Source: Candidatus Staskawiczbacteria bacterium | GTDB lineage: Bacteria > Patescibacteriota > Minisyncoccia > Minisyncoccales > Staskawiczbacteraceae | Direction: 5' to 3' | Length of the DNA: 64,000 nucleotides | NCBI GenBank assembly: GCA_041661545.1 | Contig: JBAZUH010000001.1 | Location: 467,877-531,876, forward strand | Shown here: piece after piece, positions 1 to 64,000 of the stretch | How the letters are laid out: every line of letters begins with the position of its first letter | Numbering within the stretch: the first letter of the stretch is position 1 | The notes under the pieces: generated by a model | The model's input: the letters and a program-made list of their open reading frames with translations, nothing else | The model's database searches: none | Told to the model about the DNA's origin: nothing | Translations under genes and position numbers: made by a program

Positions 1-984
1 CACTACGACTGCAACAATTATTACTATAATAATCATCAGTCCAGATTGGTTTGATTTGTCTATTTCTTTAACTATCTCTGGTGCTACTACAACTTTTACT
101 TGGTAATTTTGAACTGATCCATCTTTAGCGGTAACTTTATAGATTACAGGATTAGTAAAATCTTGCACAACAAAAGATTCTGGTTGAATGGTAGTTTCTG
201 GAGTTACAACTATTCTTGGAGCTAAATTTTTTATATCTGTGCCATAAGGAACAGTTAATGTAATTACATAATTTTCATAATCTAATTCTCCTACAACTTC
301 GGGGTCTGAAATAAGATGAAAAGATGTAATTAATTTTTGACTATCTAAAACTTGCTGGTCTCCTGCTGGCAAATTTTCATCTACCGCCGGGGATCCATCG
401 GGATTTGCTTGGTCTTGGTTATCTGGAGTCAAGGGTGCTGGTGATATATTTGGCAAATAATCAAATATACTTTTATCTAATACAAGCGAAACATTAAATT
501 CTGTTCTTGCAGCCTCTCCCAAAGAGGAGCTAAAAGTTCCCACACTACTTACATATTTATTTTCTTCAAGAATTGCCACCTGTCTAGAAAAAGCATCCAT
601 ATCATCAGCTTCTCCAGTAAGTTGAAGCGCACTGTTTCTTTGATCTAAGTTAAATTGACTAAACCAAATATTAGGCATTGTTTGAGCCTGCATAAAAGCA
701 AAAGCATTAGAAGCAAATTCATGATTTTTTAATAACAAAGAAAAATCTCCAATTTTCTTCTGATAAACCATTACTTCTTTTTCATGTTCTTTTTGCATCA
801 ATGTTCCTACTTCTTGCAATTTTGTCATTTCTTCTTCTATTTGCATCTTTACCATTCCATTTTTAAATAAAAAAATAAAATATAAAAACACCGTGGCCAC
901 CAATGAAGAAACCACAAAATAAAAGATAACATCTAGCCACCAAAATTTCTTAGTTCGTAGTTGAAAAATTACAGAAAAATCCAT
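1..984 (-). CDS. PilN-like type IV pilus assembly membrane protein (partial, 3' end runs off the window)
   Basis: Own minus-strand translation: ATG at 984..982 preceded by an in-frame TAG. The protein starts MDFSVIFQLRTKKFWWLDVIFYFVVSSLVATVFLYFIFLF (short tail plus TM helix), followed by a coiled-coil-like segment and an Ig-like C-terminal part. The frame is open to position 1. It lies directly downstream of the pilM-like gene. It is absent from the ORF track because it has no stop codon in the window. Confidence 0.6.
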   Translation of the reverse strand, partial: MDFSVIFQLRTKKFWWLDVIFYFVVSSLVATVFLYFIFLFKNGMVKMQIEEEMTKLQEVGTLMQKEHEKEVMVYQKKIGDFSLLLKNHEFASNAFAFMQAQTMPNIWFSQFNLDQRNSALQLTGEADDMDAFSRQVAILEENKYVSSVGTFSSSLGEAARTEFNVSLVLDKSIFDYLPNISPAPLTPDNQDQANPDGSPAVDENLPAGDQQVLDSQKLITSFHLISDPEVVGELDYENYVITLTVPYGTDIKNLAPRIVVTPETTIQPESFVVQDFTNPVIYKVTAKDGSVQNYQVKVVVAPEIVKEIDKSNQSGLMIIIVIIVAVVV

Positions 985-1057
985 CTAATAAATTTAACTA
1001 TTTTTATTACTTTATTATACCTGCCTACCGTGGGGCAGGCAACAAATTTTATACACA

Positions 1058-2182
1058 CTATGTTTCTAATCCACCTAACGCCACCCCTGTTGCCACCGAA
1101 AAGCTTGGGGCTATTTTTTCTAAAGTATCTCCTAAAATTGGCGGGTACAAAAGCTCTGAAAAACAATTGGGAATTTCCACTTTTTTCTTTAAAACTTCTG
1201 AAAAATATTCTTTAAGGCCGGGCAATTTAGAAGTGCCACCAGTTAAATAAATTACATCTATATCTTTGCCCTCTTGTTGATAAACATCAGACATTACTCT
1301 TTTTATTTCAACTATTAATGGATCTATTAATAAATATAATGTTTTAGAAATTTCTTCTTTGGTAGAGGTTAAACCTTCTCTATTTTTTAATTCCTCTGCC
1401 TGATCATGTCCTAAGTCTAAAACCGAAGCAATACTATAAGTTAGCTGACCTCCTGCAAAATCAAAACTATAACTTTTCTTTAAAGAATTTTTATAAACTA
1501 TACTAATAGTTGTGCTTTGCACTCCTATATCTACTAGACAAGCATAGTTTCTATTTTCTTTAATTAAAGACCTAACCAATCCCATTGCTTCGGCTTCTAC
1601 TGCATATAAATCTACGCCTGCTAGCTGAGCGATTTTTTGATAGTCTTGTATTATTTGATTTGGTATTGCAACTAAAAATATTTTCAAAGCCGAGTGCTTA
1701 TCTCCAGGAGTTCCACCAGTTAATTGCCAGTCTAATGTTGTTTCAGCCACTGGCAATGGTATATATTGCGAAGCGTTATAATAAACTGCATCTTTTATTT
1801 CGTTAGCATTCATTGGAGGCAACTCAAAAGAAGTACAAAAAGTTGAAAAATCAGGAATTGAAAATATAGCTGCCTTAGTTCTTATTTTTGCTTCATCTAA
1901 AATTGCTCTAACTGCCCTAGAAACAAAATAATTAGAAAGCAAATAGCTTCCTTTTTCAACGCCATGAAACGGCTCTTTATAAAGGGCCGAGGATTTAATT
2001 TCTCCGTAGTTTTCTAATGTTTTTCCCTGACCCCATCTTGAAAGTTCAACTATTTTAATGCCCGCAGTACCAACATCAATGCCTACCATTTTTTTAGGAA
2101 AAAACATCTTCAAGGGATTGGAGAAAATATTTAACTTTTTAATCGATTCTATATTAAAACTGGACAAAGGATTTGAACTCAT
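1058..2182 (-). CDS. pilM: Type IV pilus assembly ATPase-fold protein PilM (actin/FtsA-like)
   Basis: Actin-fold motifs GIDVGTAGIKIVEL, DIGVQSTTISIV and LTGGTSKLPGL. About 370 aa, followed by a TM/coiled-coil PilN-like gene. An internal start (MFFPKKMVGIDVG) is possible. Confidence 0.7.
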   Translation of the reverse strand: MSSNPLSSFNIESIKKLNIFSNPLKMFFPKKMVGIDVGTAGIKIVELSRWGQGKTLENYGEIKSSALYKEPFHGVEKGSYLLSNYFVSRAVRAILDEAKIRTKAAIFSIPDFSTFCTSFELPPMNANEIKDAVYYNASQYIPLPVAETTLDWQLTGGTPGDKHSALKIFLVAIPNQIIQDYQKIAQLAGVDLYAVEAEAMGLVRSLIKENRNYACLVDIGVQSTTISIVYKNSLKKSYSFDFAGGQLTYSIASVLDLGHDQAEELKNREGLTSTKEEISKTLYLLIDPLIVEIKRVMSDVYQQEGKDIDVIYLTGGTSKLPGLKEYFSEVLKKKVEIPNCFSELLYPPILGDTLEKIAPSFSVATGVALGGLET

Positions 2183-2221
2183 AATTAATTAATTATACAA
2201 TTAAATAAATAAAACAACACT

Positions 2222-2971
2222 GTGGATAAGTCACCTAACAAATTTAAAGAATTTACTAAAGATTTGCTTTTTCCAAAGTCGTGTTTAGGGTGTCAAAAAG
2301 AAGGCCTTTATCTTTGCGATGATTGCCGAACTATTTTAGATATTAATGAATTTGATTATTGTCTTTGTAGCAAAAATCCTATTCGATTTTTGCCCGAACA
2401 AAAAATGGGCACGTGCAATAGGTGCCAAAATAGAAAACTTTCTGGTCTTTATTGTGCTCTTTCTTATAAAGACAAGCAATTAACGAAAAATTTAATTTAC
2501 CAATTTAAATATCCCCCACATTTAAAAGACTTAGCAAAAACATTAGCATCAATTTTAATTGAACATTTTGTGATTTCTGGCAAAAATACAAATGAAATTT
2601 GGGAAAACTCTATTTTGATTCCTGTTCCATTAGATAAAAATAAATTAAAAAATAGAGGGTATAATCAAGCCGAAGAATTAGCAAAAGAATTATCAAAAAT
2701 TTTACAAATTCCAGTAGTTTCTGATGTTTTAACAAAAATAAAACTCACTAAGGCTCAAGCAGAATCTAATAAAGAAGAACGAGAGAAAAATTTGCTGAAC
2801 GCTTTTTGTGTAAACAAAAATTTGGCTAAGTCGGACTTAGCCAAATTTTATAAAGTTTTTTTGGTTGATGATGTTTACACTACTGGCTCTACAATGGAAG
2901 AATGTGCTTCTGTTTTACGCCAAGCCGGTGCCAAACAAGTTTGGGGCATTTGTTTGGCACGCGAAGACTAA
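2222..2971 (+). CDS. comF: ComF family protein (phosphoribosyltransferase domain, competence-associated)
   Basis: N-terminal Cys pairs (CLGCQ..CDDC, CNRC) and a C-terminal PRTase motif VFLVDDVYTTGSTMEE. GTG start. Confidence 0.85.
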   Translation: MDKSPNKFKEFTKDLLFPKSCLGCQKEGLYLCDDCRTILDINEFDYCLCSKNPIRFLPEQKMGTCNRCQNRKLSGLYCALSYKDKQLTKNLIYQFKYPPHLKDLAKTLASILIEHFVISGKNTNEIWENSILIPVPLDKNKLKNRGYNQAEELAKELSKILQIPVVSDVLTKIKLTKAQAESNKEEREKNLLNAFCVNKNLAKSDLAKFYKVFLVDDVYTTGSTMEECASVLRQAGAKQVWGICLARED

Positions 2972-2973
2972 TT

Positions 2974-3366
2974 TTAAATTTTTTCTACAGTTGTCCAGTC
3001 ACCATCTACCCACAACATTACTATTTCAATTGGAAAACCAAATGAACCAATAACTTCTTTGCATTTTTTAAGTTGTTCAATTTGTTCTTCTTTTTCAGCT
3101 GGATTTCCAGCACATCCAAAGTGCCCAACAATTGCTAACTGCTTAGAACCGTGATGATGAACTGAAATTTCAACTCTTTTTTTAATATCATCAATAACTG
3201 CCATATCGCAATCATTTTTTTCGCATAAAATTTTATTTGGACCAGGCTCGGTTATCATGTCTACATAATCAACGCCATAATTTTTTTTCATATAATCTTT
3301 AACCGCATCTTGAACCCTACCGTCCATACAATTTATTGCACACGCAAAAGTTTTATCTGTTGTCAT
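2974..3366 (-). CDS. Hypothetical small protein with beta-carbonic-anhydrase-like CxDxR / HxxC motifs
   Basis: 130-aa ORF with host-like composition. Motifs NCMDGR and GHFGCAG are present. The functional call is tentative. Confidence 0.55.
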   Translation of the reverse strand: MTTDKTFACAINCMDGRVQDAVKDYMKKNYGVDYVDMITEPGPNKILCEKNDCDMAVIDDIKKRVEISVHHHGSKQLAIVGHFGCAGNPAEKEEQIEQLKKCKEVIGSFGFPIEIVMLWVDGDWTTVEKI

Positions 3367-3463
3367 AATTTAAAATTTAATTTTATATAAATAAAAATAT
3401 CATAAAAACTAATATTTTACAAATTGACTTTAGTGTATTTTGGGGTTAGAATAAAAACCACTT

Positions 3464-3548
3464 GGAGGAGTCGCATAGTGGCTATTGCACCGGTCTTGAA
3501 AACCGGAATCCTTCACAGGATTCGTGAGTTCGAGTCTCACCTCCTCCG
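3464..3548 (+). tRNA. tRNA-Ser(UGA)
   Basis: Hand-folded cloverleaf: acceptor GGAGGAG/CTCCTCC, anticodon loop CTTGAAA, long variable arm, T-loop TTCGAGT. Confidence 0.9.
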
Positions 3549-3613
3549 CCTTCGCCTCGCTGAAGCTCGGCTTCGGCGAGACAAAGTCCGCCGAGTTGAA
3601 AAAAATAAAAAAT

Positions 3614-3697
3614 GGAGAGGTCGTATAATGGTTATTACAAGAGATTGCTAATCTCTGCCCCTCACGGGGCCTGTGGGTTCGAGTCCCACCCTCTCCG
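3614..3697 (+). tRNA. tRNA-Ser(GCU)
   Basis: Acceptor GGAGAGG/CCTCTCC, anticodon stem-loop AGAGA-TTGCTAA-TCTCT, long variable arm GCCCCTCACGGGGCC, T-loop TTCGAGT. Confidence 0.9.
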
Positions 3698-3704
3698 CAC
3701 TGAT

Positions 3705-3776
3705 GCGCCCGTAGCTCAACGGATAGAGCGCAGCCCTGCGAAGGCTGAAATACCGGTTCGATTCCTGTCGGGCGCA
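3705..3776 (+). tRNA. tRNA-Arg(GCG)
   Basis: Acceptor GCGCCCG/CGGGCGC, anticodon stem-loop CAGCC-CTGCGAA-GGCTG. The T-stem has one C-T mismatch. Confidence 0.8.
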
Positions 3777-3810
3777 CACTTCGATAGGCTCAGCATAAAC
3801 TTAAAAATTT

Positions 3811-4548
3811 ATGAACTCAAAAAAAACTATCGTCTCGTTTATAATTTTTGTTGCTGTAATAATAGCAGGCGTTTTTGTATTTCAATCATATAAAGAAAAC
3901 AAGATTGAAAATATGTCTGGGTTGCTTAAAAAAATAACTATTGAAGACAAAAAAATAGAAGACAACACAAAGCCTTTTAAAATAAACGTTGTTTACCCCC
4001 AAATACCTGACGCAGAGGAATTTAATCAAATAGCAAGAGACCTTGTTAATAAAGAAATAGATAATTTTAAAAATAATTCTTTAGAAAACGATTCTTCTGT
4101 TGCAGAAACAGATCCAGAAAACTATGCTAGTTATCCCAGAGAATATGAGTTAAATATTTCTTATGAAAAAGGAGATGATTTAGACAACAATATTATTAGT
4201 ATAGTTTTTAACATTTATAGCTTTGAAGGTGGCGCCCATGGAGCTAGCTATTTTATACCGCTAAATTATAATTTAAAAACAAAAAGTAAAATTGCACTAG
4301 GCGATATATTCAAAAATCAGCCAAATTATGTGCAAAAAATATCTGAATTTTGCATTAAAGATTTAACAAGTCAAATAACTTCTAAATTGGGCAATACCGA
4401 GGGCACATGGATAGAACAAGGTGCTGGCCTAGAAGAAGAAAATTTTGCCGTATTTTTAATAAACAAAAAAAATATCGTTTTTTACTTTCCTCAATATCAG
4501 GTAGCTTTTGGCGCCGCCGGCGACTTCCGCGTCTCAATGCCCCGCTGA
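3811..4548 (+). CDS. DUF3298/DUF4163-like (RsiV/PdaC C-terminal-like) membrane-anchored protein
   Basis: N-terminal TM helix, FEGGAHGASY motif and C-terminal QVAFGAAGDF, as in DUF3298-type proteins. Confidence 0.65.
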   Translation: MNSKKTIVSFIIFVAVIIAGVFVFQSYKENKIENMSGLLKKITIEDKKIEDNTKPFKINVVYPQIPDAEEFNQIARDLVNKEIDNFKNNSLENDSSVAETDPENYASYPREYELNISYEKGDDLDNNIISIVFNIYSFEGGAHGASYFIPLNYNLKTKSKIALGDIFKNQPNYVQKISEFCIKDLTSQITSKLGNTEGTWIEQGAGLEEENFAVFLINKKNIVFYFPQYQVAFGAAGDFRVSMPR

Positions 4549-4609
4549 TCCCACACCTGTGCACCGGAGCACGGGTGCGCGCCGATATTATCTAAAATTT
4601 AAAAATACA

Positions 4610-4647
4610 AAAAAACCGTGCTGAGTTTATCGAAGCACGGTTTTTTG
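4610..4647. terminator. Bidirectional intrinsic terminator between convergent genes
   Basis: aaaaaaCCGTGCTgagtttatcgaAGCACGGtttttt. Confidence 0.8.
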
Positions 4648-5010
4648 TTACCTAGAAACGAATATTTTCTTTTTACCAAACTCTAAAAGTATGAGTGATA
4701 TAATACCTAAAATTATGCCAACAATTTTTGAAGCTGTAACTTCTTCCCCAAAAATCAGAACTCCCACAATTGTTAAAATTGTAACATTAAACATTACCAA
4801 AATAATTGAAGCCACTGGAATATCTTCGCCTTCATAACTTTTAATTAAAATTGCCATAGCAATTATATAAAAAATCATTGTTATAAAGTATAAAAATAAG
4901 CTTCCGCTGACTCTAACCCATTCTGTTGCAAATATATCTCCTAAAGTTAAAATTGCTCCTCCTATAAGAAGCATAATTAACGGGGATAATTTTTTCTTAT
5001 TTTTTTTCAT
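4648..5010 (-). CDS. Small 4-TM membrane protein, SMR/DMT-like (paired with the next gene)
   Basis: About 120 aa and highly hydrophobic. The start is placed at MKKNKKKLSPL (cat at 5008..5010), which avoids overlap with the upstream paralog. Confidence 0.55.
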   Translation of the reverse strand: MKKNKKKLSPLIMLLIGGAILTLGDIFATEWVRVSGSLFLYFITMIFYIIAMAILIKSYEGEDIPVASIILVMFNVTILTIVGVLIFGEEVTASKIVGIILGIISLILLEFGKKKIFVSR

Positions 5011-5018
5011 TTTTAAAT

Positions 5019-5324
5019 TTATAAAATAATAACGGCTATTAAGCCCACTATAATACCGCACAATTCAGTTTTTGTTATATTTTCTTTAAACAAAAACTTA
5101 CCAGCTATGGTTAAGGTTAATATATTAAAAATCTCCAAGGTGATAGAAGCTACAGCAATATTTTCAAATTTATAACTAAATATTAAAAAAGTTAATCCAA
5201 TTATATAAAAAACCATTACTGATAAATACAGCAATTTGGTTTTAGATTTTATGTATTTACCGGCAATTAAATCACCTATGGTTAAGGCGATTCCGCCAGC
5301 TAATAATAAATAAATGGGAAACAT
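5019..5324 (-). CDS. Small 4-TM membrane protein, SMR/DMT-like (paralog of the previous gene)
   Basis: 101-aa hydrophobic protein with the same LTxGD motif in TM1 as its neighbour. The layout is a tandem pair, as in heterodimeric SMR or ArnE/F-like systems. Confidence 0.55.
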   Translation of the reverse strand: MFPIYLLLAGGIALTIGDLIAGKYIKSKTKLLYLSVMVFYIIGLTFLIFSYKFENIAVASITLEIFNILTLTIAGKFLFKENITKTELCGIIVGLIAVIIL

Positions 5325-5380
5325 TAATATATTATAACATATTTATTGTTTTAATCCCCCACTTTTGATAAAATATATTT

Positions 5381-7591
5381 ATGATTACGTTATCAACAAA
5401 AATCGAAGAAATTCCAAAAGTTGGAACAGCTTACGCAAAAAAATTAAAAAAATTCGGCATAAAAACTGTGCAGGATTTGCTTTTTTATTTTCCTGCAAGA
5501 TATGACGATTTTTCAGAAATAATTTCTATTAAAAATGCCAAACAAAGATTAGGCGATACTGTTTGTGTGCAAGGAAGAATTACAAATATAGAAAGCACTC
5601 ATACTTTTAAAAAGTTTATGAACTTAACCGAGGTAACCATACAAGACGACACCGCAGAAATTAATGTTGTTTGGTTTAACCAGCCATATTTAGCAAAATC
5701 ACTCAAAGAAGATGATTTTATTTGTGTAGCTGGAAAAATAAGTTTGGGCAAAGATGGTATTTATTTTAACAGCCCAGCATATGAACGAATAAACCAAACA
5801 GCTGAAAAAGAAGAACTTACTCATACCGGTAGAATTGTGCCAGTTTATGCAGAAACAAGAGGTGTTACCTCGCGCTGGCTAAGATATGTAATAAAACCTT
5901 TGCTTTATCAATTTTGTGACCAAATACAAGAATCTTTACCAAAAGAAATCATAAAAAAATATAAATTTTTGCCTATACAAGAAGCTGTTTGGCAGTTACA
6001 CTTTCCCGATTCTTTTGAACATGCAGATGCTGCCAAAGCTAGATTTTCTTTTGAAGAATTATTTTTAATTCAACTTAATGTTTTAAAAGAAAAAATAAAA
6101 CTAATGGTAAAAAAGGCCCACGCCTGCCCAATGGATAATGACTTATTAAAAAAATTTACCGATTCTTTACCATTTCAGCTTACAGATTCACAAAAAAAAT
6201 GTGCCTATGCTATTTTAAAAGATTTAGAAAAAACAGTTCCAATGTCGCGGTTGCTAGAAGGAGATGTTGGAAGCGGTAAAACAGTTGTAGCAACAATGGC
6301 TATATTAAATGTGGTAAAAAGTAAACCAAACCTGCCTGCCGGCAGGCAGGTAGCTTTTATGGCACCAACAGAAATTTTAGCAAAACAACATTTTAAATCT
6401 GTTTCTGAAATGCTAAAACCATTTAATATTACCGTGGGCATGCTAACCGGCAAAGATGCTAGAATTTTTAGAGATGGCGAGGTTTTTGAAGTTTCTAAAA
6501 AAAGTTTTAACGGCGATTTAGAAAACGGGCAAATAGACGTGGCTATTGGCACACACTCTTTAATTCAAAAAAACATAAATTTTAAAGATTTAGCCTTAGT
6601 AGTTTTAGATGAACAACATCGTTTTGGCGTAGAACAAAGGGATCACTTAATAAAAAATAAAAAACTCGTGCCCCATTTATTATCTATGACTGCAACTCCA
6701 ATTCCTAGAACCCTGGCTTTAACTGTTTATGGCGATTTAGATCTATCTTTAATTGATGAAATGCCAGCTAACAGAAAAAAAATAAAAACAGTTATTGTTG
6801 AGCCTTCTCAAAGACAGGAAGCTTACAATTTTATTAAAAAAGAAGTAAGTGAGGGCAAAGGAGTTTTTGTTATTTTCCCTAAAATAGAAAGCGCTGCTTC
6901 AAAATTAGCTGAAACAATAAAAGAAAAAGGCGGAGTTATTGGTTCGGCAGGGTTTAATGTGCAAAACTATTCCCCGCTTTCTTTATCATCACTGGCTATT
7001 AACGAGGTTAAGGCTTTGAAAGAAGAGTATGAAAAATTATCAAAAGAAGTTTTTCCAGATTTACGAATAACTATGCTTCATGGAAAAATGAAATCCCCAG
7101 AAAAAGAAAGAATTATGTTAGATTTTAAGAGAGGCGAAATTGATATTTTACTTTCTACTTCGGTAGTAGAAGTTGGAGTTGATGTTCCAAGAGCTACTAT
7201 TATGATGATTGAAGGGGCTGAACGTTTTGGACTTAGCCAACTTCATCAGTTTCGCGGACGAGTTGGCCGAAGCGATATGCAATCTTATTGTTTTTTATTT
7301 ACCACAGACCCTAGTATGCTAAACAGAAAAAGATTAAAAGCCTTAGTAGAATCAAATAATGGCTTTGAATTAGCTGAAAAAGATTTGGAAATAAGGGGCC
7401 CAGGAAGTCTTTATGGCACACAGCAATGGGGCATTCCCGATATGGCTATGCAGGGTTTAAGTAATATATTTTTAGTTGAAAAAACACGAGCTGCTGCCAA
7501 AGAACTTTTAGAAAAAGACCCTGCGCTAAAAGATTACCCCGAGCTAAAAGAAAGATTAAAAGAGTTTGAAAAAAGAATACATTTTGAATAA
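5381..7591 (+). CDS. recG: ATP-dependent DNA helicase RecG
   Basis: GDVGSGKT (Walker A), DEQHRFG, MTATPIPRT, QLHQFRGRVGR, and an N-terminal wedge/OB region. It carries an in-frame palindrome insertion (LPAGRQV). Confidence 0.95.
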   Translation: MITLSTKIEEIPKVGTAYAKKLKKFGIKTVQDLLFYFPARYDDFSEIISIKNAKQRLGDTVCVQGRITNIESTHTFKKFMNLTEVTIQDDTAEINVVWFNQPYLAKSLKEDDFICVAGKISLGKDGIYFNSPAYERINQTAEKEELTHTGRIVPVYAETRGVTSRWLRYVIKPLLYQFCDQIQESLPKEIIKKYKFLPIQEAVWQLHFPDSFEHADAAKARFSFEELFLIQLNVLKEKIKLMVKKAHACPMDNDLLKKFTDSLPFQLTDSQKKCAYAILKDLEKTVPMSRLLEGDVGSGKTVVATMAILNVVKSKPNLPAGRQVAFMAPTEILAKQHFKSVSEMLKPFNITVGMLTGKDARIFRDGEVFEVSKKSFNGDLENGQIDVAIGTHSLIQKNINFKDLALVVLDEQHRFGVEQRDHLIKNKKLVPHLLSMTATPIPRTLALTVYGDLDLSLIDEMPANRKKIKTVIVEPSQRQEAYNFIKKEVSEGKGVFVIFPKIESAASKLAETIKEKGGVIGSAGFNVQNYSPLSLSSLAINEVKALKEEYEKLSKEVFPDLRITMLHGKMKSPEKERIMLDFKRGEIDILLSTSVVEVGVDVPRATIMMIEGAERFGLSQLHQFRGRVGRSDMQSYCFLFTTDPSMLNRKRLKALVESNNGFELAEKDLEIRGPGSLYGTQQWGIPDMAMQGLSNIFLVEKTRAAAKELLEKDPALKDYPELKERLKEFEKRIHFE

Positions 7592-7628
7592 AAAAAATCC
7601 GTTGAAATAATCTCGGGACGGCTACAAA

Positions 7629-7859
7629 TTAAGCAATTATCTCTATACGACCCCCGTCATTGCTCTGAATCAACTCGATATCTTCGGGGTGTAAAACATC
7701 CTCCACTGCGGTTAACTCCTGCTCAGGGTGACCTATGTCAAATATTCCATGAGACTTATCATGAATATTGACATGAAAGCCCCTCGCTCGAATATACTGC
7801 AAAAAATGCCTTATATTATATAGTAAATCGTCTGGCATGTGAACTCGAAGCTTACTCAT
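7629..7859 (-). CDS. Hypothetical small protein (76 aa), mid-GC orphan
   Basis: The ORF is visibly GC-richer than its flanks. On the minus strand, TTGACA-17-TAGAAT overlaps the upstream terminator hairpin. No recognisable motif. Confidence 0.4.
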   Translation of the reverse strand: MSKLRVHMPDDLLYNIRHFLQYIRARGFHVNIHDKSHGIFDIGHPEQELTAVEDVLHPEDIELIQSNDGGRIEIIA

Positions 7860-7888
7860 GAGGATCTTTGTTGCTTGTTTCTAATTGT

Positions 7889-7920
7889 AAAAGGGCGTGC
7901 TTATTCTAGCACGTCCTTTT
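7889..7920. terminator. Intrinsic terminator after giant gene 1
   Basis: aaaaGGGCGTGCTtattctAGCACGTCCtttt. Confidence 0.7.
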
Positions 7921-7938
7921 AACTTTGTCAAAACCCTT

Positions 7939-10900
7939 TTACTGACCTGCAAGATATAAGCTGACTAACGACACTAGCGCAGTTATAATTCTTTGATAAA
8001 TATTTATTATGACAATTCTATTTTCTTCTGTAGTTGGAGGAGTGGTTGGTGGAGTTGTTGGCTGTAAATTTGTTGGAGGTGGAGTTGTTGGCTGTGTGGG
8101 TATTTTATTGCTTGTGCCAAATAAGCTTAAAATAGATAATCTAATTTGATTTAAAGATTGGCCTATATAATCAAGTATTGCTTGAGGTGTAGTTTGGGTT
8201 GCAACTGGAATAATCGTAATAATTGGTTGACCTGGCGTTGCCCCACTACTTACGACCGTCTCTGTACAAGCATTGTTTGTACATGCAAATCCAAATTCAC
8301 AATCATCATCAACTGCACACGAGGTTCCTGCTCCGCCCACTGTTACCGTAATCTCTTCTTCACCATAAACAGCCGAGCCATCATTTGCCGTAGCTCGCAC
8401 AGTAACTGTTCCTACATCAGTAGCTGTCAATAAACCTGTTGAAGAATTAATGGTAGCAGACCCTGTTCCATTTGTTACAGACCACGTTACTGTTTTATCA
8501 TTTGCAATTGCTGGTAATACAGATTCGCTCATTTGCAAAGTTGCGCCGTTAACAACTTCTGTAGCATTGCCTGCGCCAGCAACTGTTATGCTTGTTACCA
8601 AGTAATTATAATAATTAACAGTTCCGTTGGCTGTTCCACCAATAGGATTTTCTGAAGGACTATAAACCTCGGCGTCATCAACTATTCCATCGTTATAAGC
8701 AGAATTTTTAAACGTGGCAACGCCTGTTACAATTCCAGTAGAATCGTTATATGTAGAAGCATAAAATGTAGCTGTTCCACCAATTGACCCTGCGTTATAC
8801 GCTGTATCGGTTCCATCTAAAACTCCAAAAACCGCGTTACCGGTTATAATTCCTGTAGCACCATTATATGAAGAAACTCCGGTACCCGTAAAAGTGTTCG
8901 TATCTGTAGTCCCATTATTTTTCTTTATTATTCCTAAGTTTGTTGTAACTGCTCCATTATTTGTGGTAACAGTTTTGCCCGAATTGTTAGTTACAACAGT
9001 CCCCGTATCAGAATTGGTTGTAACAGTTCCGTTGTTGGTGGTTACTGTAAGGTTGTTGGTAGTTACAGTTCCGCTGTTAGTAGTAACTATTCCGTTATTC
9101 GTGGTAACTGATCTACTCAAATTATTAGTTACAACAGTTCCTGTATCAGAGTTAGTTGTGACTGTTCCGTTGTTTGTAGTTACTGTGAGATTATTTGTGG
9201 TAACAATTCCGCTGTTAGTTGTAATAATTCCATTATTTGTGGTAACAGTTTTGCCTGAATTGTTGGTTACAACAGTTCCTGTAGCAGAATTGGTTGTAAC
9301 AGTTCCATTGTTTGTAGTTACTGTGAGATTATTTGTGGTAACAATTCCGCTGTTAGTGGTAACAGTAAGATTATTTGTAACAACTGTTCCCTCAGATGCG
9401 TTTGTAGTAACTATTCCATTGTTGGTGGTAACAGTAAGATTGTTGGTGGTTACTGTGCCTGTGGCAGAATTAGTTGTGACAGCTCCATTGTTTGTAGCTA
9501 CTGTAAGATCGTTTGTAGTAACTGTTCCATCAACACCGTTAGTTGATACAACCCCGCTGTTAGCGGTAATTGTGCTATTGTTGGTTGCTACAACGCCCGT
9601 AGCTCCATTTGAATTAAGCACCGCACTATTTGTTATAATATTTCCTAAGTTTGCGTTAGTTACTGCTCCTAAATTGTTTGTAATGGTTGCATCATATGGG
9701 TTTGTAGTAACAGTTCCTGTAGCAGAGTTGGTTGTAACAGTTCCGTTGTTGGTGGTTACTGTAAGGTTGTTGGTGGTTACGGTTCCGCCCGAATTGTTAG
9801 TTACGACAGTTCCGTTGTTGGTGGTAACTGTTCCATTATTTATGGTTATAATACCTGTAGCACCAACACTACAACTTCCTGTACCAGATAATTCTCCTAC
9901 TGTTCCCGTAATGGTTGTAACGGTACCATTATTATTATAAAGACCAATGCCAGCACCGTTATTAAGCAACAAGGTTCCACTAATATCTGTAATAGTGCCA
10001 ACATTATGTATTCCATAATTACTAGTATTATTATTTAAAGTTCCACTAATGTCAGTTATTATGCCCCCAGAATAATTAAATATTCCAGAAGTGCCATTAT
10101 TATTATTCAAAGTTCCACTAATATCAGCTATAACACCTTCGTTATAAATACCATAGCTGGCACTGTTATTATCAAAGGTTCCTGTAATATCAACAATTGT
10201 CCCTTGGTTTGTGATATAATATCCATTTGAAATAGCCACGTTACCAAGAGTAACCGAATTCCCATTTAGAATGAAAGGGCCATTAGAACCAGCACTAATT
10301 TCTACCGTAGCACCGTCTGAAGGCACTTGATTTTCTTGCCAATTACCTGCGGTGTTCCAATCTGTGGTGTCGCTACCATCCCAATGATAAGTAGGTTCTG
10401 CATCTACTGCTGTTATGTCAATTGTTAAGCCACTTCCATCTAATGCAACGCCCGTTGCCACACTATATCCAGTTCCTGGAGCACTTATGTCAATAGATGA
10501 GATAACCCCAGTCGTATCTACTGAATCCACATTTACTGTGCAACTATTCCCTGATCCACCAGATGTTGAAATGCCCGAACCTACGTTATATCCTGATCCT
10601 GCTGTATTTATTGAAACTGCTGTAACCATCCCAAGAGCTACGCCATTTATATCAACAGAGAAATCGTTATTCCCGCCACCATTTGTTGCTATCATAGACC
10701 CTGTACTATAGCCAGAACCTACAGAAGTCAACGTCCAGGCAGTTACCTCTCCACTCCCGCCCACACTATCAACATAAATAGTTGCATTATACGAACCAGC
10801 TTGAATTGTTAAAGTTTCACCACCTAAATACCCAGAACCCTGAGAATATGTTACTACAGATACAACAGCTCCAACAATACCATCAACACTATCAACATTA

Positions 10901-12708
10901 ACATAACCATTAAAGCTATCCGCATATACATTTAAAACATCACCCTGTTGATAACCAGAGCCCCCCGAGCTAAGAGACACGCTTGTTATTGCGTTAGTGG
11001 CTGAATTAGTTGCTGTTACTATAACGCTACCATCATTATTGCCCCCTGGCACTGAAAAAGTTTGACCTATTGGATAATTACTATATCCCGCATTACTCAA
11101 CGAAACACTCACCAATCCATTTGTATAAACTGGGTCTACAATATAATCAAAATCAACACTGCCTATTACTTTTAAATCAAACAGGTCTGTGGGGGTTTGA
11201 AGATTGGTTAATAAAACTTTTTGAGTTTTGGCTTCAGCAATGTTTTCAAATGTTGCAACTAGTGGGCCGTGAGTAACATTTCCATTTTCATCTGTGTACG
11301 CAGGGTAAACTTCAACTTTACCTGGGTTATTTAGGTTGGTTGCTTTAGCATGAATTGTATTATCTTTTGTATTGTCTAAAATGCCATCAAAGGTAACTCT
11401 TACATATTGATTGTTGGTGATGGTGATATAATTGTTGTCTTGGAATCTTACTGTATCATATATATCAGCTAGTATATTTTGTTGTTCATCTAAGTGGAAT
11501 GCTTGGGAGATAAAGATAATATTAAATACTTGGGTTGATAAATGAGGAACTGTCCATTCAACATAGTCTAGTTTACCATTGTTATCTGTGTCGTAGGCAT
11601 GAAATGCAACCTGCTGATTGCTTTCATTTTCCCATTGGATTTGTATTCTATTCTCTTGACCTACTTTAAATATTTCAGGAATCTTGGTTGAGGCTAATAC
11701 GTCGGTAATTGGAGCTGCTGGGTTTTCTTCTACCGAGGAAACTGTTACTTGTTGACCCAAGTCTGTAATTTCTGAAATTATTTCCGTAGTTTGAGTAATA
11801 TATTCTACAGCTACAAAATTTTCTTCTATGATTGGGTCTTCAGTTATGATTGGGTCTTCGGTTATTTCAGGAGCTACTATTGATTCTTCTATCGAAGTTT
11901 CCTGAACTGTTACTTCAGTTGATATTTCTGGTATTATTGGCTCTTCAGTTATAGTTTCTTCTGAAGTTATTGGTGAAACTTCTTGTTCGGTTGTTGGCAA
12001 AACTTCTTGTTCGCCTAAATTTTGTTCTAATAAAATTTCTGTAGGCAAGGCTTCAACAACTTCAGTTATTTCTGAAACTTCTTGTGATATATCAACATAT
12101 GTGGCCTCTGAGGTTTGAATAATTTCTTGAGCTTCTGAGTTGTTAGTAATTACTTCTGTGGCATTTTCTATAGATTCTGACAAATCAGCCGAGAAGTATT
12201 CATAAACATTATTTAAAAACCCCCAAATATCCTTATAAATAGGACTTAATGAAAACATAAATCCTTGATTATTTGAATTTTTCGATGGATATATTGCTAG
12301 CTGTTGTCGTTGAGCTAAAGATAATATATTTGTTGGCTTAGACAAAAGAATTTTATTTGCTGCATCTTTAGTAACTAAAGCTGTTTTTATATTCTTTGCA
12401 TCTTGGGGAAGCTTTACTAAATATTTTCCCTGCATAACTTCGCTCTTAGCTACTAGAGTAGTATATTTTACTTGCTGGCCTACTACAACTTGCTCTTGCA
12501 GTATGGTAGTTCCTGTTGCTATTTTATCTTTTGGTATTTTAGGAAGAAAAATAAAAACACCTATAATTAAAAACATTATTACAGATAGTGAAAATGTAGA
12601 GAGTAGAATGCGGTTGTTTCGTGTTTTCTTTTTTTGATAATTTCCAACAATATCTACAGAAGATATTTCTTTTGAAAATTTTTGATTTTTTATTTTTTTA
12701 TTTAACAT
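7939..12708 (-). CDS. Giant cell-surface protein 1 (N-terminal TM anchor, Thr/Asn-rich tandem repeats, Big_2-like Ig domain, conserved C-terminal tail)
   Basis: 1589 aa from the ATG at 12708 (the track ORF starts at a TTG at 12717). It has a TM helix LLSTFSLSVIMFLIIGVFIFL, about 46-aa TNNGTVTTNS repeats, a Big_2-like segment (ATLQMSESVLP..TVTWSVTNGTGSATINSSTGLLTA) and a Cys-rich knot CAVDDDCEFGFACTNNAC. Confidence 0.9.
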   Translation of the reverse strand: MLNKKIKNQKFSKEISSVDIVGNYQKKKTRNNRILLSTFSLSVIMFLIIGVFIFLPKIPKDKIATGTTILQEQVVVGQQVKYTTLVAKSEVMQGKYLVKLPQDAKNIKTALVTKDAANKILLSKPTNILSLAQRQQLAIYPSKNSNNQGFMFSLSPIYKDIWGFLNNVYEYFSADLSESIENATEVITNNSEAQEIIQTSEATYVDISQEVSEITEVVEALPTEILLEQNLGEQEVLPTTEQEVSPITSEETITEEPIIPEISTEVTVQETSIEESIVAPEITEDPIITEDPIIEENFVAVEYITQTTEIISEITDLGQQVTVSSVEENPAAPITDVLASTKIPEIFKVGQENRIQIQWENESNQQVAFHAYDTDNNGKLDYVEWTVPHLSTQVFNIIFISQAFHLDEQQNILADIYDTVRFQDNNYITITNNQYVRVTFDGILDNTKDNTIHAKATNLNNPGKVEVYPAYTDENGNVTHGPLVATFENIAEAKTQKVLLTNLQTPTDLFDLKVIGSVDFDYIVDPVYTNGLVSVSLSNAGYSNYPIGQTFSVPGGNNDGSVIVTATNSATNAITSVSLSSGGSGYQQGDVLNVYADSFNGYVNVDSVDGIVGAVVSVVTYSQGSGYLGGETLTIQAGSYNATIYVDSVGGSGEVTAWTLTSVGSGYSTGSMIATNGGGNNDFSVDINGVALGMVTAVSINTAGSGYNVGSGISTSGGSGNSCTVNVDSVDTTGVISSIDISAPGTGYSVATGVALDGSGLTIDITAVDAEPTYHWDGSDTTDWNTAGNWQENQVPSDGATVEISAGSNGPFILNGNSVTLGNVAISNGYYITNQGTIVDITGTFDNNSASYGIYNEGVIADISGTLNNNNGTSGIFNYSGGIITDISGTLNNNTSNYGIHNVGTITDISGTLLLNNGAGIGLYNNNGTVTTITGTVGELSGTGSCSVGATGIITINNGTVTTNNGTVVTNNSGGTVTTNNLTVTTNNGTVTTNSATGTVTTNPYDATITNNLGAVTNANLGNIITNSAVLNSNGATGVVATNNSTITANSGVVSTNGVDGTVTTNDLTVATNNGAVTTNSATGTVTTNNLTVTTNNGIVTTNASEGTVVTNNLTVTTNSGIVTTNNLTVTTNNGTVTTNSATGTVVTNNSGKTVTTNNGIITTNSGIVTTNNLTVTTNNGTVTTNSDTGTVVTNNLSRSVTTNNGIVTTNSGTVTTNNLTVTTNNGTVTTNSDTGTVVTNNSGKTVTTNNGAVTTNLGIIKKNNGTTDTNTFTGTGVSSYNGATGIITGNAVFGVLDGTDTAYNAGSIGGTATFYASTYNDSTGIVTGVATFKNSAYNDGIVDDAEVYSPSENPIGGTANGTVNYYNYLVTSITVAGAGNATEVVNGATLQMSESVLPAIANDKTVTWSVTNGTGSATINSSTGLLTATDVGTVTVRATANDGSAVYGEEEITVTVGGAGTSCAVDDDCEFGFACTNNACTETVVSSGATPGQPIITIIPVATQTTPQAILDYIGQSLNQIRLSILSLFGTSNKIPTQPTTPPPTNLQPTTPPTTPPTTEENRIVIINIYQRIITALVSLVSLYLAGQ

Positions 12709-12785
12709 AAACAACAATATATTCTTATTATATTATCATATAATAATTTTAAAAAGGAAGCAACAAATTTAAATATACAATTTCT

Positions 12786-12814
12786 TTGACATAATACAAA
12801 TAAAAGTGTAATAT
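12786..12814 (+). promoter_or_regulatory. Sigma70-type promoter of the C39-like/PEP-CTERM gene
   Basis: TTGACA (12786..12791), a 17-nt spacer, then TAATAT (12809..12814). Confidence 0.6.
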
Positions 12815-12871
12815 AAAGTTGCTTTTCTCGCCTCTTTGAAAATTCAACAACTAGAATGAAAGGAACGCTTT

Positions 12872-13675
12872 ATGAAACATAAGCATATGGTAGCGCTAGC
12901 AATGGCGCTAATGATTTCTTCGGCGAACGCCGTTGTAATAACGGGAGTACCGTCTTACACAAACTATCACGGCTGCTCACCAACTTCTGTCGGCATGATC
13001 CTGGGCTACTGGGATTTACAAGGTTATAGCAACCTTTTTACTGCCTCGGGTAGTGACGTGATGCTGACAACCAACGTCCAGGGCCAAATCTCCTCTGATG
13101 ATCACAATCTCAGATATGATTCAACTCCCGACAACACCACCATCCCAATTTCCTACACAAGCATCGCCGACTATCTTGGGACATCTGTTGATCCATTAGG
13201 ATATGGCGCAAGCTCAGTTGCTACTACAGGGGCAGCTACAGTGGCCTATGCTTCATCGCGTGGGTATACATTCACAACAGCAAACAAAACGTTTTCCAAC
13301 ACTTGGAATGCTCTTGTCGCAGAAGTCAATGCTGGACGGCCAATGCTGTTATTTGTTGATTCTAATGGCGACGGAACAGTTAACCATACCGTGACTGCCA
13401 TAGGTTATGACACCAACTACAATGGAAATGGACAATATTATTTCTGCTACAACACGGGGCATGAAGATGAAGCCATCGTTGATGCTTATAAATTTCAAAG
13501 CTATGTTGGTGGAGGTAAACCATTCGGAGTTTATGGTGGCATCACCGTTAACCCCGGAGTTATTCCCGAGCCAAACACTGCGATGGTTCTCATTGTTACC
13601 GCGATGGGACTTTCATTCATACGGCATCGTGCCGTTTCCCGGACCAACCTCAAGGCCCGGGCTTTTTTTAAATAA
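12872..13675 (+). CDS. Secreted papain-like (peptidase C39-like) protein with a PEP-CTERM-type C-terminal anchor
   Basis: Signal peptide MKHKHMVALAMALMISSANA. Candidate Cys motif GCSPTSVGMILGYW and His motif HTVTAIGYD. The C-terminus IPEPNTAMVLIVTAMGLSFIRHR follows the pattern PEP + TM + basic. Mid-GC composition. Confidence 0.65.
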   Translation: MKHKHMVALAMALMISSANAVVITGVPSYTNYHGCSPTSVGMILGYWDLQGYSNLFTASGSDVMLTTNVQGQISSDDHNLRYDSTPDNTTIPISYTSIADYLGTSVDPLGYGASSVATTGAATVAYASSRGYTFTTANKTFSNTWNALVAEVNAGRPMLLFVDSNGDGTVNHTVTAIGYDTNYNGNGQYYFCYNTGHEDEAIVDAYKFQSYVGGGKPFGVYGGITVNPGVIPEPNTAMVLIVTAMGLSFIRHRAVSRTNLKARAFFK

Positions 13676-13684
13676 ATATACATC

Positions 13685-13721
13685 AAAAAAAATACCCTGA
13701 CTTTACGTTAGGGTATTTTTT
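13685..13721. terminator. Bidirectional intrinsic terminator
   Basis: aaaaaaaATACCCTgactttacgttAGGGTATttttt. Confidence 0.8.
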
Positions 13722-13736
13722 ATTAAATTATAATAA

Positions 13737-16700
13737 TTATTGTGCAGACTCCCCACCAATATACATACCTAATATAGAAATTAAGGTATTTATAATTTTT
13801 TCATAAATATTTATAACTGCTGATCTATTTTCTTCGGACGTTGGTGTTGATGTTGGTGTTTGATTTAAAGGAAGCGTATTGGGTTGTAAATTATCAGGAC
13901 CAGTTGTTGGTTGAGCGGGCGTTATAAAGTTTAATCTTAACAAACCAATAGATTTTCTAATTTCGTCTAAAGCTTGGCCCATATAGATCATTATTGATTG
14001 AGAAGTAGTTTGAATTGCATCTATTGCTAATGGAACTATTGAAGTTGCTGTGTAAGAACCGCCGCCTCCACCACCAACTGTTGGAACTGTTATGGTGGCT
14101 GTAGCAGTATGGTCTCCGTCTGTGGTAGTTACTGTTATTGTGGCTGTTCCAGCTGATATTGCTGTTACTAATCCTGTGTCGCTAACTGTGGCAACCGATG
14201 TATTGCTTGAAGACCAGGTTACACTTGAGTCTGTTGCATTGTCTGGAGCAACTGTGCTTGTGAGTTGGTGAGTTGCATCAACTAAGATGCTGGCTGTGCT
14301 GTCATCTAATGTAACTCCTGTGACAGAAATATTTAAAGTTGTTACTGTAATTTCTAATTCTCCATATACATTAGAACCATCATTAGCTGTTGCTCGCACT
14401 GTTACTGCTCCTACGCCTGTTGCTGTTAACAACCCAGAAGAATTAATTGTAGCGGTTCCTGTTCCATCTGTTTTTGACCATGTTACAGTTTGGTCTGTTG
14501 CATCTACAGGTAAAATTGATACAGACATTTGTAAAGTTGAGCCGTTAACAACTGTTGTTGCTGATTCTGCGCCAGAGACGGTGATGCTAGAAACTAATGT
14601 ATCTTCTGGTGCAATTTCTGCACAAACCCCATCTGCGCATTCTAATCCAAAATCGCAATCATCATTAATTGCGCAAACCGAGCCTGCACTCATGTCTGAA
14701 CAATAACCATTGCTAGTGCAAAAAGCTGAACTACAATCACCTCCCACTGTACATGCTTCACCATTTGCTGCTGGTGGAGCAGGAGGTATCTCCACGCATT
14801 GATTTGTATCCCATGTATAACCCTCTGAACACAAATATGTTCCACTATAATCGGTTACTGTGGCGCCGGTAAAATCTGGAGGGCCATAAGCAGATCCGGT
14901 CATATCAATTGTTCCATAATTATCTACTGTGCTTGTATATGTTCCACCGTAAATAGTTCCTACGATTTGGTTAATTGCACTTACAACATAATTTCCTGCA
15001 TAGATATCACCCGAATTATCAATCCCCCAACCATCTCCCGTGTTAGTTAGTGTGCCCGTAATATTTGCGATACTTCCATGATTATCAATGCCATAACCAG
15101 TGAGAGTATTTGCAACAGTTCCCGAAATATCAGTAATTGCACCACCATTATAAATACCAGATCCGTTGTCACTATTATTAATGGTTCCTGAAATATTGGT
15201 GATAGTGCCACCATTAAATACGCCGTAGCTAGTATCACCGCTACTATTTATTGTTATAGAAGCAATTGTAACTCCCGTAACACTACCTGAAACATATACT
15301 CCACGGCCACTGCCTGATACATTAATAGAATATGAACTACCTCCACTCAACGTAACGTTGCTTGCGCTAATAACAATACAATTTCCACTAGATACAGACA
15401 AATCTGTGGTTAAGGTGTAAGTACCTGATGAAGTTATTGTTCCACAAGTGCCAACGCTAGTGGTAAGAGGCAATACACACATTGCGTTGCTTAAGTTATC
15501 TGCGCCCAACACTTTATTGATACTTGTACAATCAAAGCTAGTTACAGGGGTAACTGTTCCACTGTTGTTAGTAATTGTTCCAACAATTGTAAGGCCCGCA
15601 TTAAGGTTAAGAGTTCCAGCAGCTTCTACGGTTATATTGCCTGTAATAGTGCCCGCCCCATTAACAACCCCATCATAAACAACAAATCCCACCCCACTAC
15701 TAGTATTATTTATTGTAGCTGTATTGGTGACTGTAATTGTGCCAGAATTATATACACCATAGCCTGCACCACTGTTAGTAACTGTTCCTGAAATATTAGA
15801 AATCGTAGCACCATCATTATTCACAATACCATAACCACTTGCATCGGTGTTTTCAACAGCTCCTGAAATATTGGTAATTGTTCCCAAGTTATAAATACCA
15901 TAGTTATTGGCATTATTGGTGAAGGTTCCCGAAATGTCGGTGATAACAGCATTAGCGTTATTAGTAATACCAACGACACTAGTATTAGTAAATGTTCCTG
16001 AAATATCTGTAATGGTGCCGTAGTTACTAATACCACCATTAGAATTTATAACTGTTCCTGAGATATCGGTGATAATAGCATAAACATTGTTGACAATGCC
16101 ATTACCGCCACCACTAATTGTAAGAGCCCCTGAAATATCAGTTATTGTGCCATAGTTACTAATAATGTTACCTGCACCGCTATTTGTAATAGTGCCCGTA
16201 ATATCAGTAATAATTCCAGAGGTGTCATTATAAATACCAATATTACCAGAACTATTATCAAAAGTTCCGCTAATATTTGTAATTAATCCTTGGTTTAAGA
16301 TAGCTTGACTGGCCGAACCAGTAAAAGAAATCGTTCCGGTTATATCAACAATAGTGCCCTGGTTGATAAGATAATATCCCGATGAACTACTAATAGTTAA
16401 ATTTAAAATTGTGACTGAGGTACCACTTGGAATAACAGGGCTATTCATTGCACTATCTACAATTTGTACTGAAGTGCCCTCTGGAGGGACAACATAATCT
16501 TGCCAATTTGATGAATCGTTCCAATCTGTACTATAAGAACCTACCCAAGTGTAAAGGGGTTCTGCATCTACTGCTGTTATATCAATTGCTAAACCATTCA
16601 TATCTAACGAAACGCCACTTGTTACTGAATATCCAGTTCCCGGGGCACTTATTGAAATAGATGATATAGTTCCAGCAATAGAATCTATATTTATTGAACA

Positions 16701-18911
16701 GTCTGACCCAGAGCCACCAGTTGCTGAATTAGAACCTGTGCCATAGTTGCTTCCCCCAGAAGATAATGAAATACCAGTTACTGTTCCCTGACCTGCTGAT
16801 ATACTAACTTCAAATCCAGAACCACTCCCGCCAGACGTACCAACAAAGCTATTAGAAGAATAATTAGTTCCGCCGTATGATACTGAAAATGATGTTACCT
16901 CACCACTACTGCCCACGCCACTAATGTAAATCGTAGCGTTATAGTCTCCTGAACTAATTGTAACTTCATTGCCCTCAGTATAGCCACTTCCTGCCATATA
17001 GGTACTTGCATCATAAACTACGCCATAAGGTCCATCCACAGATGTTACAGTAACATATCCATCATAATTACCGCCTTGAACAGTCAAAGAATCATTTTCT
17101 TGGAACCCATAACCACCTGAGTTGAGAGAAACGCTTGATATGCTACCTGTTCCTCCAGAAATTTCTGCTACGCTTATACTGCCGTCGCTATTCCCACCTG
17201 GGACTGAAATAACTTGACCTACTGAATAATAGCCATATCCTGCACTATTTAACGAAACACTCACCAATCCACTTGTATAAACAGGGTCTACAATATAGTC
17301 TATGTCAACACTTCCGATAATTTTTAAGTCAAATAAGTCGGTGGGGGTTTGGAGGTTGGTCAATAAAACTTTGTGGGTTTTGGCTTCAGCAATATTTTCA
17401 AACGTTGCAACTAGTGGGCCGTGTGTGACATTTCCGTTTTCATCGGTGTATGCAGGATAAACCTCTATTCTAGCTGGGTTGTTTGGGTCAGTTGCTTTGG
17501 CATGAATTGTATTATCATTTGTATTATCTAAAATGCCATCAAATGTAACTCTTACATATTGATTGTTGGTGATGGTGGTATAGTTGTTGTCTTGGAATCT
17601 TACTGTATCATATATATCAGCTAGTATATTTTGTTGTTCATCTAAGTGGAATGCTTGGGAGATAAAGATAATATTAAATACTTGGGTTGATAAATGAGGA
17701 ACTGTCCATTCAACATAGTCTAGTTTACCATTGTTATCTGTGTCGTAGGCATGAAATGCAACCTGCTGATTGCTTTCATTTTCCCATTGGATTTGTATTC
17801 TATTCTCTTGACCTACTTTAAATATTTCAGGAATCTTGGTTGAGGCTAATACGTCGGTAATTGGAGCTGCTGGGTTTTCTTCTACCGAGGAAACTGTTAC
17901 TTGTTGACCACTGTCAGTTACTTCGGCCACTATTTCGGTAGCTACAGTAGTATATTCTATGGCTACAAATTCTTCTGGAACATTTTCAACCACTGGGGTT
18001 ATTGCTAATTCTTCGGCTGGTGCTTCAATAGGTGTTTCTGTTGATGTTCCAACAGAAGTTTCTGATGATATAGGCTCCTCGGCCTGCACTTCTTCGGCTG
18101 GAACTTGTGCTAACATTTGTTCCGGTATTTCTGGCATTATCAATTCTTGGGTTGTAGCTTCTTCTAAAACTGGGGCTTCTGTTTCTTGCTCACTTGAATT
18201 TTGCTCTAATATAGCCTCAACAATTGGGGTTGTTTCTATTTCTGGTGCAATAGTTGTTGCTTCCAACGATATATCAACATAAGTGGCTTCTGGGGTTTGA
18301 GTAATTTCTTGTGTTTCTGAGTTGTTAGTAACTACTTCTGTGGCATTTTCTATGGCCTCTGACAAATCAGCAGATAAATATTTATAAACATTATTTAAAA
18401 AACCAGATAAAAATTTAAAAGAAGGACTTAACGATGCTGAAAATATTTGATTATTATTATTTGTTGGCAAAATTGCCAATTGTTGCCTTTGTGCTAAAGA
18501 CAATATTTTATTTGGCTTAGATGATAAAATTTGATTGGCTGTATTATTATTAATTGTGCTTACCTTAATATTCTTTGCATTTTGAGGAAGTTTTGCTAAA
18601 TATTTTCCATTTATAACTTCGCTTTTTGCTACTAAAGTAGTATATTTTACTTGCTGGCCTGCTACAACTTGCTCTTGCGGTATGGTAGTTGAACTAGCCA
18701 CCTTGTCTTTGGGTATTTCAGGAAGAAAAACAAAAACACCAGCCACTAAAAATGCAACCAAAGATAATGAAAACGTTGAAAACAGAGTGCGGTTGTGCTG
18801 TTTTTTTTCTTTTTTATACTTATAGGCCTGGACTAACTCATCGGGTATAACTATCTCATCAGAGGATAAATTTATATTAGTATCTATTTTTTTATTTTTT
18901 TCAGAAGTCAT
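13737..18911 (-). CDS. Giant cell-surface protein 2 (paralog of giant gene 1; beta-helix-like ITDISGT repeats, two or three Big_2-like domains, Cys-rich knots)
   Basis: 1724 aa. The N-terminal 560 aa or so are homologous to giant gene 1, including a 326-nt identical block. Repeats of about 20 aa (GTITDISGTxTN), Big_2-like segments and the same type of C-terminal tail. Confidence 0.9.
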   Translation of the reverse strand: MTSEKNKKIDTNINLSSDEIVIPDELVQAYKYKKEKKQHNRTLFSTFSLSLVAFLVAGVFVFLPEIPKDKVASSTTIPQEQVVAGQQVKYTTLVAKSEVINGKYLAKLPQNAKNIKVSTINNNTANQILSSKPNKILSLAQRQQLAILPTNNNNQIFSASLSPSFKFLSGFLNNVYKYLSADLSEAIENATEVVTNNSETQEITQTPEATYVDISLEATTIAPEIETTPIVEAILEQNSSEQETEAPVLEEATTQELIMPEIPEQMLAQVPAEEVQAEEPISSETSVGTSTETPIEAPAEELAITPVVENVPEEFVAIEYTTVATEIVAEVTDSGQQVTVSSVEENPAAPITDVLASTKIPEIFKVGQENRIQIQWENESNQQVAFHAYDTDNNGKLDYVEWTVPHLSTQVFNIIFISQAFHLDEQQNILADIYDTVRFQDNNYTTITNNQYVRVTFDGILDNTNDNTIHAKATDPNNPARIEVYPAYTDENGNVTHGPLVATFENIAEAKTHKVLLTNLQTPTDLFDLKIIGSVDIDYIVDPVYTSGLVSVSLNSAGYGYYSVGQVISVPGGNSDGSISVAEISGGTGSISSVSLNSGGYGFQENDSLTVQGGNYDGYVTVTSVDGPYGVVYDASTYMAGSGYTEGNEVTISSGDYNATIYISGVGSSGEVTSFSVSYGGTNYSSNSFVGTSGGSGSGFEVSISAGQGTVTGISLSSGGSNYGTGSNSATGGSGSDCSINIDSIAGTISSISISAPGTGYSVTSGVSLDMNGLAIDITAVDAEPLYTWVGSYSTDWNDSSNWQDYVVPPEGTSVQIVDSAMNSPVIPSGTSVTILNLTISSSSGYYLINQGTIVDITGTISFTGSASQAILNQGLITNISGTFDNSSGNIGIYNDTSGIITDITGTITNSGAGNIISNYGTITDISGALTISGGGNGIVNNVYAIITDISGTVINSNGGISNYGTITDISGTFTNTSVVGITNNANAVITDISGTFTNNANNYGIYNLGTITNISGAVENTDASGYGIVNNDGATISNISGTVTNSGAGYGVYNSGTITVTNTATINNTSSGVGFVVYDGVVNGAGTITGNITVEAAGTLNLNAGLTIVGTITNNSGTVTPVTSFDCTSINKVLGADNLSNAMCVLPLTTSVGTCGTITSSGTYTLTTDLSVSSGNCIVISASNVTLSGGSSYSINVSGSGRGVYVSGSVTGVTIASITINSSGDTSYGVFNGGTITNISGTINNSDNGSGIYNGGAITDISGTVANTLTGYGIDNHGSIANITGTLTNTGDGWGIDNSGDIYAGNYVVSAINQIVGTIYGGTYTSTVDNYGTIDMTGSAYGPPDFTGATVTDYSGTYLCSEGYTWDTNQCVEIPPAPPAANGEACTVGGDCSSAFCTSNGYCSDMSAGSVCAINDDCDFGLECADGVCAEIAPEDTLVSSITVSGAESATTVVNGSTLQMSVSILPVDATDQTVTWSKTDGTGTATINSSGLLTATGVGAVTVRATANDGSNVYGELEITVTTLNISVTGVTLDDSTASILVDATHQLTSTVAPDNATDSSVTWSSSNTSVATVSDTGLVTAISAGTATITVTTTDGDHTATATITVPTVGGGGGGSYTATSIVPLAIDAIQTTSQSIMIYMGQALDEIRKSIGLLRLNFITPAQPTTGPDNLQPNTLPLNQTPTSTPTSEENRSAVINIYEKIINTLISILGMYIGGESAQ

Positions 18912-18935
18912 TGATTTAGTATTTAATAATAAAAA

Positions 18936-19424
18936 CTATTTTGTTATAATATTGCATTCATTTTCACTAAAAAATATTTTACACATATTATTTAACAAAC
19001 TCATTGTACTTTCTATTGGTAAATCGTTAGTGTTGGCCACTTCTTCTAATGATAACATCCCTTTTTGCAAATTTTCTAAAGAAATAATTTTTAAATTATC
19101 TAATCTTACCCACCCGGCTTTTTCAGACCAAACCCATCCAGAAACCATGCCATCTAAATTAACGCTTGCGCCTCCGTAATTAGGGTTAAAATTAATCCAT
19201 CCAACATTTTGCGAATATCCATAACCAATTAAATTGTTTTCGTTATCTTTTATAATTTTATAATCAATTAAATTACATGAATCTGTGTTTAAACAATTTA
19301 AAGATATCCAGCCTGCATTTTCAGAATAAATATACCCTACTATATCTTGGCTATTTGCGCTAACAAGAAAAGCAAAACTAATACTTATTAGTATAAAGAA
19401 TAATAGAATAGTTAATTTTGGCAT
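18936..19424 (-). CDS. Secreted repeat protein (SENxGWIxxN repeats)
   Basis: Signal peptide followed by three repeats: SENAGWISLN, SQNVGWINFN and SEKAGWVRLD. Confidence 0.55.
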   Translation of the reverse strand: MPKLTILLFFILISISFAFLVSANSQDIVGYIYSENAGWISLNCLNTDSCNLIDYKIIKDNENNLIGYGYSQNVGWINFNPNYGGASVNLDGMVSGWVWSEKAGWVRLDNLKIISLENLQKGMLSLEEVANTNDLPIESTMSLLNNMCKIFFSENECNIITK

Positions 19425-19516
19425 AAGTATAATTTTTATAAAAAACTTTTAAATATATTATATTATTATACGTCCTATATATTTTTTAGCAAGCATTACA
19501 CCTGTGCATAAACTAT

Positions 19517-19541
19517 AAAAAAACCCCGCTAAGCGGGGTTA
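19517..19541 (-). terminator. Intrinsic terminator of the GT2 gene
   Basis: Minus strand reads CCCCGCttagGCGGGG followed by a T-run. The same CCCCGCTAAGCGGGG core recurs at about 29900. Confidence 0.7.
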
Positions 19542-19563
19542 ATATTTTTTATAATATAGAAAA

Positions 19564-21102
19564 TTATTTCCTTACCTTCTCGGTAACCCAAAATCCCATG
19601 TATTTGCCTAACATTAAACGAATTTGTGCATCTAGCGCGGGCATAGAACCAAAAACAATTAAAGTAATGGGCAAAAATAGCCACTGCAAAAATACCGATG
19701 ATTTTTTAAACCATCTTATATACCACTTCATATTTTTGGGCACAGGGGGCAAAAGCATTGTACTTAAAATTGCAGAAATAAGCATGCCCACCATTGAAAA
19801 TGTCATAATTTGACCAGTTAAAATTGGTAAATTAAAAGACAAAACAGAAAAGTTAAATTGATTGCCACCTAACAATATAGGCAACCAACCTAACAAAAAT
19901 AAAAGTAAAGCAGCGGTTGCCCAAGACCAAAAACCGTCAATAATTGTATAAAGATGGCCTATTTTTTCTTTTAAAGGTATTTCTTTATTGTTTAAAAAAG
20001 CAAACATCAAATAAGGAATTTCGGCGCAACCCCATGCCCAGCGTTTTTGTTGCTTATATTGATTTAAAACTGTTTTCCATGAATTTTTTGCCATTACCGC
20101 ATCCATAGAAACCAAATAATATATAGGAACCACTCTATAATTTCCGTTGTAATACAAATAAGCTCGCCAAAAAATTCTAGAGTCATCTGAAACAACATTT
20201 GCAGGATATCCAACTTCAAAAAAAGTTTTTGCTGGCGTTGAGTGCGAAGAATAAGTTGTAAGTTTTTCCTCTCTTTCTTGCTGTATCATTTGCCAAAAAG
20301 TATTAGAAGTAGAAACCACTCTAGAAAAAAAGTTAACTGTCCAAATATTGTTATTATAAACTGGCACTGGCTGATAACTGGCAAATTCAGCATCTTTTTC
20401 TGTTAAATAATACCAAGTTAAGCAAGCAAAATACTGTGGAAAAATTTTTGTATCAACATCAAATGTTGAAATTAAAATATTTTCATAAGGAATATTTAAT
20501 TTATCTATAATTTTTTCTTTAACTTCTTTTCCTGCATGTGCAGTATTTGACCCCTTGCCACTTATTTCGCCCACCAATCCATCTGGATGTACAGAAACTA
20601 AAAATTTATAAAATTTGGTTGAATATTTATTAGCAATAATGTTGGCTTGGTCTTCAAAAAATTTTCCAGCTCTTTGTTCTACAGCTAAAACTATTATCAT
20701 TCTTTCTTTAGGATAATTAGATTCTATTAAAGTATTTAAACTCTCCTCTATAAGTTCTTTTCCTTCTCCATAGGTTGGAAGAATAATTACATGATAAATA
20801 TCTTTCCATCGTAACTGCTTTAAATCTTTTAACCAATCTTTTTTCATATGCAACTTAACTTTAAAATAACCTACTACTTGATGCAAAGAAAAATAAAAAA
20901 CTCTAAAAAGATAATAAAAACAAAAACATATAACAAAAATTGCCACTCCCGAAGGAAATAACCATGAAAAAACAAACACACCTAAAAGTGTGCCCAAACT
21001 TAACATTGCAGGAATCATTTCAAAAAATCTATATAATCTCCTGTCTTTTTTATTTTTTATATCTGAAGCTTTAGAAATGTCCAGATAATCTTTTTTCTCC
21101 AT
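19564..21102 (-). CDS. Processive family-2 glycosyltransferase (cellulose/chitin-synthase-like, multi-TM)
   Basis: VIILPTYGEG, FDVDT and the QQKRWAWG (QxxRW) motif, with flanking TM helices. Confidence 0.8.
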   Translation of the reverse strand: MEKKDYLDISKASDIKNKKDRRLYRFFEMIPAMLSLGTLLGVFVFSWLFPSGVAIFVICFCFYYLFRVFYFSLHQVVGYFKVKLHMKKDWLKDLKQLRWKDIYHVIILPTYGEGKELIEESLNTLIESNYPKERMIIVLAVEQRAGKFFEDQANIIANKYSTKFYKFLVSVHPDGLVGEISGKGSNTAHAGKEVKEKIIDKLNIPYENILISTFDVDTKIFPQYFACLTWYYLTEKDAEFASYQPVPVYNNNIWTVNFFSRVVSTSNTFWQMIQQEREEKLTTYSSHSTPAKTFFEVGYPANVVSDDSRIFWRAYLYYNGNYRVVPIYYLVSMDAVMAKNSWKTVLNQYKQQKRWAWGCAEIPYLMFAFLNNKEIPLKEKIGHLYTIIDGFWSWATAALLLFLLGWLPILLGGNQFNFSVLSFNLPILTGQIMTFSMVGMLISAILSTMLLPPVPKNMKWYIRWFKKSSVFLQWLFLPITLIVFGSMPALDAQIRLMLGKYMGFWVTEKVRK

Positions 21103-21115
21103 ATAAAAATGAAAG

Positions 21116-21190
21116 TGGCCCTACCGGGATTTGAACCCGGGTTTTATGCTTGAAAAGCACGCGTCCTAGACCAGGCTAGACGATAGGGCC
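21116..21190 (-). tRNA. tRNA-Glu(UUC)
   Basis: The reverse complement folds with acceptor GGCCCTA/TAGGGCC, anticodon loop TTTTCAA and T-loop TTCAAAT. Confidence 0.85.
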
Positions 21191-21269
21191 ATGTCTAATA
21201 TCTCATTAACAATAAATAAATCTTAACTTAAAAATTGAAAAAAGGCAAGTTCTATAGTATAACTACCCT

Positions 21270-22442
21270 ATGAAAATCCTATCAATAGAAACATCTTGCG
21301 ACGACACAGGAATTGCCGTTTTAGAAATCTCAAAAAATGGCGATTTTAACATTTTATCAAATATTGTTGCTTCTCAAATAAAAGTTCACCAAAAATATGG
21401 CGGGGTTTATCCTGCAATGGCAAAAAGAGAACACCAAAAAAATTTAATACCAACCTTTATTAAAGCCCTAAGAAAATCTAATTTACTAAAAAATAACGAG
21501 CTAAAACAAAATTTTGATTTTCAAAGTTTAAATAATATTTTAGAACGTGAGCCAGAACTATACAAAAACTTAGTTTCTTTTTTAAAAAAATACACAAAAC
21601 CAAACATAGATTTAATTGCTGTAACTAATGGCCCAGGTTTAGAGCCATGTTTATGGGTTGGAGTTAATTTTGCAAAAGCTATTTCTTTTGCATGGAATAT
21701 TCCCGTTGTGCCAGCAAATCATATTGAAGGTCATATTTTAGTTAACCTTCTAAACCCTAAACCCTACACCCTAAACCCTACTCTATTCCCTGCTATTGCA
21801 TTAGTGGTAAGCGGAGGTCATACGCAAATTATTTTGGTAAAAAAGATTGGCAGCTATAAAATACTTGGCGAAACAAGAGACGATGCAGCCGGAGAATGCT
21901 TTGATAAATGTGCAAAAATTTTAGGATTAGGTTATCCTGGCGGACCAATTATTGCTAAAATGGCAGAAAAAGTCGGTGGGATGTCGGACGTCCCACCGCT
22001 TCCACGCCCAATGATTAATACAAAAGATTACGATTTTAGTTTTTCTGGATTAAAAACTGCAGTTTTATACGCAGATAGAAAAGTTGACCCTTCGACACGG
22101 CTCAGGGCGAGCTATAAACGTAAAATGTCTGCCGAAGTTCAGCAAGCCATAATTGATGTTTTAATTAAAAAAACAATTAAAGCTGTAAAAGATTTTAAAG
22201 TAAAGTCTTTAATTTTAGGAGGAGGAGTTTCAGCTAATCAAGAATTAAAAAAACAATTTCAATTAGAAATTGAAAAAAATAAACTAAAAGTTAAATTAAT
22301 ATATCCAGCGCCTAATTTATCAACAGACAACGGAGCAATGATAGCAGTTGCAGGATTTTATCACCTGCCTGCCGGCAGGCAGGTAAAAAAACTCGCCAAC
22401 TGGAAAAAAATTAATGCCAATGGTAATTTACGAATAGATTAA
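21270..22442 (+). CDS. tsaD: tRNA N6-adenosine threonylcarbamoyltransferase TsaD (Kae1/Gcp)
   Basis: ILSIETSCDDTGIAV, HIEGH, VVSGGHTQI and GGGVSAN. It carries several GC-rich in-frame inserts. Confidence 0.9.
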   Translation: MKILSIETSCDDTGIAVLEISKNGDFNILSNIVASQIKVHQKYGGVYPAMAKREHQKNLIPTFIKALRKSNLLKNNELKQNFDFQSLNNILEREPELYKNLVSFLKKYTKPNIDLIAVTNGPGLEPCLWVGVNFAKAISFAWNIPVVPANHIEGHILVNLLNPKPYTLNPTLFPAIALVVSGGHTQIILVKKIGSYKILGETRDDAAGECFDKCAKILGLGYPGGPIIAKMAEKVGGMSDVPPLPRPMINTKDYDFSFSGLKTAVLYADRKVDPSTRLRASYKRKMSAEVQQAIIDVLIKKTIKAVKDFKVKSLILGGGVSANQELKKQFQLEIEKNKLKVKLIYPAPNLSTDNGAMIAVAGFYHLPAGRQVKKLANWKKINANGNLRID

Positions 22443-22445
22443 TTC

Positions 22446-24632
22446 GTGATAAAATTTAAAAATATGGAACTACCATCTTCTTATAACTCAAAAGAGGTTG
22501 AAGATAAAATTTATCAGCTTTGGGAAAAAAGCGGTTTTTTTAATCCAGACAAACTTGGCAAAAATTATAAAAAACCGTTTACAATAATAATGCCTCCAAC
22601 TAATGCCAACGGAAACTTACATGCCGGGCATGCTTTGGTTATGACAATAGAAGACATAATGACCCGCTATAAAAGAATGCAAGGTTTCAAAACTTTGTGG
22701 TTGCCAGGATTAGATCATGCTGGTTTTGAAACACAAGTAGTTTATGAAAAACAACTAGAAAAAGAAGGTAAAAGTAGATTTAAAATGACCCCCGAAGAAC
22801 TTTATAAAGAAATTGCTGAATTTACAGATAAAAATAAAAAAAATATCAATTCACAAGTAAAAAAAATGGGTTCTTCTTGCGACTGGTCACGAGAAAAATT
22901 TACATTAGATACTGATATAATAAAAATTGTTTACAATACGTTTGAAAAACTATATAAAGATAACTTAATTTATAAAGGTAAAAAAATAATAAATTGGTGC
23001 CCAAAACATCAAACTTCCCTATCAGATTTAGAAACCGCAGACACAGAAAAAAATGATAAATTTTATTATTTAAAATATGGGCCATTTACAATTGCCACCG
23101 CCCGTCCAGAAACAAAATTTGGTGATAAATATGTTGTAATGCATCCAAAAGATAAAAGATATTCAGATTATAAAAACGGTCAAAAAATAGAATTAGAGTG
23201 GATAAACGGGCCAATAACCGCCACCATTATAAAAGATGAAGCCATAGATATGGATTTTGGAACAGGAGTTATGACAATTACTCCTTGGCATGACGCCGTA
23301 GACTTTGAAATTGCCCAAAGACATACTTTAGAAAAAGAACAAATTATAGATTTTTATGGAAAACTTTTACCAATTGCAGGAGAGTTTTCTGGCATGAAAA
23401 TTTTAGAAGCCAGGCCATTAATTATTGAAAAATTACAAGCAAAAGGTTTGGTAGAAAAAATTGAAGAGAATTATAAACACGTTGTAAAAACTTGTTATAA
23501 ATGCAATTCATTAATTGAGCCTCAAATAAAAGAACAATGGTTTTTGAAAATGAAACCATTGGCTGAACCAGCTATAAAAGCCATAGAAAAAAATCAGATA
23601 AAAATTATTCCCGAGCATTATAAAAAAATTGCCCTGCATTGGCTAAATAACATTATAGATTGGAATATATCACGACAAATTGTTTGGGGCATACCAATAC
23701 CTGCAAAAACCTGCGAAAAATGTAAAGAAATTTATATTGATATTGAAAATAAATTCACAGAGTGCAAAAAATGTGGAGGAGCTCTAAAAAAAGAAACAGA
23801 TACTTTTGATACTTGGTTTTCTTCTGGGCAATGGCCTTATGCTGTTTTAGGTTTTCCAAAAAATAAAGATTTCAAAACTTTTTATCCAACCGATGTTATG
23901 GAAACCGGAGGAGATTTAATTTTCTTTTGGGTAAGCAGAATGATTATGTTTTCACTTTATAATACAGGCAAAATACCATTTAAAAATGTTTATTTGCACG
24001 GTTTGGTTATGGATGCCAAGGGGCAAAAAATGTCCAAATCTAAAGGAAATGTTATTAATCCTTTAGATTTAACGGAAAAATTTGGCACCGATGCTTTAAG
24101 AATGGCTTTAGTGGTTGGAAATACTCCTGGCACTTCCCTTCCATTAGATGAAAATAGAATAAAAGGATACAGAAATTTTGCCACAAAAATTTGGAACGCT
24201 TCAAGATTTGTATTAATGAATTTAGATGGCTACCCTTCGGCAAGCTCAGGGCAAGTAAAAATACTGTTTAGCGCAAATGACAAAAAATTAATAAGTGATT
24301 TTAAAAAACAATCAAAACAAATAACCAAAGAAATGGATGGTTTTAAATTTTATGTAGCATCAGAAAAAATATACCATTATTTTTGGCATACATTTTGCGA
24401 TAAAATTATTGAAGAGCAAAAACCACGATTATTGGGGCAAGACAAAAAAGAACGCATGGCTAGCCAGCATCTTTTAATTACCTTGCTATCTGAATCTTTA
24501 AAAATTTTACATCCCTTTATGCCTTTTATAACCGAAGAAATTTATCAACAGCTTCCTGTTAAGAACCTGCCTACCGGCAGGCAGGCAAAAAAAAGTTGCC
24601 TAATGATAGAAAATTGGCCTGCGACAAAATAA
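22446..24632 (+). CDS. valS: Valyl-tRNA synthetase (short form without the C-terminal coiled coil)
   Basis: PPTNANGNLHAGH (HIGH-type), DWNISRQIVWGIPIP and KMSKSKGN. An alternative ATG start exists at 22464. Confidence 0.9.
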   Translation: MIKFKNMELPSSYNSKEVEDKIYQLWEKSGFFNPDKLGKNYKKPFTIIMPPTNANGNLHAGHALVMTIEDIMTRYKRMQGFKTLWLPGLDHAGFETQVVYEKQLEKEGKSRFKMTPEELYKEIAEFTDKNKKNINSQVKKMGSSCDWSREKFTLDTDIIKIVYNTFEKLYKDNLIYKGKKIINWCPKHQTSLSDLETADTEKNDKFYYLKYGPFTIATARPETKFGDKYVVMHPKDKRYSDYKNGQKIELEWINGPITATIIKDEAIDMDFGTGVMTITPWHDAVDFEIAQRHTLEKEQIIDFYGKLLPIAGEFSGMKILEARPLIIEKLQAKGLVEKIEENYKHVVKTCYKCNSLIEPQIKEQWFLKMKPLAEPAIKAIEKNQIKIIPEHYKKIALHWLNNIIDWNISRQIVWGIPIPAKTCEKCKEIYIDIENKFTECKKCGGALKKETDTFDTWFSSGQWPYAVLGFPKNKDFKTFYPTDVMETGGDLIFFWVSRMIMFSLYNTGKIPFKNVYLHGLVMDAKGQKMSKSKGNVINPLDLTEKFGTDALRMALVVGNTPGTSLPLDENRIKGYRNFATKIWNASRFVLMNLDGYPSASSGQVKILFSANDKKLISDFKKQSKQITKEMDGFKFYVASEKIYHYFWHTFCDKIIEEQKPRLLGQDKKERMASQHLLITLLSESLKILHPFMPFITEEIYQQLPVKNLPTGRQAKKSCLMIENWPATK

Positions 24633-24713
24633 TGGGCTAGCTCTTGCACATATTTTGCAATTTACCTATAATAAAATAAAGATTATAAGCTAATAAACTT
24701 AAAAAATAAAATC

Positions 24714-25178
24714 ATGCCAAGAAAAACAAAAAAAGCAATCTTAGTTGAGGAACCAGAAACACCAACTGACGATACTACAACTACGCCAGTTGAAACACCA
24801 GTAGAAGCGCAAAGCGCTACTTCACCCGAAGGCATATTTGATCAAGACGGAGAACTTGTAGTAGATGTTTTTGAAACAAAAGCAGATTTTGTTGTTTTAG
24901 CAGCCATTGCTGGAGTGCAAATAAAAGATCTTGATATATCTTTAGAAAAAGAAATGATGATTATTAAAGGAAATAGGTGCGATCCAAACTCACATCCAGA
25001 TAAAAAATATTTTTATCAAGAATGTTATTGGGGGCCATTTTCCCGAAAAGTTGTTTTGCCAGAAAATATTGATATAGATGGTGCTGATGCACAAATTGAT
25101 AAAGGAATTTTAACAATTAAAATACCTAAAAACGAGCCCACCAATGGAAATGGAAAAATTGGCATAAAAGTAAGCTAA
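24714..25178 (+). CDS. Hsp20/alpha-crystallin family small heat-shock protein
   Basis: The ACD core (DVFETKADFVVLAAIAGV..., FSRKVVLPENID, GILTIKIPK). Confidence 0.9.
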   Translation: MPRKTKKAILVEEPETPTDDTTTTPVETPVEAQSATSPEGIFDQDGELVVDVFETKADFVVLAAIAGVQIKDLDISLEKEMMIIKGNRCDPNSHPDKKYFYQECYWGPFSRKVVLPENIDIDGADAQIDKGILTIKIPKNEPTNGNGKIGIKVS

Positions 25179-25225
25179 ACTTAAAAAAAATTCAAAAAGT
25201 CACTTTTAAAAGTGGCTTTTTATTT

Positions 25226-25310
25226 TGGTGCTCCTGAGAGGACTCGAACCTCTAACCCTTGCGGGACGTGCTTCTAAGGCACGCGCGTATACCAATTCCG
25301 CCACAGGAGC
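25226..25310 (-). tRNA. tRNA-Leu(UAG), CCA encoded
   Basis: Acceptor GCTCCTG/CAGGAGC, anticodon stem-loop CGTGC-CTTAGAA-GCACG, long variable arm. Confidence 0.9.
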
Positions 25311-25392
25311 AAAATAATAACTATTAAACATAGTATAACAAAATAAATAAATTTTATCAATTAAAATCATAAAAAAATAGATATAAAAATAC

Positions 25393-25422
25393 TTGACAGT
25401 TAAACATATAATATGATATAAT
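25393..25422 (+). promoter_or_regulatory. Extended -10 sigma70-type promoter of GC-rich cassette gene 1
   Basis: TTGACA (25393..25398), an 18-nt spacer, then TGaTATAAT (ending at 25422). It is followed by a leader hairpin TTTCTGACcagtgcGTCAGAAA. Confidence 0.65.
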
Positions 25423-25492
25423 CACACATCGTGGTTCATTGACATAAATAAAAGCTTTACCTTTTTCTGACCAGTGCGTCAGAAAGCTTTCC

Positions 25493-27289
25493 ATGCCAAC
25501 GAACCAACCCCAAACCGAAACCATGAAAACCATGATCCAATTGGCGACTTCGATCGCCCTGATGATCATTCTTGGTGCCTGCGGCCCTCGAGGTAGCAGC
25601 ACCAACAACGGCGACGAGAGCGGTGACCCCGCCCTCGCGAGAATCAACAACGACCTCAACAACCTGAGCAGGCGCTCCGAAGCCGCCACCTCAACGGTGG
25701 CCGAGCGGTCAAATGACGAACGGTTTGCGGCTCTCCAGCTGCAGCTGGCCGTCATTTCAAACCAGCTCGCCGTCAGTGGCGTCGCAGTTTCGCCGGTGTC
25801 GGACACCGACGAACTCATCATCGCCTCCTCCGCAACCCCCGCCGAACGCGGCATCGTGTTGGCCGGAACCGGTGATACGGTTCCAGGTGAGAATCGACCA
25901 AGATTAGGCACAGCCGCGGGCGGATTGATTCCGTCCCAGGCCACCCAAATCCCGGTTGCCGCAACAACGCCAACTGCACCAACCCAAACCGCACCGCAGC
26001 CAACCCCAACCGCACCAGCCGCGAGAACGGTGGTCCAAGCATGGACCTACCCAGTTGCACAGGGAGACACATACGAGGGCTTAGCCAAAGCCTTCGGCAT
26101 TCCCGAAGCCGCGCTTCGGCGGGCAAACAACGACGTGGTGCTCGAAGTCGGGCGCGTAATCGTTGTACCGATGCCGTTGGACACTACCGCCACCGCCACC
26201 GCCAACAACACCGAGCTAATTCGCGAAATCCGGGGCGGCAACATCGCCATCCTGGAGGTGCTGGAGGCGCTACGGGCGCAACAACAACAGGCTCAGCAAG
26301 CGCTGGCTCAAACGGAGAGACTGGGTGACCAGTCCTTCCGCGGGGTCTCAGCGGCCGAATACGCCGCCTGCCCAACCTGCCAAGCGGCACGGCAACCGAC
26401 GTATTATGCGCCGGAGCCGTCGTACGCCCAGCCGTATCAGCAACCCTACTGTCAGCCGAGCTACGGCTACCAACGGCCATATTACCAGGACTACGGCAGT
26501 TACGGTGGTGGCTACGGTGGAGGAAACAGCATTAGTATCAACTTGTCGCAGTCGCAACAGCAACAGCAACAGGGGTACTACCCCCAGCCGTGCCCAACGC
26601 CGACACCACAACCCCAACCGTACGATCCCTGCCCACCCGGCTCGCCGAGAAATCGGCAGTTGGGTTGGCAACCAGGTGATGGCCAATGGTGGAATAACGG
26701 CACCGGCAGGAATGCCGGAGCCGTGGCAGCGAGCTTAACCCCATACAGCAGCGGGGACTACCTCGCCGCTGCAAGCAGGTCAAGCTCCTCCAGCCCATCC
26801 GTTTCGGCATTGTCGCCAGGCGGAACGCCTTCACCAACCCGCCTAAATGGGGGCCTCAGAGCTCTCAACAACGGCGGAACTGGTGCGGCACCAACAGCGC
26901 GCGGTGGTGGTTACGACTACCGTGCAGCTTTGGCCAGCAGAACTCCGGCCGCAAGTCGGAGCACCGCAACGGCCAATAAGCCGGCAAGTCGGGTACAAAC
27001 CTACAAGCCGGCGACGAAGCCGTCAACGGCACGCGCGACACCCAGTCGTGCGGCACCCAGTCATGCGACATCGAGTCGGCAGACGATGAGTCGGGCGACA
27101 CCAAGTCGTACAACGATGAGTCGTGCACCCAGTAGGACTCCGAGTCGGCAGACGATGAGGACACCCAGTCGCACTCCGAGTCGGCAAACGATGAGGACCC
27201 CGAGTCGTGCGACAGTCAGTCGGGCACCGAGTCGTGCTCCGACGATGAGTCGGGGATCGTCAAGCGGCGGCATGATGCGCCGCAGGTAA
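25493..27289 (+). CDS. GC-rich LysM-domain lipoprotein with Gln/Tyr/Pro-rich and Ser-Arg repeat regions
   Basis: Lipobox MKTMIQLATSIALMIILGAC (alternative start at 25523). LysM-like segment YPVAQGDTYEGLAKAFGIPEAALRRANNDVVLEVGRVIVVP. C-terminal TPSRQTMRTPSR repeats. The opposite-strand ORFs are GC artefacts. Confidence 0.75.
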   Translation: MPTNQPQTETMKTMIQLATSIALMIILGACGPRGSSTNNGDESGDPALARINNDLNNLSRRSEAATSTVAERSNDERFAALQLQLAVISNQLAVSGVAVSPVSDTDELIIASSATPAERGIVLAGTGDTVPGENRPRLGTAAGGLIPSQATQIPVAATTPTAPTQTAPQPTPTAPAARTVVQAWTYPVAQGDTYEGLAKAFGIPEAALRRANNDVVLEVGRVIVVPMPLDTTATATANNTELIREIRGGNIAILEVLEALRAQQQQAQQALAQTERLGDQSFRGVSAAEYAACPTCQAARQPTYYAPEPSYAQPYQQPYCQPSYGYQRPYYQDYGSYGGGYGGGNSISINLSQSQQQQQQGYYPQPCPTPTPQPQPYDPCPPGSPRNRQLGWQPGDGQWWNNGTGRNAGAVAASLTPYSSGDYLAAASRSSSSSPSVSALSPGGTPSPTRLNGGLRALNNGGTGAAPTARGGGYDYRAALASRTPAASRSTATANKPASRVQTYKPATKPSTARATPSRAAPSHATSSRQTMSRATPSRTTMSRAPSRTPSRQTMRTPSRTPSRQTMRTPSRATVSRAPSRAPTMSRGSSSGGMMRRR

Positions 27290-27318
27290 AAGCAACCGAG
27301 GGGTAGCCCCCTCAATAT

Positions 27319-27356
27319 GGGCGGTCCAACAACGATGTTGGCCGCCCCCTTTTTTT
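27319..27356 (+). terminator. Intrinsic terminator
   Basis: GGGCGGTCCAACaacgatGTTGGCCGCCCcc followed by T8. Confidence 0.8.
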
Positions 27357-27513
27357 GAGTGCGGAATATATTTTTTCCTTACCCGCACGAAACCCCTTCA
27401 CCATTTTTACTGGTGATTTTTTATTACCACAATGACAGCCGAAGGCGCTTCGCAGATATAATTTTGTATTATTTATTACACAGATGAAAATGGTGTGGGG
27501 TTGTTTCCATCTC

Positions 27514-27542
27514 TTGACACGCGTCAAGTTATATGATATAAT
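27514..27542 (+). promoter_or_regulatory. Extended -10 sigma70-type promoter of GC-rich cassette gene 2
   Basis: TTGACA (27514..27519), a 17-nt spacer, then TGaTATAAT (ending at 27542). The -35 element lies in the inverted repeat TTGACacgcGTCAA. Confidence 0.65.
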
Positions 27543-27631
27543 AAAATTATTAGATGAGCATGATCGCTCATTGAAAATTCAACCAACCCCAACCACACCA
27601 ACACCAACCGCCCAAAACAGGGTATACGATT

Positions 27632-28540
27632 ATGGCAAGCAAGAAAAAAACCTCGCCGGCAGGGACGCCGGCAACACCACCGGCGAAACCGGCCCCCCGG
27701 CGACGCCCAGCGTCGTTGGCACCGGCGGCAACATCGCCGCTCGTGGCGACGACAACCCCGACACCCCCGCTACCCGCGGGGACAATCAGGCGGACGCCGA
27801 CACCGGCGCCCTCGGGTGCCACAACCCCAACTCCAACCCCGACGCCGCCAGCGCCCACTCCGGCACCGGCACCCGCAACGTTGACGACGGTGGCAACACC
27901 GGCGACAGCACCGGTACCGCCTGCGCCAACAACCCCAGCAGTAACACCGCCATCGCCGACTCCGGCACCCGCCGTCACCCCGACCCCGCCCGCCGCGGTC
28001 ACACCGCGCAGAGCAGGGAGACGAATGGTCGTCACCCGGGTTGTAGGTTTAGTGTTCGTCGTGCTGTTGATAAAATGGGCCTTCAGGTCCGACGAACCGG
28101 CGGCAACGGCGACAACCACCAACAACGCGGCGTACGTCACGGCGTTGGAAAAAGCCACCGCGCTCCTGAAAAAGCAAGCGGTGGAAATGGACCGCCTAAC
28201 GGCGGAGGTTGAAGCCCTCAAAAAGGGCAACACAACCCCGCCCAAGGGCGGCACCACCGCTGGTACTGGTGGCACCGGTACTACCAACCCCAACCCCCAA
28301 CCCCCAACCCCAGTAAACTATCGTCGGTCGGCACCGACGATAGAATCCGCCCATGTCCGCCAACTCCAGGCGGATATCATGGCCATGAAGGTCAAAGCTG
28401 CCCGGACTGTTCGGGCAGCTGCATGGGGTCCAATGGACCCCGACTCAAGGGCAGCAGCACAAGATCAGGTCAACGCCCTTGAAGTGGAGTTGGCCAATAT
28501 GGAGGCCGTCCTGGCTCACGCCAGGGCAACAGGAATGTGA
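27632..28540 (+). CDS. GC-rich Pro/Thr/Ala-rich single-pass membrane protein with a C-terminal coiled coil
   Basis: Basic N-terminus MASKKK, a long PTPAP-rich region, TM helix MVVTRVVGLVFVVLLIKWAF, and heptad-like ALEKATALLKKQAVEMDRLTAEVEALKK. Confidence 0.7.
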   Translation: MASKKKTSPAGTPATPPAKPAPRRRPASLAPAATSPLVATTTPTPPLPAGTIRRTPTPAPSGATTPTPTPTPPAPTPAPAPATLTTVATPATAPVPPAPTTPAVTPPSPTPAPAVTPTPPAAVTPRRAGRRMVVTRVVGLVFVVLLIKWAFRSDEPAATATTTNNAAYVTALEKATALLKKQAVEMDRLTAEVEALKKGNTTPPKGGTTAGTGGTGTTNPNPQPPTPVNYRRSAPTIESAHVRQLQADIMAMKVKAARTVRAAAWGPMDPDSRAAAQDQVNALEVELANMEAVLAHARATGM

Positions 28541-28563
28541 GAGGTTCTACCCCTCTCACTTAT

Positions 28564-28610
28564 GCGCCCCGAGATCGCCTAGCCAGCGAAATCGAGGGCG
28601 CCCTTTTTTT
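28564..28610 (+). terminator. Intrinsic terminator
   Basis: GCGCCCCGAGAT...ATCGAGGGCGC stem followed by T7. Confidence 0.65.
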
Positions 28611-28672
28611 AAATGAAAATCCCCAAAAATAGCGTTTTTTGACACAAAAAATGCTACCATTTTTGAGGGATA
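28611..28672 (+). repeat. Bulged hairpin repeat R1 (subfamily A)
   Basis: aaatgaaaATCCCCAAAAATAGCGTTTTTTGacaCAAAAAATGCTAccaTTTTTGaGGGAT. Confidence 0.85.
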
Positions 28673-28678
28673 AATAGG

Positions 28679-28741
28679 CATCCTTCCAAATATCGATTTG
28701 CGACACGCAAATTGATACCATTTGGGGGGATAAAATTTTTT
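28679..28741 (+). repeat. Bulged hairpin repeat R2 (subfamily B)
   Basis: CATCCTTCCAAATATCGATTTGCGacaCGCAAATTGATAccaTTTGGGGGGAT. It matches R3 at 51 of 52 positions. Confidence 0.85.
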
Positions 28742-28796
28742 GTAATAAAAATGGCCCGCAATAAGCAGGGCCATTTTAAAAAATAATATAAAATAA

Positions 28797-29156
28797 TTAT
28801 GTACCTTGTTCTAGGGCACTCTTTACTATGCCTTCTATTACTTTATAACTCCCAGCTGCAATTACTATCAAAACAGTTCCTATAATTGCTGCTATCATTG
28901 CTTGTTTAGCTGTTTTTACTTTTCCTGGATCACCTGCGGCCATTAAATATAAGATTCCTGCGATTACCCATCCTATAACCACAATTGCTCCTCCAAGCGT
29001 TACCATTAATGCTTGTATATTTGTTGCAATTTTGGTAGCTGTATCACCACCATTTGCAGTGTTCTCAAAAGCATTAGGATCTTGACCCAAAACTAATACA
29101 GGAGCTACTAACATTCCAAGCAATAAAATTGAAAATAATATTTTTTTATTCACCAT
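28797..29156 (-). CDS. TrbC/VirB2-like small pilin paralog 1
   Basis: Signal peptide, two TM helices and the conserved motif LMAAGDPGKVKTAKQAMIAAIIG. Confidence 0.6.
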   Translation of the reverse strand: MVNKKILFSILLLGMLVAPVLVLGQDPNAFENTANGGDTATKIATNIQALMVTLGGAIVVIGWVIAGILYLMAAGDPGKVKTAKQAMIAAIIGTVLIVIAAGSYKVIEGIVKSALEQGT

Positions 29157-29215
29157 TATTTTAGCAAACTTATATTATTATAAATTTCGTTTGCTATTTT
29201 TTATTATATAATTTT

Positions 29216-29539
29216 TTATTCTACGTTAATATTAAAAGCATTTCCAACTAGATAAACTGCAGATGAAGCCACTATAATTAATATTGTTCCAATGATTGAT
29301 GCAAATAATGCTTTTTTAGCCAAAGTAAGTTTTGATGGATCGCCCAGGGCTGTTAAAAATAAAATGCCTGTTACAACCCATAAAATAACCACTATGGCCC
29401 CACCAATATAAAGCGCTAACATTACGGCTGCGTCAATCATACTTTGAATTGTTATTCCTTCTCCTTGGGCTAAAACCATTCCCGGCAAAGCTAAGACACT
29501 TAAAATAATTAGAAACAATATTTTTTTATTCATATTCAT
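29216..29539 (-). CDS. TrbC/VirB2-like small pilin paralog 2
   Basis: The start is set at MNMNKKILFLIILS, by analogy with the paralogs. Motif LTALGDPSKLTLAKKALFASIIG. Confidence 0.6.
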   Translation of the reverse strand: MNMNKKILFLIILSVLALPGMVLAQGEGITIQSMIDAAVMLALYIGGAIVVILWVVTGILFLTALGDPSKLTLAKKALFASIIGTILIIVASSAVYLVGNAFNINVE

Positions 29540-29547
29540 ATTTATAA

Positions 29548-29877
29548 TTAATAAGTTGTTAAAACTCCTCCAATTATCCATAATATAGAGTAAGCAACAA
29601 TTCCAACTACCACTCCAGCAATTCCCCAAATTAAAGCAGACTTAGCTATTTTTAATTTTGCGGGGTCACCCATTGCTGTTAAAAAGAAAATGCCCGCAAT
29701 GACAAAACAAACTAATACAATAAATGCAAATATAACCCATATAGCCCATTCTAAAGAATATATAAAATCTTCGATTGTCATTGGCTCTAGGCCGTGAGAT
29801 ATTTGACCTAAAGAAACCAAGGGCATAGCCAAGGCCCCTAAAACTATTAAAAACAATATTTTTTTATTGATATTCAT
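29548..29877 (-). CDS. TrbC/VirB2-like small pilin paralog 3
   Basis: Starts MNINKKILFLIVLG. Motif LTAMGDPAKLKIAKSALIWGIAG. Confidence 0.6.
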   Translation of the reverse strand: MNINKKILFLIVLGALAMPLVSLGQISHGLEPMTIEDFIYSLEWAIWVIFAFIVLVCFVIAGIFFLTAMGDPAKLKIAKSALIWGIAGVVVGIVAYSILWIIGGVLTTY

Positions 29878-29950
29878 ATATTAAAAAATCGGTAGGTTTT
29901 TGCCCCCGCTAAGCGGGGACAAAAACCAAAATTCATACAATAAAAATTGA

Positions 29951-30283
29951 CTACACTCCCAACGCGGCACCTATTATATTCAATATCGAGAAGGCTAAAA
30001 TTCCAACTACCACTCCAGCAATTCCCCAAATTAAAGCAGACCTTGCTGCTTGAACTTTTTCTGGTTGTCCTTGAGCTGTTAAAAATAAAATACCAGCAAC
30101 AATAAACATAATAACTGCAATAGCACCAAACACCATCCACATAAGAATTTCTATCTGCTCTATTAATTTTGGCAAATCCTGTATTGAAGCTTCTCCAGGG
30201 GGATAATTTTTATCAAGAGCAAAAACTACAACTGGTAAAGTTAGTGCGGTGACTAAAATTGAATTTAATGTAAATTTATTCAT
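29951..30283 (-). CDS. TrbC/VirB2-like small pilin paralog 4
   Basis: Motif LTAQGQPEKVQAARSALIWGIAG. A long hairpin (core CCCCGCTAAGCGGGG, about 29893..29925) lies downstream. Confidence 0.6.
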   Translation of the reverse strand: MNKFTLNSILVTALTLPVVVFALDKNYPPGEASIQDLPKLIEQIEILMWMVFGAIAVIMFIVAGILFLTAQGQPEKVQAARSALIWGIAGVVVGILAFSILNIIGAALGV

Positions 30284-30295
30284 TTTTTAGATAAA

Positions 30296-30347
30296 CATCC
30301 TCCCAAATATCGATTTGCGACACGCAAATTGATACCATTTGGGGGGA
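30296..30347 (+). repeat. Bulged hairpin repeat R3 (subfamily B)
   Basis: CATCCTCCCAAATATCGATTTGCGacaCGCAAATTGATAccaTTTGGGGGGA. Its minus strand reads ...TTTGGGAGGATG, 13 nt upstream of the start of pilin paralog 4. Confidence 0.85.
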
Positions 30348-30393
30348 ATATTTCTACTTATTTTTATAATTTGTGTAATCGACCTTTATAAAA

Positions 30394-30945
30394 TTATTGA
30401 GTAATTTCTTTTAGTATAGCAACAATTGTATTGGCTGCCAACCCTACGGCAATACCAATAATAGAATATATTAAAGCTGTTTTAGCAGTTTTTATTTTTT
30501 GCGGATCGCCAGCCGACAAAAGGTAAAGAATTCCAGAAACAATGATCATTATAGCTCCGGCTGCCACCATAACAATTCCAAACTGAGTAGCTATGCTTTC
30601 AATAATCTTTTCAATGGTTTCTCCCTTCACTCCTGTTTCTATTATTTCAACTATTGCTTGAGCAGTAAGACCAACTACTATACCTATTATTGCATAAGTT
30701 AAAGCTGATTTAGCAGTTTTTATTCTCTGTGGGTCACCAGCTGAAATTAAATATAGAAAACCAGCCACTATAATCATTAACCCTCCTAAAACTGTTATAA
30801 ATGCACCCAATTTTCCAGCTATACCTGCAAGAAGATCTGGAAAACTTGTATAACTTGTTGTCGGCTCAATTTGAGCAAAAGTTAAAGGAGCTATACAAAA
30901 TAGGCTGATAAATAGAATTAAACCGAAAGCATAAAGTTTTTTCAT
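30394..30945 (-). CDS. Tandem-fused double TrbC/VirB2-like pilin (two pilin modules in one ORF)
   Basis: The start is set at MKKLYAFGLILFISLF (cat at 30943..30945). The motif occurs twice: LISAGDPQRIKTAKSALTYAIIG and LLSAGDPQKIKTAKTALIYSIIG. Confidence 0.6.
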   Translation of the reverse strand: MKKLYAFGLILFISLFCIAPLTFAQIEPTTSYTSFPDLLAGIAGKLGAFITVLGGLMIIVAGFLYLISAGDPQRIKTAKSALTYAIIGIVVGLTAQAIVEIIETGVKGETIEKIIESIATQFGIVMVAAGAIMIIVSGILYLLSAGDPQKIKTAKTALIYSIIGIAVGLAANTIVAILKEITQ

Positions 30946-31024
30946 ATTATATATATTATACAACTTTACACAAAAAATATGCAATGTTTCTAGCTGTGAA
31001 TAAAACCTAAGCCGGATCGACGGG

Positions 31025-33715
31025 CTAGTCTTTGAGGCATGCCCCCGATGCAACTTTGTCTCCTTCATCTAATCTCATTATTCTAACTCCTTGGGTATCT
31101 CGCCCTAAAAGAGATATAGACTTTATACTTGTTCTTATAACTTGCCCTTGCTGAGAAATAACAATTAAATCTTCCTCTTCTGCTACATCTTCTACAATAG
31201 CCGACATAATAATATGGCCTGTTTTGCTTGTTATTTTTGCTGTTTTAATTCCCGAGCCTCCCCTGCCTTGAGTTTTATATTGCCCAATATCTGTTCTTTT
31301 ACCATAACCATTTTCCATAACAATCAAAAAATATTTCTTTATTTTTTTTCCTTTGTCCGCCGTAGCTTCAGCGGAGGAGGATACAACATCCATTCCAATT
31401 ACTTCATCACCCTTTTTCAAACTAATACCTTTAACCCCGGCAGCTCCTCGGCCCATTGGTCTTATATCTTTTTCTTTAAATCTAATAGAAATTCCATTTT
31501 TAGTTGCTAAAATTAGGTCATCTTCACCAGTTGTTTTAACAACTTTTTTTAACGCATCTCCTTTTTCTAATTTTATAGCAATAATTCCACTTTTTCTAAC
31601 ATTTTCAAATTCTGACAAATCAGTTTTTTTGATTCTGCCATTTTTTGTAATCATTACCAAAAATTTATCTCCGCTTTGTTGCCTGGCTTGCCCCGCCGTA
31701 GCTTTAGCGGAGGAGGGCATTGGAATTAATGACAAAACTTTTTCTTCGTTTGATATTTCTAAAAAGTTTAGCAAACCTCGGCCACGAGCAACTCTATTGC
31801 CTTCTGGTATTTCATAAACTTGTGTTTGAAAAACTTTTCCAGAATCAGTAAAAAACATTAAATTATCATGGGTTGAAGCAGTCAAAAAGTGCTCTACAAT
31901 ATCATCTTGCATTGTTTTCATACCCATTAAACCCTTTCCTCCTCGTTTTTGTAATTTATAAGTAGCTGGATTTATTCTTTTTATGTAACCGCCTGTAGTT
32001 AAAGTTATAATTGTTTCTTCTAGTGGAACCAAATCAACTTCGGTAATTTCTCCCAGTTTCCCTTTAACAACTTTTGTTTTTCTTTTATCACCAAACTTTT
32101 CTCTTATATCTAAAAGCTCTTTTTTGATAATGGCTTTTAATTTTTCTGGACTTTTTAAAATAGCCAATAATTCTTTTATTGCTTCTAAAATTGCTTTTAG
32201 TTCGTCTTCTATTTTTTTTCTTTCTAATCCTGCTAATGTTTGCAACCTCATTTCTAAAATTGCTACTGCTTGCCTTTCGGTTAATTTAAATTTTTTAATT
32301 AAATTAGCTCTTGCTTCTTCTTTATCTGCAGATTTTTTAATTGTTTGAATAACTGCATCAATGTTTTTTAATGCAATCATTAAACCCTCTAATATATGGG
32401 CTCTTTCTTTGGCTTTTTCTAAATCAAATTGTGTTCTGCGAGTAACAACCTCTTCTCTGTGTTTAATAAAATATTTTAAAACATCGGCCAAAGATAAAAT
32501 TTCTGGCTGAATGCCATCTACTAATGCCAACAAATTTAAGTGAAAAGTTTTTTGAAGGCTAGTAAACTTGTATAATCTATTTAAAATTCTTTGTGGCTGA
32601 TAGCTTTTTTTAACATCAATTACAATGCGCATGCCTTCTCTGTCAGATAAATCTCTTATATCTTTTATTCCCTCAACCTTTTTTTCAGAAACCAATTCTG
32701 CCATTTGCTCTACCAAAGTAGATTTTAAAACTTGATAAGGAATTTCTGTAATTATAATTTGTTCTGCTCCATCTTTTTTTTCTACAACATCTGCTTTTCC
32801 ACGCATTAAAATAGCCCCCTTACCCTGAGAATAAGCAGTAATTATTTCTTTTTGGTCATAAATTATACCACCAGTTGGAAAATCAGGGCCCTGCACAAAT
32901 TCAAACAAATCTTCTGTTTCTGCTTTTGGGTGCTCTAGCACATATATAGAGGCATCAACAACTTCGGTTAAATTATGAGGTGGAATATTTGTTGCCATGC
33001 CAACGGCAATGCCCAAAGAACCATTTAAAAGCAATTGTGGCAATGGACTTGGCAAAACAGTTGGCTCGGTTGTCATGCCGTCATAGTTGTCAACAAATTT
33101 TACAGTATCTTTTTCAATATCTTTTAACATTTCGTCTCCTAGCTTTGTTAGCCTACATTCTGTATACCTAGCAGCAGCAGCTCCATCACCATCTATAGAA
33201 CCAAAGTTTCCTTGGCCATCTACCAATGTGTATCGCATATTAAAATCTTGCGCCATACGCACCAAACTTTCATAAACAGCTGTATCACCATGAGGGTGAT
33301 AACTTTTCAAAACCTCTCCAACTACCGCCATAGACTTTCTGTGTTTTGTGTTAGACCTTAAACCAGATTGCATCATTGCATATAAAATTCTTCTGTGAAC
33401 TGGTTTTAAACCATCTCTAACATCGGGCAGAGCACGTGCAACAATAACCGACATTGCATAATCAATGTATGATTCTTTAAGCTCGGTTACCATTTCGCGC
33501 TGAGTCACATTTCCCCTATTACTGTCGCCATGTTTTCCATCTTCTTGAGCTTTAGCCCTCGATTTTTTTTCTTCGCCCTTTTCTTCCTTATCTCCCTTTT
33601 CTTCACTTTTTTCATCCTTCTCCTCGGCTTCCTCGCCCGCCGAAGCCTCGGCGGAGGCTGGGTCTATTTCATCGTCAAGCTCCTCGTTAGATTTTGATTT
33701 TTTTATTTTGGCCAT
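31025..33715 (-). CDS. gyrA: DNA gyrase subunit A
   Basis: YAMSVIVARALPDVRDGLKPVHRRILY and C-terminal beta-pinwheel repeats. There is an acidic N-terminal extension and three in-frame GC-rich hairpin inserts. Confidence 0.95.
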   Translation of the reverse strand: MAKIKKSKSNEELDDEIDPASAEASAGEEAEEKDEKSEEKGDKEEKGEEKKSRAKAQEDGKHGDSNRGNVTQREMVTELKESYIDYAMSVIVARALPDVRDGLKPVHRRILYAMMQSGLRSNTKHRKSMAVVGEVLKSYHPHGDTAVYESLVRMAQDFNMRYTLVDGQGNFGSIDGDGAAAARYTECRLTKLGDEMLKDIEKDTVKFVDNYDGMTTEPTVLPSPLPQLLLNGSLGIAVGMATNIPPHNLTEVVDASIYVLEHPKAETEDLFEFVQGPDFPTGGIIYDQKEIITAYSQGKGAILMRGKADVVEKKDGAEQIIITEIPYQVLKSTLVEQMAELVSEKKVEGIKDIRDLSDREGMRIVIDVKKSYQPQRILNRLYKFTSLQKTFHLNLLALVDGIQPEILSLADVLKYFIKHREEVVTRRTQFDLEKAKERAHILEGLMIALKNIDAVIQTIKKSADKEEARANLIKKFKLTERQAVAILEMRLQTLAGLERKKIEDELKAILEAIKELLAILKSPEKLKAIIKKELLDIREKFGDKRKTKVVKGKLGEITEVDLVPLEETIITLTTGGYIKRINPATYKLQKRGGKGLMGMKTMQDDIVEHFLTASTHDNLMFFTDSGKVFQTQVYEIPEGNRVARGRGLLNFLEISNEEKVLSLIPMPSSAKATAGQARQQSGDKFLVMITKNGRIKKTDLSEFENVRKSGIIAIKLEKGDALKKVVKTTGEDDLILATKNGISIRFKEKDIRPMGRGAAGVKGISLKKGDEVIGMDVVSSSAEATADKGKKIKKYFLIVMENGYGKRTDIGQYKTQGRGGSGIKTAKITSKTGHIIMSAIVEDVAEEEDLIVISQQGQVIRTSIKSISLLGRDTQGVRIMRLDEGDKVASGACLKD

Positions 33716-33717
33716 TT

Positions 33718-34266
33718 TTATTTTTTTATGAATTTATCACTAGCTTGCAAGTTTAATGGTGCGAGCTTTTCCCATGTTATATTATAAGATTTATCTAAAG
33801 AAAACAACAAGTCTCCATTGTTGTGCTTTGCAGATTGCCCATTTTGGGATTTATAAGAATCAAAAAATACATTTATCTTATTATCGGCCTCTAATATATA
33901 AGCATTAGCGCTAAAATAATATTGAATACCATATGCCTCCAAGTTCGCCTTTAAACTAGACGTATTAGGGTCGTTATAAATCTCTAAATTATAAAATCTA
34001 GATTCATCCCCAAAAGAAGATACTTCCTCATTTTTATAAGTCCCTACCCAATTAAACTCTTGAGGTATTTGGCTCTGATCATCAACAGACAAATCTGGAA
34101 TAAATTGTGCTTCGCCTATTTTAGAAAAAGTATTTAAAGCTCCATTAATCCAAAAAAATAACATTGGCAAAGCTATAATCACAACAATTGTCCACAAAAT
34201 AATTTTCTTCTGCGTGTCAGGAAGATTTTGAAGTTTATTTAAAAATTGAGAAATTGAAAAATTCAT
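33718..34266 (-). CDS. Hypothetical membrane-anchored protein
   Basis: 182-aa ORF with an N-terminal TM helix (ILWTIVVIIALPMLFFWI) and host-like composition. It abuts the gyrA start. Confidence 0.6.
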   Translation of the reverse strand: MNFSISQFLNKLQNLPDTQKKIILWTIVVIIALPMLFFWINGALNTFSKIGEAQFIPDLSVDDQSQIPQEFNWVGTYKNEEVSSFGDESRFYNLEIYNDPNTSSLKANLEAYGIQYYFSANAYILEADNKINVFFDSYKSQNGQSAKHNNGDLLFSLDKSYNITWEKLAPLNLQASDKFIKK

Positions 34267-34301
34267 TGAAAATTGAAAATTATAAATTGAAAATTCAGTC
34301 G

Positions 34302-34961
34302 TTACGGCTGTAATACTACTATTTCCATTGCTCCTTCTTTTGGCATTGTGCTTTCTTTAACTATTAATTTATCTTGCGGTGCAACAGATTGCTTTCCCAT
34401 GGCTTTTAAAAATTTTGAAACATCATCTAAATCCACTTTTAATTTAGGTAAATTATAATGCATAGGAATTACAATTCTTGGTTCTATTTCAGAAATTATT
34501 TTTTGTGCTGCCGAAGAATCAATTGTATAACCACCACCAACAGGAATCATTAAAACATCAATTCCATCTATTTTTTCTAACTGTTCATCTGTTAATTCTT
34601 TTTGACCCAAATCTCCCAAATGGCAAAATTTCATATCTTCGGCCTCAATTATATAAATTGTATTTTTGCCTCTTTCTTTTCCCTCTTTATCATCATGATA
34701 TGAAGTAATGCCTCTTACAAAAATGCCCTTTATTTCATATTCACCAGGTCCATCTATAACAATGGGGTCACCTTTTACATCTTTTACATTATTATGGTCA
34801 TGATGATCGTGAGATACTAAAACCATATCAGCTGAAAAATTAGGAATTTTAAGTCCTGTTTTTTCATCAAAAGGATCAATTACTATATCTGCTGAATGAT
34901 CTCTTGAGTTAGAAACTGAAATTTGAAAGCAGGATTGCCCTGCCCAATAAATTTTTGCCAT
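34302..34961 (-). CDS. Metallo-beta-lactamase-fold hydrolase (UPF0173-like)
   Basis: VLVSHDHHDHNN (HxHxDH motif), 219 aa. Confidence 0.8.
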   Translation of the reverse strand: MAKIYWAGQSCFQISVSNSRDHSADIVIDPFDEKTGLKIPNFSADMVLVSHDHHDHNNVKDVKGDPIVIDGPGEYEIKGIFVRGITSYHDDKEGKERGKNTIYIIEAEDMKFCHLGDLGQKELTDEQLEKIDGIDVLMIPVGGGYTIDSSAAQKIISEIEPRIVIPMHYNLPKLKVDLDDVSKFLKAMGKQSVAPQDKLIVKESTMPKEGAMEIVVLQP

Positions 34962-34973
34962 GAATTATTTTTA

Positions 34974-35252
34974 TTATCTGTTTATTTCTTTCTTTACAAC
35001 CACAAATCTTTTAATGCCGTATGAAAATAATACTACCCCTAGCATTATCGCTATAGTTGATAAAAGCGTAGAATATATTGAAGGATAAATTTTAAATACA
35101 AAAAAACCTAAAGCAAATAATGCTAAAGATGTTCGCAAATAAGACAAACATGTTCTCTCATTGGCTAAATGAGTTCTATACTTTGCCAATACATTTATAT
35201 TATAAATATCTTCCATTTTTATTATTTTATCATAAACTATTTTCCACTTCAA
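34974..35252 (-). CDS. DUF202 (YidH-like) small membrane protein
   Basis: LANERTCLSYLRTSLAL motif followed by two TM helices. An internal start at MEDIY is possible. Confidence 0.65.
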   Translation of the reverse strand: MKWKIVYDKIIKMEDIYNINVLAKYRTHLANERTCLSYLRTSLALFALGFFVFKIYPSIYSTLLSTIAIMLGVVLFSYGIKRFVVVKKEINR

Positions 35253-35355
35253 CCCCCAAAATCTTAGTCAATATTTTTTTAAAAAAAGAAGCCCACATAA
35301 AGCAGGCCATTAGAAGAAGCTGATCGGCTATCAGCAATCAAAATCATGTCCGAAT

Positions 35356-35541
35356 TTAATGACCTGGTTGAAGAGAAAGCTCCCTGTCAACCTCGGCTAC
35401 AAGCACATCAATTGCCAAGGCGACGCTTTCATGCCCCATTCCGTGGAAAGTCGTATCTGCTTTTTTCGTCAAGTAATCTCTGACAATCCTCAACTCATCT
35501 TTCTTGCTCAATATTCTTCTTATGGCATTTATGGGATTCAT
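35356..35541 (-). CDS. Hypothetical small protein (61 aa), mid-GC, paralogous N-domain to the next gene
   Basis: KKDELRIVRDYL...LVAEVDREL aligns with KREKLQIVKEWL...ELVDREI of 35581..35964. Confidence 0.45.
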   Translation of the reverse strand: MNPINAIRRILSKKDELRIVRDYLTKKADTTFHGMGHESVALAIDVLVAEVDRELSLQPGH

Positions 35542-35580
35542 GACAGTTTTTTTGTTTTGTGCTTTGGAGGCAGAGCGTTT

Positions 35581-35964
35581 TTAAGGGCTATGTGCGGGCG
35601 CTTGGACGGGTTGCTCGGGCAACAATTCAAATTCGTCTAGTGTAACAGCCCTCGACTCTTCTTTAATGCGGTAAAAATCGCGCCCTATCAAAGTACTAAT
35701 TGTTACTGTTTGTCCCATCAGATGGCAAATACAAGTTCTATTTCCAGAAATATGATGACAAGCTCCGCAATGTATTATCTTTGCCTTTCTACCAACAAAA
35801 TCGCCCTTGTCGACATTCTTGGTTGCTTCTAGCTGTTGAGTAATCTCGCGGTCAACGAGCTCTATTAACAAACCAATTGTTTCCTTATGGCTACAACCCA
35901 ATCTCTGCAACAACAACCACTCCTTAACTATCTGGAGCTTTTCGCGCTTGCTAATTGTGTTCAT
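35581..35964 (-). CDS. Hypothetical protein (127 aa), mid-GC, Cys/His-rich centre
   Basis: HCGACHHISGNRTCICH cluster. No recognised family. Confidence 0.5.
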   Translation of the reverse strand: MNTISKREKLQIVKEWLLLQRLGCSHKETIGLLIELVDREITQQLEATKNVDKGDFVGRKAKIIHCGACHHISGNRTCICHLMGQTVTISTLIGRDFYRIKEESRAVTLDEFELLPEQPVQAPAHSP

Positions 35965-36193
35965 GATATTTTTCTTTCAGTTATTTTGTGATTTTCGCTC
36001 AATATTTACCTGACAACGAGCTACTTGCACATTACATTAAAAAATATTTTTTGTAAAGAATACTTTGGGGTTGCAAAAATTATTAAATAGTGTATATTAA
36101 GTACATTAGTAAATTAACACTGCTGGCCTGCAGCAGAACCCCGCCTTGGCGGGGGAAACAAATAAACAGGTGTTTTTTATTCTATAAAAAATT

Positions 36194-37267
36194 ATGATAA
36201 AAGATACAAAAAAAATAGACGACGCAAATGCCCCTCTTAATATTGGTTCAACCGTAGAGGGCAAAGTTGTGGCCAGAGATAGGTCTTCTCTTTATATTGA
36301 TTTAGGAATTCACGGCACTGGTATAATATATGGCCGAGAATTTTACAATGTAAAAGATATGGTAAAAAATTTAGAAACAGGAGATAAAGTTTTTGCCAAA
36401 ATTGTTGAAATGGAAAATGATGAAGGCTATAAAGAGCTTTCATTAAGAGATGCCACCAAAGAAATTGGCTGGCAAAGATTAAAAGATTTACGAGATGCTG
36501 GCACAATTTTAAGTGTTAGAATAAGTGGCGTAAACAAAGGCGGATTATTAACAAGTTTAGACGGCATACAAGCATTTTTGCCTGTTTCTCAATTGTCTGC
36601 TGAGCACTACCCTCGCGTGGCTGATGCTGACAAAGCAAAAATTTTAAAAGAATTACAAAAATTTATTGGCAAAACATTAGAAGTAAAAGTTTTAGATTTG
36701 TTAGCTGAAGAAAATAAATTAATTCTTTCAGAAAAAGCCAAGTCCGAAGAGAAAACAAAAGAAACTCTAAAAAATTATAAGAAAGGTGATATTGTTGAAG
36801 GACAAATAACTGGTATTGCTGATTTTGGAGCTTTTATAAAATTTCCATTTCCAATAGAAGATGAAAATGAACAAATTGAAGGATTAATTCATATTTCAGA
36901 ATTAGATTGGCAATTGGTTGAAAACCCAACCGAAGTTGTAAAAGTTGGTGAAGCTGTTAAAGCTCAAATTATCAACATAAACAATAATCAAGTTTTTCTT
37001 TCATTAAAATCTTTAAAGAAAAATCCTTGGGAAGAAATTGAAAAAGAATATAAAAAAGACGATGTTATAAAAGGAAAGGTAACTAAGTTTTCAACATTTG
37101 GAGCTTTTGTAGAAATTGCGCCAAAAATTAGAGGGCTTTGCCACATTTCTGAATTTGAGAGCAAAGAAAAAATGGAAGAACAATTAGAAATTGGCAAAAC
37201 TTATAACTTTCAAGTTATATCAATAGAACCAAGAGAACACAGAATGAGTTTAAAACTCGTAAAATAA
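36194..37267 (+). CDS. rpsA: 30S ribosomal protein S1 (short, four S1 domains)
   Basis: Four repeats of the S1 OB-fold pattern (GxxVxGxVxxxxxxGxFVxL...G..HISE). Confidence 0.85.
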   Translation: MIKDTKKIDDANAPLNIGSTVEGKVVARDRSSLYIDLGIHGTGIIYGREFYNVKDMVKNLETGDKVFAKIVEMENDEGYKELSLRDATKEIGWQRLKDLRDAGTILSVRISGVNKGGLLTSLDGIQAFLPVSQLSAEHYPRVADADKAKILKELQKFIGKTLEVKVLDLLAEENKLILSEKAKSEEKTKETLKNYKKGDIVEGQITGIADFGAFIKFPFPIEDENEQIEGLIHISELDWQLVENPTEVVKVGEAVKAQIININNNQVFLSLKSLKKNPWEEIEKEYKKDDVIKGKVTKFSTFGAFVEIAPKIRGLCHISEFESKEKMEEQLEIGKTYNFQVISIEPREHRMSLKLVK

Positions 37268-37282
37268 ATTACTTACGAAAAC

Positions 37283-37312
37283 AAAAAAAATGGGCACTCG
37301 CCCATTTTTTTT
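37283..37312 (+). terminator. Intrinsic terminator of rpsA
   Basis: aaaaaaaaTGGGCactcGCCCAtttttttt. Confidence 0.85.
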
Positions 37313-37323
37313 ATCTGCAGACC

Positions 37324-37352
37324 TTGACAATTTTTGAATATATTGATACATT
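37324..37352 (+). promoter_or_regulatory. Putative promoter of the NYN cassette
   Basis: TTGACA (37324..37329), a 17-nt spacer, then TACATT. The leader contains the direct repeat GAACCAGCCCGAC twice. Confidence 0.5.
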
Positions 37353-37409
37353 AAACAAGTTCACTTGCAATTTGACAAATAGAACCAGCCCGACAGAACC
37401 AGCCCGACC

Positions 37410-38009
37410 ATGAATATATTTAAAAAACGACCAACCTTGAGCCAGTTCGGGTTCCCTACTTCAAAGGAAGAACAAGTAATCTGGCTTATTGATTGGGAGA
37501 ACCTTTGGTACAGCTTAATGACACAATTTGGAGTTGAAGGCATAGATCTTAGCAGAAGAATTCAGGCTGTAAAAACTTGGCTCAAAAAAATTGGGGACTT
37601 ACTGGGTGGGCATGGATATGTTTTTGCACCCGAGCACCTTTCTGCAGTTCACCAGCAAATTTGCGTTGACAATGGGTTGTGGATTATAACTTGCCCCAAA
37701 AAGCAGTTACTTATTCCGCAAGAAAACCCTAAAACCGGTAGGCTGGAAGAACGGGTTGACACTGTTGACCAAACTATCATGGATTTTGCCAAGGCTTGGT
37801 TGGGCCATCCAAACTTTAAGACAATTTGTCTGGTTTCAGGAGACAAGGACTACATTCCGCTCTTTGAAGAACTTGCCCAGCATGGCATAAGAAGGGCTTT
37901 GGCTTTACCAACGCTTGGTTCTTTGTCACGCGACAAAAAGCTACTTGATTCGGTTGATACAAACCTAGCAACGGGCAGAAAAATGCTTTTGATGCTCGAC
38001 CGGGTTTAA
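37410..38009 (+). CDS. NYN-domain (LabA/DUF88-like) predicted ribonuclease
   Basis: VIWLIDWENL, TVDQTIMDFA and ICLVSGDKDYIPLFEELAQHGIR match the NYN acidic-residue pattern. Confidence 0.7.
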   Translation: MNIFKKRPTLSQFGFPTSKEEQVIWLIDWENLWYSLMTQFGVEGIDLSRRIQAVKTWLKKIGDLLGGHGYVFAPEHLSAVHQQICVDNGLWIITCPKKQLLIPQENPKTGRLEERVDTVDQTIMDFAKAWLGHPNFKTICLVSGDKDYIPLFEELAQHGIRRALALPTLGSLSRDKKLLDSVDTNLATGRKMLLMLDRV

Positions 38010-38018
38010 CTGAGGTAT

Positions 38019-38050
38019 GCGGCGATGAAAATTTCACGCTGCTTTTTTTT
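38019..38050 (+). terminator. Intrinsic terminator
   Basis: GCGGCGatgaaaatttcaCGCTGC followed by T8. Confidence 0.6.
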
Positions 38051-38065
38051 AAATGAATATCCCCC
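38051..38065 (+). repeat. Truncated 5' stub of a subfamily A hairpin repeat
   Basis: AAATGAATATCCCCC matches the first 14 nt of R5 and R1, then runs directly into the next promoter. Confidence 0.6.
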
Positions 38066-38075
38066 GCTCAAACTA

Positions 38076-38103
38076 TTGACATCTTTCTATTTTTATGTAT
38101 AAT
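38076..38103 (+). promoter_or_regulatory. Sigma70-type promoter of the GC-rich 503-aa gene
   Basis: TTGACA (38076..38081), a 16-nt spacer, then TATAAT (38098..38103). Confidence 0.65.
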
Positions 38104-38207
38104 TAAACTAGCTCATTTACTCATATAACGTTTTGATAAACACCGTCAGCCTACAGACACCCAACAAACCAACAACACCAACAACCGCCCGCAAGGGCCC
38201 TACCAAA

Positions 38208-39716
38208 GTGAAAGCAACCAAAAAAGCCGCGAAACAAGCGGCAGACACCAACGCCGTGCAAGCGGCGCCCGCAGAAGAAACCACCCCCGTGGTGGCCACC
38301 AAGACCAAGCCAGTTGCCAAGGGTGGCGCGAAAGCCCGCCCCAAAACGACTGTGCTCAGCAGTGCCAACTCCAACCCGTTCGCCAACTTGGGTGACGCCT
38401 TGACCGAATTGAGCCTCGGCGTGCCCGACCTCGACTCGCTCGCCGACGTTGACAGCGTTGGGCAAGGCCTCGAGGCCAAGAAGGCCGCCGCCGTCAAAGT
38501 GCGCGAAGGCATCGCCAATGCCCTCAAGTTCCTGCTTGGTCTTTTCCGCCGGCTTGCCGGTTGCGAAGACCGCATCGAGAAGCGGTTCATCCAGGAGGAG
38601 CTCCAAGAGTCGGAAGACAATGCCCGGGGTTACTTGGGCAAAGTGCTCAACCTCAAGGGCGCCCTCCGCACCATCGCCGCCGGCACGTACCTCAAAACCG
38701 TGCTCACCATGGACTACTCCTCGCCCGACGAGGTCGCCATGATGCTCCGGAATTTGGTGGACAATGGGCTCATCGTCTCCAAGGGTGAAGGCCCCTGCGT
38801 GACCATTGGGTATCAGGTGTATCGCCTTGGTGACTTCGGCTTCGACGCCGAGGATGTCAGGGAAATCACCGGCGTGATTGAGCAGTTCTCCCGCGTGGTG
38901 AAAACGAAGGAACGCGAACGGAGGGCGCAACTCCAGAAGGAAATCGCGGGGCAATCCCAGATTTCCCTGCAAGAAGCGCTTGACGGGAAAACCGGCAAAT
39001 GCCTGGTGACTGTTCCGGCCGAATCGTTCATCGACCGCTCCACCAAAAAGCCCGTGTGGCGTGGAGGTGGCGAGGTCCTATTCGACTTTGCCGACAAGCT
39101 CATCAAACCAATCCGCGCCAGCGGGTCGGTGGAACGCTTGGTCGGCGACCTCGCTGACCGTGGTGGGAGAATCACCCGCCACTCGCTTACGTGGGAGAAG
39201 GCCTCCGGACTGAACGGACTGGCGCAGGGCATCCAGCGGAAACTGGATGTCTCATGGAGTGATGCCCAGGATTTGGCCCGCGACTTCCTCACCATTTGGC
39301 ACCTCCTCAACCGTGGCATTCGCCACGCCGAGGAAGTCGTCAAGCAGGCTGACGAGCTGGCCCAACTGACTGCGAAGGCCGAGATCACCGCCGTGCAGTT
39401 CTTCGGGCTCAACGGCACCAAGGACGGCAAGCCCATCGAGGGCAAGCCTGCTCTCCTGCAACTCCAGGGAGTGGTCCGCTTGGAGGACCGCAACCTGTAC
39501 AATCCGTTCTTTCTCGCCAGGAGGATGACGGAAGAAGGCAAGGAGCTCGTCGAGGCGCTGGAAATTCCGGCATACCTCGAGGGATACCTTGAAACCGGGA
39601 AGAAATTCCCAATCGATCGCTGGAACACCCCTGTCGGCGACCTGATTCAAAAGATCAAGGGGCAAACCGAGATGACTGTCGCGACCGCGGCCGCCATCGC
39701 CAACCCGGCCGAGTGA
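38208..39716 (+). CDS. GC-rich protein of unknown function with a Lys/Ala-rich (histone H1-like) N-terminus
   Basis: The long ORF opens at a TTG at 38133. GTG at 38208 is favoured because the CCAAC-rich leader plus AAGGG resembles the leader of 27632. Amino-acid composition is balanced on the + strand. The minus-strand ORFs are GC artefacts. Confidence 0.7.
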   Translation: MKATKKAAKQAADTNAVQAAPAEETTPVVATKTKPVAKGGAKARPKTTVLSSANSNPFANLGDALTELSLGVPDLDSLADVDSVGQGLEAKKAAAVKVREGIANALKFLLGLFRRLAGCEDRIEKRFIQEELQESEDNARGYLGKVLNLKGALRTIAAGTYLKTVLTMDYSSPDEVAMMLRNLVDNGLIVSKGEGPCVTIGYQVYRLGDFGFDAEDVREITGVIEQFSRVVKTKERERRAQLQKEIAGQSQISLQEALDGKTGKCLVTVPAESFIDRSTKKPVWRGGGEVLFDFADKLIKPIRASGSVERLVGDLADRGGRITRHSLTWEKASGLNGLAQGIQRKLDVSWSDAQDLARDFLTIWHLLNRGIRHAEEVVKQADELAQLTAKAEITAVQFFGLNGTKDGKPIEGKPALLQLQGVVRLEDRNLYNPFFLARRMTEEGKELVEALEIPAYLEGYLETGKKFPIDRWNTPVGDLIQKIKGQTEMTVATAAAIANPAE

Positions 39717-39763
39717 TCGGCCACCCTCGTAGAGCTGACTCAACCAGTTAGCCTGCGACCTAT

Positions 39764-39807
39764 GGGGATGTGCGCGTAGCAATACGCGTGCATCCCCCCT
39801 TTTTTTG
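39764..39807 (+). terminator. Strong intrinsic terminator
   Basis: GGGGATGTGCGCGTAgcaaTACGCGTGCATCCCCcc followed by T7. Confidence 0.85.
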
Positions 39808-39813
39808 CACAGG

Positions 39814-39866
39814 CATCCTCCCAAATAGCATTTTTTGACACAAAAAATGTTACCATTTGGGGGGAT
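39814..39866 (+). repeat. Bulged hairpin repeat R4 (subfamily B)
   Basis: CATCCTCCCAAATAGCATTTTTTGacaCAAAAAATGTTAccaTTTGGGGGGAT. Confidence 0.85.
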
Positions 39867-39952
39867 TTTTCATTTATAGAAGACTTTCGTATAATATTTG
39901 AATAAATTTAAAAATTATGATAAACTATATTTATTAATACAGAAAAAAATAT

Positions 39953-41821
39953 ATGAAAAAAGTACAGACAAATTTACTTTTAAAAAATTTTATATTTGTT
40001 GTTTTAATAATTTTAGTTATTGGAGCAATTTTTAGTTTACTTTATTATCCTGCTACAACTCCCAACGAAATATCTATTACTAAATTAATATCTGATATAA
40101 ATAGCAATAATGTTAAAAAAATTACTACTGCAGGAGATGTTTTAAACATTACTTATACAGATGATAAAACTGCTACTTCATTAAAAGAATCTGGAGTTGG
40201 CATAACTGATTTATTAATAAATTTAAATGTTAATAAAGATAGCCTATCAAAAGTTGAAATATCAAACGAAGTTGCAAAAGAAGATTTATGGTCATGGCTA
40301 ACCCCCATTTTAATTTTTGGAATTTTGCCTTTAGTTGTGTTTGGATTCTTTTTCTGGACAATGATAAAACAAGCAAAAACAGGAGCTGGTCAAGCATTTG
40401 ATTTTACAAAAGCAAAAGCAAGATTATTTGGAGCCGAAGGTCATGGAAAAGAAAAAATAACCTTTAAAGATGTTGCAGGATTAAAAGAAGCAAAAGAAGA
40501 ATTAGTTGAAATTGTAGACTTTTTAAAATTTCCAAAAAAATATTTGGCAATGGGAGCTAAAATTCCAAGAGGAGTTTTGCTTGTAGGAAGTGCTGGAGTT
40601 GGAAAAACTTTATTGGCAAGGGCTGTTGCAGGAGAAGCTAATGTTCCCTTTTTATCAGTTTCGGGATCAGAGTTTGTAGAAATGTTTGTAGGTGTAGGTT
40701 CAGCCCGTGTAAGAGACTTATTTGCCACAGCAAAAAAATCTTCTCCTTCTATAATTTTTATTGACGAATTAGACGCAATAGGCAGACACAGAGGTGCAGG
40801 AATTGGCGGTGGCCACGACGAAAGAGAGCAAACTTTAAACCAAATTTTAGTTGAAATGGATGGTTTTGAAAAAGAAACAGGAGTTATAATTTTAGCTGCC
40901 ACAAACAGACCAGATATTTTAGACCCTGCCCTATTAAGACCAGGCAGGTTTGATAGAAAAATTGTTTTAGATCCACCAGATGTTCACGACAGAGAAGAAA
41001 TTTTAAAAATTCACTCAAAAGATAAACCTTTAGGAAAAGATATTAATTTTAAAGAAACCGCAGAAAGAACTCCTGGATTTTCTGGAGCTGATTTAGCAAA
41101 TGTTGCAAACGAAGCTGCTTTGTTAGCTGCCCGTCAAAATAAAACACAAATTGACCAAAGAGAATTTTTAGAAGCAATTGAAAAAGTTTTACTTGGACCA
41201 GAAAGAAAATCACATATTTTGTCTAAAAAAGAAAAAGAAATTACCGCTTACCACGAAGCAGGACACGCTTTAGTTTCTACATTTATGCCAGACACCGAGC
41301 CCGTAAGAAAAATATCTATTATTGCACGTGGCATGGCCGCAGGATATACATTGCAAGTTCCTTCAGAAGCTAGAAAAATGAAAACAAAAACTGGTTTTAT
41401 ATCAGAAATTGCCACACTTTTAGGAGGATGCTCAGCAGAAAAAATAAAATTTGGAGAAATGACAACAGGCGCTTCAAATGATTTGATGCGTGCTTCTGAA
41501 ATGGCCAGAAAATTAGTAAAAGAATACGGCATGTCTTCGCTAGGACTTATTGCATTTGGCGAAAAAGATGATATGGTATTTTTAGGAAGAGAAATTTCTG
41601 AACAAAGAAATTACTCTGAAAAAATTGCCGAAAGAATAGACAATGAAGTTGATATCATTATAAAAGAAGCTCAAAAACAAGCAGAAATAATTTTGATAAA
41701 GAATAAAGTATTATTAGAAAAAGTAGCAAAAGCATTGGTTGAAAAAGAAATAATAGAAAGAGAAGAATATGAAAAATTAGTAGGAAAAGTAGGCAATTTA
41801 AAAGACGGCAGAAAAGCCTAA
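39953..41821 (+). CDS. ftsH: ATP-dependent zinc metalloprotease FtsH
   Basis: AAA+ Walker [10 protein letters not shown], an SRH region and the HEAGHAL zinc motif, with two N-terminal TM helices. Confidence 0.95.
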
Positions 41822-41948
41822 ATTTATTTAGGCCAAGGGCGCATAGCTCCCGCCTTTGGCGAGGCTCGCCCCGCTTTGCAGGGCGGCAGTTGGCACCCTA
41901 AAGAATTTTAATAGCAATAAAAGCCGTATCTGATAAATATTCAAATAC

Positions 41949-42021
41949 GGGCGCATAGCTCAGTTGGTAGAGCGCGGAGCTTATACCTCCGTGGTCCTAG
42001 GTTCGAGTCCTAGTGCGCCCA
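41949..42021 (+). tRNA. tRNA-Ile(UAU)
   Basis: Acceptor GGGCGCA/TGCGCCC, anticodon stem-loop CGGAG-CTTATAC-CTCCG (anticodon TAT). Confidence 0.8.
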
Positions 42022-42032
42022 CTCGTTAATTC

Positions 42033-42105
42033 GGGCGGTTAGCTCAGTTGGTAGAGCATCTACTTGACGTGTAGAGGGTCATAGGTTCGAGTCCTATACC
42101 GCCCA
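42033..42105 (+). tRNA. tRNA-Val(GAC)
   Basis: Acceptor GGGCGGT/ACCGCCC, anticodon loop TTGACGT. Confidence 0.9.
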
Positions 42106-42107
42106 CA

Positions 42108-42812
42108 ATGGATATAAAAATAATTTATGAAGATAGCAATGTTTTAGTTGTTGATAAACCAGCAGGAATTGTTGTATTTCCAGAAGGCAAAACTACCGAA
42201 TATACACTAATTGATGAGCTAGTTAAACAATTTCCTAAACTAAAAGATGTTGGAGAAACACCTAGATATGGAATTGTGCACAGATTAGATAAAGACACTT
42301 CGGGGGTTTTATTAGTGGCAAAATCGGGACAGGGCTTGATTTTTTTGCAAAAACAGTTTAAAAATAGAGAGGTAGAAAAGAAATATGTTTGTTTGGTAGA
42401 AGGGGTCATAAAAACTGATTCTGGAAGAATTGAAACATTAATAGGCAGGGCTCCTGGTGACAAAAGAAAACAAAAAGCTTATTCCCTGGGCGATCCCAAC
42501 CCTATTGGAAAACGAGACGCAATTACAAAATATAAAGTTTTAAATCGCTATCAAGACTACACATTGTTAGAAGTTGAAATTAAAACAGGTAGACGTCACC
42601 AAATAAGGTGTCATTTTTCTTATTTACAGCACCCAATTGTAGGAGATAAATTATACGCTTTTAAAAATTCGAAAATCCCGGCAGGACTAACAAGACAATT
42701 TTTACACTCGGCATATTTAAAAATCCAATTGCCAAGCGAAGAAACTAAAGAGTTTAAGTCAGAACTGCCAGAAGAATTAGAACAAGTAATTAATAATTTA
42801 GTGAAACAATAA
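42108..42812 (+). CDS. RluA/RluD-family pseudouridine synthase (no S4 domain)
   Basis: [15 protein letters not shown] and KTGRRHQIR. The ATG lies 2 nt after the tRNA-Val end. Confidence 0.9.
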
Positions 42813-42816
42813 TATT

Positions 42817-43275
42817 ATGACAACATTATTAGAAAAATTTAATAAAGACCAAGAGAAAAAAGTTCCAGATTTAAAACCTGGCGATACAATTAAAGTACAC
42901 CAAAAAATTAAAGATGGCGACAAAGAAAGAATCCAAATATTTGAAGGAATAATTATTGCTAAAAAACATGGCAAAGGAATTTCTGGCACAATAACTGTTA
43001 GAAAAGTTGTTGATGGTGTTGGAGTTGAAAGAATTTTTCCAATTAACTCCCCTGCTATAGAAAAAATAGAAGTTGTAAGACATGGAAAAGTAAGAAGATC
43101 AAAACTTTATTACTTAAGAACAGCCAAAGGTAAAAAAGCAAAATTAAAGAGAAAAGATTTTGCAGCAGCAATTGCTCCAGAGCCCGAACAAAATTCTTTA
43201 GATGCTGAAACCAACGAAGAGCCAGCTGTTTCTGAAAAAACTGAAACAACCGAAACAAAAGAAGTAGCAGAATAG
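42817..43275 (+). CDS. rplS: 50S ribosomal protein L19 with an acidic C-terminal extension
   Basis: [31 protein letters not shown]...[10 protein letters not shown]. Confidence 0.95.
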
Positions 43276-43341
43276 AATATTGCTTTTACAAACAATATGG
43301 CGGACTTTGTCTCGCCGTAGGTTCGCTACGGCGAACCGTAG

Positions 43342-43422
43342 GCGGACGTGGCGAAATGGCATACGCACTACCTTGAGGTGGTAGCGCCGCAAGGCATGAG
43401 GGTTCGACTCCCTCCGTCCGCA
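43342..43422 (+). tRNA. tRNA-Leu(GAG)
   Basis: Acceptor GCGGACG/CGTCCGC, anticodon stem-loop CTACC-TTGAGGT-GGTAG, long variable arm. Confidence 0.9.
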
Positions 43423-43447
43423 CAAGGACATATTGCCATGCCTTTTA

Positions 43448-43520
43448 GGACGATTAGCTCAGTTGGTAGAGCATCTCATTTACACTGAGAGGGTCACAGG
43501 TTCGAGTCCTGTATCGTCCA
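43448..43520 (+). tRNA. tRNA-Val(UAC)
   Basis: Acceptor GGACGAT/ATCGTCC, anticodon loop TTTACAC. Confidence 0.9.
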
Positions 43521-43555
43521 CACTTCCTGCATCAGTGCAGGCACAAATAAAAAGC

Positions 43556-43630
43556 GCCGGGGTAGCTCAGTGGTAGAGCACTGCTCTGAAAAAGCAGTGG
43601 TCGAAGGTCCGATTCCTTTCCCCGGCACCA
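43556..43630 (+). tRNA. tRNA-Phe(GAA), CCA encoded
   Basis: Acceptor GCCGGGG/CCCCGGC, anticodon loop CTGAAAA, T-loop TCCGATT. Confidence 0.9.
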
Positions 43631-43689
43631 TGTGATTATCGCCTTCGCAAATTCTGGCGGGCTTTGCCCGCCGAAGCTAGCAAGCGTAG

Positions 43690-43761
43690 GCGGGTGTCGT
43701 ATAGTGGCTATTATGTAACCTTGCCAAGGTTAAGACGGCAGTTCGATTCTGCTCACCCGCT
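43690..43761 (+). tRNA. tRNA-Gly(GCC)
   Basis: Acceptor GCGGGTG/CACCCGC, anticodon stem-loop TAACC-TTGCCAA-GGTTA. Confidence 0.9.
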
Positions 43762-43762
43762 C

Positions 43763-43925
43763 AAAGAAAAAAATCCAGAGTATTTCTGGTTTTTTTTATT
43801 TGATTGAGCAGAATCGAACTGCAGGATGGGGTCGGGAAGGAGACATCCTTCCCGTATAGGAAATTATTCAAAACCGAGGGTTTTGAAAGAGCGAAGCGAC
43901 AAGTTCCATTTCTGCTCACCCGCTC
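43763..43925 (-). mobile_element. Miniature insertion bounded by a 16-nt direct repeat of the tRNA-Gly(GCC) 3' end; conserved structured core, copy A
   Basis: TTCTGCTCACCCGCTC occurs at 43747..43762 and 43910..43925. The interior holds a terminator hairpin, an inverted T-arm fragment (43805..43824), hairpin CGGGAAGGAgacaTCCTTCCCG (43833..43854) and hairpin TTCAAAACCgagGGTTTTGAA (43867..43887). Confidence 0.6.
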
Positions 43926-44007
43926 CAATAAAAACCGCCTAATTTTAGGCGGTTTTTTGTTGTTTTTGTCCACTTGACAGCTGACCATATTTTATGTTGT
44001 AACTATT

Positions 44008-44041
44008 GACACAGAGCCCTTTCTATGCTAATATATACCCA
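44008..44041 (+). promoter_or_regulatory. Putative promoter of the 3D-domain gene
   Basis: TTGACA, a 17-nt spacer, then TAATAT. An SD-like AAGGGAG lies upstream of the ATG at 44067. Confidence 0.55.
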
Positions 44042-44066
44042 TACTTCCGAAAGGGAGTTTTTAATT

Positions 44067-44561
44067 ATGAATACATTAAAACACGTAAAAAATAGCCTTG
44101 CTTTAGTGGTCAAAACCCGCTTAGCTGGCTCTATATTTGCAAGCATTGTAATTGCTATTTGCGCTGTAGGCATAATCTTGCCTCAAGCCATATATGCTGA
44201 CCCTGCCAATACAGCAAGCGCTTCTTATGTGGCAAAAAATAGTAATGAGATAAAATCAAATGCTATTAAAACTATCAAGGTTAAGGTTACTGCTTATTCA
44301 AGCACTGCAGACCAAACTGATGATACTCCCTTTATAACCGCCTCAGGTAAAAGGGTAAAAGATGGTATAATAGCAAACAACTTATTACCTTTTGGAACAA
44401 AAATTAAAATTCCAAAATTATATGGTGATAAAATATTTACCGTGCAAGATAGAATGAATAAAAAGAAAGGCAACTTCCATATAGATATATGGATGCCAAC
44501 TAGAGGATTGGCACTTAACTTTGGATCCAAAACTGCTGAGATATTAGTTCTAGCAGATTAA
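44067..44561 (+). CDS. 3D-domain (MltA/RlpA-like fold) secreted cell-wall protein
   Basis: VTAYSSTADQTDDTPFITASGKRVKDGIIANNLLPFGTKIKIP...FTVQDRMNKKKGNFHIDIWM. The start is set at MNTLKHV because the upstream ATG at 44025 lies inside the promoter. Confidence 0.8.
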   Translation: MNTLKHVKNSLALVVKTRLAGSIFASIVIAICAVGIILPQAIYADPANTASASYVAKNSNEIKSNAIKTIKVKVTAYSSTADQTDDTPFITASGKRVKDGIIANNLLPFGTKIKIPKLYGDKIFTVQDRMNKKKGNFHIDIWMPTRGLALNFGSKTAEILVLAD

Positions 44562-44608
44562 GCAATAAACAAAAAACACCCCGACTTGCGTCGTGGGTGT
44601 TTTTTTAT

Positions 44609-44776
44609 GTGCCCGAGGCGGGACCGCTACGCTAGAACCCGTCGCTCTGCTCCTTCAAAACCCTCGGTTTTGAATAATTTCCTACACGGGAGGAAATGCT
44701 TTCCTCCCGACCCCTCCTTGGGGTTCGACTCCCGCACATTTAAAAAGAACACTATAAATAGTGTTCTTTTTTAATG
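44609..44776 (+). mobile_element. Miniature insertion bounded by a 15-nt direct repeat of the tRNA-Leu(UAA) 3' end; conserved structured core, copy B
   Basis: GTGCCCGAGGCGGGA occurs at 44609..44623 and 44777..44791. Hairpins TTCAAAACCctcGGTTTTGAA (44654..44674) and CGGGAGGAAAtgcTTTCCTCCCG (44687..44709), a T-arm fragment at 44720..44737 and a terminator hairpin at 44741..44773. Confidence 0.6.
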
Positions 44777-44860
44777 GTGCCCGAGGCGGGAGTCGAACCC
44801 ACATGAACTTTCGCTCAAAGGATTTTAAGTCCTTCGTGTATACCATTCCACCACTCGGGC
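44775..44860 (-). tRNA. tRNA-Leu(UAA), CCA encoded
   Basis: Acceptor GCCCGAG/CTCGGGC, anticodon stem-loop AAGGA-CTTAAAA-TCCTT, long variable arm. Confidence 0.9.
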
Positions 44861-44877
44861 ATAAATTTTCAATTGTG

Positions 44878-44949
44878 AGGCCGAGGCGGGAATTGAACCC
44901 ACGTATAAGGGATTTGCAGTCCCTTGCATTACCACTTTGCTACTCGGCC
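44878..44949 (-). tRNA. tRNA-Cys(GCA)
   Basis: Acceptor GGCCGAG/CTCGGCC, anticodon stem-loop AGGGA-CTGCAAA-TCCCT. Confidence 0.9.
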
Positions 44950-44973
44950 ATTAAATATAATTTACCAGTTTTT

Positions 44974-45333
44974 TTATTCTTTTTCAATATCTAAATACTT
45001 ACTATCTTTTGCAAGCAGCTCTTCAATTCTGGCGGCACTAGCAATTTCTTTTTCTTTTATAAATCTTATTTTAGGAATTGGTCGCATTTTCAAAATTCTG
45101 TTTATTTCATATTGGATATCATAAACTGATTTTTGTAATGCATTTAAAATTCCGTCTAATTTTTCTTCAGGAAAAACAGAAATATATGCTTTAGCATCTA
45201 TCATATTTGAAGAAGTTTCAACCCTAGTTAAAGTAACTAAAATATCTGGCGCAAAAGTAAAGTCCCTGCGGATAATTTTCCCCACTTCATGTTCTAACAA
45301 TGAATTTACTTTTTCAACTCTATTCGTTGACAT
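44974..45333 (-). CDS. rbfA: Ribosome-binding factor A
   Basis: MSTNRVEKVNSLLEHEVGKIIRRD...LTRVETSSNMIDAKAYISV. The start is set at cat 45331..45333. Confidence 0.85.
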   Translation of the reverse strand: MSTNRVEKVNSLLEHEVGKIIRRDFTFAPDILVTLTRVETSSNMIDAKAYISVFPEEKLDGILNALQKSVYDIQYEINRILKMRPIPKIRFIKEKEIASAARIEELLAKDSKYLDIEKE

Positions 45334-45399
45334 TTTATTTATTATTTTATATTGTATAATTAGCTTCATTAACAATCAATTGCAGAAAGAACCACGCTC

Positions 45400-45645
45400 A
45401 TGTCACTCACCATAGAAGACATCAAGACCATTGCAAAAGAAGTTATTTCTCCAGTTCACCCACTTAGGGGGTGTTCGCTGATTGATCCACCCTTGTGCCT
45501 GCGTTGTCAAAAAAAATATGCTAGCGCCGTTAAAAGGGGTGACATTGTCCATGTGGACATCTTTGATCCTGACCAATCACCCCACGCTGTCCATCTTATG
45601 GAAAAAAGCATCTGGGCCCCAGTTGAAAACTTCGAGCTTACGTAA
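45400..45645 (+). CDS. Hypothetical small protein (81 aa), mid-GC orphan
   Basis: The ORF is visibly GC-richer than its flanks and is followed by its own terminator and hairpin repeat R5. It contains a CSLIDPPLCLRC cluster. Confidence 0.45.
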   Translation: MSLTIEDIKTIAKEVISPVHPLRGCSLIDPPLCLRCQKKYASAVKRGDIVHVDIFDPDQSPHAVHLMEKSIWAPVENFELT

Positions 45646-45652
45646 TCCTTTG

Positions 45653-45679
45653 TCCAGGCACATTGTCTGGATTTTTTTT
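45653..45679 (+). terminator. Intrinsic terminator
   Basis: TCCAGgcacattgtCTGGA followed by T8. Confidence 0.75.
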
Positions 45680-45740
45680 AAATGAATATCCCCAAAAATA
45701 GCGCTTTTCGTCACGAAAAGTGCTACCATTTTTGAGGGAT
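45680..45740 (+). repeat. Bulged hairpin repeat R5 (subfamily A)
   Basis: aaatgaatATCCCCAAAAATAGCGCTTTTCGtcaCGAAAAGTGCTAccaTTTTTGaGGGAT. Confidence 0.85.
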
Positions 45741-45743
45741 GCT

Positions 45744-47264
45744 TTAAAGTTCTCCTTTTTTACGTTCTTCAATATAAGCTACTATAATATCTCCTTTTTC
45801 AATTTTTATATTACCCTCAAAAAGTATTCCTGCTTCGTCACCCTTTCTAAGTTTGTCTATATCTTTTTTATCACGTTGTAAATTAATTATTCTTCCCGAA
45901 CCCACTTTTATGCTCTCTCTCATAACTTCTAATTTTAAACCTTTTTTAAATTCTCCTTCTGTAATTTTTCCTCCCACAATTTGTCTATTTTTTTCTCCCC
46001 AAAAAACTAATATTGTTCTTAGTTTTCCAACATCTGTTCTTACAATTTCTGCTTCTAATGTTTTTTCTAAACTATTTCTTACGTCTTGTATTAACTCATA
46101 AATTACACTAAAGGTTTTAATTCTCAATTTTTTTTCTGTATCATTTTTCATAAACTGCACAACTGTTGGGCTAATTTTAACCCTAAAACCAATTATTATA
46201 GATTTCGACATCTCAGCTAATTTTGCGTCAGATTCTGAAATATCTCCAACTTCTGATTTTAAAATACGCAAAATAACTTTATCTTGAGGAAGACTTTTTA
46301 ACATAGCCTCAACTGCTTCTAATGAACCAAAAACGTCTCCTTTAACAATTATATTTAAAACTTTTTTGTTGGGATCATTATCTAAAACAGTCTGGCCAAT
46401 TTCTCTTTTAGGAGCTTCTTTTTTTATGTTAGCTAAAGCTTCTTCTGCAGTTTTGTAGCTCTTAAATTTTTCTCCTACTGCAGGCACAGACTCAAAACCT
46501 AAAATAATAACAGGTTGCGAAGGATGAGCTTCTTTTATGGGCAACCACTTAAAATCTTCTAAATGTTTTACTTTAGCCATGGCTAAATCTGTAGCAATAA
46601 TATCTTTATCTCTTAAAATACCTTTTGTTACAATAGCAGTTGCTATGGGCCCTTTTTTACCATCCATATAAGACTCAATAATTAAGCCTTGTGCTGGCAC
46701 ATCTATTTCAGCTTTCAATTCTTGTAATTCAGCCACCAATAATATAACTTCTAATAATTCATCAATTCCTGTTTTTTCTTTTGCCGAAACTTCTACCGAT
46801 GGTATTTTACCACCAAAAGATTCTACTAAAACATCTATTTTAGATAATTCTCCAATTATTTTTTGGGGGTTAGCATTGGGTAAATCAATTTTATTTAAAA
46901 CAACAATCATAGGAATTTCAGCCCTTTTTATAGCCATTATTGCCTCTTTTGTTTGCGGTTGCACACTTTGAGCTGCATCTACCACTAACAATGCAATATC
47001 AGCCACTTCGGCGCCTCTGGCACGCATTGCAGAAAATGCTTCGTGCCCAGGAGTATCAATAAACGTTATTTTGTGCCCCTTGTCTTCCACCTCATAAGCT
47101 CCAATATGTTGGGTAATTCCACCCGACTCTTTTGCAGTTATTTTAAAATCTCTTATAGCTTCCAAAAGCGAACTTTTTCCGTGGTCAACATGCCCCAAAA
47201 CAACCACCACCGGTGGTCGAGATTGTAAATTCTCTTTATTTTTTGGTTGTTTTTTTGCTACCAT
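45744..47264 (-). CDS. infB: Translation initiation factor IF-2 (short N-terminus)
   Basis: VVVVLGHVDHGKSSLLEAIR, DTPGHEAF and LNKID, with the C-terminal IF-2 domains. Confidence 0.95.
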   Translation of the reverse strand: MVAKKQPKNKENLQSRPPVVVVLGHVDHGKSSLLEAIRDFKITAKESGGITQHIGAYEVEDKGHKITFIDTPGHEAFSAMRARGAEVADIALLVVDAAQSVQPQTKEAIMAIKRAEIPMIVVLNKIDLPNANPQKIIGELSKIDVLVESFGGKIPSVEVSAKEKTGIDELLEVILLVAELQELKAEIDVPAQGLIIESYMDGKKGPIATAIVTKGILRDKDIIATDLAMAKVKHLEDFKWLPIKEAHPSQPVIILGFESVPAVGEKFKSYKTAEEALANIKKEAPKREIGQTVLDNDPNKKVLNIIVKGDVFGSLEAVEAMLKSLPQDKVILRILKSEVGDISESDAKLAEMSKSIIIGFRVKISPTVVQFMKNDTEKKLRIKTFSVIYELIQDVRNSLEKTLEAEIVRTDVGKLRTILVFWGEKNRQIVGGKITEGEFKKGLKLEVMRESIKVGSGRIINLQRDKKDIDKLRKGDEAGILFEGNIKIEKGDIIVAYIEERKKGEL

Positions 47265-47282
47265 ATTATTCTAAAACTAATT

Positions 47283-47747
47283 TTAACCTCTAATTGCCTT
47301 ATTGACTGCTTCTACTTCTTCTTCAGAAAGTGTATGATCTGATTTTCCCTGCTTTATAGACTTGGCATAAACTCTATTGCTATCGTTTACAAATAAACTA
47401 GAAATTATAAACCCATTATTTTTATTATCTAACATAGCCACAATAAAGCTTTGATTTCCACCCATATTATTAAAAGGATTAAATCTTACTACACCTACTT
47501 TTCTTATGGTAATTTCCGATATATTTTCTAAATTTTTAATTTTTAAAAAAGCCTCTTTGATCTGCTCTTCAAGGCTGTCATTTTTATTCTTTTGTGATAA
47601 AAAAACTTCTTTAAATTCTTTAATTTTCCCTTTTTCCAATAAATTATCAATTTGTTTAGTGGTTCTGTAGAAATAAGTAAGCAAAAAGATATTAACTATT
47701 AACATAGCTACTCCCAATATAATTAAAAAAATAAGGAGAATATCCAT
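47283..47747 (-). CDS. DUF4446-like membrane-anchored protein
   Basis: N-terminal TM helix, then VGVVRFNPFNNMGGNQSFIVAMLDNKNNGFIISSL...VYAKSI. The start is set at MDILLIF. Confidence 0.65.
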   Translation of the reverse strand: MDILLIFLIILGVAMLIVNIFLLTYFYRTTKQIDNLLEKGKIKEFKEVFLSQKNKNDSLEEQIKEAFLKIKNLENISEITIRKVGVVRFNPFNNMGGNQSFIVAMLDNKNNGFIISSLFVNDSNRVYAKSIKQGKSDHTLSEEEVEAVNKAIRG

Positions 47748-47792
47748 ATTTGATATAATACAACAAATTTGATAAAACTTCAACCCCTAAAT

Positions 47793-48806
47793 TTATTTTA
47801 ACGTAGCCCAAATTTCAGGGTCTTCTACGCCTAAAACCCATGCTGAGAAACCTCTAAAGTTGTTTTGCTTTGTAATATCTAGTTTATTTTGAAAGCTTTG
47901 TTTATCTTGATACCAAAGCTTATATTGTCTGTCTTGCCAAAAATATGTTAACCAAGATGCTCCCAAAGAAGCGTCGTAACCTTTACTATGTTGAAAATTA
48001 TTCATTATGCCCGACAATCTACTATAAGACCCAGATGCTGTTATTTTTTTAAATGGATCTGTGCTCCACCCCCAATAATATAAGGGTATTCCAAACGATA
48101 ACTTATGAGATGGAATTTTATTTTTTACATAAGCTAAAACATTATTAATAAATGGCAAAGAAGCTACGGGCCCTATAGAGCTAGGGTCGTCATAGGTCAT
48201 TAAACTTATAAAATCAACTGCCTCAGCTAGCCTTGCATAATCAAAAACTCCACTCCAATTTTTAAAAGCAACTGTATTTTCATAATCTACATATCTAGAC
48301 ACAACAGCCACACTCAAAATTAAATTATTTTTATGAAAAGCTTTGGCTGTTTTTTCAACAAACGCAGAATATAAATCTTTATCTTTATAACTTATATTTT
48401 CAAAATCAAACTGCCAACCAATATATTTTTCTTTTTTAGCTATATCAACCAAAGATTTAATTATCTTGTCTTGTGCCTTAGGAGATTTTAATAAATTGTG
48501 AATAACACTTTGTTTAAATCCAGCATTAGCCACCAAAGGCATTACCTTTAAATTTTTATTTTTAACTTGAGCCTGTTGAATAGTCTTTTTTAAATTATCA
48601 TCCAAACCACCCTCTAATTTTAAACTACTAGAAACTCCATAAAATTGCGGAGCTATAATATCAATTTTATCTGCATTCTTTTCTAAACTAATAATCCCCT
48701 CTTTTTCCTTTAGGTTAGACATATAAAATATATTCTCTCTAGCCAAACCAGAAAACGGTATCGCAAATAATACAAAAAATAAAATTAAAATAAAATATTT
48801 CTTCAT
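47793..48806 (-). CDS. Glycoside hydrolase family 18-like secreted protein
   Basis: Signal peptide. YIGWQFDFENIS matches the GH18 DxxDxDxE region. TIM-barrel-sized. Confidence 0.7.
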   Translation of the reverse strand: MKKYFILILFFVLFAIPFSGLARENIFYMSNLKEKEGIISLEKNADKIDIIAPQFYGVSSSLKLEGGLDDNLKKTIQQAQVKNKNLKVMPLVANAGFKQSVIHNLLKSPKAQDKIIKSLVDIAKKEKYIGWQFDFENISYKDKDLYSAFVEKTAKAFHKNNLILSVAVVSRYVDYENTVAFKNWSGVFDYARLAEAVDFISLMTYDDPSSIGPVASLPFINNVLAYVKNKIPSHKLSFGIPLYYWGWSTDPFKKITASGSYSRLSGIMNNFQHSKGYDASLGASWLTYFWQDRQYKLWYQDKQSFQNKLDITKQNNFRGFSAWVLGVEDPEIWATLK

Positions 48807-48901
48807 ACTTATATTATACTAAAAAATCGCCAGCTAGGCGAATCATTGAGCTTCTCAACAGTTTATGATAATATTTTTATAGAACCTTTCCAACTGACAT
48901 C

Positions 48902-49303
48902 ATGAAAATTATCGTCAAATTCTGTCTTGCGGGCATACCGGGGGTAATTTTATACTACCTGGTCCTATGGGCACTAACTGATCTGATGGGTCTTTGGTAT
49001 ATGTTTTCAGCTATTATAGCTTCCATAATCAACCATACATCCAATTTTATTCTTCAAAAAATTTGGACATTCGAAAATAAAAACATCAAACATATTCACA
49101 AACAGGCCGTTAAATATTTCTTACTAGCCTTGTTTCAATTTACAACTAACCTAGTTTTGCTCAACAGACTGGTTGAGTGCTTACACCTTTGGTACCTCGC
49201 CGCCCAGGCCATAGTCACCGTGGTACTAACAATAACTAGCTTCATCATCTCAAAGAAAATTTTCAACCACCAGCCTCAATTGCTAAATTCCATCAGTAGT
49301 TGA
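48902..49303 (+). CDS. GtrA-family small membrane protein
   Basis: Four TM helices and the GtrA-like motif NFILQKIWTF. Confidence 0.7.
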   Translation: MKIIVKFCLAGIPGVILYYLVLWALTDLMGLWYMFSAIIASIINHTSNFILQKIWTFENKNIKHIHKQAVKYFLLALFQFTTNLVLLNRLVECLHLWYLAAQAIVTVVLTITSFIISKKIFNHQPQLLNSISS

Positions 49304-50320
49304 GGATTTTTTTTGGAAATTTTTAATTACCTTTCTAGCCTCTTTAGTGTTTTTTACTTTCATAAGTTGGTCGCGCAAGTCTTTGGCACCATAGAAACCT
49401 TTTGTATAGGCGTGAAAATGTTTTTTTAAGCTCTCAAATCTTTTATAATGGCCATTTATTACTTTTTCGTCTTTGTGTAATTTATCGAAAATTTCCGCAT
49501 GCTCTATTATAGCTTTTAATCTTTCTTTTACACTGGGGAACCCCACTTCGCCAAGGCTTCGCGGAGCAAAGAACCACGGGTCACCAATAAGCGCCCTACC
49601 TATCATAATGCCATCTAAGTTTAAGTCTTTAGCCATTTTTTTAGCTTGCTTTAAAGATTTAACATCGCCATTTCCAATAATTAAAGTTTCTGGTGAATAT
49701 TTATCGCGCAATTTTAATATTTCTTTAGCTAATTCCCAATTAGCACTGGTTGCATAAGTATCATTTCTAGTTCTAAAATGAACAGTTAAAACAGCTGGCT
49801 GTTCTTTTAAAATTTCTGGAATCCATTCTTTAATCTGATTTTTATTATAGCCAATTCTTGTTTTCACAGAAACCGGCATGCTAACCTGTTTACCCTGAGC
49901 GCCTCGAAGGGCGCCCCGTTTAGTTGCTCTTATAATTTCTCTGGCCAAACTAGGACTTTTAATTAATGCTGCCCCTGCCCCCTTATTTTCTATAGCCCTG
50001 TCTGGGCACCCCATATTAATATCAATGCCGTCAAAACCCAACTCTTGCATTAAGCAAGCTGATTTTTCAAAGCATAGCGGGTCAGATCCAAATAATTGAG
50101 CTACAATAGGTTTTTCTTTTCTAGAAAATTCTAAAACTTTCATACAAAACTTTCTCCCCCTTGGATGAAGCAACCCTTCAGCTGAAGCAAATTCTGTCCA
50201 AAAAACATTGGGCCTGCCATACTTTAAAAGCATAAGGCGAAAAGCTTCGTCTGTTACCCCAGACATTGGGGCCATTACCATAATTGGCTTCTTTAATTTT
50301 TTCCAAAATCCTAATTCCAT
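49283..50320 (-). CDS. dus: tRNA-dihydrouridine synthase
   Basis: MAPMSGVTDEAFR, DINMGCP and the TIM-barrel flavin pattern. It carries two GC-rich in-frame inserts. Confidence 0.9.
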   Translation of the reverse strand: MELGFWKKLKKPIMVMAPMSGVTDEAFRLMLLKYGRPNVFWTEFASAEGLLHPRGRKFCMKVLEFSRKEKPIVAQLFGSDPLCFEKSACLMQELGFDGIDINMGCPDRAIENKGAGAALIKSPSLAREIIRATKRGALRGAQGKQVSMPVSVKTRIGYNKNQIKEWIPEILKEQPAVLTVHFRTRNDTYATSANWELAKEILKLRDKYSPETLIIGNGDVKSLKQAKKMAKDLNLDGIMIGRALIGDPWFFAPRSLGEVGFPSVKERLKAIIEHAEIFDKLHKDEKVINGHYKRFESLKKHFHAYTKGFYGAKDLRDQLMKVKNTKEARKVIKNFQKKSSTTDGI

Positions 50321-50324
50321 AAAT

Positions 50325-51521
50325 TTAAATTATTGTTTGGTCATTTTGAGCTTTTACCCCCACATCAAATTTATCCATTTTCTTTCTATTAAAATATAAA
50401 ATTGCCAAAGAAATTAAAGAAAATATTCCGCTAAAAATGAAAGGGAGATTACTATAATATATAAAAAGTGCACCAGCTAGAAATGGCCCCGCAATCATTG
50501 CCAAAGACATGATTGAAGTCATTGCTCCGAATATCTCTCCCTTTTTTTCAGAAGCATTTCCAACAATTTGCGATGTTAAGACTATTCGTAAAATTGACTG
50601 ACCAAAAGTTACTCCAATAAGACCTACTATAAATATACCTAGCACAGAGGTGCTTAACAAAAAGAAACCCGTAGCAAAAACTAGCATCATAAAAATCTCT
50701 AAATCTTTTTCTTTAAATTTTTTTAACCAAAAATTTGATAATAATAATCCTTGGTTCAAAATAATAATAATTCCTACGCCAGTCATAAAAATTCCCGAAG
50801 CAAATGCTCCTAACAGAAATTCCTTGCCCAAATACAAAGCGAAAACCGCTTGTTGGATATGAACTGCCAAGCCAAACAAAAACCAAACTAAAAACCCTGG
50901 CAATATTTTTTTATCATTTAGAATGTTTACAATTGGAACAAAAGGATTCAATGAAATTTTAGTATTTTTATTTCTGTTTAAATGAGACTCTGGCAAATTA
51001 AAATATGCATTGATAGCATTTAACATGGCTAATGCACCAACAAACCAAAATGGAAATGTTGGAGAAATTTGACTTAACAGCCCTCCCAATGCAGGCCCCA
51101 CAATTAAGGCTACACCAAAAGTTGCTCCAATTACACCTAAATTTTTTGTTCTTTCTTTGTCATCTTTAGCAATATCTGTTAAATAACTTTGCGCAGTAGA
51201 AAAATTCCCAGCAGCTATGCCATCTATAGACCTCCCTAAAAATAAAAACCAAATATTTTGAGCACTAGCAAAAACTAACCAGCCCAAAGCAGTACTGCAA
51301 ATGCTTAATATCATTATTGGCCTACGACCAATTTTATCAGACAAAGATCCTAAAAATGGAGCACTAAAAAATGCAAAAAATGCAAAAATAGAGAATAAAA
51401 GCGTTACGGTTAAAGCAGATGCACCAAAAGATTCCACGTAAAATGGCAAAGTAGGTATAATGATACCCATGCCAAGCACATCTATAAAAACAGTGGTTAT
51501 AATAATAAATTTTTTACTCAT
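50325..51521 (-). CDS. MFS transporter (12 TM, DHA1/TetA-like)
   Basis: GSLSDKIGRRP loop motif and 12 predicted TM helices. Confidence 0.85.
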   Translation of the reverse strand: MSKKFIIITTVFIDVLGMGIIIPTLPFYVESFGASALTVTLLFSIFAFFAFFSAPFLGSLSDKIGRRPIMILSICSTALGWLVFASAQNIWFLFLGRSIDGIAAGNFSTAQSYLTDIAKDDKERTKNLGVIGATFGVALIVGPALGGLLSQISPTFPFWFVGALAMLNAINAYFNLPESHLNRNKNTKISLNPFVPIVNILNDKKILPGFLVWFLFGLAVHIQQAVFALYLGKEFLLGAFASGIFMTGVGIIIILNQGLLLSNFWLKKFKEKDLEIFMMLVFATGFFLLSTSVLGIFIVGLIGVTFGQSILRIVLTSQIVGNASEKKGEIFGAMTSIMSLAMIAGPFLAGALFIYYSNLPFIFSGIFSLISLAILYFNRKKMDKFDVGVKAQNDQTII

Positions 51522-51523
51522 AT

Positions 51524-52408
51524 TTATATAGAAAATTTTCCTAATTTTGTTCTTTTAATAGAAAAAGCTAAGGCTGGTATACCAATTTTTTCTCCCAAAG
51601 AGTTGGCTATTGCCCGCATATAAGTTCCGCTTGTGCATTTTATTCTAAAATCCGCAACATAAAATATATTTCTATTACACAACTTTTTTTTCCAAATTCT
51701 TAATATTTCTTTTTGCCTAAAATCACCTTTTACTTTTTTAATCCTTTTCTCAATATTTTCTAGTAATTTTTTATTATTAATTTTTCTAATTTTTTCTAAA
51801 TTTATTTTTTTAATAAGAATATTTCTTTCTGGAATCTCAACATCCTCTCCGCTTCTTGCATAACTAAAAAGGGGTTTTCCCTTTACTGTTTTAGAAGAAT
51901 AAATGGGATATTTTTGTTTTAATTTACCTTTAAAATATTTTAAATTCTTTTTTATAAGCGAGCCAAATAAATTTTTGCCCGAAGCGAGATAATGAATTCG
52001 AAGCGTACCCTGCAGGCAATTTTGTTTGGTCCCGCGAAGCGGGAAAATTGCCGAAGCCTGAGTGAGCCCGCGCTGGTGGGCGAACGCTAGCGGAGAATCA
52101 TTATCGAGCAAAGAAAAGAACTCATTGCCGAGCGGCCTTTCGACGACTTTTCCTAAAATATCATACGTGTCTGTGCTAAAACCAAACAAAACACTAAAAT
52201 TATACTCTTTATCTAAAGCTAAATATTTTTCTTTATTTTTTGCTTCTTCTCCAGCCAACAAAACTAACACCCCACTAGCCATTGGGTCTAACCTGCCAGC
52301 ATAAGTTATGGGTATATTAAAATATTTAGGATTTTTCTTCCTAAAGTTTTCAAGAGCAGAAAGAGGCGTCTCTCCTTCTTTTTTATTTAGTATAATTACT
52401 TTTTTCAC
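51524..52408 (-). CDS. truB: tRNA pseudouridine-55 synthase TruB with a GC-rich insertion of about 45-58 aa
   Basis: GRLDPMASGVLVLL and YPIYSSKTVKGKPLFSYARSG. The insert spans about 51965..52138. Confidence 0.85.
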   Translation of the reverse strand: MKKVIILNKKEGETPLSALENFRKKNPKYFNIPITYAGRLDPMASGVLVLLAGEEAKNKEKYLALDKEYNFSVLFGFSTDTYDILGKVVERPLGNEFFSLLDNDSPLAFAHQRGLTQASAIFPLRGTKQNCLQGTLRIHYLASGKNLFGSLIKKNLKYFKGKLKQKYPIYSSKTVKGKPLFSYARSGEDVEIPERNILIKKINLEKIRKINNKKLLENIEKRIKKVKGDFRQKEILRIWKKKLCNRNIFYVADFRIKCTSGTYMRAIANSLGEKIGIPALAFSIKRTKLGKFSI

Positions 52409-52412
52409 AAGG

Positions 52413-52497
52413 CGGAGGGGGTGAGATTCGAACTCACGAGGCTCTTGCGAGCTACGGTTTTCGAAACCGTTCCATTGAACCGCTCTGGCACCCCTCC
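52413..52497 (-). tRNA. tRNA-Ser(CGA)
   Basis: Acceptor GGAGGGG/CCCCTCC, anticodon stem-loop ACGGT-TTCGAAA-ACCGT, long variable arm. Confidence 0.9.
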
Positions 52498-52525
52498 AAT
52501 GAATTTATATTATCACACTTTTATT

Positions 52526-52559
52526 AAAAGTGCTCCGACGTTACATCGGAGCACTTTTT
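52526..52559. terminator. Bidirectional intrinsic terminator
   Basis: aaaaGTGCTCCGAcgttacaTCGGAGCACttttt. Confidence 0.8.
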
Positions 52560-52571
52560 GAATATCAATTT

Positions 52572-52991
52572 CTAATTTGCTTCTTTTTTTATAAAAACTT
52601 TATGCCAATCATTAAAATCATACATATCATGAGCAATAATTCCTATTACTACTCCTAAAAAGAATCTTGGAAGATAAAAATAATCAAGAACTCCTGCAAG
52701 TATCAACAGCAATGTTCCTAAAATCCAATGATGCAAGTGTAGCTTATATTTACCGCAATCTATATATATACAATCAACTTTTCCGCTTTCAAGTAAATAT
52801 TTTGAAAATATTTTTGAACCAATATACCCCAAGGCTAATCCTAATGCTATAAGCGAAGAATAATAGAACACTCCTACCATTACAACTGCTGGTAAATACT
52901 TCCTAACTTTTGAATTTTTATTGTCGCTTTTTGCTAGCTCTAAATCTATTAACTTGTCGTTTATATCGTTTAATTCACCGCTATTTTCCAT
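52572..52991 (-). CDS. Hypothetical multi-TM membrane protein
   Basis: 139-aa ORF with three or four hydrophobic helices and host-like composition. Confidence 0.55.
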   Translation of the reverse strand: MENSGELNDINDKLIDLELAKSDNKNSKVRKYLPAVVMVGVFYYSSLIALGLALGYIGSKIFSKYLLESGKVDCIYIDCGKYKLHLHHWILGTLLLILAGVLDYFYLPRFFLGVVIGIIAHDMYDFNDWHKVFIKKEAN

Positions 52992-53136
52992 AAAATAATG
53001 TCAGTTTCCTCATAGAAACTGTCTAATTTTTGCTACTCTAACGTTAAATTTACTATTAGACTATTTTATCATCTATAAGCGCCCCTGTCCAGCATCAGGG
53101 GCCCTTTTTATCCCCACCTCAAAACAGGTGAAAATG

Positions 53137-53208
53137 TGCCCTCACCAGGAATCGGACCTGGATTTGCTCGTTAGGAGTGAGCTGTTCTATCCATTGAACT
53201 ACGAGGGC
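53137..53208 (-). tRNA. tRNA-Arg(CCU)
   Basis: Acceptor GCCCTCG/TGAGGGC (one G-U pair), anticodon loop CTCCTAA, T-loop TCCGATT. Confidence 0.8.
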
Positions 53209-53290
53209 CATTTGCTGTATGTTAACAAAAATTTGGCTTGTTTTCAATGGTGGTTCTGTTATAATAAATAAAAATTAAAATTCACAAAAT

Positions 53291-54307
53291 ATGAAATCTT
53301 CAATTGTTTCTATAGCCAAAAAAGTTTGCCCTGCAGTTGTCACGGTTATTGTTTCAAAAAATTTACCTAAAGCCGAAAGTTTATATTCTCTTCCCTACTC
53401 TGAAAAAGAACAAAAATCGCCAAAAGGTTTTTCTTTACAAAAAACACAAATTGGTGGTGGCTCTGGCTTTATTGTTTCAGAAAATGGTTATGTTTTAACT
53501 TCAAATCATGTAGTTTCAGACACAACTGCCGACTATACTGTAATTTTAGATCCAAAACACAAATATCATGCAAAGGTTTTATCTCGCAATCCTATTAACG
53601 ACACTGCTGTTTTAAAAATTGAAGGAAATAAATTTCCATATTTAAAAATGGCAGATTCTAATAAAATTGAACTGGGCGAAAGTGTTGTTGCAGTTGGAAA
53701 CGCATTGGGCGAATTTACCGACACTTTATCAACTGGAATTGTTTCTGGATTATCAAGATTTATAACTGCTTTTGGCGGAGTTGACCATCAAATGCAAAAC
53801 TTGCGAGGTTTGATACAAACAGATGCTGCAATTAACCCCGGCAATTCTGGTGGACCATTAATTAATATGAATTGTAAGGTTATAGGAATTAATACGGCTA
53901 TGATAGCAGGAGCCCAAAATATAGGGTTTGCAATTCCTATAGGTTATGCCAAAAAAGACTTAGAAGAAGTTAAAAAATATGGGAAAATAATGATGCCATT
54001 TTTAGGAGTAAAATATGTTTTAATTTCTAAAGATATAGCAGAAGCAAATAAATTACCCGTAAATGATGGCGCTTTAGTAGTAAGAGAACAATTGGGCGAG
54101 CCACCAGTAATAAAAGGCTCTTCTGCAGATTTAGCTGGAATTAAAGAATGGGACATAATTACAGAATGCAATAATGAAAAAATTACAATAAAAACTCCTT
54201 TGGCAGAAATTTTACAAAAATGTAAAATTGGCGAAAAAACCAACTTAACTGTTTTGCGCGATGGCCAAACTTTAAATTTAGCCGTAAAATTAGAAGAAAA
54301 AAATTAA
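53291..54307 (+). CDS. htrA: HtrA/DegP-family serine protease (trypsin-like domain plus PDZ)
   Basis: GSGFIVSENGYVLTSNHVV, TDAAINPGNSGGPLIN and a C-terminal PDZ-like region. Confidence 0.9.
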   Translation: MKSSIVSIAKKVCPAVVTVIVSKNLPKAESLYSLPYSEKEQKSPKGFSLQKTQIGGGSGFIVSENGYVLTSNHVVSDTTADYTVILDPKHKYHAKVLSRNPINDTAVLKIEGNKFPYLKMADSNKIELGESVVAVGNALGEFTDTLSTGIVSGLSRFITAFGGVDHQMQNLRGLIQTDAAINPGNSGGPLINMNCKVIGINTAMIAGAQNIGFAIPIGYAKKDLEEVKKYGKIMMPFLGVKYVLISKDIAEANKLPVNDGALVVREQLGEPPVIKGSSADLAGIKEWDIITECNNEKITIKTPLAEILQKCKIGEKTNLTVLRDGQTLNLAVKLEEKN

Positions 54308-54331
54308 TTAACAGGAGGTTATCTCAAAATT

Positions 54332-54796
54332 ATGCAAGAAAACAAATTAGAAAATTTTTTCAAAGGGAACAAACCAAAAATTATTATTTGGATTGTTGTA
54401 GTAATTGTTATAATCGCAATTGGGTATTATTCAACTATTGCCTATTTGCAATGGAAAATTAAAACTAGCTACGAAACATTACAAACCGAATGTGCTAAAA
54501 TATCTGAAAACTTTACAAAAGAAATGCAAAAAGATGTTAGCAACATAAAATATACCCAAACCAGCCACTACAGCACAAATCTTAGCAAATGTTACACTTT
54601 AATTCATGGCGAAGGAATTATTGAAGTTGGAACTACCGACATATTAATAGACCTTTCGGCCAGCAAAGATGTTGCTATTTGTGAATCGCACTCCACTGCT
54701 CCAGAAATAGACTATTGTAAATATAACGAGTCAAAAAGTGCCTACAACATTAACGACTTCAATAATTTTATTAAGTCGTATATGGAAAATAAATAG
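54332..54796 (+). CDS. Hypothetical membrane-anchored protein
   Basis: 154-aa ORF with an N-terminal TM helix (IIIWIVVVIVIIAIGYY). Confidence 0.55.
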   Translation: MQENKLENFFKGNKPKIIIWIVVVIVIIAIGYYSTIAYLQWKIKTSYETLQTECAKISENFTKEMQKDVSNIKYTQTSHYSTNLSKCYTLIHGEGIIEVGTTDILIDLSASKDVAICESHSTAPEIDYCKYNESKSAYNINDFNNFIKSYMENK

Positions 54797-54802
54797 ATTG
54801 TT

Positions 54803-55993
54803 TTAATTTTGACCAGGAACAGCTGTTTGTGTATAAATATTAGCCGCATTCCACAACATAAAACCATTATATTGGCCTCCTAGTGCGTCCTGAGTAGCTT
54901 TTATTTCAGCTTTTATCATGTCAGCTGTGTAGCTTGCTCCCATATCAAAATCTTGAAGCCATGGCCTAAATTTTGACCTAATAACAAGTGGGTCTTTTTG
55001 ATTATAAAAAGTATTTTGTCTTGCCAAAGCAGTGCTCATTGCGTATTTTACCACTTCATATGGATGTTCGGCGGGATTAGCAAATTTCATAAAATTTTTA
55101 ACGTAATGTGAAGGATAAATCATTGGCGAAATATAATCAAAATTTTCAAAAGAACTTTCTAATAATTGCCCTATTCCCATGTCATCTTTATTGGTTGTTA
55201 CTTGACCAAACAAATCTACTGAAATTTTTTCTCTGGCCAATTGCTCTCTTAAATAATGAAAAAACTCATTTATAACATCTGATTTTAACTTTACTCTGTC
55301 CCAAAATGGATATCCAGCTTCTTTTGTTTTGCCATCAGAAGGAAATCTAACATAATCAAAATTAATTTCATCAAATCCGTGATAAAACGCATCTTTGGCT
55401 AAGGCTATATTATAATCCCATGCATCTTTTGAAGCTGGGTCTAACCAAAATAATTTGTTATTATCTTGCCACAAAGTTAAATTATTTTTATCATAAACTG
55501 CTATTTCTGGTCTTGCTTTTGCATATAAAGGGTCTTCAAAAACAGCTATTCGGCCTATTACATAAATATTTTTTTCGTGGAAAAATTTAACTAAGTTATC
55601 TATATTTTTAATGGCCCCTCTATATAAATTATACTTTTTAACATCGGGCACTCCCGAGGCATAAAAAACCTCCCCACTACTTCCTTTTATATCAATTACT
55701 ACTGCATTTATTTCTGTGTTTATAAAAAGGTTACTTAAATAATTAAGATATTTTTTAGAACCAGCCGAATATCCTGTAACATAAATAGCTTTTATAATTT
55801 CTGGAGGGTTACTTAATTTTTGAGGTGGTGTATATTTAAAAGCATTACTGCTTACAGTTTTTATACTTTCTGAAACAGCTGCTACCTGATCTGAGAAATT
55901 GCTATTATTATTTAAAATTAAAGAAAAATCAACTGCTAAAATTTCAAGCACCATAAATGCTACCAAAAAAATTTTCCACCTAGAAAATTCCAT
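54803..55993 (-). CDS. Putative glycoside hydrolase (DUF4015/GHL-like TIM barrel)
   Basis: N-terminal TM helix, then AVVIDIKGSSGEVFY and FDEINFDYVRFPSDG. Confidence 0.6.
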   Translation of the reverse strand: MEFSRWKIFLVAFMVLEILAVDFSLILNNNSNFSDQVAAVSESIKTVSSNAFKYTPPQKLSNPPEIIKAIYVTGYSAGSKKYLNYLSNLFINTEINAVVIDIKGSSGEVFYASGVPDVKKYNLYRGAIKNIDNLVKFFHEKNIYVIGRIAVFEDPLYAKARPEIAVYDKNNLTLWQDNNKLFWLDPASKDAWDYNIALAKDAFYHGFDEINFDYVRFPSDGKTKEAGYPFWDRVKLKSDVINEFFHYLREQLAREKISVDLFGQVTTNKDDMGIGQLLESSFENFDYISPMIYPSHYVKNFMKFANPAEHPYEVVKYAMSTALARQNTFYNQKDPLVIRSKFRPWLQDFDMGASYTADMIKAEIKATQDALGGQYNGFMLWNAANIYTQTAVPGQN

Positions 55994-55996
55994 TTA

Positions 55997-56395
55997 TTAT
56001 TCTGTTGTTTTACCGTCAAATTCTGGACCATTTGCTTCGGCCTCGGCTTTTGTTTTTCTTACAACTCCATCTTGGTGATGAGCTGGGCAATAAATTGTAT
56101 AAAGTTTCAAGCTATCACTTGCAGAAGTATTCACAACATTATGTTGGGCTCCCGAGGGCACGATAACTGCAGAACCATCAGAAACTTGGTATTCATTGCC
56201 GTCAATAATAACTTTTCCTTGCCCTTTTTCAAATCTAAAAAATTGGTCGTTGTCTGCGTGAGTTTCCACTCCAATTTCTTCATTTGGTAAAAGCGTCATT
56301 AAAACTAATTGACTGTGCTTTCCTGTATATAAAACTTTTCTAAAATTCTCATTTTCTAAAGTATCTTTTTCTATATTTGAACAAAATCCCTTCAT
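55997..56395 (-). CDS. Cupin-domain protein
   Basis: GVETHADNDQFFRFEKGQGKVIIDG...VIVPSGAQHNVVN. Confidence 0.8.
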   Translation of the reverse strand: MKGFCSNIEKDTLENENFRKVLYTGKHSQLVLMTLLPNEEIGVETHADNDQFFRFEKGQGKVIIDGNEYQVSDGSAVIVPSGAQHNVVNTSASDSLKLYTIYCPAHHQDGVVRKTKAEAEANGPEFDGKTTE

Positions 56396-56434
56396 ATATT
56401 TTGTGTATCGTTAATATTAATAATTATTTATAAA

Positions 56435-57136
56435 TTAAGACTTAAAACTTTCTGGCATATCTTTTCCATATAAAACGCGGTAAAGCTCTTCAAAATCTTC
56501 TTCTTTCCACATGAAAAATCCCTCTGCTTTGCCCCTTCTTGCCTTTGATGAAAACATTATTTGATTATTATAAAGCCAACTACTATCCCCGATATTTTTT
56601 ATTTCCGGCAGAAGTTCTTTAATTTTTTCTTTTACTGTTCCGCTGGCAGATTTTGCTCTTTCTTTAATATCTTTAATTGTTTTACCATCTCTTTCCCGTT
56701 TTTCTGGTTTAACTTTTTCGAGTTTTTCAGAACCAATAGCGTCGTGTTGCTTACCACCACCATATAAAACATCGCGAAGCTCTTCTATCTCTTCTCTACT
56801 CCAATCTGAATAGTGTTCTTGTATTATAGAGTCGTCATCAAAATCACTCTGAATTCTCGATAGCCAATCCCCGGCCACCTTACCAAGATCCATTATTCTC
56901 GAAATAAATCTTTCTTCTACTCTTTGTTTTACTTTTTCGCTGGCAGACTCTGCTCTTTTTCTAATTTCCTTAATCAATTTAGTATCACTGGGCTTTTCGC
57001 CCTCTCCCTCTTTTTTAGCTTGTGGCTCAACCGCTTCTCCTCGCGCCATTTGTTGTAACTGCTCAGAAACCGCTTTTTGCTCAGCAGTTTCACTTGAATC
57101 ATTTTCTGGCGTTTCTATTTTTTCTTGGTCTACCAT
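56435..57136 (-). CDS. Hypothetical protein with an internal two-fold duplication
   Basis: IKEIRKRAESASEKVKQRVEE...WSREEIEELRDVLYGG and IKDIKERAKSASGTVKEKIKE...WKEEDFEELYRVLYGK. Confidence 0.55.
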   Translation of the reverse strand: MVDQEKIETPENDSSETAEQKAVSEQLQQMARGEAVEPQAKKEGEGEKPSDTKLIKEIRKRAESASEKVKQRVEERFISRIMDLGKVAGDWLSRIQSDFDDDSIIQEHYSDWSREEIEELRDVLYGGGKQHDAIGSEKLEKVKPEKRERDGKTIKDIKERAKSASGTVKEKIKELLPEIKNIGDSSWLYNNQIMFSSKARRGKAEGFFMWKEEDFEELYRVLYGKDMPESFKS

Positions 57137-57153
57137 AGATTTATTTTTTAGTA

Positions 57154-57639
57154 TTAATGATTAATTATAACATGCTTTAATAAAAAACGGTGGCCTTCGG
57201 GGAGGCGAAATTTTTCTAGTTCTTCTGAACTCAACCAAACGCACTCATGATTTTTTTGCTCATCTTCCGAAATAGGTTCTCGCTCATCATTTTCTAATTC
57301 AAAAAGAAATGAGCAAAAATGAGCAAAACGATTAACGCCTTTTGGATGGTGATAAAATTTAGAATGAAATCTTGGCAATTCGGCAATTAGTTTTAAATTT
57401 TTATAACCAGTTTCTTCTAAAACTTCTGCGCGCGCTGCTTGTTCTGGAGTTTGTCCAGGCTCTACGCCACCAGTAACAAAAGTATCCCAATCTACTTTTT
57501 TCCATTTTAACCCAAGATATTTATTTGTTTTTGGGTCAAACACAATTGCAGTAATCGCTTGGCGTTCCACAAAAGGAAGTTCTACGCGTGGCGTATCATT
57601 CCCCTCTGCCACAAACAACGGCTCATTATTATATTCCAT
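57154..57639 (-). CDS. NUDIX hydrolase
   Basis: Nudix box GGVEPGQTPEQAARAEVLEETGY. Confidence 0.9.
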   Translation of the reverse strand: MEYNNEPLFVAEGNDTPRVELPFVERQAITAIVFDPKTNKYLGLKWKKVDWDTFVTGGVEPGQTPEQAARAEVLEETGYKNLKLIAELPRFHSKFYHHPKGVNRFAHFCSFLFELENDEREPISEDEQKNHECVWLSSEELEKFRLPEGHRFLLKHVIINH

Positions 57640-57643
57640 AATT

Positions 57644-58255
57644 TTATAAATCTAAAGTTTTTATATAATCTAAAAAAGATTCTGCATTTGTATATAGAAA
57701 ACCATTAATCCCTAAATTTATCGCTCCATCAATGTTTATTTGACGGTCATCAATAAATAAAGATTCTTCTGGTTTTGAATTAATTTTGTTAAGACCATAT
57801 AAATAGATATCTTTGCCGGGCTTTGTCATCTCCACTTCAGAAGAAATAATAATTTCATCAAAAAGACTTTTAAATTGCGGGTATTTAGAATAAACCAACC
57901 GATTAAAAAAAGAAGCGTTTGCATTAGACAAAAGCATTGTTTTAAAACCTTTATTTTTTAATTCCAAAATAATATCCGCCAGTTTAACGTCTAATTTTAA
58001 ATAACTGTCTATGTCTTTTCTAAGTTCTTCTCTGGTAGCATTAATGCCCTCATATTTTAAAAAATATGAAAGAAGACTATCTTCAGATATTTTTCCTAAA
58101 TCAAATTGTTCTAAAATAGCCATTAAATTTTCATCTACTTTTCCGCGCTTTATCATATTGTCTTTATACCAGGCACCCACAACCGAGCCACAAATAACGC
58201 CAAAGCAATCAAATATAAAAGTATTTATTTTTTTATTCATAAAATTATTATTCAA
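57644..58255 (-). CDS. HAD-superfamily hydrolase-like protein
   Basis: FIFDCFGVI (motif I variant), LLSNAN and FIDDRQINIDGA. Confidence 0.7.
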   Translation of the reverse strand: MNNNFMNKKINTFIFDCFGVICGSVVGAWYKDNMIKRGKVDENLMAILEQFDLGKISEDSLLSYFLKYEGINATREELRKDIDSYLKLDVKLADIILELKNKGFKTMLLSNANASFFNRLVYSKYPQFKSLFDEIIISSEVEMTKPGKDIYLYGLNKINSKPEESLFIDDRQINIDGAINLGINGFLYTNAESFLDYIKTLDL

Positions 58256-58306
58256 TTATCTTATCAAAAAAGCGTCCCGATGTACATCGGGACGCTTTTA
58301 AAAATG

Positions 58307-58379
58307 GGCGGCTAACGGGATTCGAACCCGTACTGGGACTGCCACAGAGTCCTGTGCTAACCATTACACCATAGCCGCC
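58307..58379 (-). tRNA. tRNA-His(GUG) with an encoded G-1
   Basis: G-1 followed by GCGGCTA/TAGCCGC, anticodon stem-loop GGACT-CTGTGGC-AGTCC, discriminator C. Confidence 0.9.
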
Positions 58380-58380
58380 A

Positions 58381-58455
58381 TGGTGCCCTCGGTTGGAATC
58401 GAACCAACATCTAAACCTTAGAAGGGTTCTATTCTATCCATTGAACTACGAGGGC
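58381..58455 (-). tRNA. tRNA-Arg(UCU), CCA encoded
   Basis: Acceptor GCCCTCG/CGAGGGC, anticodon loop CTTCTAA. Confidence 0.9.
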
Positions 58456-58500
58456 ATAAACCTTTCTGATTAACTAATATATTATCATGAAAATCTTCCT

Positions 58501-58529
58501 TTGACAATATGCCTTTTTTGAGATATTAT
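58501..58529 (+). promoter_or_regulatory. Putative promoter of the tRNA-Pro/tRNA-Gly operon
   Basis: TTGACA (58501..58506), a 17-nt spacer, then TATTAT (58524..58529). Confidence 0.55.
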
Positions 58530-58553
58530 CTATAATATACATTAAGTATATAT

Positions 58554-58624
58554 CGGGGTATTGTGTAACGGTAGCACGAATCGTTTGGGACGATTTAGTC
58601 TCGGTTCAAATCCGAGTACCCCGA
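58554..58624 (+). tRNA. tRNA-Pro(UGG)
   Basis: Acceptor CGGGGTA/TACCCCG, anticodon stem-loop AATCG-TTTGGGA-CGATT. Confidence 0.9.
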
Positions 58625-58635
58625 CATAAATTAAC

Positions 58636-58706
58636 GCAGGTATCGTATATCGGTATTACCTTAGCTTTCCAAGCTAATGAGAGGGGTTCGACTCCCCTTA
58701 CCTGCT
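58636..58706 (+). tRNA. tRNA-Gly(UCC)
   Basis: Acceptor GCAGGTA/TACCTGC, anticodon stem-loop TTAGC-TTTCCAA-GCTAA. Confidence 0.9.
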
Positions 58707-58708
58707 CA

Positions 58709-58966
58709 ATGTATTCAGTATATATTTTACAAAGCTTAAAAGACAATAAAACATATACCGGATTTTCAGAAAATGCGCACGCTAGATTAATTGAGCACAA
58801 TTCTGGTAAAGTTGATGCGACCAAAAATAGAAGGCCGCTTAAAATTTTATTTATCGAAGAGGCAGAATGCCTAAGTATTGCCAAAAAGCGAGAGAAATAT
58901 TGGAAAAGCGGCGCAGGCAGGCGCAAATTAAAGATTTTTTTTGAAAAGGGGTTCCCGCCCATTTAA
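58709..58966 (+). CDS. GIY-YIG nuclease-domain protein (UPF0213-like, 85 aa)
   Basis: YSVYILQSLKDNKTYTGFSEN...RLIEHNSG...KREKYWKS. The ATG lies 2 nt after the tRNA-Gly(UCC) end. Confidence 0.8.
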   Translation: MYSVYILQSLKDNKTYTGFSENAHARLIEHNSGKVDATKNRRPLKILFIEEAECLSIAKKREKYWKSGAGRRKLKIFFEKGFPPI

Positions 58967-59023
58967 ATGGGCGAGGCTCGCTCAAATTATATAATTTGAG
59001 CGGCGACTCCCCTTACCTGCTCA
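58709..59023 (+). mobile_element. 315-bp GIY-YIG insertion bounded by a 20-nt direct repeat of the tRNA-Gly(UCC) 3' end
   Basis: CGACTCCCCTTACCTGCTCA occurs at 58689..58708 and 59004..59023. The interior holds perfect palindromes GCCCATTTAAATGGGC (58957..58972) and GCTCAAATTATATAATTTGAGC (58980..59001). Confidence 0.7.
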
Positions 59024-59061
59024 CTTAAAAACAACACCGCAAAAGGCGGTTTTTGATTATT

Positions 59062-60078
59062 ATGATTCCAAATAAAAAAACAAAAGTTATCGCAACAATT
59101 GGGCCATCATCAGAACAAGAAAAAATATTAGAAAAATTAATTTCTCTTGGTATTGATTGCGCAAGATTAAATTTTTCTCATGGAAGCCATCAAGAACAAG
59201 GCAATAGAATAAAACTTATAAGAAAACTTGAAAAAAAATTTAAAAGAAGCGTTGCTATAATTGCCGACATTCAAGGGCCCAAAATAAGAATAGGAAATTT
59301 ACCAGAATGCGGAATAGAACTAAAAAATGGCCAAGAAATAACCATTGATACTGGCACTAGAGAGTATTATAGCAACAGAATCCCCCTCCCATCATTAATG
59401 TTTCGTGATGGAACAAAAGAAGGTCATCTTATTTTATTAGATGACGGAAACTTACAAATTAAAATAACTAGCAAATATGGAGGGCTCTTCAAAGCTATTG
59501 TAACCAGGGGTGGTACTTTATTTTCTAAAAAAGGGGTCAATGTTCCCGATTTAGACAACAATTCTTCCATTCTAAACGCCAAAGATAAAGCCGACATACA
59601 ATTTGCAGTAAAATCTAAAGCAGATTATATAGCTCTTTCTTTTATAAGAACTGCAAAAGATCTTAAAGGAGTAAAAAAGTTTTTAGGAAAATCAAAAATA
59701 AAAATAATTGCTAAAATAGAAAGACCAGAAGCACTTTACAACCTAGAAGAAATTATAAACGAGGCTGATATGGTAATGATTGCCCGAGGAGACCTAGGTA
59801 TTGAAACCCCACTTTGGGAACTTCCCGTAAGACAAAAAGAAATAATAGAACTCGTAAAAAAAGGAAAAAAACAGGTAATTGTGGCCACGCAAATGCTTGA
59901 TTCTATGATAAGAAATCCCATTCCCACAAGAGCTGAAGTTTCCGATGTAGCAAATGCTGTTTTTGAAGAAGCTGATTATGTTATGCTCTCGGGAGAAACG
60001 GCCTCTGGCAAATATCCACTTGAAGCAGTGGCAATGATGAAAAAAATCATAGACTCAGCCCAAAAATACCATTTCTAA
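59062..60078 (+). CDS. pyk: Pyruvate kinase, truncated form lacking the C-terminal regulatory domain
   Basis: KTKVIATIGPSS, ARLNFSHGS, MIARGDLGIE and MLSGETASGKYP. It is 338 aa from the ATG at 59062 (the track ORF starts at a TTG at 59053). Confidence 0.85.
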   Translation: MIPNKKTKVIATIGPSSEQEKILEKLISLGIDCARLNFSHGSHQEQGNRIKLIRKLEKKFKRSVAIIADIQGPKIRIGNLPECGIELKNGQEITIDTGTREYYSNRIPLPSLMFRDGTKEGHLILLDDGNLQIKITSKYGGLFKAIVTRGGTLFSKKGVNVPDLDNNSSILNAKDKADIQFAVKSKADYIALSFIRTAKDLKGVKKFLGKSKIKIIAKIERPEALYNLEEIINEADMVMIARGDLGIETPLWELPVRQKEIIELVKKGKKQVIVATQMLDSMIRNPIPTRAEVSDVANAVFEEADYVMLSGETASGKYPLEAVAMMKKIIDSAQKYHF

Positions 60079-60175
60079 ATCCTATCTATTTGTGTATTAT
60101 TATCTATCTCATTTTTTATCTTGATTAAGATAAGTTTTTGGATTAATATAAAATATACTAATTAATTAAAAACTT

Positions 60176-60709
60176 ATGAATAAATATTTAGATTTATATG
60201 ACTTTATAGACTTTGCCAAGGGCAACAGAAAATACCCCGAAAATACGGCCAATGGCTTAAAGTCTGCATTAAAAATATTTGAAAAGGAGCTCAATATAGA
60301 TGAGCTTGGCTCTGTAGATTTAGTTGAAGATAATATAGAAGAAATTTTTGTAAGCGTAGTAGGCAAAAATAAAGATAAAAGTATTGGATCTTTAAACACT
60401 TATAAAGCCCGCATATTAAAAGTAATAAAAGACTATCAAAGATATGGCACTAATCCAAGCAAAATACAGGGTTGGAACACAAAAATAAACAAGCCCGCCG
60501 AGCCAAAATTACCAAAGATAGATAATCAAGATAAAAATACAGATAAATCCCAGATAGCTCTATCTGACCATATTAACACCCCTGTGCATAAGATTGAGCT
60601 ATCCCTACGCGATAATGTAAAATCTGTAATAATAGTGCCAAAAGATATAACAGCCAAAGAAATCAAAATTTTCAAAAACATGCTCGATTCTCTAGTTACC
60701 GATGACTAG
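60176..60709 (+). CDS. Hypothetical protein
   Basis: 177-aa ORF with host-like composition and no recognised motif. Confidence 0.5.
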   Translation: MNKYLDLYDFIDFAKGNRKYPENTANGLKSALKIFEKELNIDELGSVDLVEDNIEEIFVSVVGKNKDKSIGSLNTYKARILKVIKDYQRYGTNPSKIQGWNTKINKPAEPKLPKIDNQDKNTDKSQIALSDHINTPVHKIELSLRDNVKSVIIVPKDITAKEIKIFKNMLDSLVTDD

Positions 60710-60787
60710 CCAAAGTTTTTACACTGCCTGCCCTGAATGCCAGTTGAAGGGAGCTTACCAAGGTGCTAAAATACATAAACATATTAA

Positions 60788-61558
60788 ATGAATATCTATT
60801 CTGCCATCATTCCATTTTTATTAACTTTGCTAGCCGGCTTATCAACCGTTTTGGGCAGTTTTATTTTTCTTAATAATATTTTTCGTGGAAAAAAATTTCT
60901 TGGATTTTTTTTAGGACTCTCTGCTGGAGTAATGGTTTCACTCTCTTTTTTAGAATTACTACCATATGCTATAAAAATTATAGGTTTTACCAACGCTAAT
61001 ATCTTTTTTTTCTTAGGCATTATATTTATGGCTTTAATTGACTTTTTTATTCCTCACCGATATTTAGAAGAAAAAGTATATCAACAGAATAGCACAATTA
61101 ATCGTAAAATGTTATCTACTGGATTGGTTGTTACTATTGGGCTCGCTATTCATAATTTTCCAGAAGGAATGGCCGTTTTTTTAAGCTCATTTTCTGATAT
61201 TAAGCTCGGAGTTCTTTTAGCGTTGGCTATAGCTGTTCACAATATTCCAGAAGGAATTGCTGTGGCCGCTCCAATATTCCATGCAACACACAATAAGATG
61301 AAAGCAATAAAATATGCTTTTATTGCTGGCATGGCCGAACCTCTTGGAGCGATTATTGCATATTTTATACTTGCTCCATATTTATCTCAAAATACTTTAT
61401 CATATATTTTTGCTTTAGTGGCAGGAATTATGGTATATATTAGTTTTGATGAACTTCTGCCAGCATGCTTTAAAGACGAATGCGGAAATGGTCATCGTTC
61501 AGTTTTAGGAGTTATGATTGGAATGGGAATTGTTTCTTTAAGCTTATTATTTTTATAA
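60788..61558 (+). CDS. zupT: ZIP-family zinc transporter ZupT
   Basis: HNFPEGMAVF and HNIPEGIAVA, with 8 TM helices. Confidence 0.9.
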   Translation: MNIYSAIIPFLLTLLAGLSTVLGSFIFLNNIFRGKKFLGFFLGLSAGVMVSLSFLELLPYAIKIIGFTNANIFFFLGIIFMALIDFFIPHRYLEEKVYQQNSTINRKMLSTGLVVTIGLAIHNFPEGMAVFLSSFSDIKLGVLLALAIAVHNIPEGIAVAAPIFHATHNKMKAIKYAFIAGMAEPLGAIIAYFILAPYLSQNTLSYIFALVAGIMVYISFDELLPACFKDECGNGHRSVLGVMIGMGIVSLSLLFL

Positions 61559-61586
61559 TCAAAAATTAATTTAAAAATTTTTTAAT

Positions 61587-61925
61587 ATGGACGTAGAAAA
61601 AACCGCAGAAGAAAGAATTACAAAAACAATCGAACATTTAAAACAACTAAACGCATGGTCAGATGAAGTGCCCAATGAAATTTTAGATGGCTCTATGGGG
61701 CCCCTAGAATTTAAAGTTAGAAAAAATTGGTGGCATGGGCTTTATAACGATCTTGATGTTTTAATAGAAAGCGGGAGATTACCGCAAGACATTGCCAAAG
61801 ACGCTAAAGACTTGATGGTAAAAATTAAAAGCAACGAATTTATGGATAGGCTTACAACAGCAACAGATATCACCGAGGCCAATGCCATTATTGCTAAAAT
61901 ATTAGAGGCAGAAAAAGAAACATAA
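61587..61925 (+). CDS. Hypothetical protein
   Basis: 112-aa ORF followed by a strong terminator. Confidence 0.5.
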   Translation: MDVEKTAEERITKTIEHLKQLNAWSDEVPNEILDGSMGPLEFKVRKNWWHGLYNDLDVLIESGRLPQDIAKDAKDLMVKIKSNEFMDRLTTATDITEANAIIAKILEAEKET

Positions 61926-61938
61926 AACTTCATAAAAT

Positions 61939-61967
61939 AAAAAACCGCCCGAGAGGGCGGTTTTTTT
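61939..61967. terminator. Bidirectional intrinsic terminator
   Basis: aaaaaaCCGCCCgagaGGGCGGttttttt. Confidence 0.85.
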
Positions 61968-62086
61968 GTTTAGCTTGAGCGAGGCAATGAGATTTTTCGA
62001 AGCTTGTTGTGCGAAGCGAATAAGTGCGTAGAAAAATTTTATTGCCGAGCGAAGAAAATAGCAAAACATTGAAAACCAGGAGGTCT

Positions 62087-64000
62087 CTAAGGTGCTATGT
62101 ATCTAATAATAAGTTTAGGATGTTGAGTGGCTGTTGCTGCTTCACCAGAAGCAAATTGTTCACCATCACCAGTAGCCAAATCAGTTGCCTCAAGCAACCA
62201 TCCATAATTAGTATATGTTCCACTAACCCATCCCTGAACAGTTGCAAGGCTCATGTTATTCCTAACAGTAGCAACAATAGTATCAAGAGTAATTCCATTA
62301 CGATTATCTTCAGCAGTAGCAGCCTCAACATCATCATTATCAACTCCAGCAGTCAAAGAGTTATAAGTGCTACTTTCATTCCAATCAACAAGCATTCTAT
62401 GTATCTTCCAACCCTGACCTTCGGTTGATATGTATAAATCTAATTCAACGCCAACTATTGTTGACCCAGCTGGAATACTTGAAATATCAAATTTAAGAAG
62501 ACCCTTGCGCTGATCAGTTTCAACTCCAACAGCTGGGTCTACAACAAATGAAGTTGCTGTGCCATAATCAACAGCTGGATTTGTATCCCAAATATATGTA
62601 TCTAAAGTTCCAGCATATCCTGCTGTTGGGTACACACCATCTTGAAACGTGACAGTAGTTGGCGTTCCTGATAACCTGTTATATTTAAACAAAGGATAAC
62701 GTGTGGCGGTAGAGCCCTCAGTAGAAACATATTCTGATGCTGTATAATAATTCTCACCATTATAATCAAAAGTAACTGCTTCGCCTTGAGGTTCTTGAGA
62801 AGGATGAGATCTTCTAAAAGTTGTAGAACCACCACCAACATATCCGTCAACAGTTGTTGGAGTTGCTTGTAAAGCTTGCATAATTGTTTGCGTATTTTTA
62901 TCGCGAGAGAATAAATACATTACGTTATAACTTTTTACAAGTATTTCTTTGCCACTAGGAGAAATGTTACCTCCCACAGCATTACCAGTTGCAGACACAG
63001 ATGCAAAATCGGGAATATCATACATATCTCCCAAATCAGTCATTGTTTGAGTTCCAGCATAACTTGCAGCATGAGCTAAATAATAGACGCCAGGAACAGC
63101 TTCTCGTTTTGTAATAACATACATATCACCCGTGTCAGGATCAACTAAAAGAGTTTCTGCATCTTTATGCGGGGGCAAACTTCCTGCTGGATATTCCATA
63201 GTAATTGTTTCAATATCTTCAACAGGAACAGTGTCATTGCTACCTGTTACTGCTGGTTCTTTTATCCTATAAATAATTATGGTGCTTCTTGCATTAGCAT
63301 TGTCGCCAAAATCAGCTAAATAAATATATGACTGACTATTTACTCTTGCACTAGATAAATCTTCATAATCAACTCCATTAATACCAGTCAATGTCCATTC
63401 TCCTTGATTAGAAGCATTAACCGTAGAAACAGCAAAAAGCTTATCAACAGAACCATCAGATTGCATCCATAAATAAGAAGAATTGGCAACTAAGGTTGAT
63501 TGGGTGATACCACTAATCTCCTGCCAATCTGCTGTTGAAGTTAAATTTCCTACTGATGCACCATCTGCCCAATAAGGAAGATAATCTGTCGCAGGAAATA
63601 CAGCTGTAATCACTCCAGAGTCAGCAGAATTTGTAGCTGATCCAGTTGTGCCAGCAATTGTAAATTGATTTTCAGTTACACCTGTTAAAGTATATCCCTC
63701 TGTGGCAGTAAGACTAATTGTAGCAGTGTAAACTGTGGCTGGAGCAAAAGTTACAGGGTCTCCATTCCAAGTAACAGTGCCCGTATAGCCTGTGCCAGCA
63801 GTAACAGTTGTTACTGGCGTAGCACCAGTAACAGGAGGCGTGACTCCAGCAATGGCTGTGGCAGAGATAATGGTGGCGGCGGTCGCAGGAAATACAGCTG
63901 TAATCACTCCAGAGTCAGCAGAATTTGTAGCTGATCCAGTTGTGCCAGCAATTGTAAATTGATTTTCAGTTACACCTGTTAAAGTATATCCCTCTGTGGC
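62087..64000 (-). CDS. Large secreted/surface protein (5' end outside the window): 98-aa repeats, a central beta-propeller-like region and a C-terminal DNRLRE-like domain
   Basis: The frame is open to the window edge. The ITAVFPAT...TGYTGTVTWNGDPVTF repeat unit is present at least twice (294-nt period). The C-terminus has DQRKGLLKFDISSIPAGSTIVGVELDLY, as in DNRLRE-type domains. Confidence 0.75.
   Translation of the reverse strand, partial: ATEGYTLTGVTENQFTIAGTTGSATNSADSGVITAVFPATAATIISATAIAGVTPPVTGATPVTTVTAGTGYTGTVTWNGDPVTFAPATVYTATISLTATEGYTLTGVTENQFTIAGTTGSATNSADSGVITAVFPATDYLPYWADGASVGNLTSTADWQEISGITQSTLVANSSYLWMQSDGSVDKLFAVSTVNASNQGEWTLTGINGVDYEDLSSARVNSQSYIYLADFGDNANARSTIIIYRIKEPAVTGSNDTVPVEDIETITMEYPAGSLPPHKDAETLLVDPDTGDMYVITKREAVPGVYYLAHAASYAGTQTMTDLGDMYDIPDFASVSATGNAVGGNISPSGKEILVKSYNVMYLFSRDKNTQTIMQALQATPTTVDGYVGGGSTTFRRSHPSQEPQGEAVTFDYNGENYYTASEYVSTEGSTATRYPLFKYNRLSGTPTTVTFQDGVYPTAGYAGTLDTYIWDTNPAVDYGTATSFVVDPAVGVETDQRKGLLKFDISSIPAGSTIVGVELDLYISTEGQGWKIHRMLVDWNESSTYNSLTAGVDNDDVEAATAEDNRNGITLDTIVATVRNNMSLATVQGWVSGTYTNYGWLLEATDLATGDGEQFASGEAATATQHPKLIIRYIAP

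What the first reader, a model, noticed from the sequence alone, without database searches (positions are those of the whole stretch)
3545..3592. The same hairpin mini-element abuts tRNA genes and is flanked by 6-7 nt direct repeats (GGCGGN)
There are three copies. (i) At 3551..3586 (inverted) the element sits between TCCGCC at 3545..3550, which is the tRNA-Ser(UGA) 3' end, and TCCGCC at 3587..3592. (ii) At 43306..43340 it sits between GGCGGAC at 43299..43305 and GGCGGAC at 43341..43347, which is the tRNA-Leu(GAG) 5' end. (iii) At 43662..43688 it sits between GGCGGG at 43656..43661 and GGCGGG at 43689..43694, which is the tRNA-Gly(GCC) 5' end. All three begin CTTTGYCYCGCCGWAG. An 18-mer, GGCGAGACAAAGTCCGCC (3575..3592), recurs as its exact reverse complement at 43299..43316. 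Short direct repeats that copy the tRNA end look like target-site duplications at a GGCGG target.
Basis: seen in the sequence. Interest (0 to 1): 0.6.

Follow-up and report, generated by a model that had tools for sequence, protein, structure and literature searches.

The report
Palindromic repeat hugging tRNA gene ends
Three copies of a GC-rich multi-hairpin repeat about 65 bases long sit against tRNA genes in this Patescibacteria genome; the same repeat occurs across that radiation, most often between a serine tRNA and a tiny GIY-YIG nuclease gene, and its "flanking direct repeats" are a built-in stem that mirrors the tRNA end, not insertion scars.

Summary
All three copies, the 6-7 nt repeats and the 18-mer inverted identity are at the stated coordinates and far exceed chance.

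- a left arm, tCGCCTTCGC;
- hairpin GGCGGRC-TTT-GYC(N)CGCC;
- GWAG;
- a variable GC hairpin;
- CGWAG, followed by GGCGGR.

The right "repeat" is the tRNA's own end, which is also present at empty sites in relatives. The left "repeat" is the 5' arm of an internal hairpin and lies inside the inserted DNA. Tandem units abut with no GGCGGR between them. It is therefore not a target-site duplication.

The match is still not trivial. Left R, inner Y and right R agree in 56 of 56 distinct copies. In the window, 3 of the 4 tRNA ends that read GGCGGR are occupied, against 0 of 34 other ends.

The family occurs in at least 10 Patescibacteria lineages. It is present or absent at orthologous tRNA spacers. 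It typically lies between tRNA-Ser and a 77-81 aa UPF0213-type GIY-YIG gene (4 of 4 independently sampled genes).

Best reading: a selfish palindromic repeat tied to a GIY-YIG cassette that targets GGCGGR tRNA ends. It matches no Rfam family, and I found no description of it in the literature searched.

The parts
3545..3613 (-). Copy i of the repeat, inverted. Read on the + strand: tRNA-Ser end TCCGCC 3545-3550; TTCG 3551-3554; hairpin about 3555-3582; GGCGAGAC 3575-3582; AAA 3583-3585; GTCCGCC 3586-3592. The left-arm region 3593-3613 has decayed to A/T.
   Evidence: Covariance-model hit of 53.7 bits, E 4e-12; sequence; RNA fold -23.7 kcal/mol, z -3.2.
3464..3550 (+). tRNA-Ser(tga). Its last 6 nt (TCC, discriminator G, then CC) form the right-hand 'repeat' of copy i.
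   Evidence: ARAGORN and Rfam tRNA. tRNA-Ser(cga) at 52411-52497 ends in the same TCCGCC without an element, so this hexamer is native to the tRNA.
43274..43346 (+). Copy ii, full length. Decayed left arm TTGCTTTTAC about 43280-43289; hairpin GGCGGAC 43299-43305 / TTT / GTCTCGCC 43309-43316; GTAG 43317-43320; hairpin GTTCGC-TACG-GCGAAC 43321-43336; CGTAG 43337-43341; then the tRNA-Leu 5' end.
   Evidence: Covariance-model hit of 72.1 bits, E 4e-17; sequence; fold -28.2 kcal/mol, z -3.8.
43342..43423 (+). tRNA-Leu(gag). Its 5' end GCGGAC supplies the right-hand repeat of copy ii.
   Evidence: In relatives, GC-rich hairpins lie immediately upstream of this tRNA only when it starts GCGGA(C/T) (about 9 of 19 loci), never when it starts GCGCGGG (0 of about 44).
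43633..43694 (+). Copy iii, short variant. Left arm TCGCCTTCGC 43639-43648; hairpin GGCGGGC 43656-43662 / TTT / GCCCGCC 43666-43672; GAAG 43673-43676; CTAGCAAG 43677-43684 (second hairpin reduced); CGTAG 43685-43689; then the tRNA-Gly 5' end.
   Evidence: Covariance-model hit of 55 bits, E 1.7e-12; near-identical arrangement at the same spacer in L129, L137 and L165.
43690..43762 (+). tRNA-Gly(gcc). Its 5' end GCGGG supplies the right-hand repeat of copy iii.
   Evidence: Empty orthologous sites have GCGGG preceded by A/T-rich spacers of 3-21 nt.
31659..31717 (+). Degenerate copy lying in frame inside gyrA (ORF 31025-33715, minus strand). It encodes about 10 extra residues (AKATAGQARQ) in a loop of the C-terminal beta-propeller.
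   Evidence: Weak covariance-model hit, 15.4 bits, E about 0.1; sequence; Pfam DNA_topoisoIV and DNA_gyraseA_C; 10-residue gap in E. coli GyrA at this point.
58709..58960 (+). Small GIY-YIG nuclease ORF (84 codons) starting 2 nt after tRNA-Gly(tcc). It belongs to the same gene class that accompanies the repeat in other genomes, but to a different subfamily, and has no repeat here. It is context for the finding, not part of the three copies.
   Evidence: tblastn E 6e-15; translation; Pfam PF01541, E 3e-12.

Best explanation
The three sequences are copies of a GC-rich, multi-stem palindromic repeat of about 63-72 bp. Two are full length and one has lost its left arm. The family is spread through Patescibacteria.

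Its usual home is the 3' flank of a tRNA-Ser gene. There it lies between the tRNA and a 77-81 aa UPF0213-type GIY-YIG nuclease gene. The complement of the repeat's left arm (GCGAAGGAG or GCGAAGGCG) sits where that gene's ribosome-binding site would be.

I read the repeat as selfish DNA: the cis part, or the landing pad, of a homing-type GIY-YIG cassette. It also persists and spreads as solo copies. It settles only against tRNA ends that read GGCGGR: 3' ends ...YCCGCC, or 5' ends GCGGR preceded by G.

The 'flanking direct repeats' have two different sources. One is the tRNA's own terminal bases. The other is one arm of an internal hairpin whose partner arm (YCCGCC) is complementary to that target. 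The repeat therefore carries a built-in copy and anti-copy of its target. This can serve for site choice by base pairing or microhomology, and it keeps the anti-target arm sequestered so the tRNA still folds.

Shown: the architecture, the distribution, the presence/absence polymorphism, the three-way base agreement, the linkage to the GIY-YIG gene, and a replacement tract that takes in the neighbouring tRNA.

Inferred: that it moves, that the GIY-YIG nuclease drives movement, and that target choice uses pairing.
For: 1. **Family and range.** The core GGCGGRCTTTGYC(N)CGCCGWAG hits at least 118 stretches in one-genome-per-species contigs. The low-GC hits are mainly Patescibacteria: Saccharibacteria, Yanofsky-, Moranii-, Roizman-, Vogel-, Wolfe-, Levy-, Staskawicz-, Andersenbacteria and Paceibacterota.
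2. **Context.** 33 copies lie at tRNA-Ser 3' ends, covering all four anticodons. An HMM census finds 49 copies whose GGCGG end abuts a tRNA end: 3' ends of Ser, Trp, Asp, Glu, Leu and Pro, and 5' ends of Gly, Leu, Ile and Trp.
3. **Base agreement.** Left R, inner Y and right R agree in 56 of 56 distinct copies. The second hairpin has at least 12 different, perfectly complementary stems.
4. **Insertion polymorphism.** In the conserved L19-Leu-Val-Phe-Gly cluster of 80 related metagenome loci, 24 Phe-Gly spacers are empty and about 11 are filled.
5. **Replacement tract.** L173 (empty) and L178 (filled) are about 99% identical up to the end of tRNA-Phe. L178 then carries the element plus a different tRNA-Gly allele and a different terminator before identity resumes.
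6. **GIY-YIG linkage.** A GIY-YIG ORF (Pfam PF01541) starts 3-70 nt beyond the left arm in about 20 loci. Four family members were chosen only by protein similarity and contig length (P0013, P0039, P0086, P0052). All four have tRNA-Ser plus the element directly upstream. Of 33 small GIY-YIG genes in all loci, 23 lie less than 250 nt downstream of a same-strand tRNA.
7. **Repeat-like behaviour.** There are tandem arrays, fragments and stand-alone copies, and an in-frame copy in gyrA.
8. **Neighbouring selfish genes.** The same tRNA spacers in relatives hold other selfish genes: apparent LAGLIDADG ORFs (recognised by reading, not scanned against Pfam) and other GIY-YIG cassettes.
9. **Occupancy in the window.** 3 of 4 GGCGGR-type tRNA ends are occupied, against 0 of 34 others.
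Against: - No movement was observed directly, and copy number per genome could not be measured. Only 64 kb of this genome and windows of 8 kb or less elsewhere were available.
- The 78-aa GIY-YIG protein has no DNA-binding domain. Its family, UPF0213, has no known activity.
- About half of the tRNA-Ser-linked copies, and all three window copies, have no adjacent GIY-YIG gene.
- The GIY-YIG gene lies outside the repeat's inverted arms, unlike a transposase inside an insertion sequence.
- The module is so conserved (about 70-80% protein identity across phyla) that vertical inheritance of a useful tRNA-Ser/GIY-YIG unit remains possible.
- The L173/L178 tract could be ordinary recombination.
- The gyrA copy is a weak hit in a naturally variable loop.
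Confidence: 0.55

Rival explanations
1. The element is a host-useful structured RNA in tRNA precursors. It would act as a leader or trailer that insulates or directs processing of the neighbouring tRNA. In the tRNA-Ser module it would act as a 5' untranslated region that couples GIY-YIG translation to tRNA processing. The ribosome-binding-site-like GCGAAGGAG can pair with the tRNA tail plus UUCG, and GGCGGR, YCCGCC and GGCGGR form alternative helices.
For: - The three-way agreement of R, Y and R is what alternative pairings of a switch would give.
- The consensus fold pairs the inner CGCC with the right-hand GGCG. The minimum-energy fold of copy ii pairs the inner arm with the tRNA 5' end.
- The second hairpin keeps its stem through many sequence changes, and often has a C(UUCG)G or UACG loop.
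- The left arm is the complement of a Shine-Dalgarno-like sequence 8-20 nt before the GIY-YIG ATG.
- There is strand asymmetry: the GGCGGRC-TTT strand folds better in 42 of 56 copies, with 105 against 42 G-U pairs.
Against: - The element occurs in both transcriptional senses relative to the adjacent tRNA: antisense at 3' ends and sense at 5' ends. One RNA function cannot cover both.
- The better-folding strand is antisense to tRNA-Ser and to the GIY-YIG gene, the opposite of what a leader function needs.
- It is absent from the same spacers in many close relatives, whose tRNAs are intact.
- It attaches to different tRNA-Ser isoacceptors in different genomes.
- It also occurs in tandem, away from tRNAs and inside gyrA.
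- It matches no Rfam family.
Confidence: 0.2
2. This is the first reader's model: a miniature transposon of about 27-36 nt that inserts at GGCGG and duplicates 6-7 nt of the target, giving the flanking direct repeats.
For: - Direct repeats of 6-7 nt flank all three copies.
- The repeat base R is the same on both sides in 56 of 56 copies.
- There is presence/absence polymorphism at orthologous sites.
Against: - Empty sites lack the left repeat and a further conserved left arm of about 20 nt, so the left repeat is internal to the insertion.
- The left repeat is a stem arm paired with an inner arm that changes with it, which a duplication does not predict.
- Tandem units have no GGCGGR between them.
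- Some variants have no left repeat.
- No transposase with matching terminal repeats was seen.
Confidence: 0.07
3. The element is a REP-type palindrome, moved in trans as single-stranded DNA by a REP-associated Y1 (IS200/IS605-like) transposase. On this reading GTAG/GAAG are the cleavage tetranucleotides, and the internal arm acts as a guide that pairs with the target.
For: - GWAG sits immediately 5' of the variable hairpin and recurs as CGWAG 3' of it. GTAG-tagged palindromes are the hallmark of REPs (PMC3733652).
- REPs inside genes, especially replication and repair genes, are reported there, and a copy lies in gyrA here.
- Y1_Tnp genes exist in this lineage: L210, and a 60%-identical one in L037 about 80 nt from element copies.
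- The strand asymmetry in folding would fit a single-strand intermediate.
Against: - The Y1_Tnp genes are flanked by their own, different GTAG-tagged hairpins, CAGAAGAATGTCTTCTGTAG, not by this element.
- Only 1 of about 119 pattern loci has a Y1_Tnp gene nearby, against about 20 with a GIY-YIG gene.
- There is no Y1_Tnp in the window.
- GAAG is as frequent as GTAG.
- Copy density (3-4 per 64 kb, all but one at tRNA ends) is unlike dispersed extragenic REPs.
Confidence: 0.1

Closest known systems
REP / REPIN elements (GTAG-tagged repetitive extragenic palindromes mobilised by RAYT Y1 transposases; Di Nocera et al. 2013, PMC3733652)
   Same: Both are short GC-rich imperfect palindromes in an AT-rich background. 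A G(T/A)AG tetranucleotide sits at the foot of a hairpin. Both occur singly, in tandem and occasionally in frame inside genes. Both vary in presence between relatives.
   Different: - This unit is composite: three helices plus inverted outer arms.
- It is tied to tRNA ends that read GGCGGR.
- It carries a copy and an anti-copy of that target.
- It is linked to a GIY-YIG gene, not to a RAYT.
- The RAYT-like genes found in this lineage have different cognate hairpins.
IS200/IS605-family elements and their miniature derivatives, which choose targets by guide-to-cleavage-site base pairing (established knowledge of IS608)
   Same: Both use hairpins rather than a transposase-binding terminal repeat. 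Both insert on one side of a short specific sequence without duplicating it. Both have an internal segment complementary to the target.
   Different: No Y1 transposase is associated. The target-like segment is 5-7 nt and GC-rich, and it coincides with a tRNA end. Pairing as the means of target choice is inferred here, not shown.
Free-standing GIY-YIG homing endonuclease genes in tRNA clusters (for example phage T4 SegB, PMC2330249)
   Same: A GIY-YIG gene lies between or beside tRNA genes. It is variably present. Neighbouring tRNA sequence appears to be replaced along with it.
   Different: The protein here is a bare nuclease domain of 77-81 aa of the UPF0213 type (closest solved structure BH0048), with no DNA-binding module. 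A conserved structured repeat accompanies it and also exists on its own. The setting is cellular Patescibacteria genomes, not phage: one chance hit in viral contigs.
Integrative elements that duplicate the 3' end of a tRNA gene (attL/attR direct repeats)
   Same: There is a direct repeat of the tRNA's terminal bases on the far side of inserted DNA, and the tRNA stays intact.
   Different: The repeat is 5-7 nt and forms a stem arm. The DNA between the repeats is 27-45 nt. No integrase is present. The repeat also occurs at 5' ends of tRNAs.
Rickettsia palindromic elements (RPEs)
   Same: Both are palindromic repeats that can sit in frame inside essential genes, and both occur near RNA genes.
   Different: There is no sequence relationship. 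RPEs are about 100-150 bp and CGTC-tagged. The in-gene copy here is a single weak case.

Membership tests
Miniature transposon (MITE) with target-site duplication | Direct repeats of target sequence immediately outside the inserted DNA. | tested here: not met
   Empty orthologous sites lack the left GGCGGR and the left arm, so the left repeat is inside the insertion. Tandem units have no GGCGGR between them.
Miniature transposon (MITE) with target-site duplication | Terminal inverted repeats shared with an autonomous insertion sequence that encodes a transposase. | tested here: inconclusive
   The outer arms CGCCTTCG / CGAAGGCG are inverted repeats, paired in 89% of cells, but the right arm runs into the tRNA. 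No insertion sequence with these ends was seen. The adjacent gene is a GIY-YIG nuclease lying outside the arms.
REP / REPIN (RAYT-mobilised) | Short GC-rich palindrome with a conserved GTAG head. | tested here: inconclusive
   G(T/A)AG precedes the variable hairpin in all aligned copies, but GAAG is as common as GTAG and the unit holds three helices.
REP / REPIN (RAYT-mobilised) | A RAYT (Y1_Tnp) gene flanked by the same palindromes. | tested here: not met
   The Y1_Tnp genes in L210 and L037 are flanked by different hairpins, CAGAAGAATGTCTTCTGTAG-like. There is none in the window.
REP / REPIN (RAYT-mobilised) | High copy number dispersed in intergenic regions. | not testable with these tools
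   Only 64 kb of this genome (3 copies plus 1 degenerate) and stretches of 8 kb or less of other genomes could be read.
IS200/IS605-type element or miniature derivative | Insertion on one fixed side of a specific short target, without duplication. | tested here: met
   In all 49 copies abutting a tRNA, the GGCGGR end faces the tRNA end. This orientation rule is partly built into the model. There is no duplication at the true borders.
IS200/IS605-type element or miniature derivative | Y1 HUH transposase as the mobilising enzyme. | tested here: not met
   No linked Y1_Tnp gene, except in 1 of about 119 loci.
Free-standing GIY-YIG homing endonuclease cassette | GIY-YIG catalytic domain ORF next to the conserved target gene. 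| tested here: met
   PF01541 ORFs start 3-70 nt beyond the element after tRNA-Ser. 4 of 4 independently sampled family members show this. None lies next to the window's three copies.
Free-standing GIY-YIG homing endonuclease cassette | Site-specific DNA-binding module and demonstrated cleavage of the empty allele. | tested here: not met
   The protein is 77-81 aa, the nuclease domain only. The absence of a binding module was tested here; cleavage activity could not be tested.
Free-standing GIY-YIG homing endonuclease cassette | Presence/absence polymorphism with co-conversion of flanking sequence. | tested here: inconclusive
   L173 against L178: the element arrives together with a different tRNA-Gly allele and terminator in an otherwise about 99% identical locus. 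L178 has no GIY-YIG gene there, and ordinary recombination is not excluded.
Described structured RNA family (Rfam 15) | A match to a curated covariance model. | tested here: not met
   No relevant hit at E up to 10 over the window copies, or at E up to 1 over a full tRNA-Ser/element/GIY-YIG module.
Intrinsic transcription terminator | GC hairpin followed by a run of T on the transcribed strand. | tested here: not met
   Copy i is followed by a run of A on the tRNA strand. Copies ii and iii run straight into a tRNA.

The most novel reading that the evidence does not exclude
The repeat is the cis-acting part of an unrecognised class of selfish element in Patescibacteria. On this reading it is driven by a minimal UPF0213-type GIY-YIG nuclease. 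The nuclease acts on the folded element rather than on a DNA sequence read by a binding domain. The element finds tRNA gene ends by base pairing between its internal YCCGCC arm and the GGCGGR target. This would be a guide-and-target logic like that of IS200/IS605, but with a different enzyme. It would give UPF0213 proteins their first function.
Probability: 0.2. Interest if true: 0.8.

Novelty: new variant of a known kind. Interest (0 to 1): 0.6.

Why it matters
- **Annotation.** The finding explains GC-rich hairpins that interrupt tRNA clusters in the tiny, AT-rich genomes of Patescibacteria. It shows that apparent target-site duplications there can be an illusion created by a stem that mimics the tRNA end.
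- **A testable substrate.** The tight, previously undescribed linkage tRNA-Ser / structured repeat / 78-aa GIY-YIG gene gives a concrete, testable substrate for the UPF0213 family, whose role has been unknown since its structures were solved.
- **A hot spot.** tRNA flanks in these reduced genomes appear to be a shared hot spot for several kinds of selfish gene: GIY-YIG, apparent LAGLIDADG, and Y1 transposase.
- **Practical consequences.** The repeat breaks short-read assemblies. The Logan contig L001 ends exactly at the tRNA-Ser/element junction. The repeat may also carry neighbouring tRNA alleles between strains.

Tried and rejected
- **Known RNA families.** No Rfam match, including ribozymes, for the solo copies or for a full module.
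- **Terminator.** No T-run follows the hairpins.
- **Split-tRNA or archaeal intron reading.** Prompted by the 18-mer inverted identity. Dropped once the tRNAs proved complete and bacterial (His has an encoded G-1; some tRNAs have an encoded CCA).
- **Literature search for the sequence itself.** No paper holds the core sequence. Searches on GIY-YIG with tRNA, CPR, MITE or tRNA-Ser found nothing on this element. The paper on group I introns in Patescibacteria tRNA genes does not mention repeats or hairpins.
- **Phage origin.** The viral-contig scan gave one hit, a chance match inside a GC-rich coding region.
- **Orthologues of site i.** Relatives found through the neighbouring carbonic-anhydrase-like gene do not keep the tRNA-Ser cluster next to it. 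No filled/empty comparison was possible for copy i.
- **Covariation on the MAFFT alignment.** The conserved pairs never vary and indels misalign the variable hairpin, so the pair-count tool gave no signal. I counted stems with a script instead.
- **Naming the GIY-YIG protein.** NCBIfam and PHROGs gave no hit.
- **Exact look-up of the window's L19 protein.** It is not on record.
- **Region 43805-44760.** It contains tRNA-like T-arm pieces. The Rfam search gave nothing usable.
Full report
**Setting**

The window is a bacterial chromosome segment of about 33% GC. It carries 19 tRNA genes and housekeeping genes: L19, FtsH, IF-2, RecG, GyrA and a pseudouridine synthase. The tRNAs are complete and bacterial in type. 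Homologues of a neighbouring protein are named Candidatus Staskawiczbacteria or Patescibacteria group where a name exists. The organism is therefore a member of the candidate phyla radiation.

The 18-mer GGCGAGACAAAGTCCGCC occurs once on each strand, against 0.02 expected. The 16-mer motif gives 8 matches at up to 3 mismatches, against 1.24 expected. Copy iii is one base shorter than that motif and so does not strictly "begin" with it. All three regions fold better than their shuffles.

**The unit is longer than described**

A scan of one genome per species with the core GGCGGRCTTTGYC(N)CGCCGWAG returned at least 118 stretches. The GC-rich hits are chance matches in coding DNA or unrelated arrays. 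The low-GC hits are overwhelmingly Patescibacteria of many lineages.

Aligning them shows a unit of about 63-72 nt:
- a left arm, (g)TCGCCTTCGC;
- about 9 nt of spacer;
- hairpin GGCGGRC-TTT-GYC(N)CGCC;
- G(T/A)AG;
- a second GC-rich hairpin of variable sequence, often with a TTCG or TACG loop;
- CG(T/A)AG, followed by GGCGGR.

The left arm is the inverted complement of CGAAGGCG at the right junction and is paired in 89% of cells.

A covariance model built from these copies finds the following in the window:
- 43274-43346, 43633-43694 and 3545-3613 (minus strand), at 54-72 bits;
- one weak hit at 31659-31717.

Copy iii has an intact left arm. In copies i and ii the left arm has decayed to A/T.

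**Why the direct repeats are not target-site duplications**

The gene order L19, tRNA-Leu(gag), tRNA-Val, tRNA-Phe, tRNA-Gly(gcc) is conserved in 80 related metagenome loci whose L19 is 58-87% identical.
- In 24 of them the Phe-Gly spacer is 3-21 nt of A/T-rich sequence running straight into GCGGG.
- In about 11 it holds this element.

The empty sites contain neither the left GGCGGG nor the left arm. Both therefore belong to the inserted DNA, and the only native copy is the tRNA's own 5' end. Likewise, tRNA-Ser(cga) in the window ends in TCCGCC without any element.

In tandem arrays the units join as CGAAG|GTCGCC, with no GGCGGR between them. Minimal variants in relatives consist of the right-hand hairpin plus GAAG against tRNA-Leu, with no left repeat.

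The left repeat is the 5' arm of the conserved first hairpin.

**The match between stem and tRNA end is nevertheless real**

In 56 distinct copies, the sixth base of the left arm, its partner in the inner arm and the sixth base of the right-hand GGCGGR are as follows:

| left R / inner Y / right R | copies |
|---|---|
| A/T/A | 34 |
| G/C/G | 17 |
| G/T/G | 5 |
| discordant | 0 |

The right-hand base is fixed by the tRNA: A for Ser and Leu, G for Gly, Trp and Glu. A duplication would not make the inner arm follow it.

An HMM census finds 49 copies whose GGCGG end abuts a tRNA end:
- 3' ends of Ser (26 copies, all four anticodons), Trp, Asp, Glu, Leu and Pro, with the element antisense to the tRNA;
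- 5' ends of Gly, Leu, Ile and Trp, with the element in sense.

In the window, 3 of the 4 tRNA ends that read GGCGGR are occupied, and none of the other 34 is. In relatives, GC-rich hairpins precede tRNA-Leu(gag) only when it starts GCGGA(C/T) (about 9 of 19), never when it starts GCGCGGG (0 of about 44).

**Linkage to a small GIY-YIG gene**

Reading the flanks of the tRNA-Ser copies showed an ORF of 77-78 codons. It starts 3-70 nt beyond the left arm, on the tRNA strand. It is a GIY-YIG catalytic domain (PF01541). Its closest solved relative is the UPF0213 protein BH0048, of unknown function.

The complement of the left arm, GCGAAGGAG or GCGAAGGCG, lies where a ribosome-binding site would be.

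The protein family has about 1,960 clusters at E of 1e-5 or better. Identity is about 70-80% across Daviesbacteria, WWE3, Parcubacteria and others. Many sit on short contigs.

As a test free of my DNA pattern, I looked up four members chosen only by protein similarity and contig length. All four have tRNA-Ser followed by the element directly upstream.

Of 33 small GIY-YIG genes in all fetched loci, 23 lie less than 250 nt downstream of a same-strand tRNA. This includes the one in the window at 58709, which starts 2 nt after tRNA-Gly(tcc).

About half of the tRNA-Ser-linked elements, and all three window copies, lack the gene. Copy i sits between tRNA-Ser(tga) and tRNA-Ser(gct), with its left arm gone. 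It looks like a module that has lost the gene.

**Signs of selfish behaviour**

- The element attaches to different tRNA-Ser isoacceptors in different genomes.
- It is present or absent among relatives.
- It forms arrays and fragments, and occurs away from tRNAs.
- A degenerate copy lies in frame in gyrA. There it encodes about 10 residues that are absent from E. coli GyrA. This is a weak hit in a variable loop.
- L173 and L178 are about 99% identical from L19 to the end of tRNA-Phe. L178 then has the element, a different tRNA-Gly(gcc) allele and a different terminator before identity resumes. This is a replacement tract that takes the neighbouring tRNA with it.
- In relatives the same spacers hold ORFs of about 700 nt that read as LAGLIDADG endonucleases. 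I recognised these from the sequence and did not scan them. The spacers also hold other GIY-YIG cassettes with their own hairpins. One of these (L182) repeats 8 nt of the tRNA-Gly 3' end around a hairpin just before the GIY-YIG start.
- A Y1 transposase gene with its own GTAG-tagged hairpins occurs in a close relative (L210). A homologue lies next to element copies in L037.

**Mechanism**

I commit, at about 0.55, to a selfish palindromic repeat tied to a GIY-YIG cassette. It occupies tRNA ends that read GGCGGR. It carries a copy and an anti-copy of that target.

The anti-copy could pair with the target strand, or supply microhomology, during insertion or repair. The copy keeps the anti-copy sequestered, so the tRNA can still fold.

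What is shown is the anatomy, the distribution, the polymorphism, the base agreement and the gene linkage. Movement, the role of the nuclease and target choice by pairing are inferred.

An alternative ordering is equally compatible with the data: the element is the landing pad, and the GIY-YIG gene invades next to it. On that view, solo copies are alleles without the gene. This would explain their uniform left border.

**Rivals**

- **A host RNA function (0.2).** It is favoured by the alternative pairings, the maintained stems, the stable tetraloops and the masked ribosome-binding site. It is weakened by the element's use in both senses, by its absence from close relatives, and by the better-folding strand being antisense to tRNA-Ser and the GIY-YIG gene.
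- **A REP moved by a Y1 transposase (0.1).** It fits the GWAG heads and the in-gene copy. However, the lineage's Y1 genes carry different hairpins.
It is contradicted by the empty sites.

**Novelty**

There is no Rfam family. No paper in the searchable library holds the sequence or describes hairpin repeats at Patescibacteria tRNA ends or a tRNA-Ser/GIY-YIG module.

As a kind of thing it belongs with small palindromic repeats (REP, MITE, RPE) and with homing-endonuclease cassettes. The combination is a new variant: a tRNA-end mimic stem, GGCGGR specificity, and a bare UPF0213 nuclease.

Noticed in passing
window 25493-27289, 27632-28540, 38133-39716: Islands of 55-61% GC in a genome of about 33% GC. 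The first two were read and encode low-complexity proteins rich in Pro, Thr, Ala and Gln, each preceded by a TTGACA...TATAAT-like promoter and followed by a GC hairpin with a T-run. The third was seen only as a GC peak with a 527-aa ORF. They look foreign or under unusual composition pressure.
   Followed up: no
window 58709-58960 (+): An 84-codon GIY-YIG nuclease ORF starts 2 nt after tRNA-Gly(tcc), with no hairpin repeat. This is the same gene-next-to-tRNA habit seen for 23 of 33 such genes in related loci.
   Followed up: yes
window 31659-31717, inside gyrA (31025-33715, minus strand): A degenerate copy of the repeat lies in frame. It corresponds to about 10 extra residues (AKATAGQARQ) in a loop of the GyrA C-terminal domain, compared with E. 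coli GyrA.
   Followed up: partly
window 43805-43870 and about 44700-44760: An inverted copy of the tRNA-Gly(gcc) T-arm is followed by a conserved GGGGTCGGGAA...TTCCCG motif. A second T-arm-like piece with the same motif lies near tRNA-Leu(taa). The motif recurs in a relative (L131). No tRNA, tmRNA or intron model matches. These may be intron-bearing tRNA genes of the kind reported for Patescibacteria (PMC13011429).
   Followed up: partly
L132, L133, L183, L195 (between L19 and tRNA-Leu); L139, L179, L183, L184, L185, L155, L176 (between tRNA-Phe and tRNA-Gly): Insertions of about 700-760 nt with their own TATAAT-like promoters. The ORFs in the L19-to-Leu insertions read as LAGLIDADG endonucleases (recognised by eye, not scanned against Pfam). 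The Phe-to-Gly insertions were not identified. The tRNA cluster appears to be a hot spot for selfish genes.
   Followed up: no
L131, L168, L192, L160; L182 3046-3120: Other GIY-YIG cassettes in the same tRNA spacers use different hairpin repeats (CTCAGGGTAAAC.../...GTTTACACTGAG). In L182 an 8-nt direct repeat of the tRNA-Gly 3' end (CCCGCTCA) brackets a hairpin just before the GIY-YIG start codon.
   Followed up: partly
L210 729-1450; L037 807-1530: Y1_Tnp (IS200/IS605-like, RAYT-like) genes of about 233 aa are flanked by their own GTAG-tagged hairpins, CAGAAGAATGTCTTCTGTAG. In L037 the gene sits where a GIY-YIG gene usually lies, next to element copies and tRNA-Ser.
   Followed up: partly
L076, L012, L014, L042, L017, L088 (Bacteroidota); L106, L112, L020, L028 and others (Myxococcales): Bacteroidota have a 31-nt short form of the unit (GGCGGGCTTTGTCCGCCGTAGCTTTAGCGAA), often in tandem arrays; the Chitinophagaceae-type loci (L017, L076, L088) share conserved flanks, and no tRNA or GIY-YIG gene is nearby. 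Myxococcales have arrays of 80 or 180 nt period that share only the GGCGGGCTTTGCCCGCCGAAG core.
   Followed up: no
L001 (Logan contig SRR18595301_1203482), equivalent to window about 1840-3553: A short-read contig that encodes the window's carbonic-anhydrase-like protein exactly ends at the tRNA-Ser(tga)/element junction. This is as expected if the repeat breaks assemblies.
   Followed up: no

Follow-up and report, generated by a model that had tools for sequence, protein, structure and literature searches.

How does one short, GC-rich palindrome come to lie, in a shared reading frame, inside three protein-coding genes of a bacterial genome? The question is raised by a 64,000-nt stretch of a Candidatus Staskawiczbacteria genome (hereafter the window), in which a palindrome of 20 nt occurs within recG-, tsaD-, and valS-like genes. 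These are probably solo, or satellite, copies of a 20-nt insertional palindrome whose home is a cassette of a GIY-YIG nuclease gene and tRNA sequence. As far as could be found, the element is undescribed. Full-text literature searches for the 20-mer sequence and for its translation, LPAGRQ, found no paper, and the cassette was not described in any of the literature found on CPR palindromes, on GIY-YIG with tRNA, or on YhbQ/UPF0213/COG2827. To our knowledge, the 20-mer is among the smallest insertion units known.

Palindrome copies in the window

A sequence-only reading of the window had reported exact copies in recG and tsaD and a one-mismatch copy in valS, and all three are present (Table 1). 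Their common frame (NLPAGRQV, HLPAGRQV, and NLPTGRQA) and AT-rich setting were borne out as well, with flanking DNA of ~31–36% GC. The hosts had been called three essential genes. This is true of tsaD and valS and not of recG, which is dispensable in model bacteria. The window RecG is 100% identical to a protein of a Candidatus Staskawiczbacteria MAG, and for valS the syntenic relatives carry the domains tRNA-synt_1 and Anticodon_1.

Table 1. Palindromes, host genes, and GIY-YIG locus of the window
Feature	Position	Strand	Remarks
Possible decayed relative CCTGCCTACCGTGGGGCAGGC	1020..1040		Intergenic; just 3' of minus-strand ORF 1058-2182
recG-like host gene	5381..7591	+	736 aa
Palindromic 20-mer CCTGCCTGCCGGCAGGCAGG in recG	6331..6350		Perfect; read (N)LPAGRQ(V)
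tsaD-like host gene	21270..22442	+	390 aa
Palindromic 20-mer CCTGCCTGCCGGCAGGCAGG near tsaD 3' end	22364..22383		Perfect; read (H)LPAGRQ(V)
valS-like host gene	22446..24632	+	728 aa
Variant CCTGCCTACCGGCAGGCAGG near valS 3' end	24566..24585		One mismatch, G8>A; read (N)LPTGRQ(A)
Intact tRNA-Gly(TCC)	58636..58707	+	Directly before the window's GIY-YIG ORF
GIY-YIG nuclease ORF	58709..58966	+	85 aa; PF01541, E=3.6e-12; 35% identical to the protein of locus L052
Duplicated tRNA-Gly 3' end (GGGGTTC ... GACTCCCCTTACCTGCTCA)	58948..59023	+	T-loop split by two palindromes

A further candidate, described earlier as a degenerate intergenic copy, lies 18 nt past the stop of its neighboring ORF. Its first 11 nt equal those of the valS variant, it also holds GGCAGG, and it is predicted to fold into a hairpin of -11.9 kcal/mol, and that description is thus borne out in part. 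However, the candidate differs from the 20-mer by more than 3 edits and is missed by 20-mer searches, and its membership of the family is unproven.

Insertion into the host genes

Ortholog alignment bears out the earlier claim that the segments were inserted, since the LPAGRQ-like residues are not ancestral in any of the three proteins. The insertions are of recent date. In tsaD and valS, 21 nt have been added directly 5' of AAA AAA. Nearly all TsaD orthologs read GFYH|KKNT at this point, and ValS relatives read K[DN]|KK. The tsaD site is empty in locus L121 (TAT AAT AAA AAA) and holds a decayed copy in L122, while the valS site is empty in L121, L122, L123, and L124. Compared with empty orthologs, recG has gained a net 18 nt, and the conserved Gln codon is now the CAG of the 20-mer. 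The insert is missing from about 85 of 120 close RecG orthologs, in which the sequence here is VK[NC]GHQVAF, and the T. maritima enzyme (1GM5) is 6 residues shorter at the insert point.

The in-gene copies occupy helix-to-strand loops or C-terminal tails, in non-core regions of the proteins. In an AF2 model of RecG, the insert is predicted to form coil between helix 297–312 and strand 323–328, with pLDDT<50 at residues 316–320. RecG inserts are spread across the RecG tree and are patchy among close relatives, with different palindromes at the same position; one small clade has LPAGR, AASAK, PASAK, or nothing at a single codon, and protein P0086 carries an insert at a second RecG site. Four LPAGR-type RecG alleles have a similar left-junction filler (CCA (TCA) AAC and the like). 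Because of this similarity, some of these alleles may go back to a single insertion that recombination passed on, and independent events would then be fewer.

As RNA, the 20-mer forms a stable hairpin (-13.9 kcal/mol), and the copies might accordingly be retained functional motifs, such as an intragenic terminator, stabilizer, or RNase-target hairpin near the 3' ends of tsaD and valS, an operator, or a useful LPAGRQ loop. The tsaD and valS copies do lie 47–60 nt ahead of the stop codon, and the position of the palindrome in the nuclease cassettes fits an operator or leader hairpin. On the other hand, the recG copy is mid-gene, and no T/U-run follows the hairpin on the coding strand in recG, tsaD, or valS, for which reason an intrinsic terminator was rejected. 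Nor does a retained function sit well with patchiness in close relatives, with different palindromes at one site, or with the occurrence of the same 20 nt, in one phylum after another, in intergenic DNA, in tRNA copies, and in genes that are unrelated, and we give this explanation little credence. An rRNA or other known RNA family was rejected, as tRNAs are the only Rfam matches in the window, and an Rfam search of the cassette leader gave no match.

Reading frame of copies within genes

The sequence-only reading held that the palindrome was inserted in-frame. The raw unit is 20 nt and is out of frame on its own, so this wording needs correction, whereas the claim of a shared frame extends well beyond the window. 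When the frame distribution was checked, independent copies deep in long ORFs were in the LPAGRQ frame in nine of nine cases (p=5e-5). Likewise, all 9 copies at Staskawiczbacteria loci lie in coding sequence and are in this frame. It is the sole frame without Cys and the sole one that is not turned into a stop by the common C13>T variant. Because a raw 20-nt insertion would shift the frame, the gene copies that persist are those brought back in frame. Restoration takes two routes, either a total of +21 nt through an extra base beside an A-run or a total of +18 nt with changes at the junctions.

Distribution and variants

A genome scan placed the 20-mer at no fewer than 120 loci in more than 10 phyla. 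Carriers include CPR, Bacteroidota, Omnitrophota, Planctomycetota, Proteobacteria, Nitrospirota, Chloroflexota, and viral contigs, and the cultured isolates among them are of Winogradskyella, Flagellimonas, and Olivibacter. Copies land in intergenic DNA, in the D, anticodon, and variable loops of tRNAs, and in coding sequence; outside CPR they are mostly in short-ORF, probably intergenic, DNA. The base 5' of the element is a purine on at least one strand in 116 of 123 genome copies and in 53 of 55 viral copies. Most copies are singlets, and nested or tandem arrangements occur at L020, L026, L059, and L132. The commonest family variant is G8A/C13T, and one double-substitution variant recurs at five unrelated loci in both orientations.

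The carrier records are mostly metagenome assemblies, as would be the case if the element were an assembly or sequencing artefact. Artefact and chance alike are already refuted by the results and keep practically no probability. The 20-mer had no match in 100 dinucleotide-preserving shuffles. In the viral collection, it occurs in 48 stretches as opposed to 2, 0, and 1 for three control palindromes of the same composition, which makes the controls 25–50 times rarer; the shuffles and these controls together led to rejection of chance or composition as a source. In addition, cultured isolates carry the element, the filled tsaD allele is found on 24 contigs from independent assemblies, and the copies preserve frame and show mutational decay.

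Linkage to a GIY-YIG nuclease and tRNA genes

In its cassette form, the palindrome lies in a duplicated tRNA 5' fragment (about the first 30 nt), which is followed by a GIY-YIG ORF of about 80 aa and then by the intact tRNA. Clustering of neighboring ORFs identified GIY-YIG as the only recurrent neighbor among the 120 loci listed. The 1.36 Mb of hairpin loci contain 10 GIY-YIG ORFs. Five of these are no more than 100 nt from the element and one more is within ~150 nt, where ~0.4 would be expected. The association also holds in reverse. When 80 GIY-YIG loci were selected on protein similarity alone, the 20-mer was present at 56 of them with up to 3 mismatches, a share of 70% that applies to one subfamily, the closest relatives of the query found beside the hairpin. 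Counting indel variants raises the number to about 60, and half of the distinct copies (35/70) are perfect. The element is mostly 11–65 nt upstream of the nuclease ATG. A tRNA is found within 150 nt at 67 of the 80 loci, usually 0–20 nt past the stop, with the duplicated tRNA 5' fragment upstream.

The intact downstream tRNA serves as a record of the sequence before insertion. In at least 20 of 24 cassettes, the flanks of the element are contiguous in that tRNA, meaning that exactly 20 nt were added with no duplication and no deletion. The insertion points are at position 9, 10, 14, 15, 20, 22, 23, or 39 of the tRNA copy. Of 42 cassette copies, 38 have an A at -1, and this target bias could partly stem from D-loop composition and selection.

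Cassette nucleases are 77–87 aa long, match PF01541 with E values of 1e-12 to 1e-17, and consist of the catalytic domain, with no separate DNA-binding domain. The residues Y5, Y15, G17, R25, H29, N30, and E61 are invariant. The closest solved relatives in the PDB are UPF0213 proteins and SLX1 structure-specific endonucleases, and the NCBIfam models gave no match to the cassette ORFs. In annotated collections, only two weak matches to the nuclease occur in cultured phage records, both at 38% identity and from Staphylococcus phages, and plasmids have none.

Short GC-rich palindromes bring to mind REP/REPIN elements moved by a RAYT, an IS200-like HUH tyrosine transposase, or another single-strand system of the IS200/IS605 style. 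IS200/IS605 elements insert without target duplication, and the cassettes show the same mode of insertion beside a short target motif, with A at -1. REPs resemble the 20-mer in being short GC-rich palindromes with many solo copies, in having a one-gene partner flanked by the palindrome, and in the proposal that the enzyme acts in trans; their linkage to RAYTs is an established precedent (PMC3116915), and outside CPR the 20-mer is mostly in DNA that is probably extragenic. Nevertheless, clustering of the neighboring ORFs at the 120 loci listed revealed no RAYT or other transposase family beside the element, and Y1 HUH transposase (TnpA) is absent among their recurrent neighbors. The partner is instead GIY-YIG, the 20-nt copies are mostly singlets rather than inverted doublets, and they enter genes and tRNA sequences in addition to extragenic space. 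Moreover, the 20-mer keeps the same sequence across phyla, whereas REP sequences change from one studied genome or RAYT lineage to the next (PMC3116915). A system of this kind is thus a most improbable source of the copies.

Proposed origin of the copies

The satellite explanation, which we favor as probable, would have the palindrome enter DNA as exactly 20 nt, in either orientation, without target-site duplication, and 3' of a purine that is usually A. The co-location of palindrome and nuclease suggests the means, in that the structure-specific cassette nuclease would cut or mobilize the palindrome in trans, in the manner proposed for RAYTs and REPs. Inside the cassette, the palindrome may limit nuclease expression or protect the duplicated target. 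Separately, the idea that the tsaD and valS copies are footprints of an excised cassette was rejected, because a cassette in an essential gene would be lethal.

The main competitor, which we think unlikely, is that the palindrome is autonomous and selfish, or is moved by a host function unrelated to the GIY-YIG nuclease, and that it collects in cassettes either because the duplicated tRNA fragment is a neutral, preferred landing site or because a stable hairpin placed between the tRNA promoter and a toxic nuclease ORF is selected as a brake on expression. Its position in the tRNA copy differs among cassettes, both orientations occur, some copies are in tRNAs or tRNA fragments lacking an adjacent GIY ORF (L021 and L156), and most solo copies have no GIY-YIG gene in the 8 kb examined. 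Stable hairpins ahead of homing-endonuclease ORFs are known to limit expression (PMC2988022). Yet the 20-mer stays identical from phylum to phylum, whereas the linked nucleases share only 40–57% identity. This calls for a conserved sequence-specific partner, and there is no other recurrent neighbor among the 120 loci listed. If there were neither targeting nor strong selection, occupancy of ~70% for a target of only ~30 nt would also be difficult to attain.

The satellite explanation can be pushed further, to a pan-bacterial "nano-transposon" in which an ~80-aa Slx1-like GIY-YIG nuclease at tRNA genes would cut and paste the 20-mer without target duplication, repeatedly giving essential proteins an LPAGRQ loop and tRNAs extra arms, across phyla as well as in the viruses of these phyla. 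We regard this extension as doubtful and put it forward tentatively; it would be the smallest mobile DNA unit known to us.

If the linkage holds, a dispersed mini-palindrome would have a new kind of partner, a GIY-YIG/UPF0213 nuclease instead of a HUH transposase, and the common uncharacterized ORFs of ~80 aa that adjoin tRNA genes and are labeled "GIY-YIG nuclease family" would gain a function. It would also account for a class of short GC-rich in-frame inserts that make CPR proteins longer and more varied at hotspots recurring in loops. Such inserts have a practical bearing on ortholog alignment, structure prediction, and the annotation of tRNA fragments. Because the element is identical across phyla, it can readily be used as a marker throughout genomes and would make a simple substrate in biochemical work.

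Relation to known elements

The sequence-only reading likened the palindrome to the Rickettsia palindromic elements (RPEs). The likeness is sound for behavior, since both are palindromic repeats found in-frame in housekeeping genes, translated, tolerated at surface regions, and patchy among relatives, as selfish DNA tolerated in ORFs would be. It fails for size and lineage. RPEs are roughly 100–150 bp and confined to Rickettsiales, whereas the element described here has 20 nt, occurs in many phyla and in viral contigs, and is tied to a nuclease/tRNA cassette, features that set it apart from RPEs as described. That earlier reading lacked the explanatory context that the 20-mer is part of such a cassette.

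Closer in size are the small dispersed repeats (SDRs) of Nostoc and related cyanobacteria, 21–27 nt long, which Elhai et al., a study cited in PMC3116915, are said to have shown in 2008 to be insertions by ortholog comparison. Both are hairpin-associated insertions of ~20–27 nt, but by description the sequences and lineage differ, and we know of no mobilizing enzyme or nuclease/tRNA cassette reported for SDRs. MITEs have terminal inverted repeats, a target-site duplication, and a length of 50–500 bp. The 20-nt unit is far from this pattern, and of the 24 cassettes with a known empty sequence at least 20 lack a target duplication. GC-rich palindromes have also spread in AT-rich organelle genomes, including those of Fusarium (PMC7218506) and Volvox (PMC2670323) and the coding palindromes of Nematomorpha (PMC6649704). 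These too are sometimes inside coding sequence; they differ in being organellar, lineage-specific, variable and usually longer, and in having no linked nuclease/tRNA cassette.

For the cassette itself, the nearest parallel is T4 segB, a free-standing GIY-YIG homing endonuclease gene located between tRNA genes (PMC2988022; PMC13096335). In both cases, a GIY-YIG ORF is in or beside tRNA genes and the tRNA region is partially duplicated or amplified, and stable upstream hairpins are a familiar theme in the regulation of such ORFs. The cassette has the catalytic domain of a free-standing GIY-YIG system and an ORF beside its presumed target gene. Unlike Seg genes, it encodes a protein of only ~80 aa, a bare catalytic domain of the UPF0213/Slx1 branch that lacks a DNA-binding domain. 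It also resides in the chromosomes of many phyla and comes with a dispersed 20-nt satellite, none being described for Seg genes.

The GIY-YIG locus of the window

The window has a GIY-YIG ORF of its own (Table 1), of the same family as the nucleases of the hairpin-linked cassettes. The locus is a mirror image of the cassette, as the intact tRNA comes first and the ORF second. Two perfect palindromes split the T-loop of the duplicated tRNA end, at 58956-58973 and 58979-59002; neither is the 20-mer, and each occurs only once in the window. That this cassette carries other palindromes in place of the 20-mer speaks against the satellite explanation.

Insertion of the 20-mer in host genes

The sequence-only reading had claimed two exact copies and one single-mismatch copy of a palindrome, CCTGCCTGCCGGCAGGCAGG (the 20-mer), in recG, tsaD, and valS, all in a common reading frame, and each copy was located by pattern scan. 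Matches at ≤3 mismatches numbered zero in 100 dinucleotide-preserving shuffles. The copies are read as NLPAGRQV in RecG, HLPAGRQV in TsaD, and NLPTGRQA in ValS, in keeping with the claimed frame. A proposed degenerate intergenic copy at 1020–1040 matches the valS variant over its first 11 nt and folds into a hairpin, but lies more than three edits from the 20-mer and is therefore only a possible relative. The window is ~36% GC, with 19 tRNA genes and no rRNA genes found, and its RecG has 100% identity to one encoded on a 738-kb contig of a Candidatus Staskawiczbacteria MAG.

Coordinates of the 20-mer copies, their host genes, and the mirror cassette in the window
Feature	Position	Strand	Remark
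20-mer, exact	6331–6350		in recG; pattern scan
20-mer, exact	22364–22383		in tsaD; pattern scan
20-mer, G8>A copy	24566–24585		in valS; pattern scan
RecG ORF	5381–7591	+	host of 20-mer
TsaD ORF	21270–22442	+	host of 20-mer
ValS ORF	22446–24632	+	host of 20-mer
tRNA-Gly	58636–58707		mirror cassette
GIY-YIG ORF	58709–58966		mirror cassette, directly after tRNA-Gly

The copies had also been claimed as insertions, and empty sites in ortholog proteins and in the syntenic DNA of four relatives (L121–L124) show that LPAGRQ, the peptide read from the 20-mer, is not ancestral. About 85 of 120 RecG orthologs (78–90% identity) carry VK[NC]GHQVAFMAPTE without the insert, and T. maritima RecG (1GM5) is six residues shorter at the insert point. 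Nearly all of 120 TsaD orthologs have GFYH directly followed by KKNT, with extra residues only in the query, P0144 (HLPTGRQAKK), P0123 (HLPRRQAGKK), and one other. At the DNA level, the filled tsaD site reads TAT CAC [CTG CCT GCC GGC AGG CAG GTA] AAA AAA against TAT AAT AAA AAA in an empty relative, and valS reads AAG AAC [CTG CCT ACC GGC AGG CAG GCA] AAA AAA against AAG GAT AAA AAA; recG has a net gain of 18 nt.

An unmodified 20-nt insert would put a gene out of frame. Wherever the empty site of a gene copy is known, the net gain is +18 or +21 nt, and three of four gene sites adjoin or fall within an A-run, which readily permits slippage by one base. The frame distribution, which the sequence-only reading had proposed to check, is uniform: the LPAGRQ frame is used by 9/9 copies in 169 kb of Staskawiczbacteria loci and by 9/9 independent copies deep in long ORFs from loci with GC < 0.5 (p = 5e-5). 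Either of the remaining frames would introduce Cys (PACRQA, CLPAGR), and in one of them the common C13>T change creates a stop. Copies in genes are filtered by frame and placement, and frame restoration this strict argues for translation of the element and against its removal from RNA.

The recG site holds lineage-dependent short GC-rich inserts (LPAGR, HPASAKASAGK, HAASAKGSGEPK, and others) whose types are spread over the RecG tree; in the query's small clade, LPAGR, AASAK, and PASAK alleles occur alongside empty ones. Several further RecG hotspots bear recurring peptide families, and the ortholog P0086 has an LPAGRQ element at a second site, where the copy is 20+1 nt within an A-run. The LPAGR-type recG alleles of the window, L256, L257, and L258 all contain the exact 20-mer (4/4, DNA level). 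Their right junctions are identical, the element's CAG forming the conserved Gln codon, and their left junctions have a variable filler of 2–5 nt, for a net +18 or +21 nt. Because this filler is of similar flavour, some of the four may descend from a single event spread by recombination. Both RecG insert sites are predicted as helix-to-strand coils in an AF2 model of only moderate quality (mean pLDDT 61; locally <50 at residues 316–320).

A second family of short GC-rich inserts, CCCTTCGRCA-GCTCAGGGCRAG, is read as PSTRLRA or PSASSGQ in tsaD (22086–22112) and valS (24231–24255), where 3–4 residues are absent from the closest relatives. The akin peptides NPSASSGQE and PSASSGRF occur at other RecG and TsaD ortholog hotspots.

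Distribution across phyla and viruses

The 20-mer is not confined to one lineage. Scanned against one genome per species, the pattern CCTGCCTRCCGGYAGGCAGG gave at least 120 loci, and the listed matches include CPR groups, Bacteroidota (among them the cultured Winogradskyella, Flagellimonas, and Olivibacter), Omnitrophota, Planctomycetota, Proteobacteria, Ignavibacteria, Nitrospirota, and Chloroflexota. Most of the listed genome copies are in short open frames, and no similarity was found between their flanks. In the viral collection, the pattern occurs in 48 stretches (about 55–60 sites), against 2, 0, and 1 stretches for three control palindromes of equal composition and equal centre, so the 20-mer sequence itself is strongly over-represented. 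A particular two-substitution variant turns up at five loci unrelated to each other, and in both orientations, which argues for copying. A purine stands at −1 on at least one strand in 116 of 123 listed genome copies and 53 of 55 viral copies.

At seven loci (L020, L026, L032, L059, L065, L110, and L132) the unit is expanded, by nesting or in tandem, into hairpins of 40–60 nt, with extra CCTGCCTRC / GGCAGGCAG arms flanking the central 20-mer. By far the commonest single change is G8>A / C13>T (window 24573, for example), seen in 9 of 70 copies of the unbiased set; as it falls on the outer C of GCCGGC, it could, speculatively, mark an m5C deamination hotspot.

Association with a GIY-YIG/tRNA cassette

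Several copies lie within tRNA-like sequence. An HMM search over 1.36 Mb around the hairpins found ten small GIY-YIG ORFs. Of these, five are within 100 nt of the element and one more is within about 150 nt, against an expectation of about 0.4. In the reverse test, 80 metagenome loci of one nuclease subfamily were chosen by nuclease similarity alone, and 56 contained the 20-mer at ≤3 mismatches; several loci scored negative have indel variants such as a 19-mer. Perfect copies make up half of the 70 distinct ones, and most copies lie 11–65 nt upstream of the ATG. A tRNA is found within 150 nt in 67/80 loci, usually starting 0–20 nt past the stop, and its first ~30 nt are duplicated upstream of the nuclease ORF. 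The left and right flanks of the element are contiguous in the downstream tRNA in at least 20 of 24 cases, which makes the element a discrete, exact 20-nt insertion without target duplication or deletion. Insertion points (tRNA positions 9, 10, 14, 15, 20, 22, 23, or 39) differ even between cassettes with the same type of tRNA. With copies oriented by the ORF, the 5′ base is A in 38/42 cassette copies, −3 is a purine in 40/42, and −2 is never C.

The cassette nuclease matches Pfam GIY-YIG and no NCBIfam model; among solved structures it is closest to UPF0213 proteins and the structure-specific endonuclease SLX1. It is essentially absent from cultured phage and plasmid records.

The window itself contains a cassette in mirror arrangement, in which tRNA-Gly and the nuclease ORF are followed by a duplicated tRNA 3′ end, its T-loop split by two other perfect palindromes. 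The D-loop or T-loop of the duplicated fragment houses different GC-rich perfect palindromes in cassettes lacking the 20-mer (L054 880–920; window 58956–59002), which suggests that several palindrome families share this niche. Two or three tandem GIY-YIG ORFs, each with a separate 20-mer in front of it, stand upstream of one tRNA at L189 900–1800, L247 1150–1830, and L215. At L156 2239–2330, ARAGORN predicts a 92-nt tRNA-Met(CAT) with the 20-mer as an extended variable arm; L127 (about 8590–8660) is similar, with a damaged T-arm.

Proposed mechanism and relation to known repeats

The 20-mer appears to be mobile, judging from the comparative data. The structure-specific nuclease may act on the palindrome, as a hairpin or cruciform, and promote its spread in trans, much as RAYTs are proposed to do for REPs (PMC3116915). 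In the main rival reading, the palindrome moves on its own, and the cassette leader is just a place where copies build up or are kept by selection. A 20-mer that is self-complementary can anneal to itself as a blunt duplex, which, speculatively, would fit precise insertion at a break. Within the cassette, the palindrome may restrain nuclease expression or, alternatively, disrupt the duplicated target. There are known cases of stable hairpins ahead of homing-endonuclease ORFs (PMC2988022), and a tRNA cluster of T4 includes segB, a free-standing GIY-YIG gene (PMC2988022; PMC13096335).

The literature searched held no paper with the 20-mer sequence or a description of the cassette, and Rfam has no family for it. 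We place the 20-mer with the known miniature palindromic dispersed repeats, among which its size, cross-phylum identity, exact insertion without TSD, and GIY-YIG/tRNA partner are new.

Other features of the window and relatives

Two high-GC islands that are not rRNA, about 25500–28600 (0.61 GC) and 38100–39750 (0.55 GC) in a genome of ~33% GC, may represent foreign DNA or a chimeric assembly. ORF 25493–27289 has one LysM domain; ORFs 27632–28540 and 38133–39716 have no Pfam matches. Between recG and tsaD lie giant minus-strand ORFs at 7939–12717 and 13737–18911 (1592 and 1724 aa; Big_2 domains in one). Since this spacing is only 2–3 kb in L122–L124, they look like a lineage-specific insertion of putative surface-protein genes. 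Adjoining recG in L121 (2947–4723) is a diversity-generating retroelement signature (RVT_1 reverse transcriptase and bAvd accessory gene), absent at the matching position in the window. ARAGORN predicts a tRNA-Ile with anticodon TAT at window 41949–42022, an uncommon bacterial way of decoding AUA.

Follow-up and report, generated by a model that had tools for sequence, protein, structure and literature searches.

Two tandem genes for giant surface proteins, which we named g1 and g2, share a block of 326 nt that is very probably the footprint of recent non-reciprocal homologous recombination (ectopic gene conversion) between the two paralogs. They lie in a 64,000-nt window, that is, the whole stretch of Candidatus Staskawiczbacteria (Patescibacteria/CPR) DNA that was analysed. 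The base-for-base equality reported in the initial annotation was recomputed, and the two copies were identical at 326 of 326 positions; the exact match is maximal, with a mismatch at the very next base at each end. Each copy is read in frame on the minus strand, and the peptide quoted earlier for the block was correct on translation. A blastn search within the 64-kb window revealed no further copies beyond these two.

The identical block and the proteins that carry it

The positions of the block, the genes and the domains are summarized in Table 1. For g1, the ATG at 12708 is more likely to be the start than the TTG, and the Logan gene call for g1 begins at 12708. The g1 product consists, in order, of an N-terminal transmembrane (TM) anchor, a conserved N domain, an acidic linker, domain A, domain B and the distal parts, which comprise GSGY-type and TVTTNNG-type repeats, one Big_2-like Ig domain, a PT-rich stalk and a hydrophobic C-terminus. 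The g2 product is deposited at NCBI as 'Ig-like domain-containing protein [Candidatus Staskawiczbacteria bacterium]' (MFA6190384.1). Both genes are complete ORFs with a start codon, a TM anchor and a conserved C-terminus. They stand on the same strand and are 51% identical in amino acids overall (about 1,500 aa), and their linker and repeats show a synonymous divergence (pS) of 0.6-0.7; they are old paralogs. The two block copies are in direct orientation, 6,152 bp apart. A 33-nt exact run is separated from the block by 6 nt with two mismatches, and this run may belong to the tract as its tail, set apart by two substitutions that came later or by patchy repair.

Table 1. Positions in the window of the two genes, the block and the associated features
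Feature	Position	Strand	Remarks
g1, giant surface protein gene	7939..12717	-	ORF; 1592 codons from TTG 12717
g2, paralogous giant surface protein gene	13737..18911	-	1724 aa; Big_2, 92 bits
C39-like peptidase gene	12872..13675	+	between g1 and g2; Pfam Peptidase_C39_2, 6.8e-10; NCBI MFA6190383.1
Probable conversion tract, g1 copy	11432..11757	-	g1 nt 961-1286, aa 321-428 plus 2 nt
Probable conversion tract, g2 copy	17584..17909	-	g2 nt 1003-1328, aa 335-442
33-nt exact run	11393..11425 (= 17545-17577)	-	6 nt with 2 mismatches between run and block
EF-hand-like calcium-loop motif DTDNNGKLDYVEW	11554..11592; g2 copy 17706-17744	-	g1 aa 376-388; pattern match
Domain B, CBM/discoidin-like beta-sandwich (predicted)	11128..11484	-	about g1 aa 412-530; AF2 pLDDT 87

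According to the AF2 model, the block codes for domain A minus its first strand, together with the first strand and helix of domain B, of which only about the first 17 codons lie within the tract. Domain A is predicted to be a small beta-sandwich with an EF-hand-like loop; it is the best-conserved protein domain in the family, the columns F, D, D, W, P, S, Q, I, A and L being invariant. The 12-residue loop of EF-hands follows the consensus DxDxNGxLDxxE (a PROSITE-style pattern). The calcium-loop remark of the initial annotation holds for the motif, as DTDNNGKLDYVEW fits this pattern, occurs once per protein and is present in 10 of the 15 domain-A relatives. It does not extend to an EF-hand domain, since the Pfam models EF-hand_1/6 stay below threshold (EF-hand_1 reaches 16.7 bits, with the cutoff at 25.4) and in the AF2 models the loop sits between beta-strands with no helix-loop-helix; we therefore describe it as an EF-hand-like loop in a beta-sandwich.

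Foldseek hits for domain B were of the galactose-binding-like, CBM and F5-8 type C kinds, with E values of about 1e-4 to 1e-2 and TM scores to the target of 0.4-0.5 for single-domain targets. Searched by sequence, neither the PDB nor NCBIfam gave a hit. Domain A alone gave no match below E 0.09 in the fold search. The N-terminal module made up of domains A and B is about 230 aa long and occurs in about 2,260 protein clusters from Patescibacteria and DPANN archaea, and no Pfam or NCBIfam model for it was found. This unannotated module is a side finding whose value may exceed that of the tract.

Divergence around the block and in other tandem pairs

By NG86 counts, the block contains no synonymous difference in about 66 (66.3) synonymous sites, and none of its 38 fourfold sites differs. 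The 132 codons after the block, which cover the remainder of domain B, show a pS of 0.41 and a pN of 0.067, with 17 of 52 fourfold sites differing, and the 21 codons before it show a pS of 0.38. High synonymous identity in the flanks as well, which had been named as the result that would speak against conversion, was thus looked for and is not present. The divergence of the block is below 0.9% at 95% confidence, versus about 13% in the flank. Under a chance model in which 62% of codons are identical, as they are outside the block, the probability of the 108-codon identical run is 2.8e-23; none of 100,000 permutations reached such a run, the longest being 63.

On the gene-downstream side (11098-11431), 43 mismatches were counted in 334 nt, 33 of them at third codon positions, which gives an identity of 87%. 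The mismatches at this edge start at 11431 and 11426, and farther on the identity drops to 57-69% across 10700-11100. On the gene-upstream side the first 66 nt are 71% identical, with 19 mismatches, three of them consecutive at 11758-11760, followed by an acidic E/T/P-rich linker that can scarcely be aligned between g1 and g2. This side had been called essentially unrelated, which is roughly right for the DNA next to the block but not for the N-terminal 200 codons farther upstream, where identity between the two genes rises again to about 78%. As the genes diverge again beyond both ends, the block is a patch and not the product of a single crossover, and a single unequal crossover giving a hybrid gene is ruled out. 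Two paralogs, a significant tract, homogenised synonymous sites and divergence on both sides, four of the features by which ectopic conversion is recognized, were found here.

Tandem pairs of the same family were also found in three independent assemblies (L001, L004 and L022), and the duplication of g1 and g2 is therefore not an assembly artefact. In L001, too, a homologue of the C39-like peptidase adjoins the pair. The L022 pair is a mosaic with exact runs of 152, 98 and 56 nt and parts with a pS of 0.75-0.91; the L004 pair is a mosaic with a 206-nt block at 92.7% identity, in which pS is 0.40 versus 0.81 in domain B. Both mosaics are similar to the tract of g1 and g2 but older. The L001 pair contains no homogenised segment and its domain A has a pS of 0.58, which means that the domain does not by itself entail a low pS. 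Homogenised segments of the N-terminal module are therefore present in three of the four tandem pairs examined (g1/g2, L004 and L022), and in all three the homogenised stretch ends no more than about 25 codons from the junction of domains A and B. Segment by segment, the closest relative of g1 is g2 and vice versa. The closest genomes have their own pairs or single copies, and the relatives found in genome and metagenome contigs show 69% amino acid identity or less; an orthologous g1/g2 pair in sister genomes was not found among these contigs.

The initial annotation had named two possible causes of the identity, a recent gene conversion and very strong constraint acting on a single domain. 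Of these, the former is borne out by the contrast between the block, with a pS of 0, and domain B, which is equally constrained and has a pS of 0.41. The latter fails: protein constraint is real, but it can not explain identity at the nucleotide level, since the synonymous sites of domain B and of the L001 pair do vary. Selection could also act on the nucleotides themselves, through an embedded RNA or DNA element or an overlapping gene that keeps the 326 nt identical with no recombination. The block does code for the most conserved domain of the family, and pN is about 0 in the equivalent domain of the L004 and L022 pairs also. However, the synonymous sites of this domain vary in L001 and in parts of L022, the tract stops inside domain B and not at a domain edge, no stable RNA is predicted (fold z = +0.81, with 82 of 100 shuffles folding at least as well), the Rfam matches in the window are tRNAs only, and the block holds no antisense ORF longer than 44 aa. 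A structured RNA or an antisense gene in the block was accordingly rejected, and we regard such selection as extremely improbable. Scans for an internal promoter or terminator in the block showed no excess over shuffles, and this candidate was rejected as well.

Independent contigs and the possibility of an artefact

Two independent short-read (Logan) contigs from SRR18595301, L020 (window 11728-17574) and L025 (17880-20905), are 100% identical to the window and together cover 8.9 kb. Both stop exactly 30 nt (k-1) inside the block copies, the contigs branching exactly at 11757/11758 and 17909/17910, and the other end of L020, at 17574, lies 30 nt into the 33-nt exact run. Contig stops k-1 inside the copies are what an exact repeat yields in a de Bruijn graph, and the edges of the repeat are therefore confirmed. 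These breaks speak for a genuine exact repeat, for the edges at any rate; in the interior of the block, a few SNPs could have been erased by bubble-popping or polishing.

The wider form of this concern is that bubble popping, consensus polishing or cross-mapping of reads turned copies that are only similar into identical ones or, in the extreme, that a mis-join brought in the block of one copy. The sequence comes from a metagenome-assembled genome, a 326-nt repeat exceeds typical k-mers so that resolving it requires read pairs or long reads, and the full-length g1 product is absent from the protein collection in which the g2 product is present. Against this, the flanks are 13-29% diverged, so that reads would not cross-map unless the block were already near-identical, and a conversion-like event would be needed even then. 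Each context keeps the reading frame and runs collinear with homologous flanks, the contig of 737,971 nt is by our own estimate about a whole genome in this group, and comparable mosaics occur in the other assemblies. Together with the Logan contigs, these observations make an artefact of assembly or polishing very unlikely.

Mechanism, known systems and meaning

For the preferred reading, gene conversion, we propose that a break or gap arose in one copy and was repaired with the paralog, on the same or the sister chromosome, as template. The repair would have overwritten 326 nt or more, perhaps about 365 nt, with no crossover, and the flanks would for this reason have kept their older divergence. 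The tract falls in the most conserved part of the N-terminal module, where residual homology would be high enough for strand invasion; the linker and the distal repeat arrays would be too diverged to join in, and the limits of the tract would thus be set by homology and not by selection. A third paralog elsewhere in the 738-kb genome could have been the donor for both copies.

Conversion of this kind resembles several known systems, none of them in full. In Helicobacter pylori, babA/babB and sabA/sabB are dispersed paralogous adhesin genes in which conversion typically swaps the variable receptor-binding middle and alters the phenotype. As in that case, full-length paralogous surface genes of one genome exchange non-reciprocal patches and become mosaics of near-identical and diverged parts, but g1 and g2 are in tandem, their most conserved domain is homogenised, the organism belongs to the Patescibacteria, and the protein family is unrelated. 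The tufA/tufB genes of Salmonella and E. coli, which are inverted and far apart, evolve in concert over the entire coding sequence. Interparalog conversion of the RecA type keeps synonymous sites identical within one chromosome there as well, whereas here it concerns a 326-nt island in genes of about 5 kb that form direct repeats 6.15 kb apart.

In Neisseria pilE/pilS, Borrelia vlsE and Mycoplasma genitalium MgPar, hypervariable segments are moved from silent truncated donor cassettes. A segment likewise enters a surface-protein gene non-reciprocally, but g1 and g2 are both intact and the transferred segment is conserved. Programmed antigenic variation of the cassette type was rejected, as both genes are complete ORFs, only two block copies exist in the window, and the segment transferred is the most conserved domain and not a hypervariable region. 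A diversity-generating retroelement (TR/VR) was rejected too: the two copies do not differ at any position, mismatches in the flanks are of every type, and the 20 ORFs scanned, a subset of those in the window, include no reverse transcriptase. Gram-positive surface proteins of the Rib/alpha-C and SasG types carry near-identical tandem domain repeats, intragenic and adjacent. They share with the present case a beta-sandwich domain homogenised at the DNA level in large surface proteins, and differ in that the exchange here is between two separate genes. Near-identical tandem domain repeats of the intragenic type are present at 63588-64000 of the window.

It is conceivable that the patch is maintained or exploited by a functional variation system. 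Domain A would then be homogenised as a recombination anchor that re-assorts N-terminal anchors and distal adhesive arrays, giving hybrid genes, deletions and duplications, or else selection would favour an identical domain A in both giants for a shared partner. The three homogenised pairs and their common end near the A/B junction are in line with this, the direct orientation would permit crossover products, and the giants are surface-exposed in organisms considered to be host-attached. Neutral conversion limited by homology, however, predicts the same pattern, because the most conserved segment keeps converting. The L001 pair is not homogenised, and the scanned ORFs include no silent cassettes, no site-specific recombinase and no reverse transcriptase. 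We consider such a system quite improbable.

Interparalog gene conversion is textbook bacterial genome evolution, and the event itself is therefore ordinary; the tract of g1 and g2 is a clean, well-bounded and very young example in Patescibacteria. The literature search returned no relevant paper pairing gene conversion with Patescibacteria and nothing on surface proteins of Staskawiczbacteria. As a 326-nt exact direct repeat, the tract interrupts short-read assemblies, and the C39-like peptidase gene could be lost by deletion there, for a crossover between the two copies would remove it.

A broader reading, to which we give a small chance, is that the module in its wider extent (TM anchor, N domain, linker, domain A with its calcium loop, domain B) marks out a large family of giant surface proteins, as yet unannotated, in Patescibacteria and DPANN archaea, in which domain A of tandem pairs is repeatedly homogenised by tracts that end near the A/B junction, either for a common partner (an anchoring or secretion machinery, or co-assembly) or as a recombination anchor; the latter, if true, would be a simple mechanism of surface variation in episymbiotic ultra-small cells. 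With gene conversion as the preferred explanation of the block, the finding means that homologous recombination operates in this reduced genome, and that concerted evolution acts on the conserved anchoring module of the giants while their distal parts diversify, in a family that likely mediates cell-surface contact.

The identical tract and its surroundings

The 326-nt tract is present once in each of g1 and g2, two tandem paralogous genes for putative giant surface proteins, and nowhere else in the 64-kb window. As the initial annotation had described, the two copies are the same at 326/326 positions; the match is maximal, with mismatches on both sides and no extension possible even by one base. 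Each copy is in frame within its large minus-strand ORF, and the two ORFs form direct repeats with a spacing of 6,152 bp. For g1, the ATG at 12708 is a more likely start than the TTG, and the Logan gene call also starts there. The g2 product corresponds to NCBI MFA6190384.1 ('MAG: Ig-like domain-containing protein [Candidatus Staskawiczbacteria bacterium]') and that of the C39-like peptidase gene lying between g1 and g2 to MFA6190383.1, both encoded on a contig of 737,971 nt; the g1 product at full length, from either possible start, has no match in the protein collection containing these two, which may be due to a different start call or to annotation as a pseudogene.

The genes around the pair are ordinary chromosomal ones (PilM, RecG, TsaD, a class I aminoacyl-tRNA synthetase, GyrA, FtsH, IF-2 and S1), accompanied by 19 tRNAs, and the G+C content is 36.5%. 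Immediately upstream of g2 lies a 162-aa ORF whose homologue (47% identical) is likewise immediately upstream of a giant gene in another Staskawiczbacteria contig, L024, and a C39-like peptidase gene also adjoins the tandem pair of the same family in the assembly L001; these two may be conserved accessory genes.

Other repeats were observed in the window. A dispersed intergenic hairpin element of ~55-68 nt, with five copies of 68-93% identity that often lie just beyond gene ends, has a stable fold (z -3.2 to -6.4), with compensatory changes in its inner stem (UUUUUUG/CAAAAAA, AUUUGCG/CGCAAAU and CUUUUCG/CGAAAAG); it may serve as a terminator or as a palindrome bound by protein, or be REP-like. 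Between tRNA-Gly and the tRNA-Leu/Cys genes, 728 nt including a 178-aa ORF are enclosed by a 57-nt inverted repeat whose arms are 89% complementary, and the whole may be a small mobile element. A 119-nt exact direct repeat with a spacing of 294 nt, truncated at the end of the window, belongs to a minus-strand gene for tandem 98-aa T/G/A-rich repeats (…ATEGYTLTGVTENQFTIAGTTGSATNSADSGVITAVFPAT…); it adds another instance of homogenisation at the DNA level, here in a gene for a probable surface protein.

Coordinates of the features, in the window unless another contig is named
Feature	Position	Strand	Details
g1	7939-12717	minus	1592 codons counted from TTG
g2	13737-18911	minus	1724 aa
Tract in g1	11432-11757	minus	nt 961-1286, aa 321-428
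Tract in g2	17584-17909	minus	nt 1003-1328, aa 335-442
33-nt exact run	11393-11425 = 17545-17577		
A+B module in g1	11050-11790		aa ~310-556
A+B module in g2	17200-17940		
C39-like peptidase gene	12872-13675	opposite to g1/g2	Pfam Peptidase_C39_2, 6.8e-10
162-aa ORF	18936-19424		
Distal repeat array, g1	8895-9846		
Distal repeat array, g2	14800-16300		
348-aa ORF	8894-9940	plus	antisense to g1 repeats, probably spurious
Hairpin element	28604-28732		two adjacent copies
Hairpin element	30282-30349		
Hairpin element	39800-39867		
Hairpin element	45673-45740		
57-nt inverted repeat	43850-43906 / 44635-44691		
178-aa ORF	44025-44561		
119-nt direct repeat	63588-63706 = 63882-64000		
L022 exact run	2802-2953 = 10124-10275		152 nt, N domain
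L022 exact run	3126-3223 = 10412-10509		98 nt, linker and hairpin
L022 exact run	3429-3484 = 10715-10770		56 nt, domain A
L004 stretch	10070-10275 vs 18047-18252		206 nt, 92.7% identical, domain A
L024 homologue of 162-aa ORF	7597-8016		
L001 C39-like peptidase	16501-17199		
L021 closest relative	1438-6558		1706 aa

Divergence around the tract and its origin

Two explanations had been proposed for the identity, recent gene conversion and very strong constraint on one domain. In a codon alignment of g1 and g2, for which Nei-Gojobori differences were counted, pS is 0 (0/66.3 sites) and pN 0 (0/257.7 sites) within the tract, where 0 of 38 fourfold sites differ, whereas in the sequence after it (g1 aa 429-560, the rest of domain B) pS is 0.41 (dS ~0.6), pN 0.067, and 17 of 52 fourfold sites differ. 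The pS value is 0.38 before the tract (g1 aa 300-320), 0.64 in the linker and 0.71 at g1 aa 561-700; synonymous identity in the flanks is therefore not equally high. Constraint on the protein is real but cannot explain identity of the nucleotides, and the absence of synonymous change next to a domain of such low pN supports recent conversion. With 62% of codons identical outside the tract, the probability of 108 identical codons in a row is 2.8e-23, and 0 of 100,000 permutations reached such a run. Since no difference occurs in 326 sites, divergence of the tract is at most ~0.9% at 95% confidence, less than roughly 6% of the flank's 14%. The edges are sharp: three consecutive mismatches (11758-11760) stand on the gene-upstream side, and mismatches at 11431 and 11426 on the gene-downstream side are followed by a 33-nt exact run, beyond which divergence is back at the ordinary 13%, with most changes in third positions.

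One of the two sequences has recently been copied over the other, and gene conversion very probably explains the tract. Because divergence resumes at both edges, the event was a patch (conversion or double crossover), and a single unequal crossover is ruled out. The comparison shows that at least 326 nt were recently replaced, non-reciprocally, between the direct paralogs. The replacement would have arisen when a break or gap was repaired by a RecA-type process with the paralog as template, presumably resolved without crossover; a third copy elsewhere in the genome could have been the donor. If the two copies crossed over, the 6.15-kb interval, with the C39-like gene in it, would be lost and the N-terminus of g2 would become fused to the C-terminus of g1. 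In the N domain of the pair pS is also lowered (0.26-0.29; aa 53-112 and 173-202), which suggests older conversion patches.

Interparalog conversion is known from H. pylori babA/babB and tufA/tufB, and the process in g1 and g2 matches it; literature searches returned nothing specific to the comparison with known systems. Cassette-type antigenic variation was ruled out, as both genes are intact and the transferred part is a conserved domain, and so was a DGR, as the copies show no adenine-specific differences and the 20 ORFs scanned include no RT. Folding of the tract as mRNA is no more stable than that of shuffles (z = +0.81), an Rfam search of the window returned tRNAs only, the longest antisense ORF in the tract has 44 aa, and promoter-like and terminator-like sites are not enriched in it; these scans thus detected no function at the RNA or DNA level.

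An independent check of the assembly was made with two short-read contigs of the Logan assembly of run SRR18595301, L020 and L025, which are 100% identical to window positions 11728-17574 and 17880-20905, respectively. L020 starts exactly 30 nt inside the g1 copy, L025 ends exactly 30 nt inside the g2 copy, at a position (17880) predicted before it was looked up, and the other end of L020 is 30 nt inside the 33-nt run. With k = 31, as inferred from these offsets, contig ends 30 nt (k-1) into shared sequence are expected of a de Bruijn graph at an exact repeat; therefore, the independent assembly sees the same branch points, 11757/11758 and 17909/17910. Assembly smoothing could hide a few SNPs in the interior of the tract, but with flanks diverged by 13-29% it could have worked only on copies already nearly identical, so the inference of conversion survives it. 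The duplication itself is real, since tandem pairs of the family recur in the independent assemblies L001, L004 and L022.

Encoded domains and the EF-hand-like loop

The AlphaFold2 model of g1 aa 298-540 (23 homologues, pLDDT 87) is predicted to be all-beta with two domains, A, a small beta-sandwich with an EF-hand-like loop, and B, the next beta-sandwich. In this model the tract takes in all of domain A except its first strand and, of domain B, the first strand and a short helix. Modelled by itself, domain A (pLDDT 80.5) had no significant structural match in the PDB (best E 0.09). The model of both domains resembled galactose-binding-like, CBM and F5/8 type C beta-sandwiches, though weakly (E 1e-4 to 1e-2), a resemblance that we tentatively attribute to the predicted domain B. 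For the A+B module, sequence searches of PDB and NCBIfam were empty and Pfam has no model; near the C-terminus of g2, Pfam detects Big_2 (92 bits). The motif DTDNNGKLDYVE, initially annotated as calcium-loop-like, fits the EF-hand loop pattern, adjoins invariant W, P and S columns and is kept in 10 of 15 relatives having domain A, but its Pfam EF-hand match is sub-threshold (16.7 bits against a cutoff of 25.4). Since the predicted context is beta-strands, we considered it an EF-hand-like loop in a beta-sandwich and not an EF-hand domain; calcium binding by it is plausible.

Both proteins comprise an N-terminal TM anchor, a conserved N domain, an acidic or PT-rich linker, a beta-hairpin, domains A and B, long low-complexity repeat arrays, Big_2, a PT stalk and a hydrophobic C-terminus. 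This architecture is consistent with giant surface proteins, which may function as adhesins. The distal parts of both genes are arrays of short degenerate repeats, with 69/138-nt periods and TVTTNNG-type units in g1 and I/TDISGT-type units in both.

Mosaics in other tandem pairs and the module family

In L022 (ENA ERZ25039473 contig_172017), where the second copy of the pair is broken by a frameshift, there are three exact runs, the 152-nt one being followed by one mismatch and a further 39-nt exact run. Domain A of this pair is 84-92% identical with pN ~0-0.03 and patchy pS (0.14-0.91), and identity falls stepwise to 58-70% ~20 codons into domain B. The pair in L004 (Patescibacteria MAG RA.bin113), with pS 0.40 and pN 0.04 in domain A versus 0.81 and 0.35 in domain B, looks like an older conversion of domain A. 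The L001 pair gave no conversion signal (pS 0.58 vs 0.65, no exact run of at least 30 nt). Taken together, the pairs point to a conserved N-terminal module whose concerted evolution is patchy and still under way; of the tracts, that in the window is the longest and most recent. Wherever conversion was seen, in three pairs altogether, homogenisation stops no more than ~25 codons from the A/B junction, which may reflect selection or simply the point where homology is lost.

Among clusters at 50% identity, a profile of the A+B module matched 2,262 with E ≤ 1e-3, of which 1,319 had E ≤ 1e-30. Among the best 150 of the 2,262, the module is mostly near the N-terminus, at residues ~100-700, in proteins that reach ~4,100 aa. 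The named members come from Candidatus Staskawiczbacteria, other Patescibacteria and DPANN archaea, and two loci (L010 and L007) were confirmed as archaeal by neighbouring genes for RadA, which has an intein, and for RadB-like proteins. Outside the window the closest relative, in L021 (P0024), is single-copy in a different genomic context; its protein carries a second, internal copy of the domain A end and domain B (…IIYISKAFQLDAQQN…DYVVDP), and thus the module can also duplicate within a gene. An unannotated module shared by bacteria and archaea, together with domain-limited concerted evolution, makes this family worth following up.
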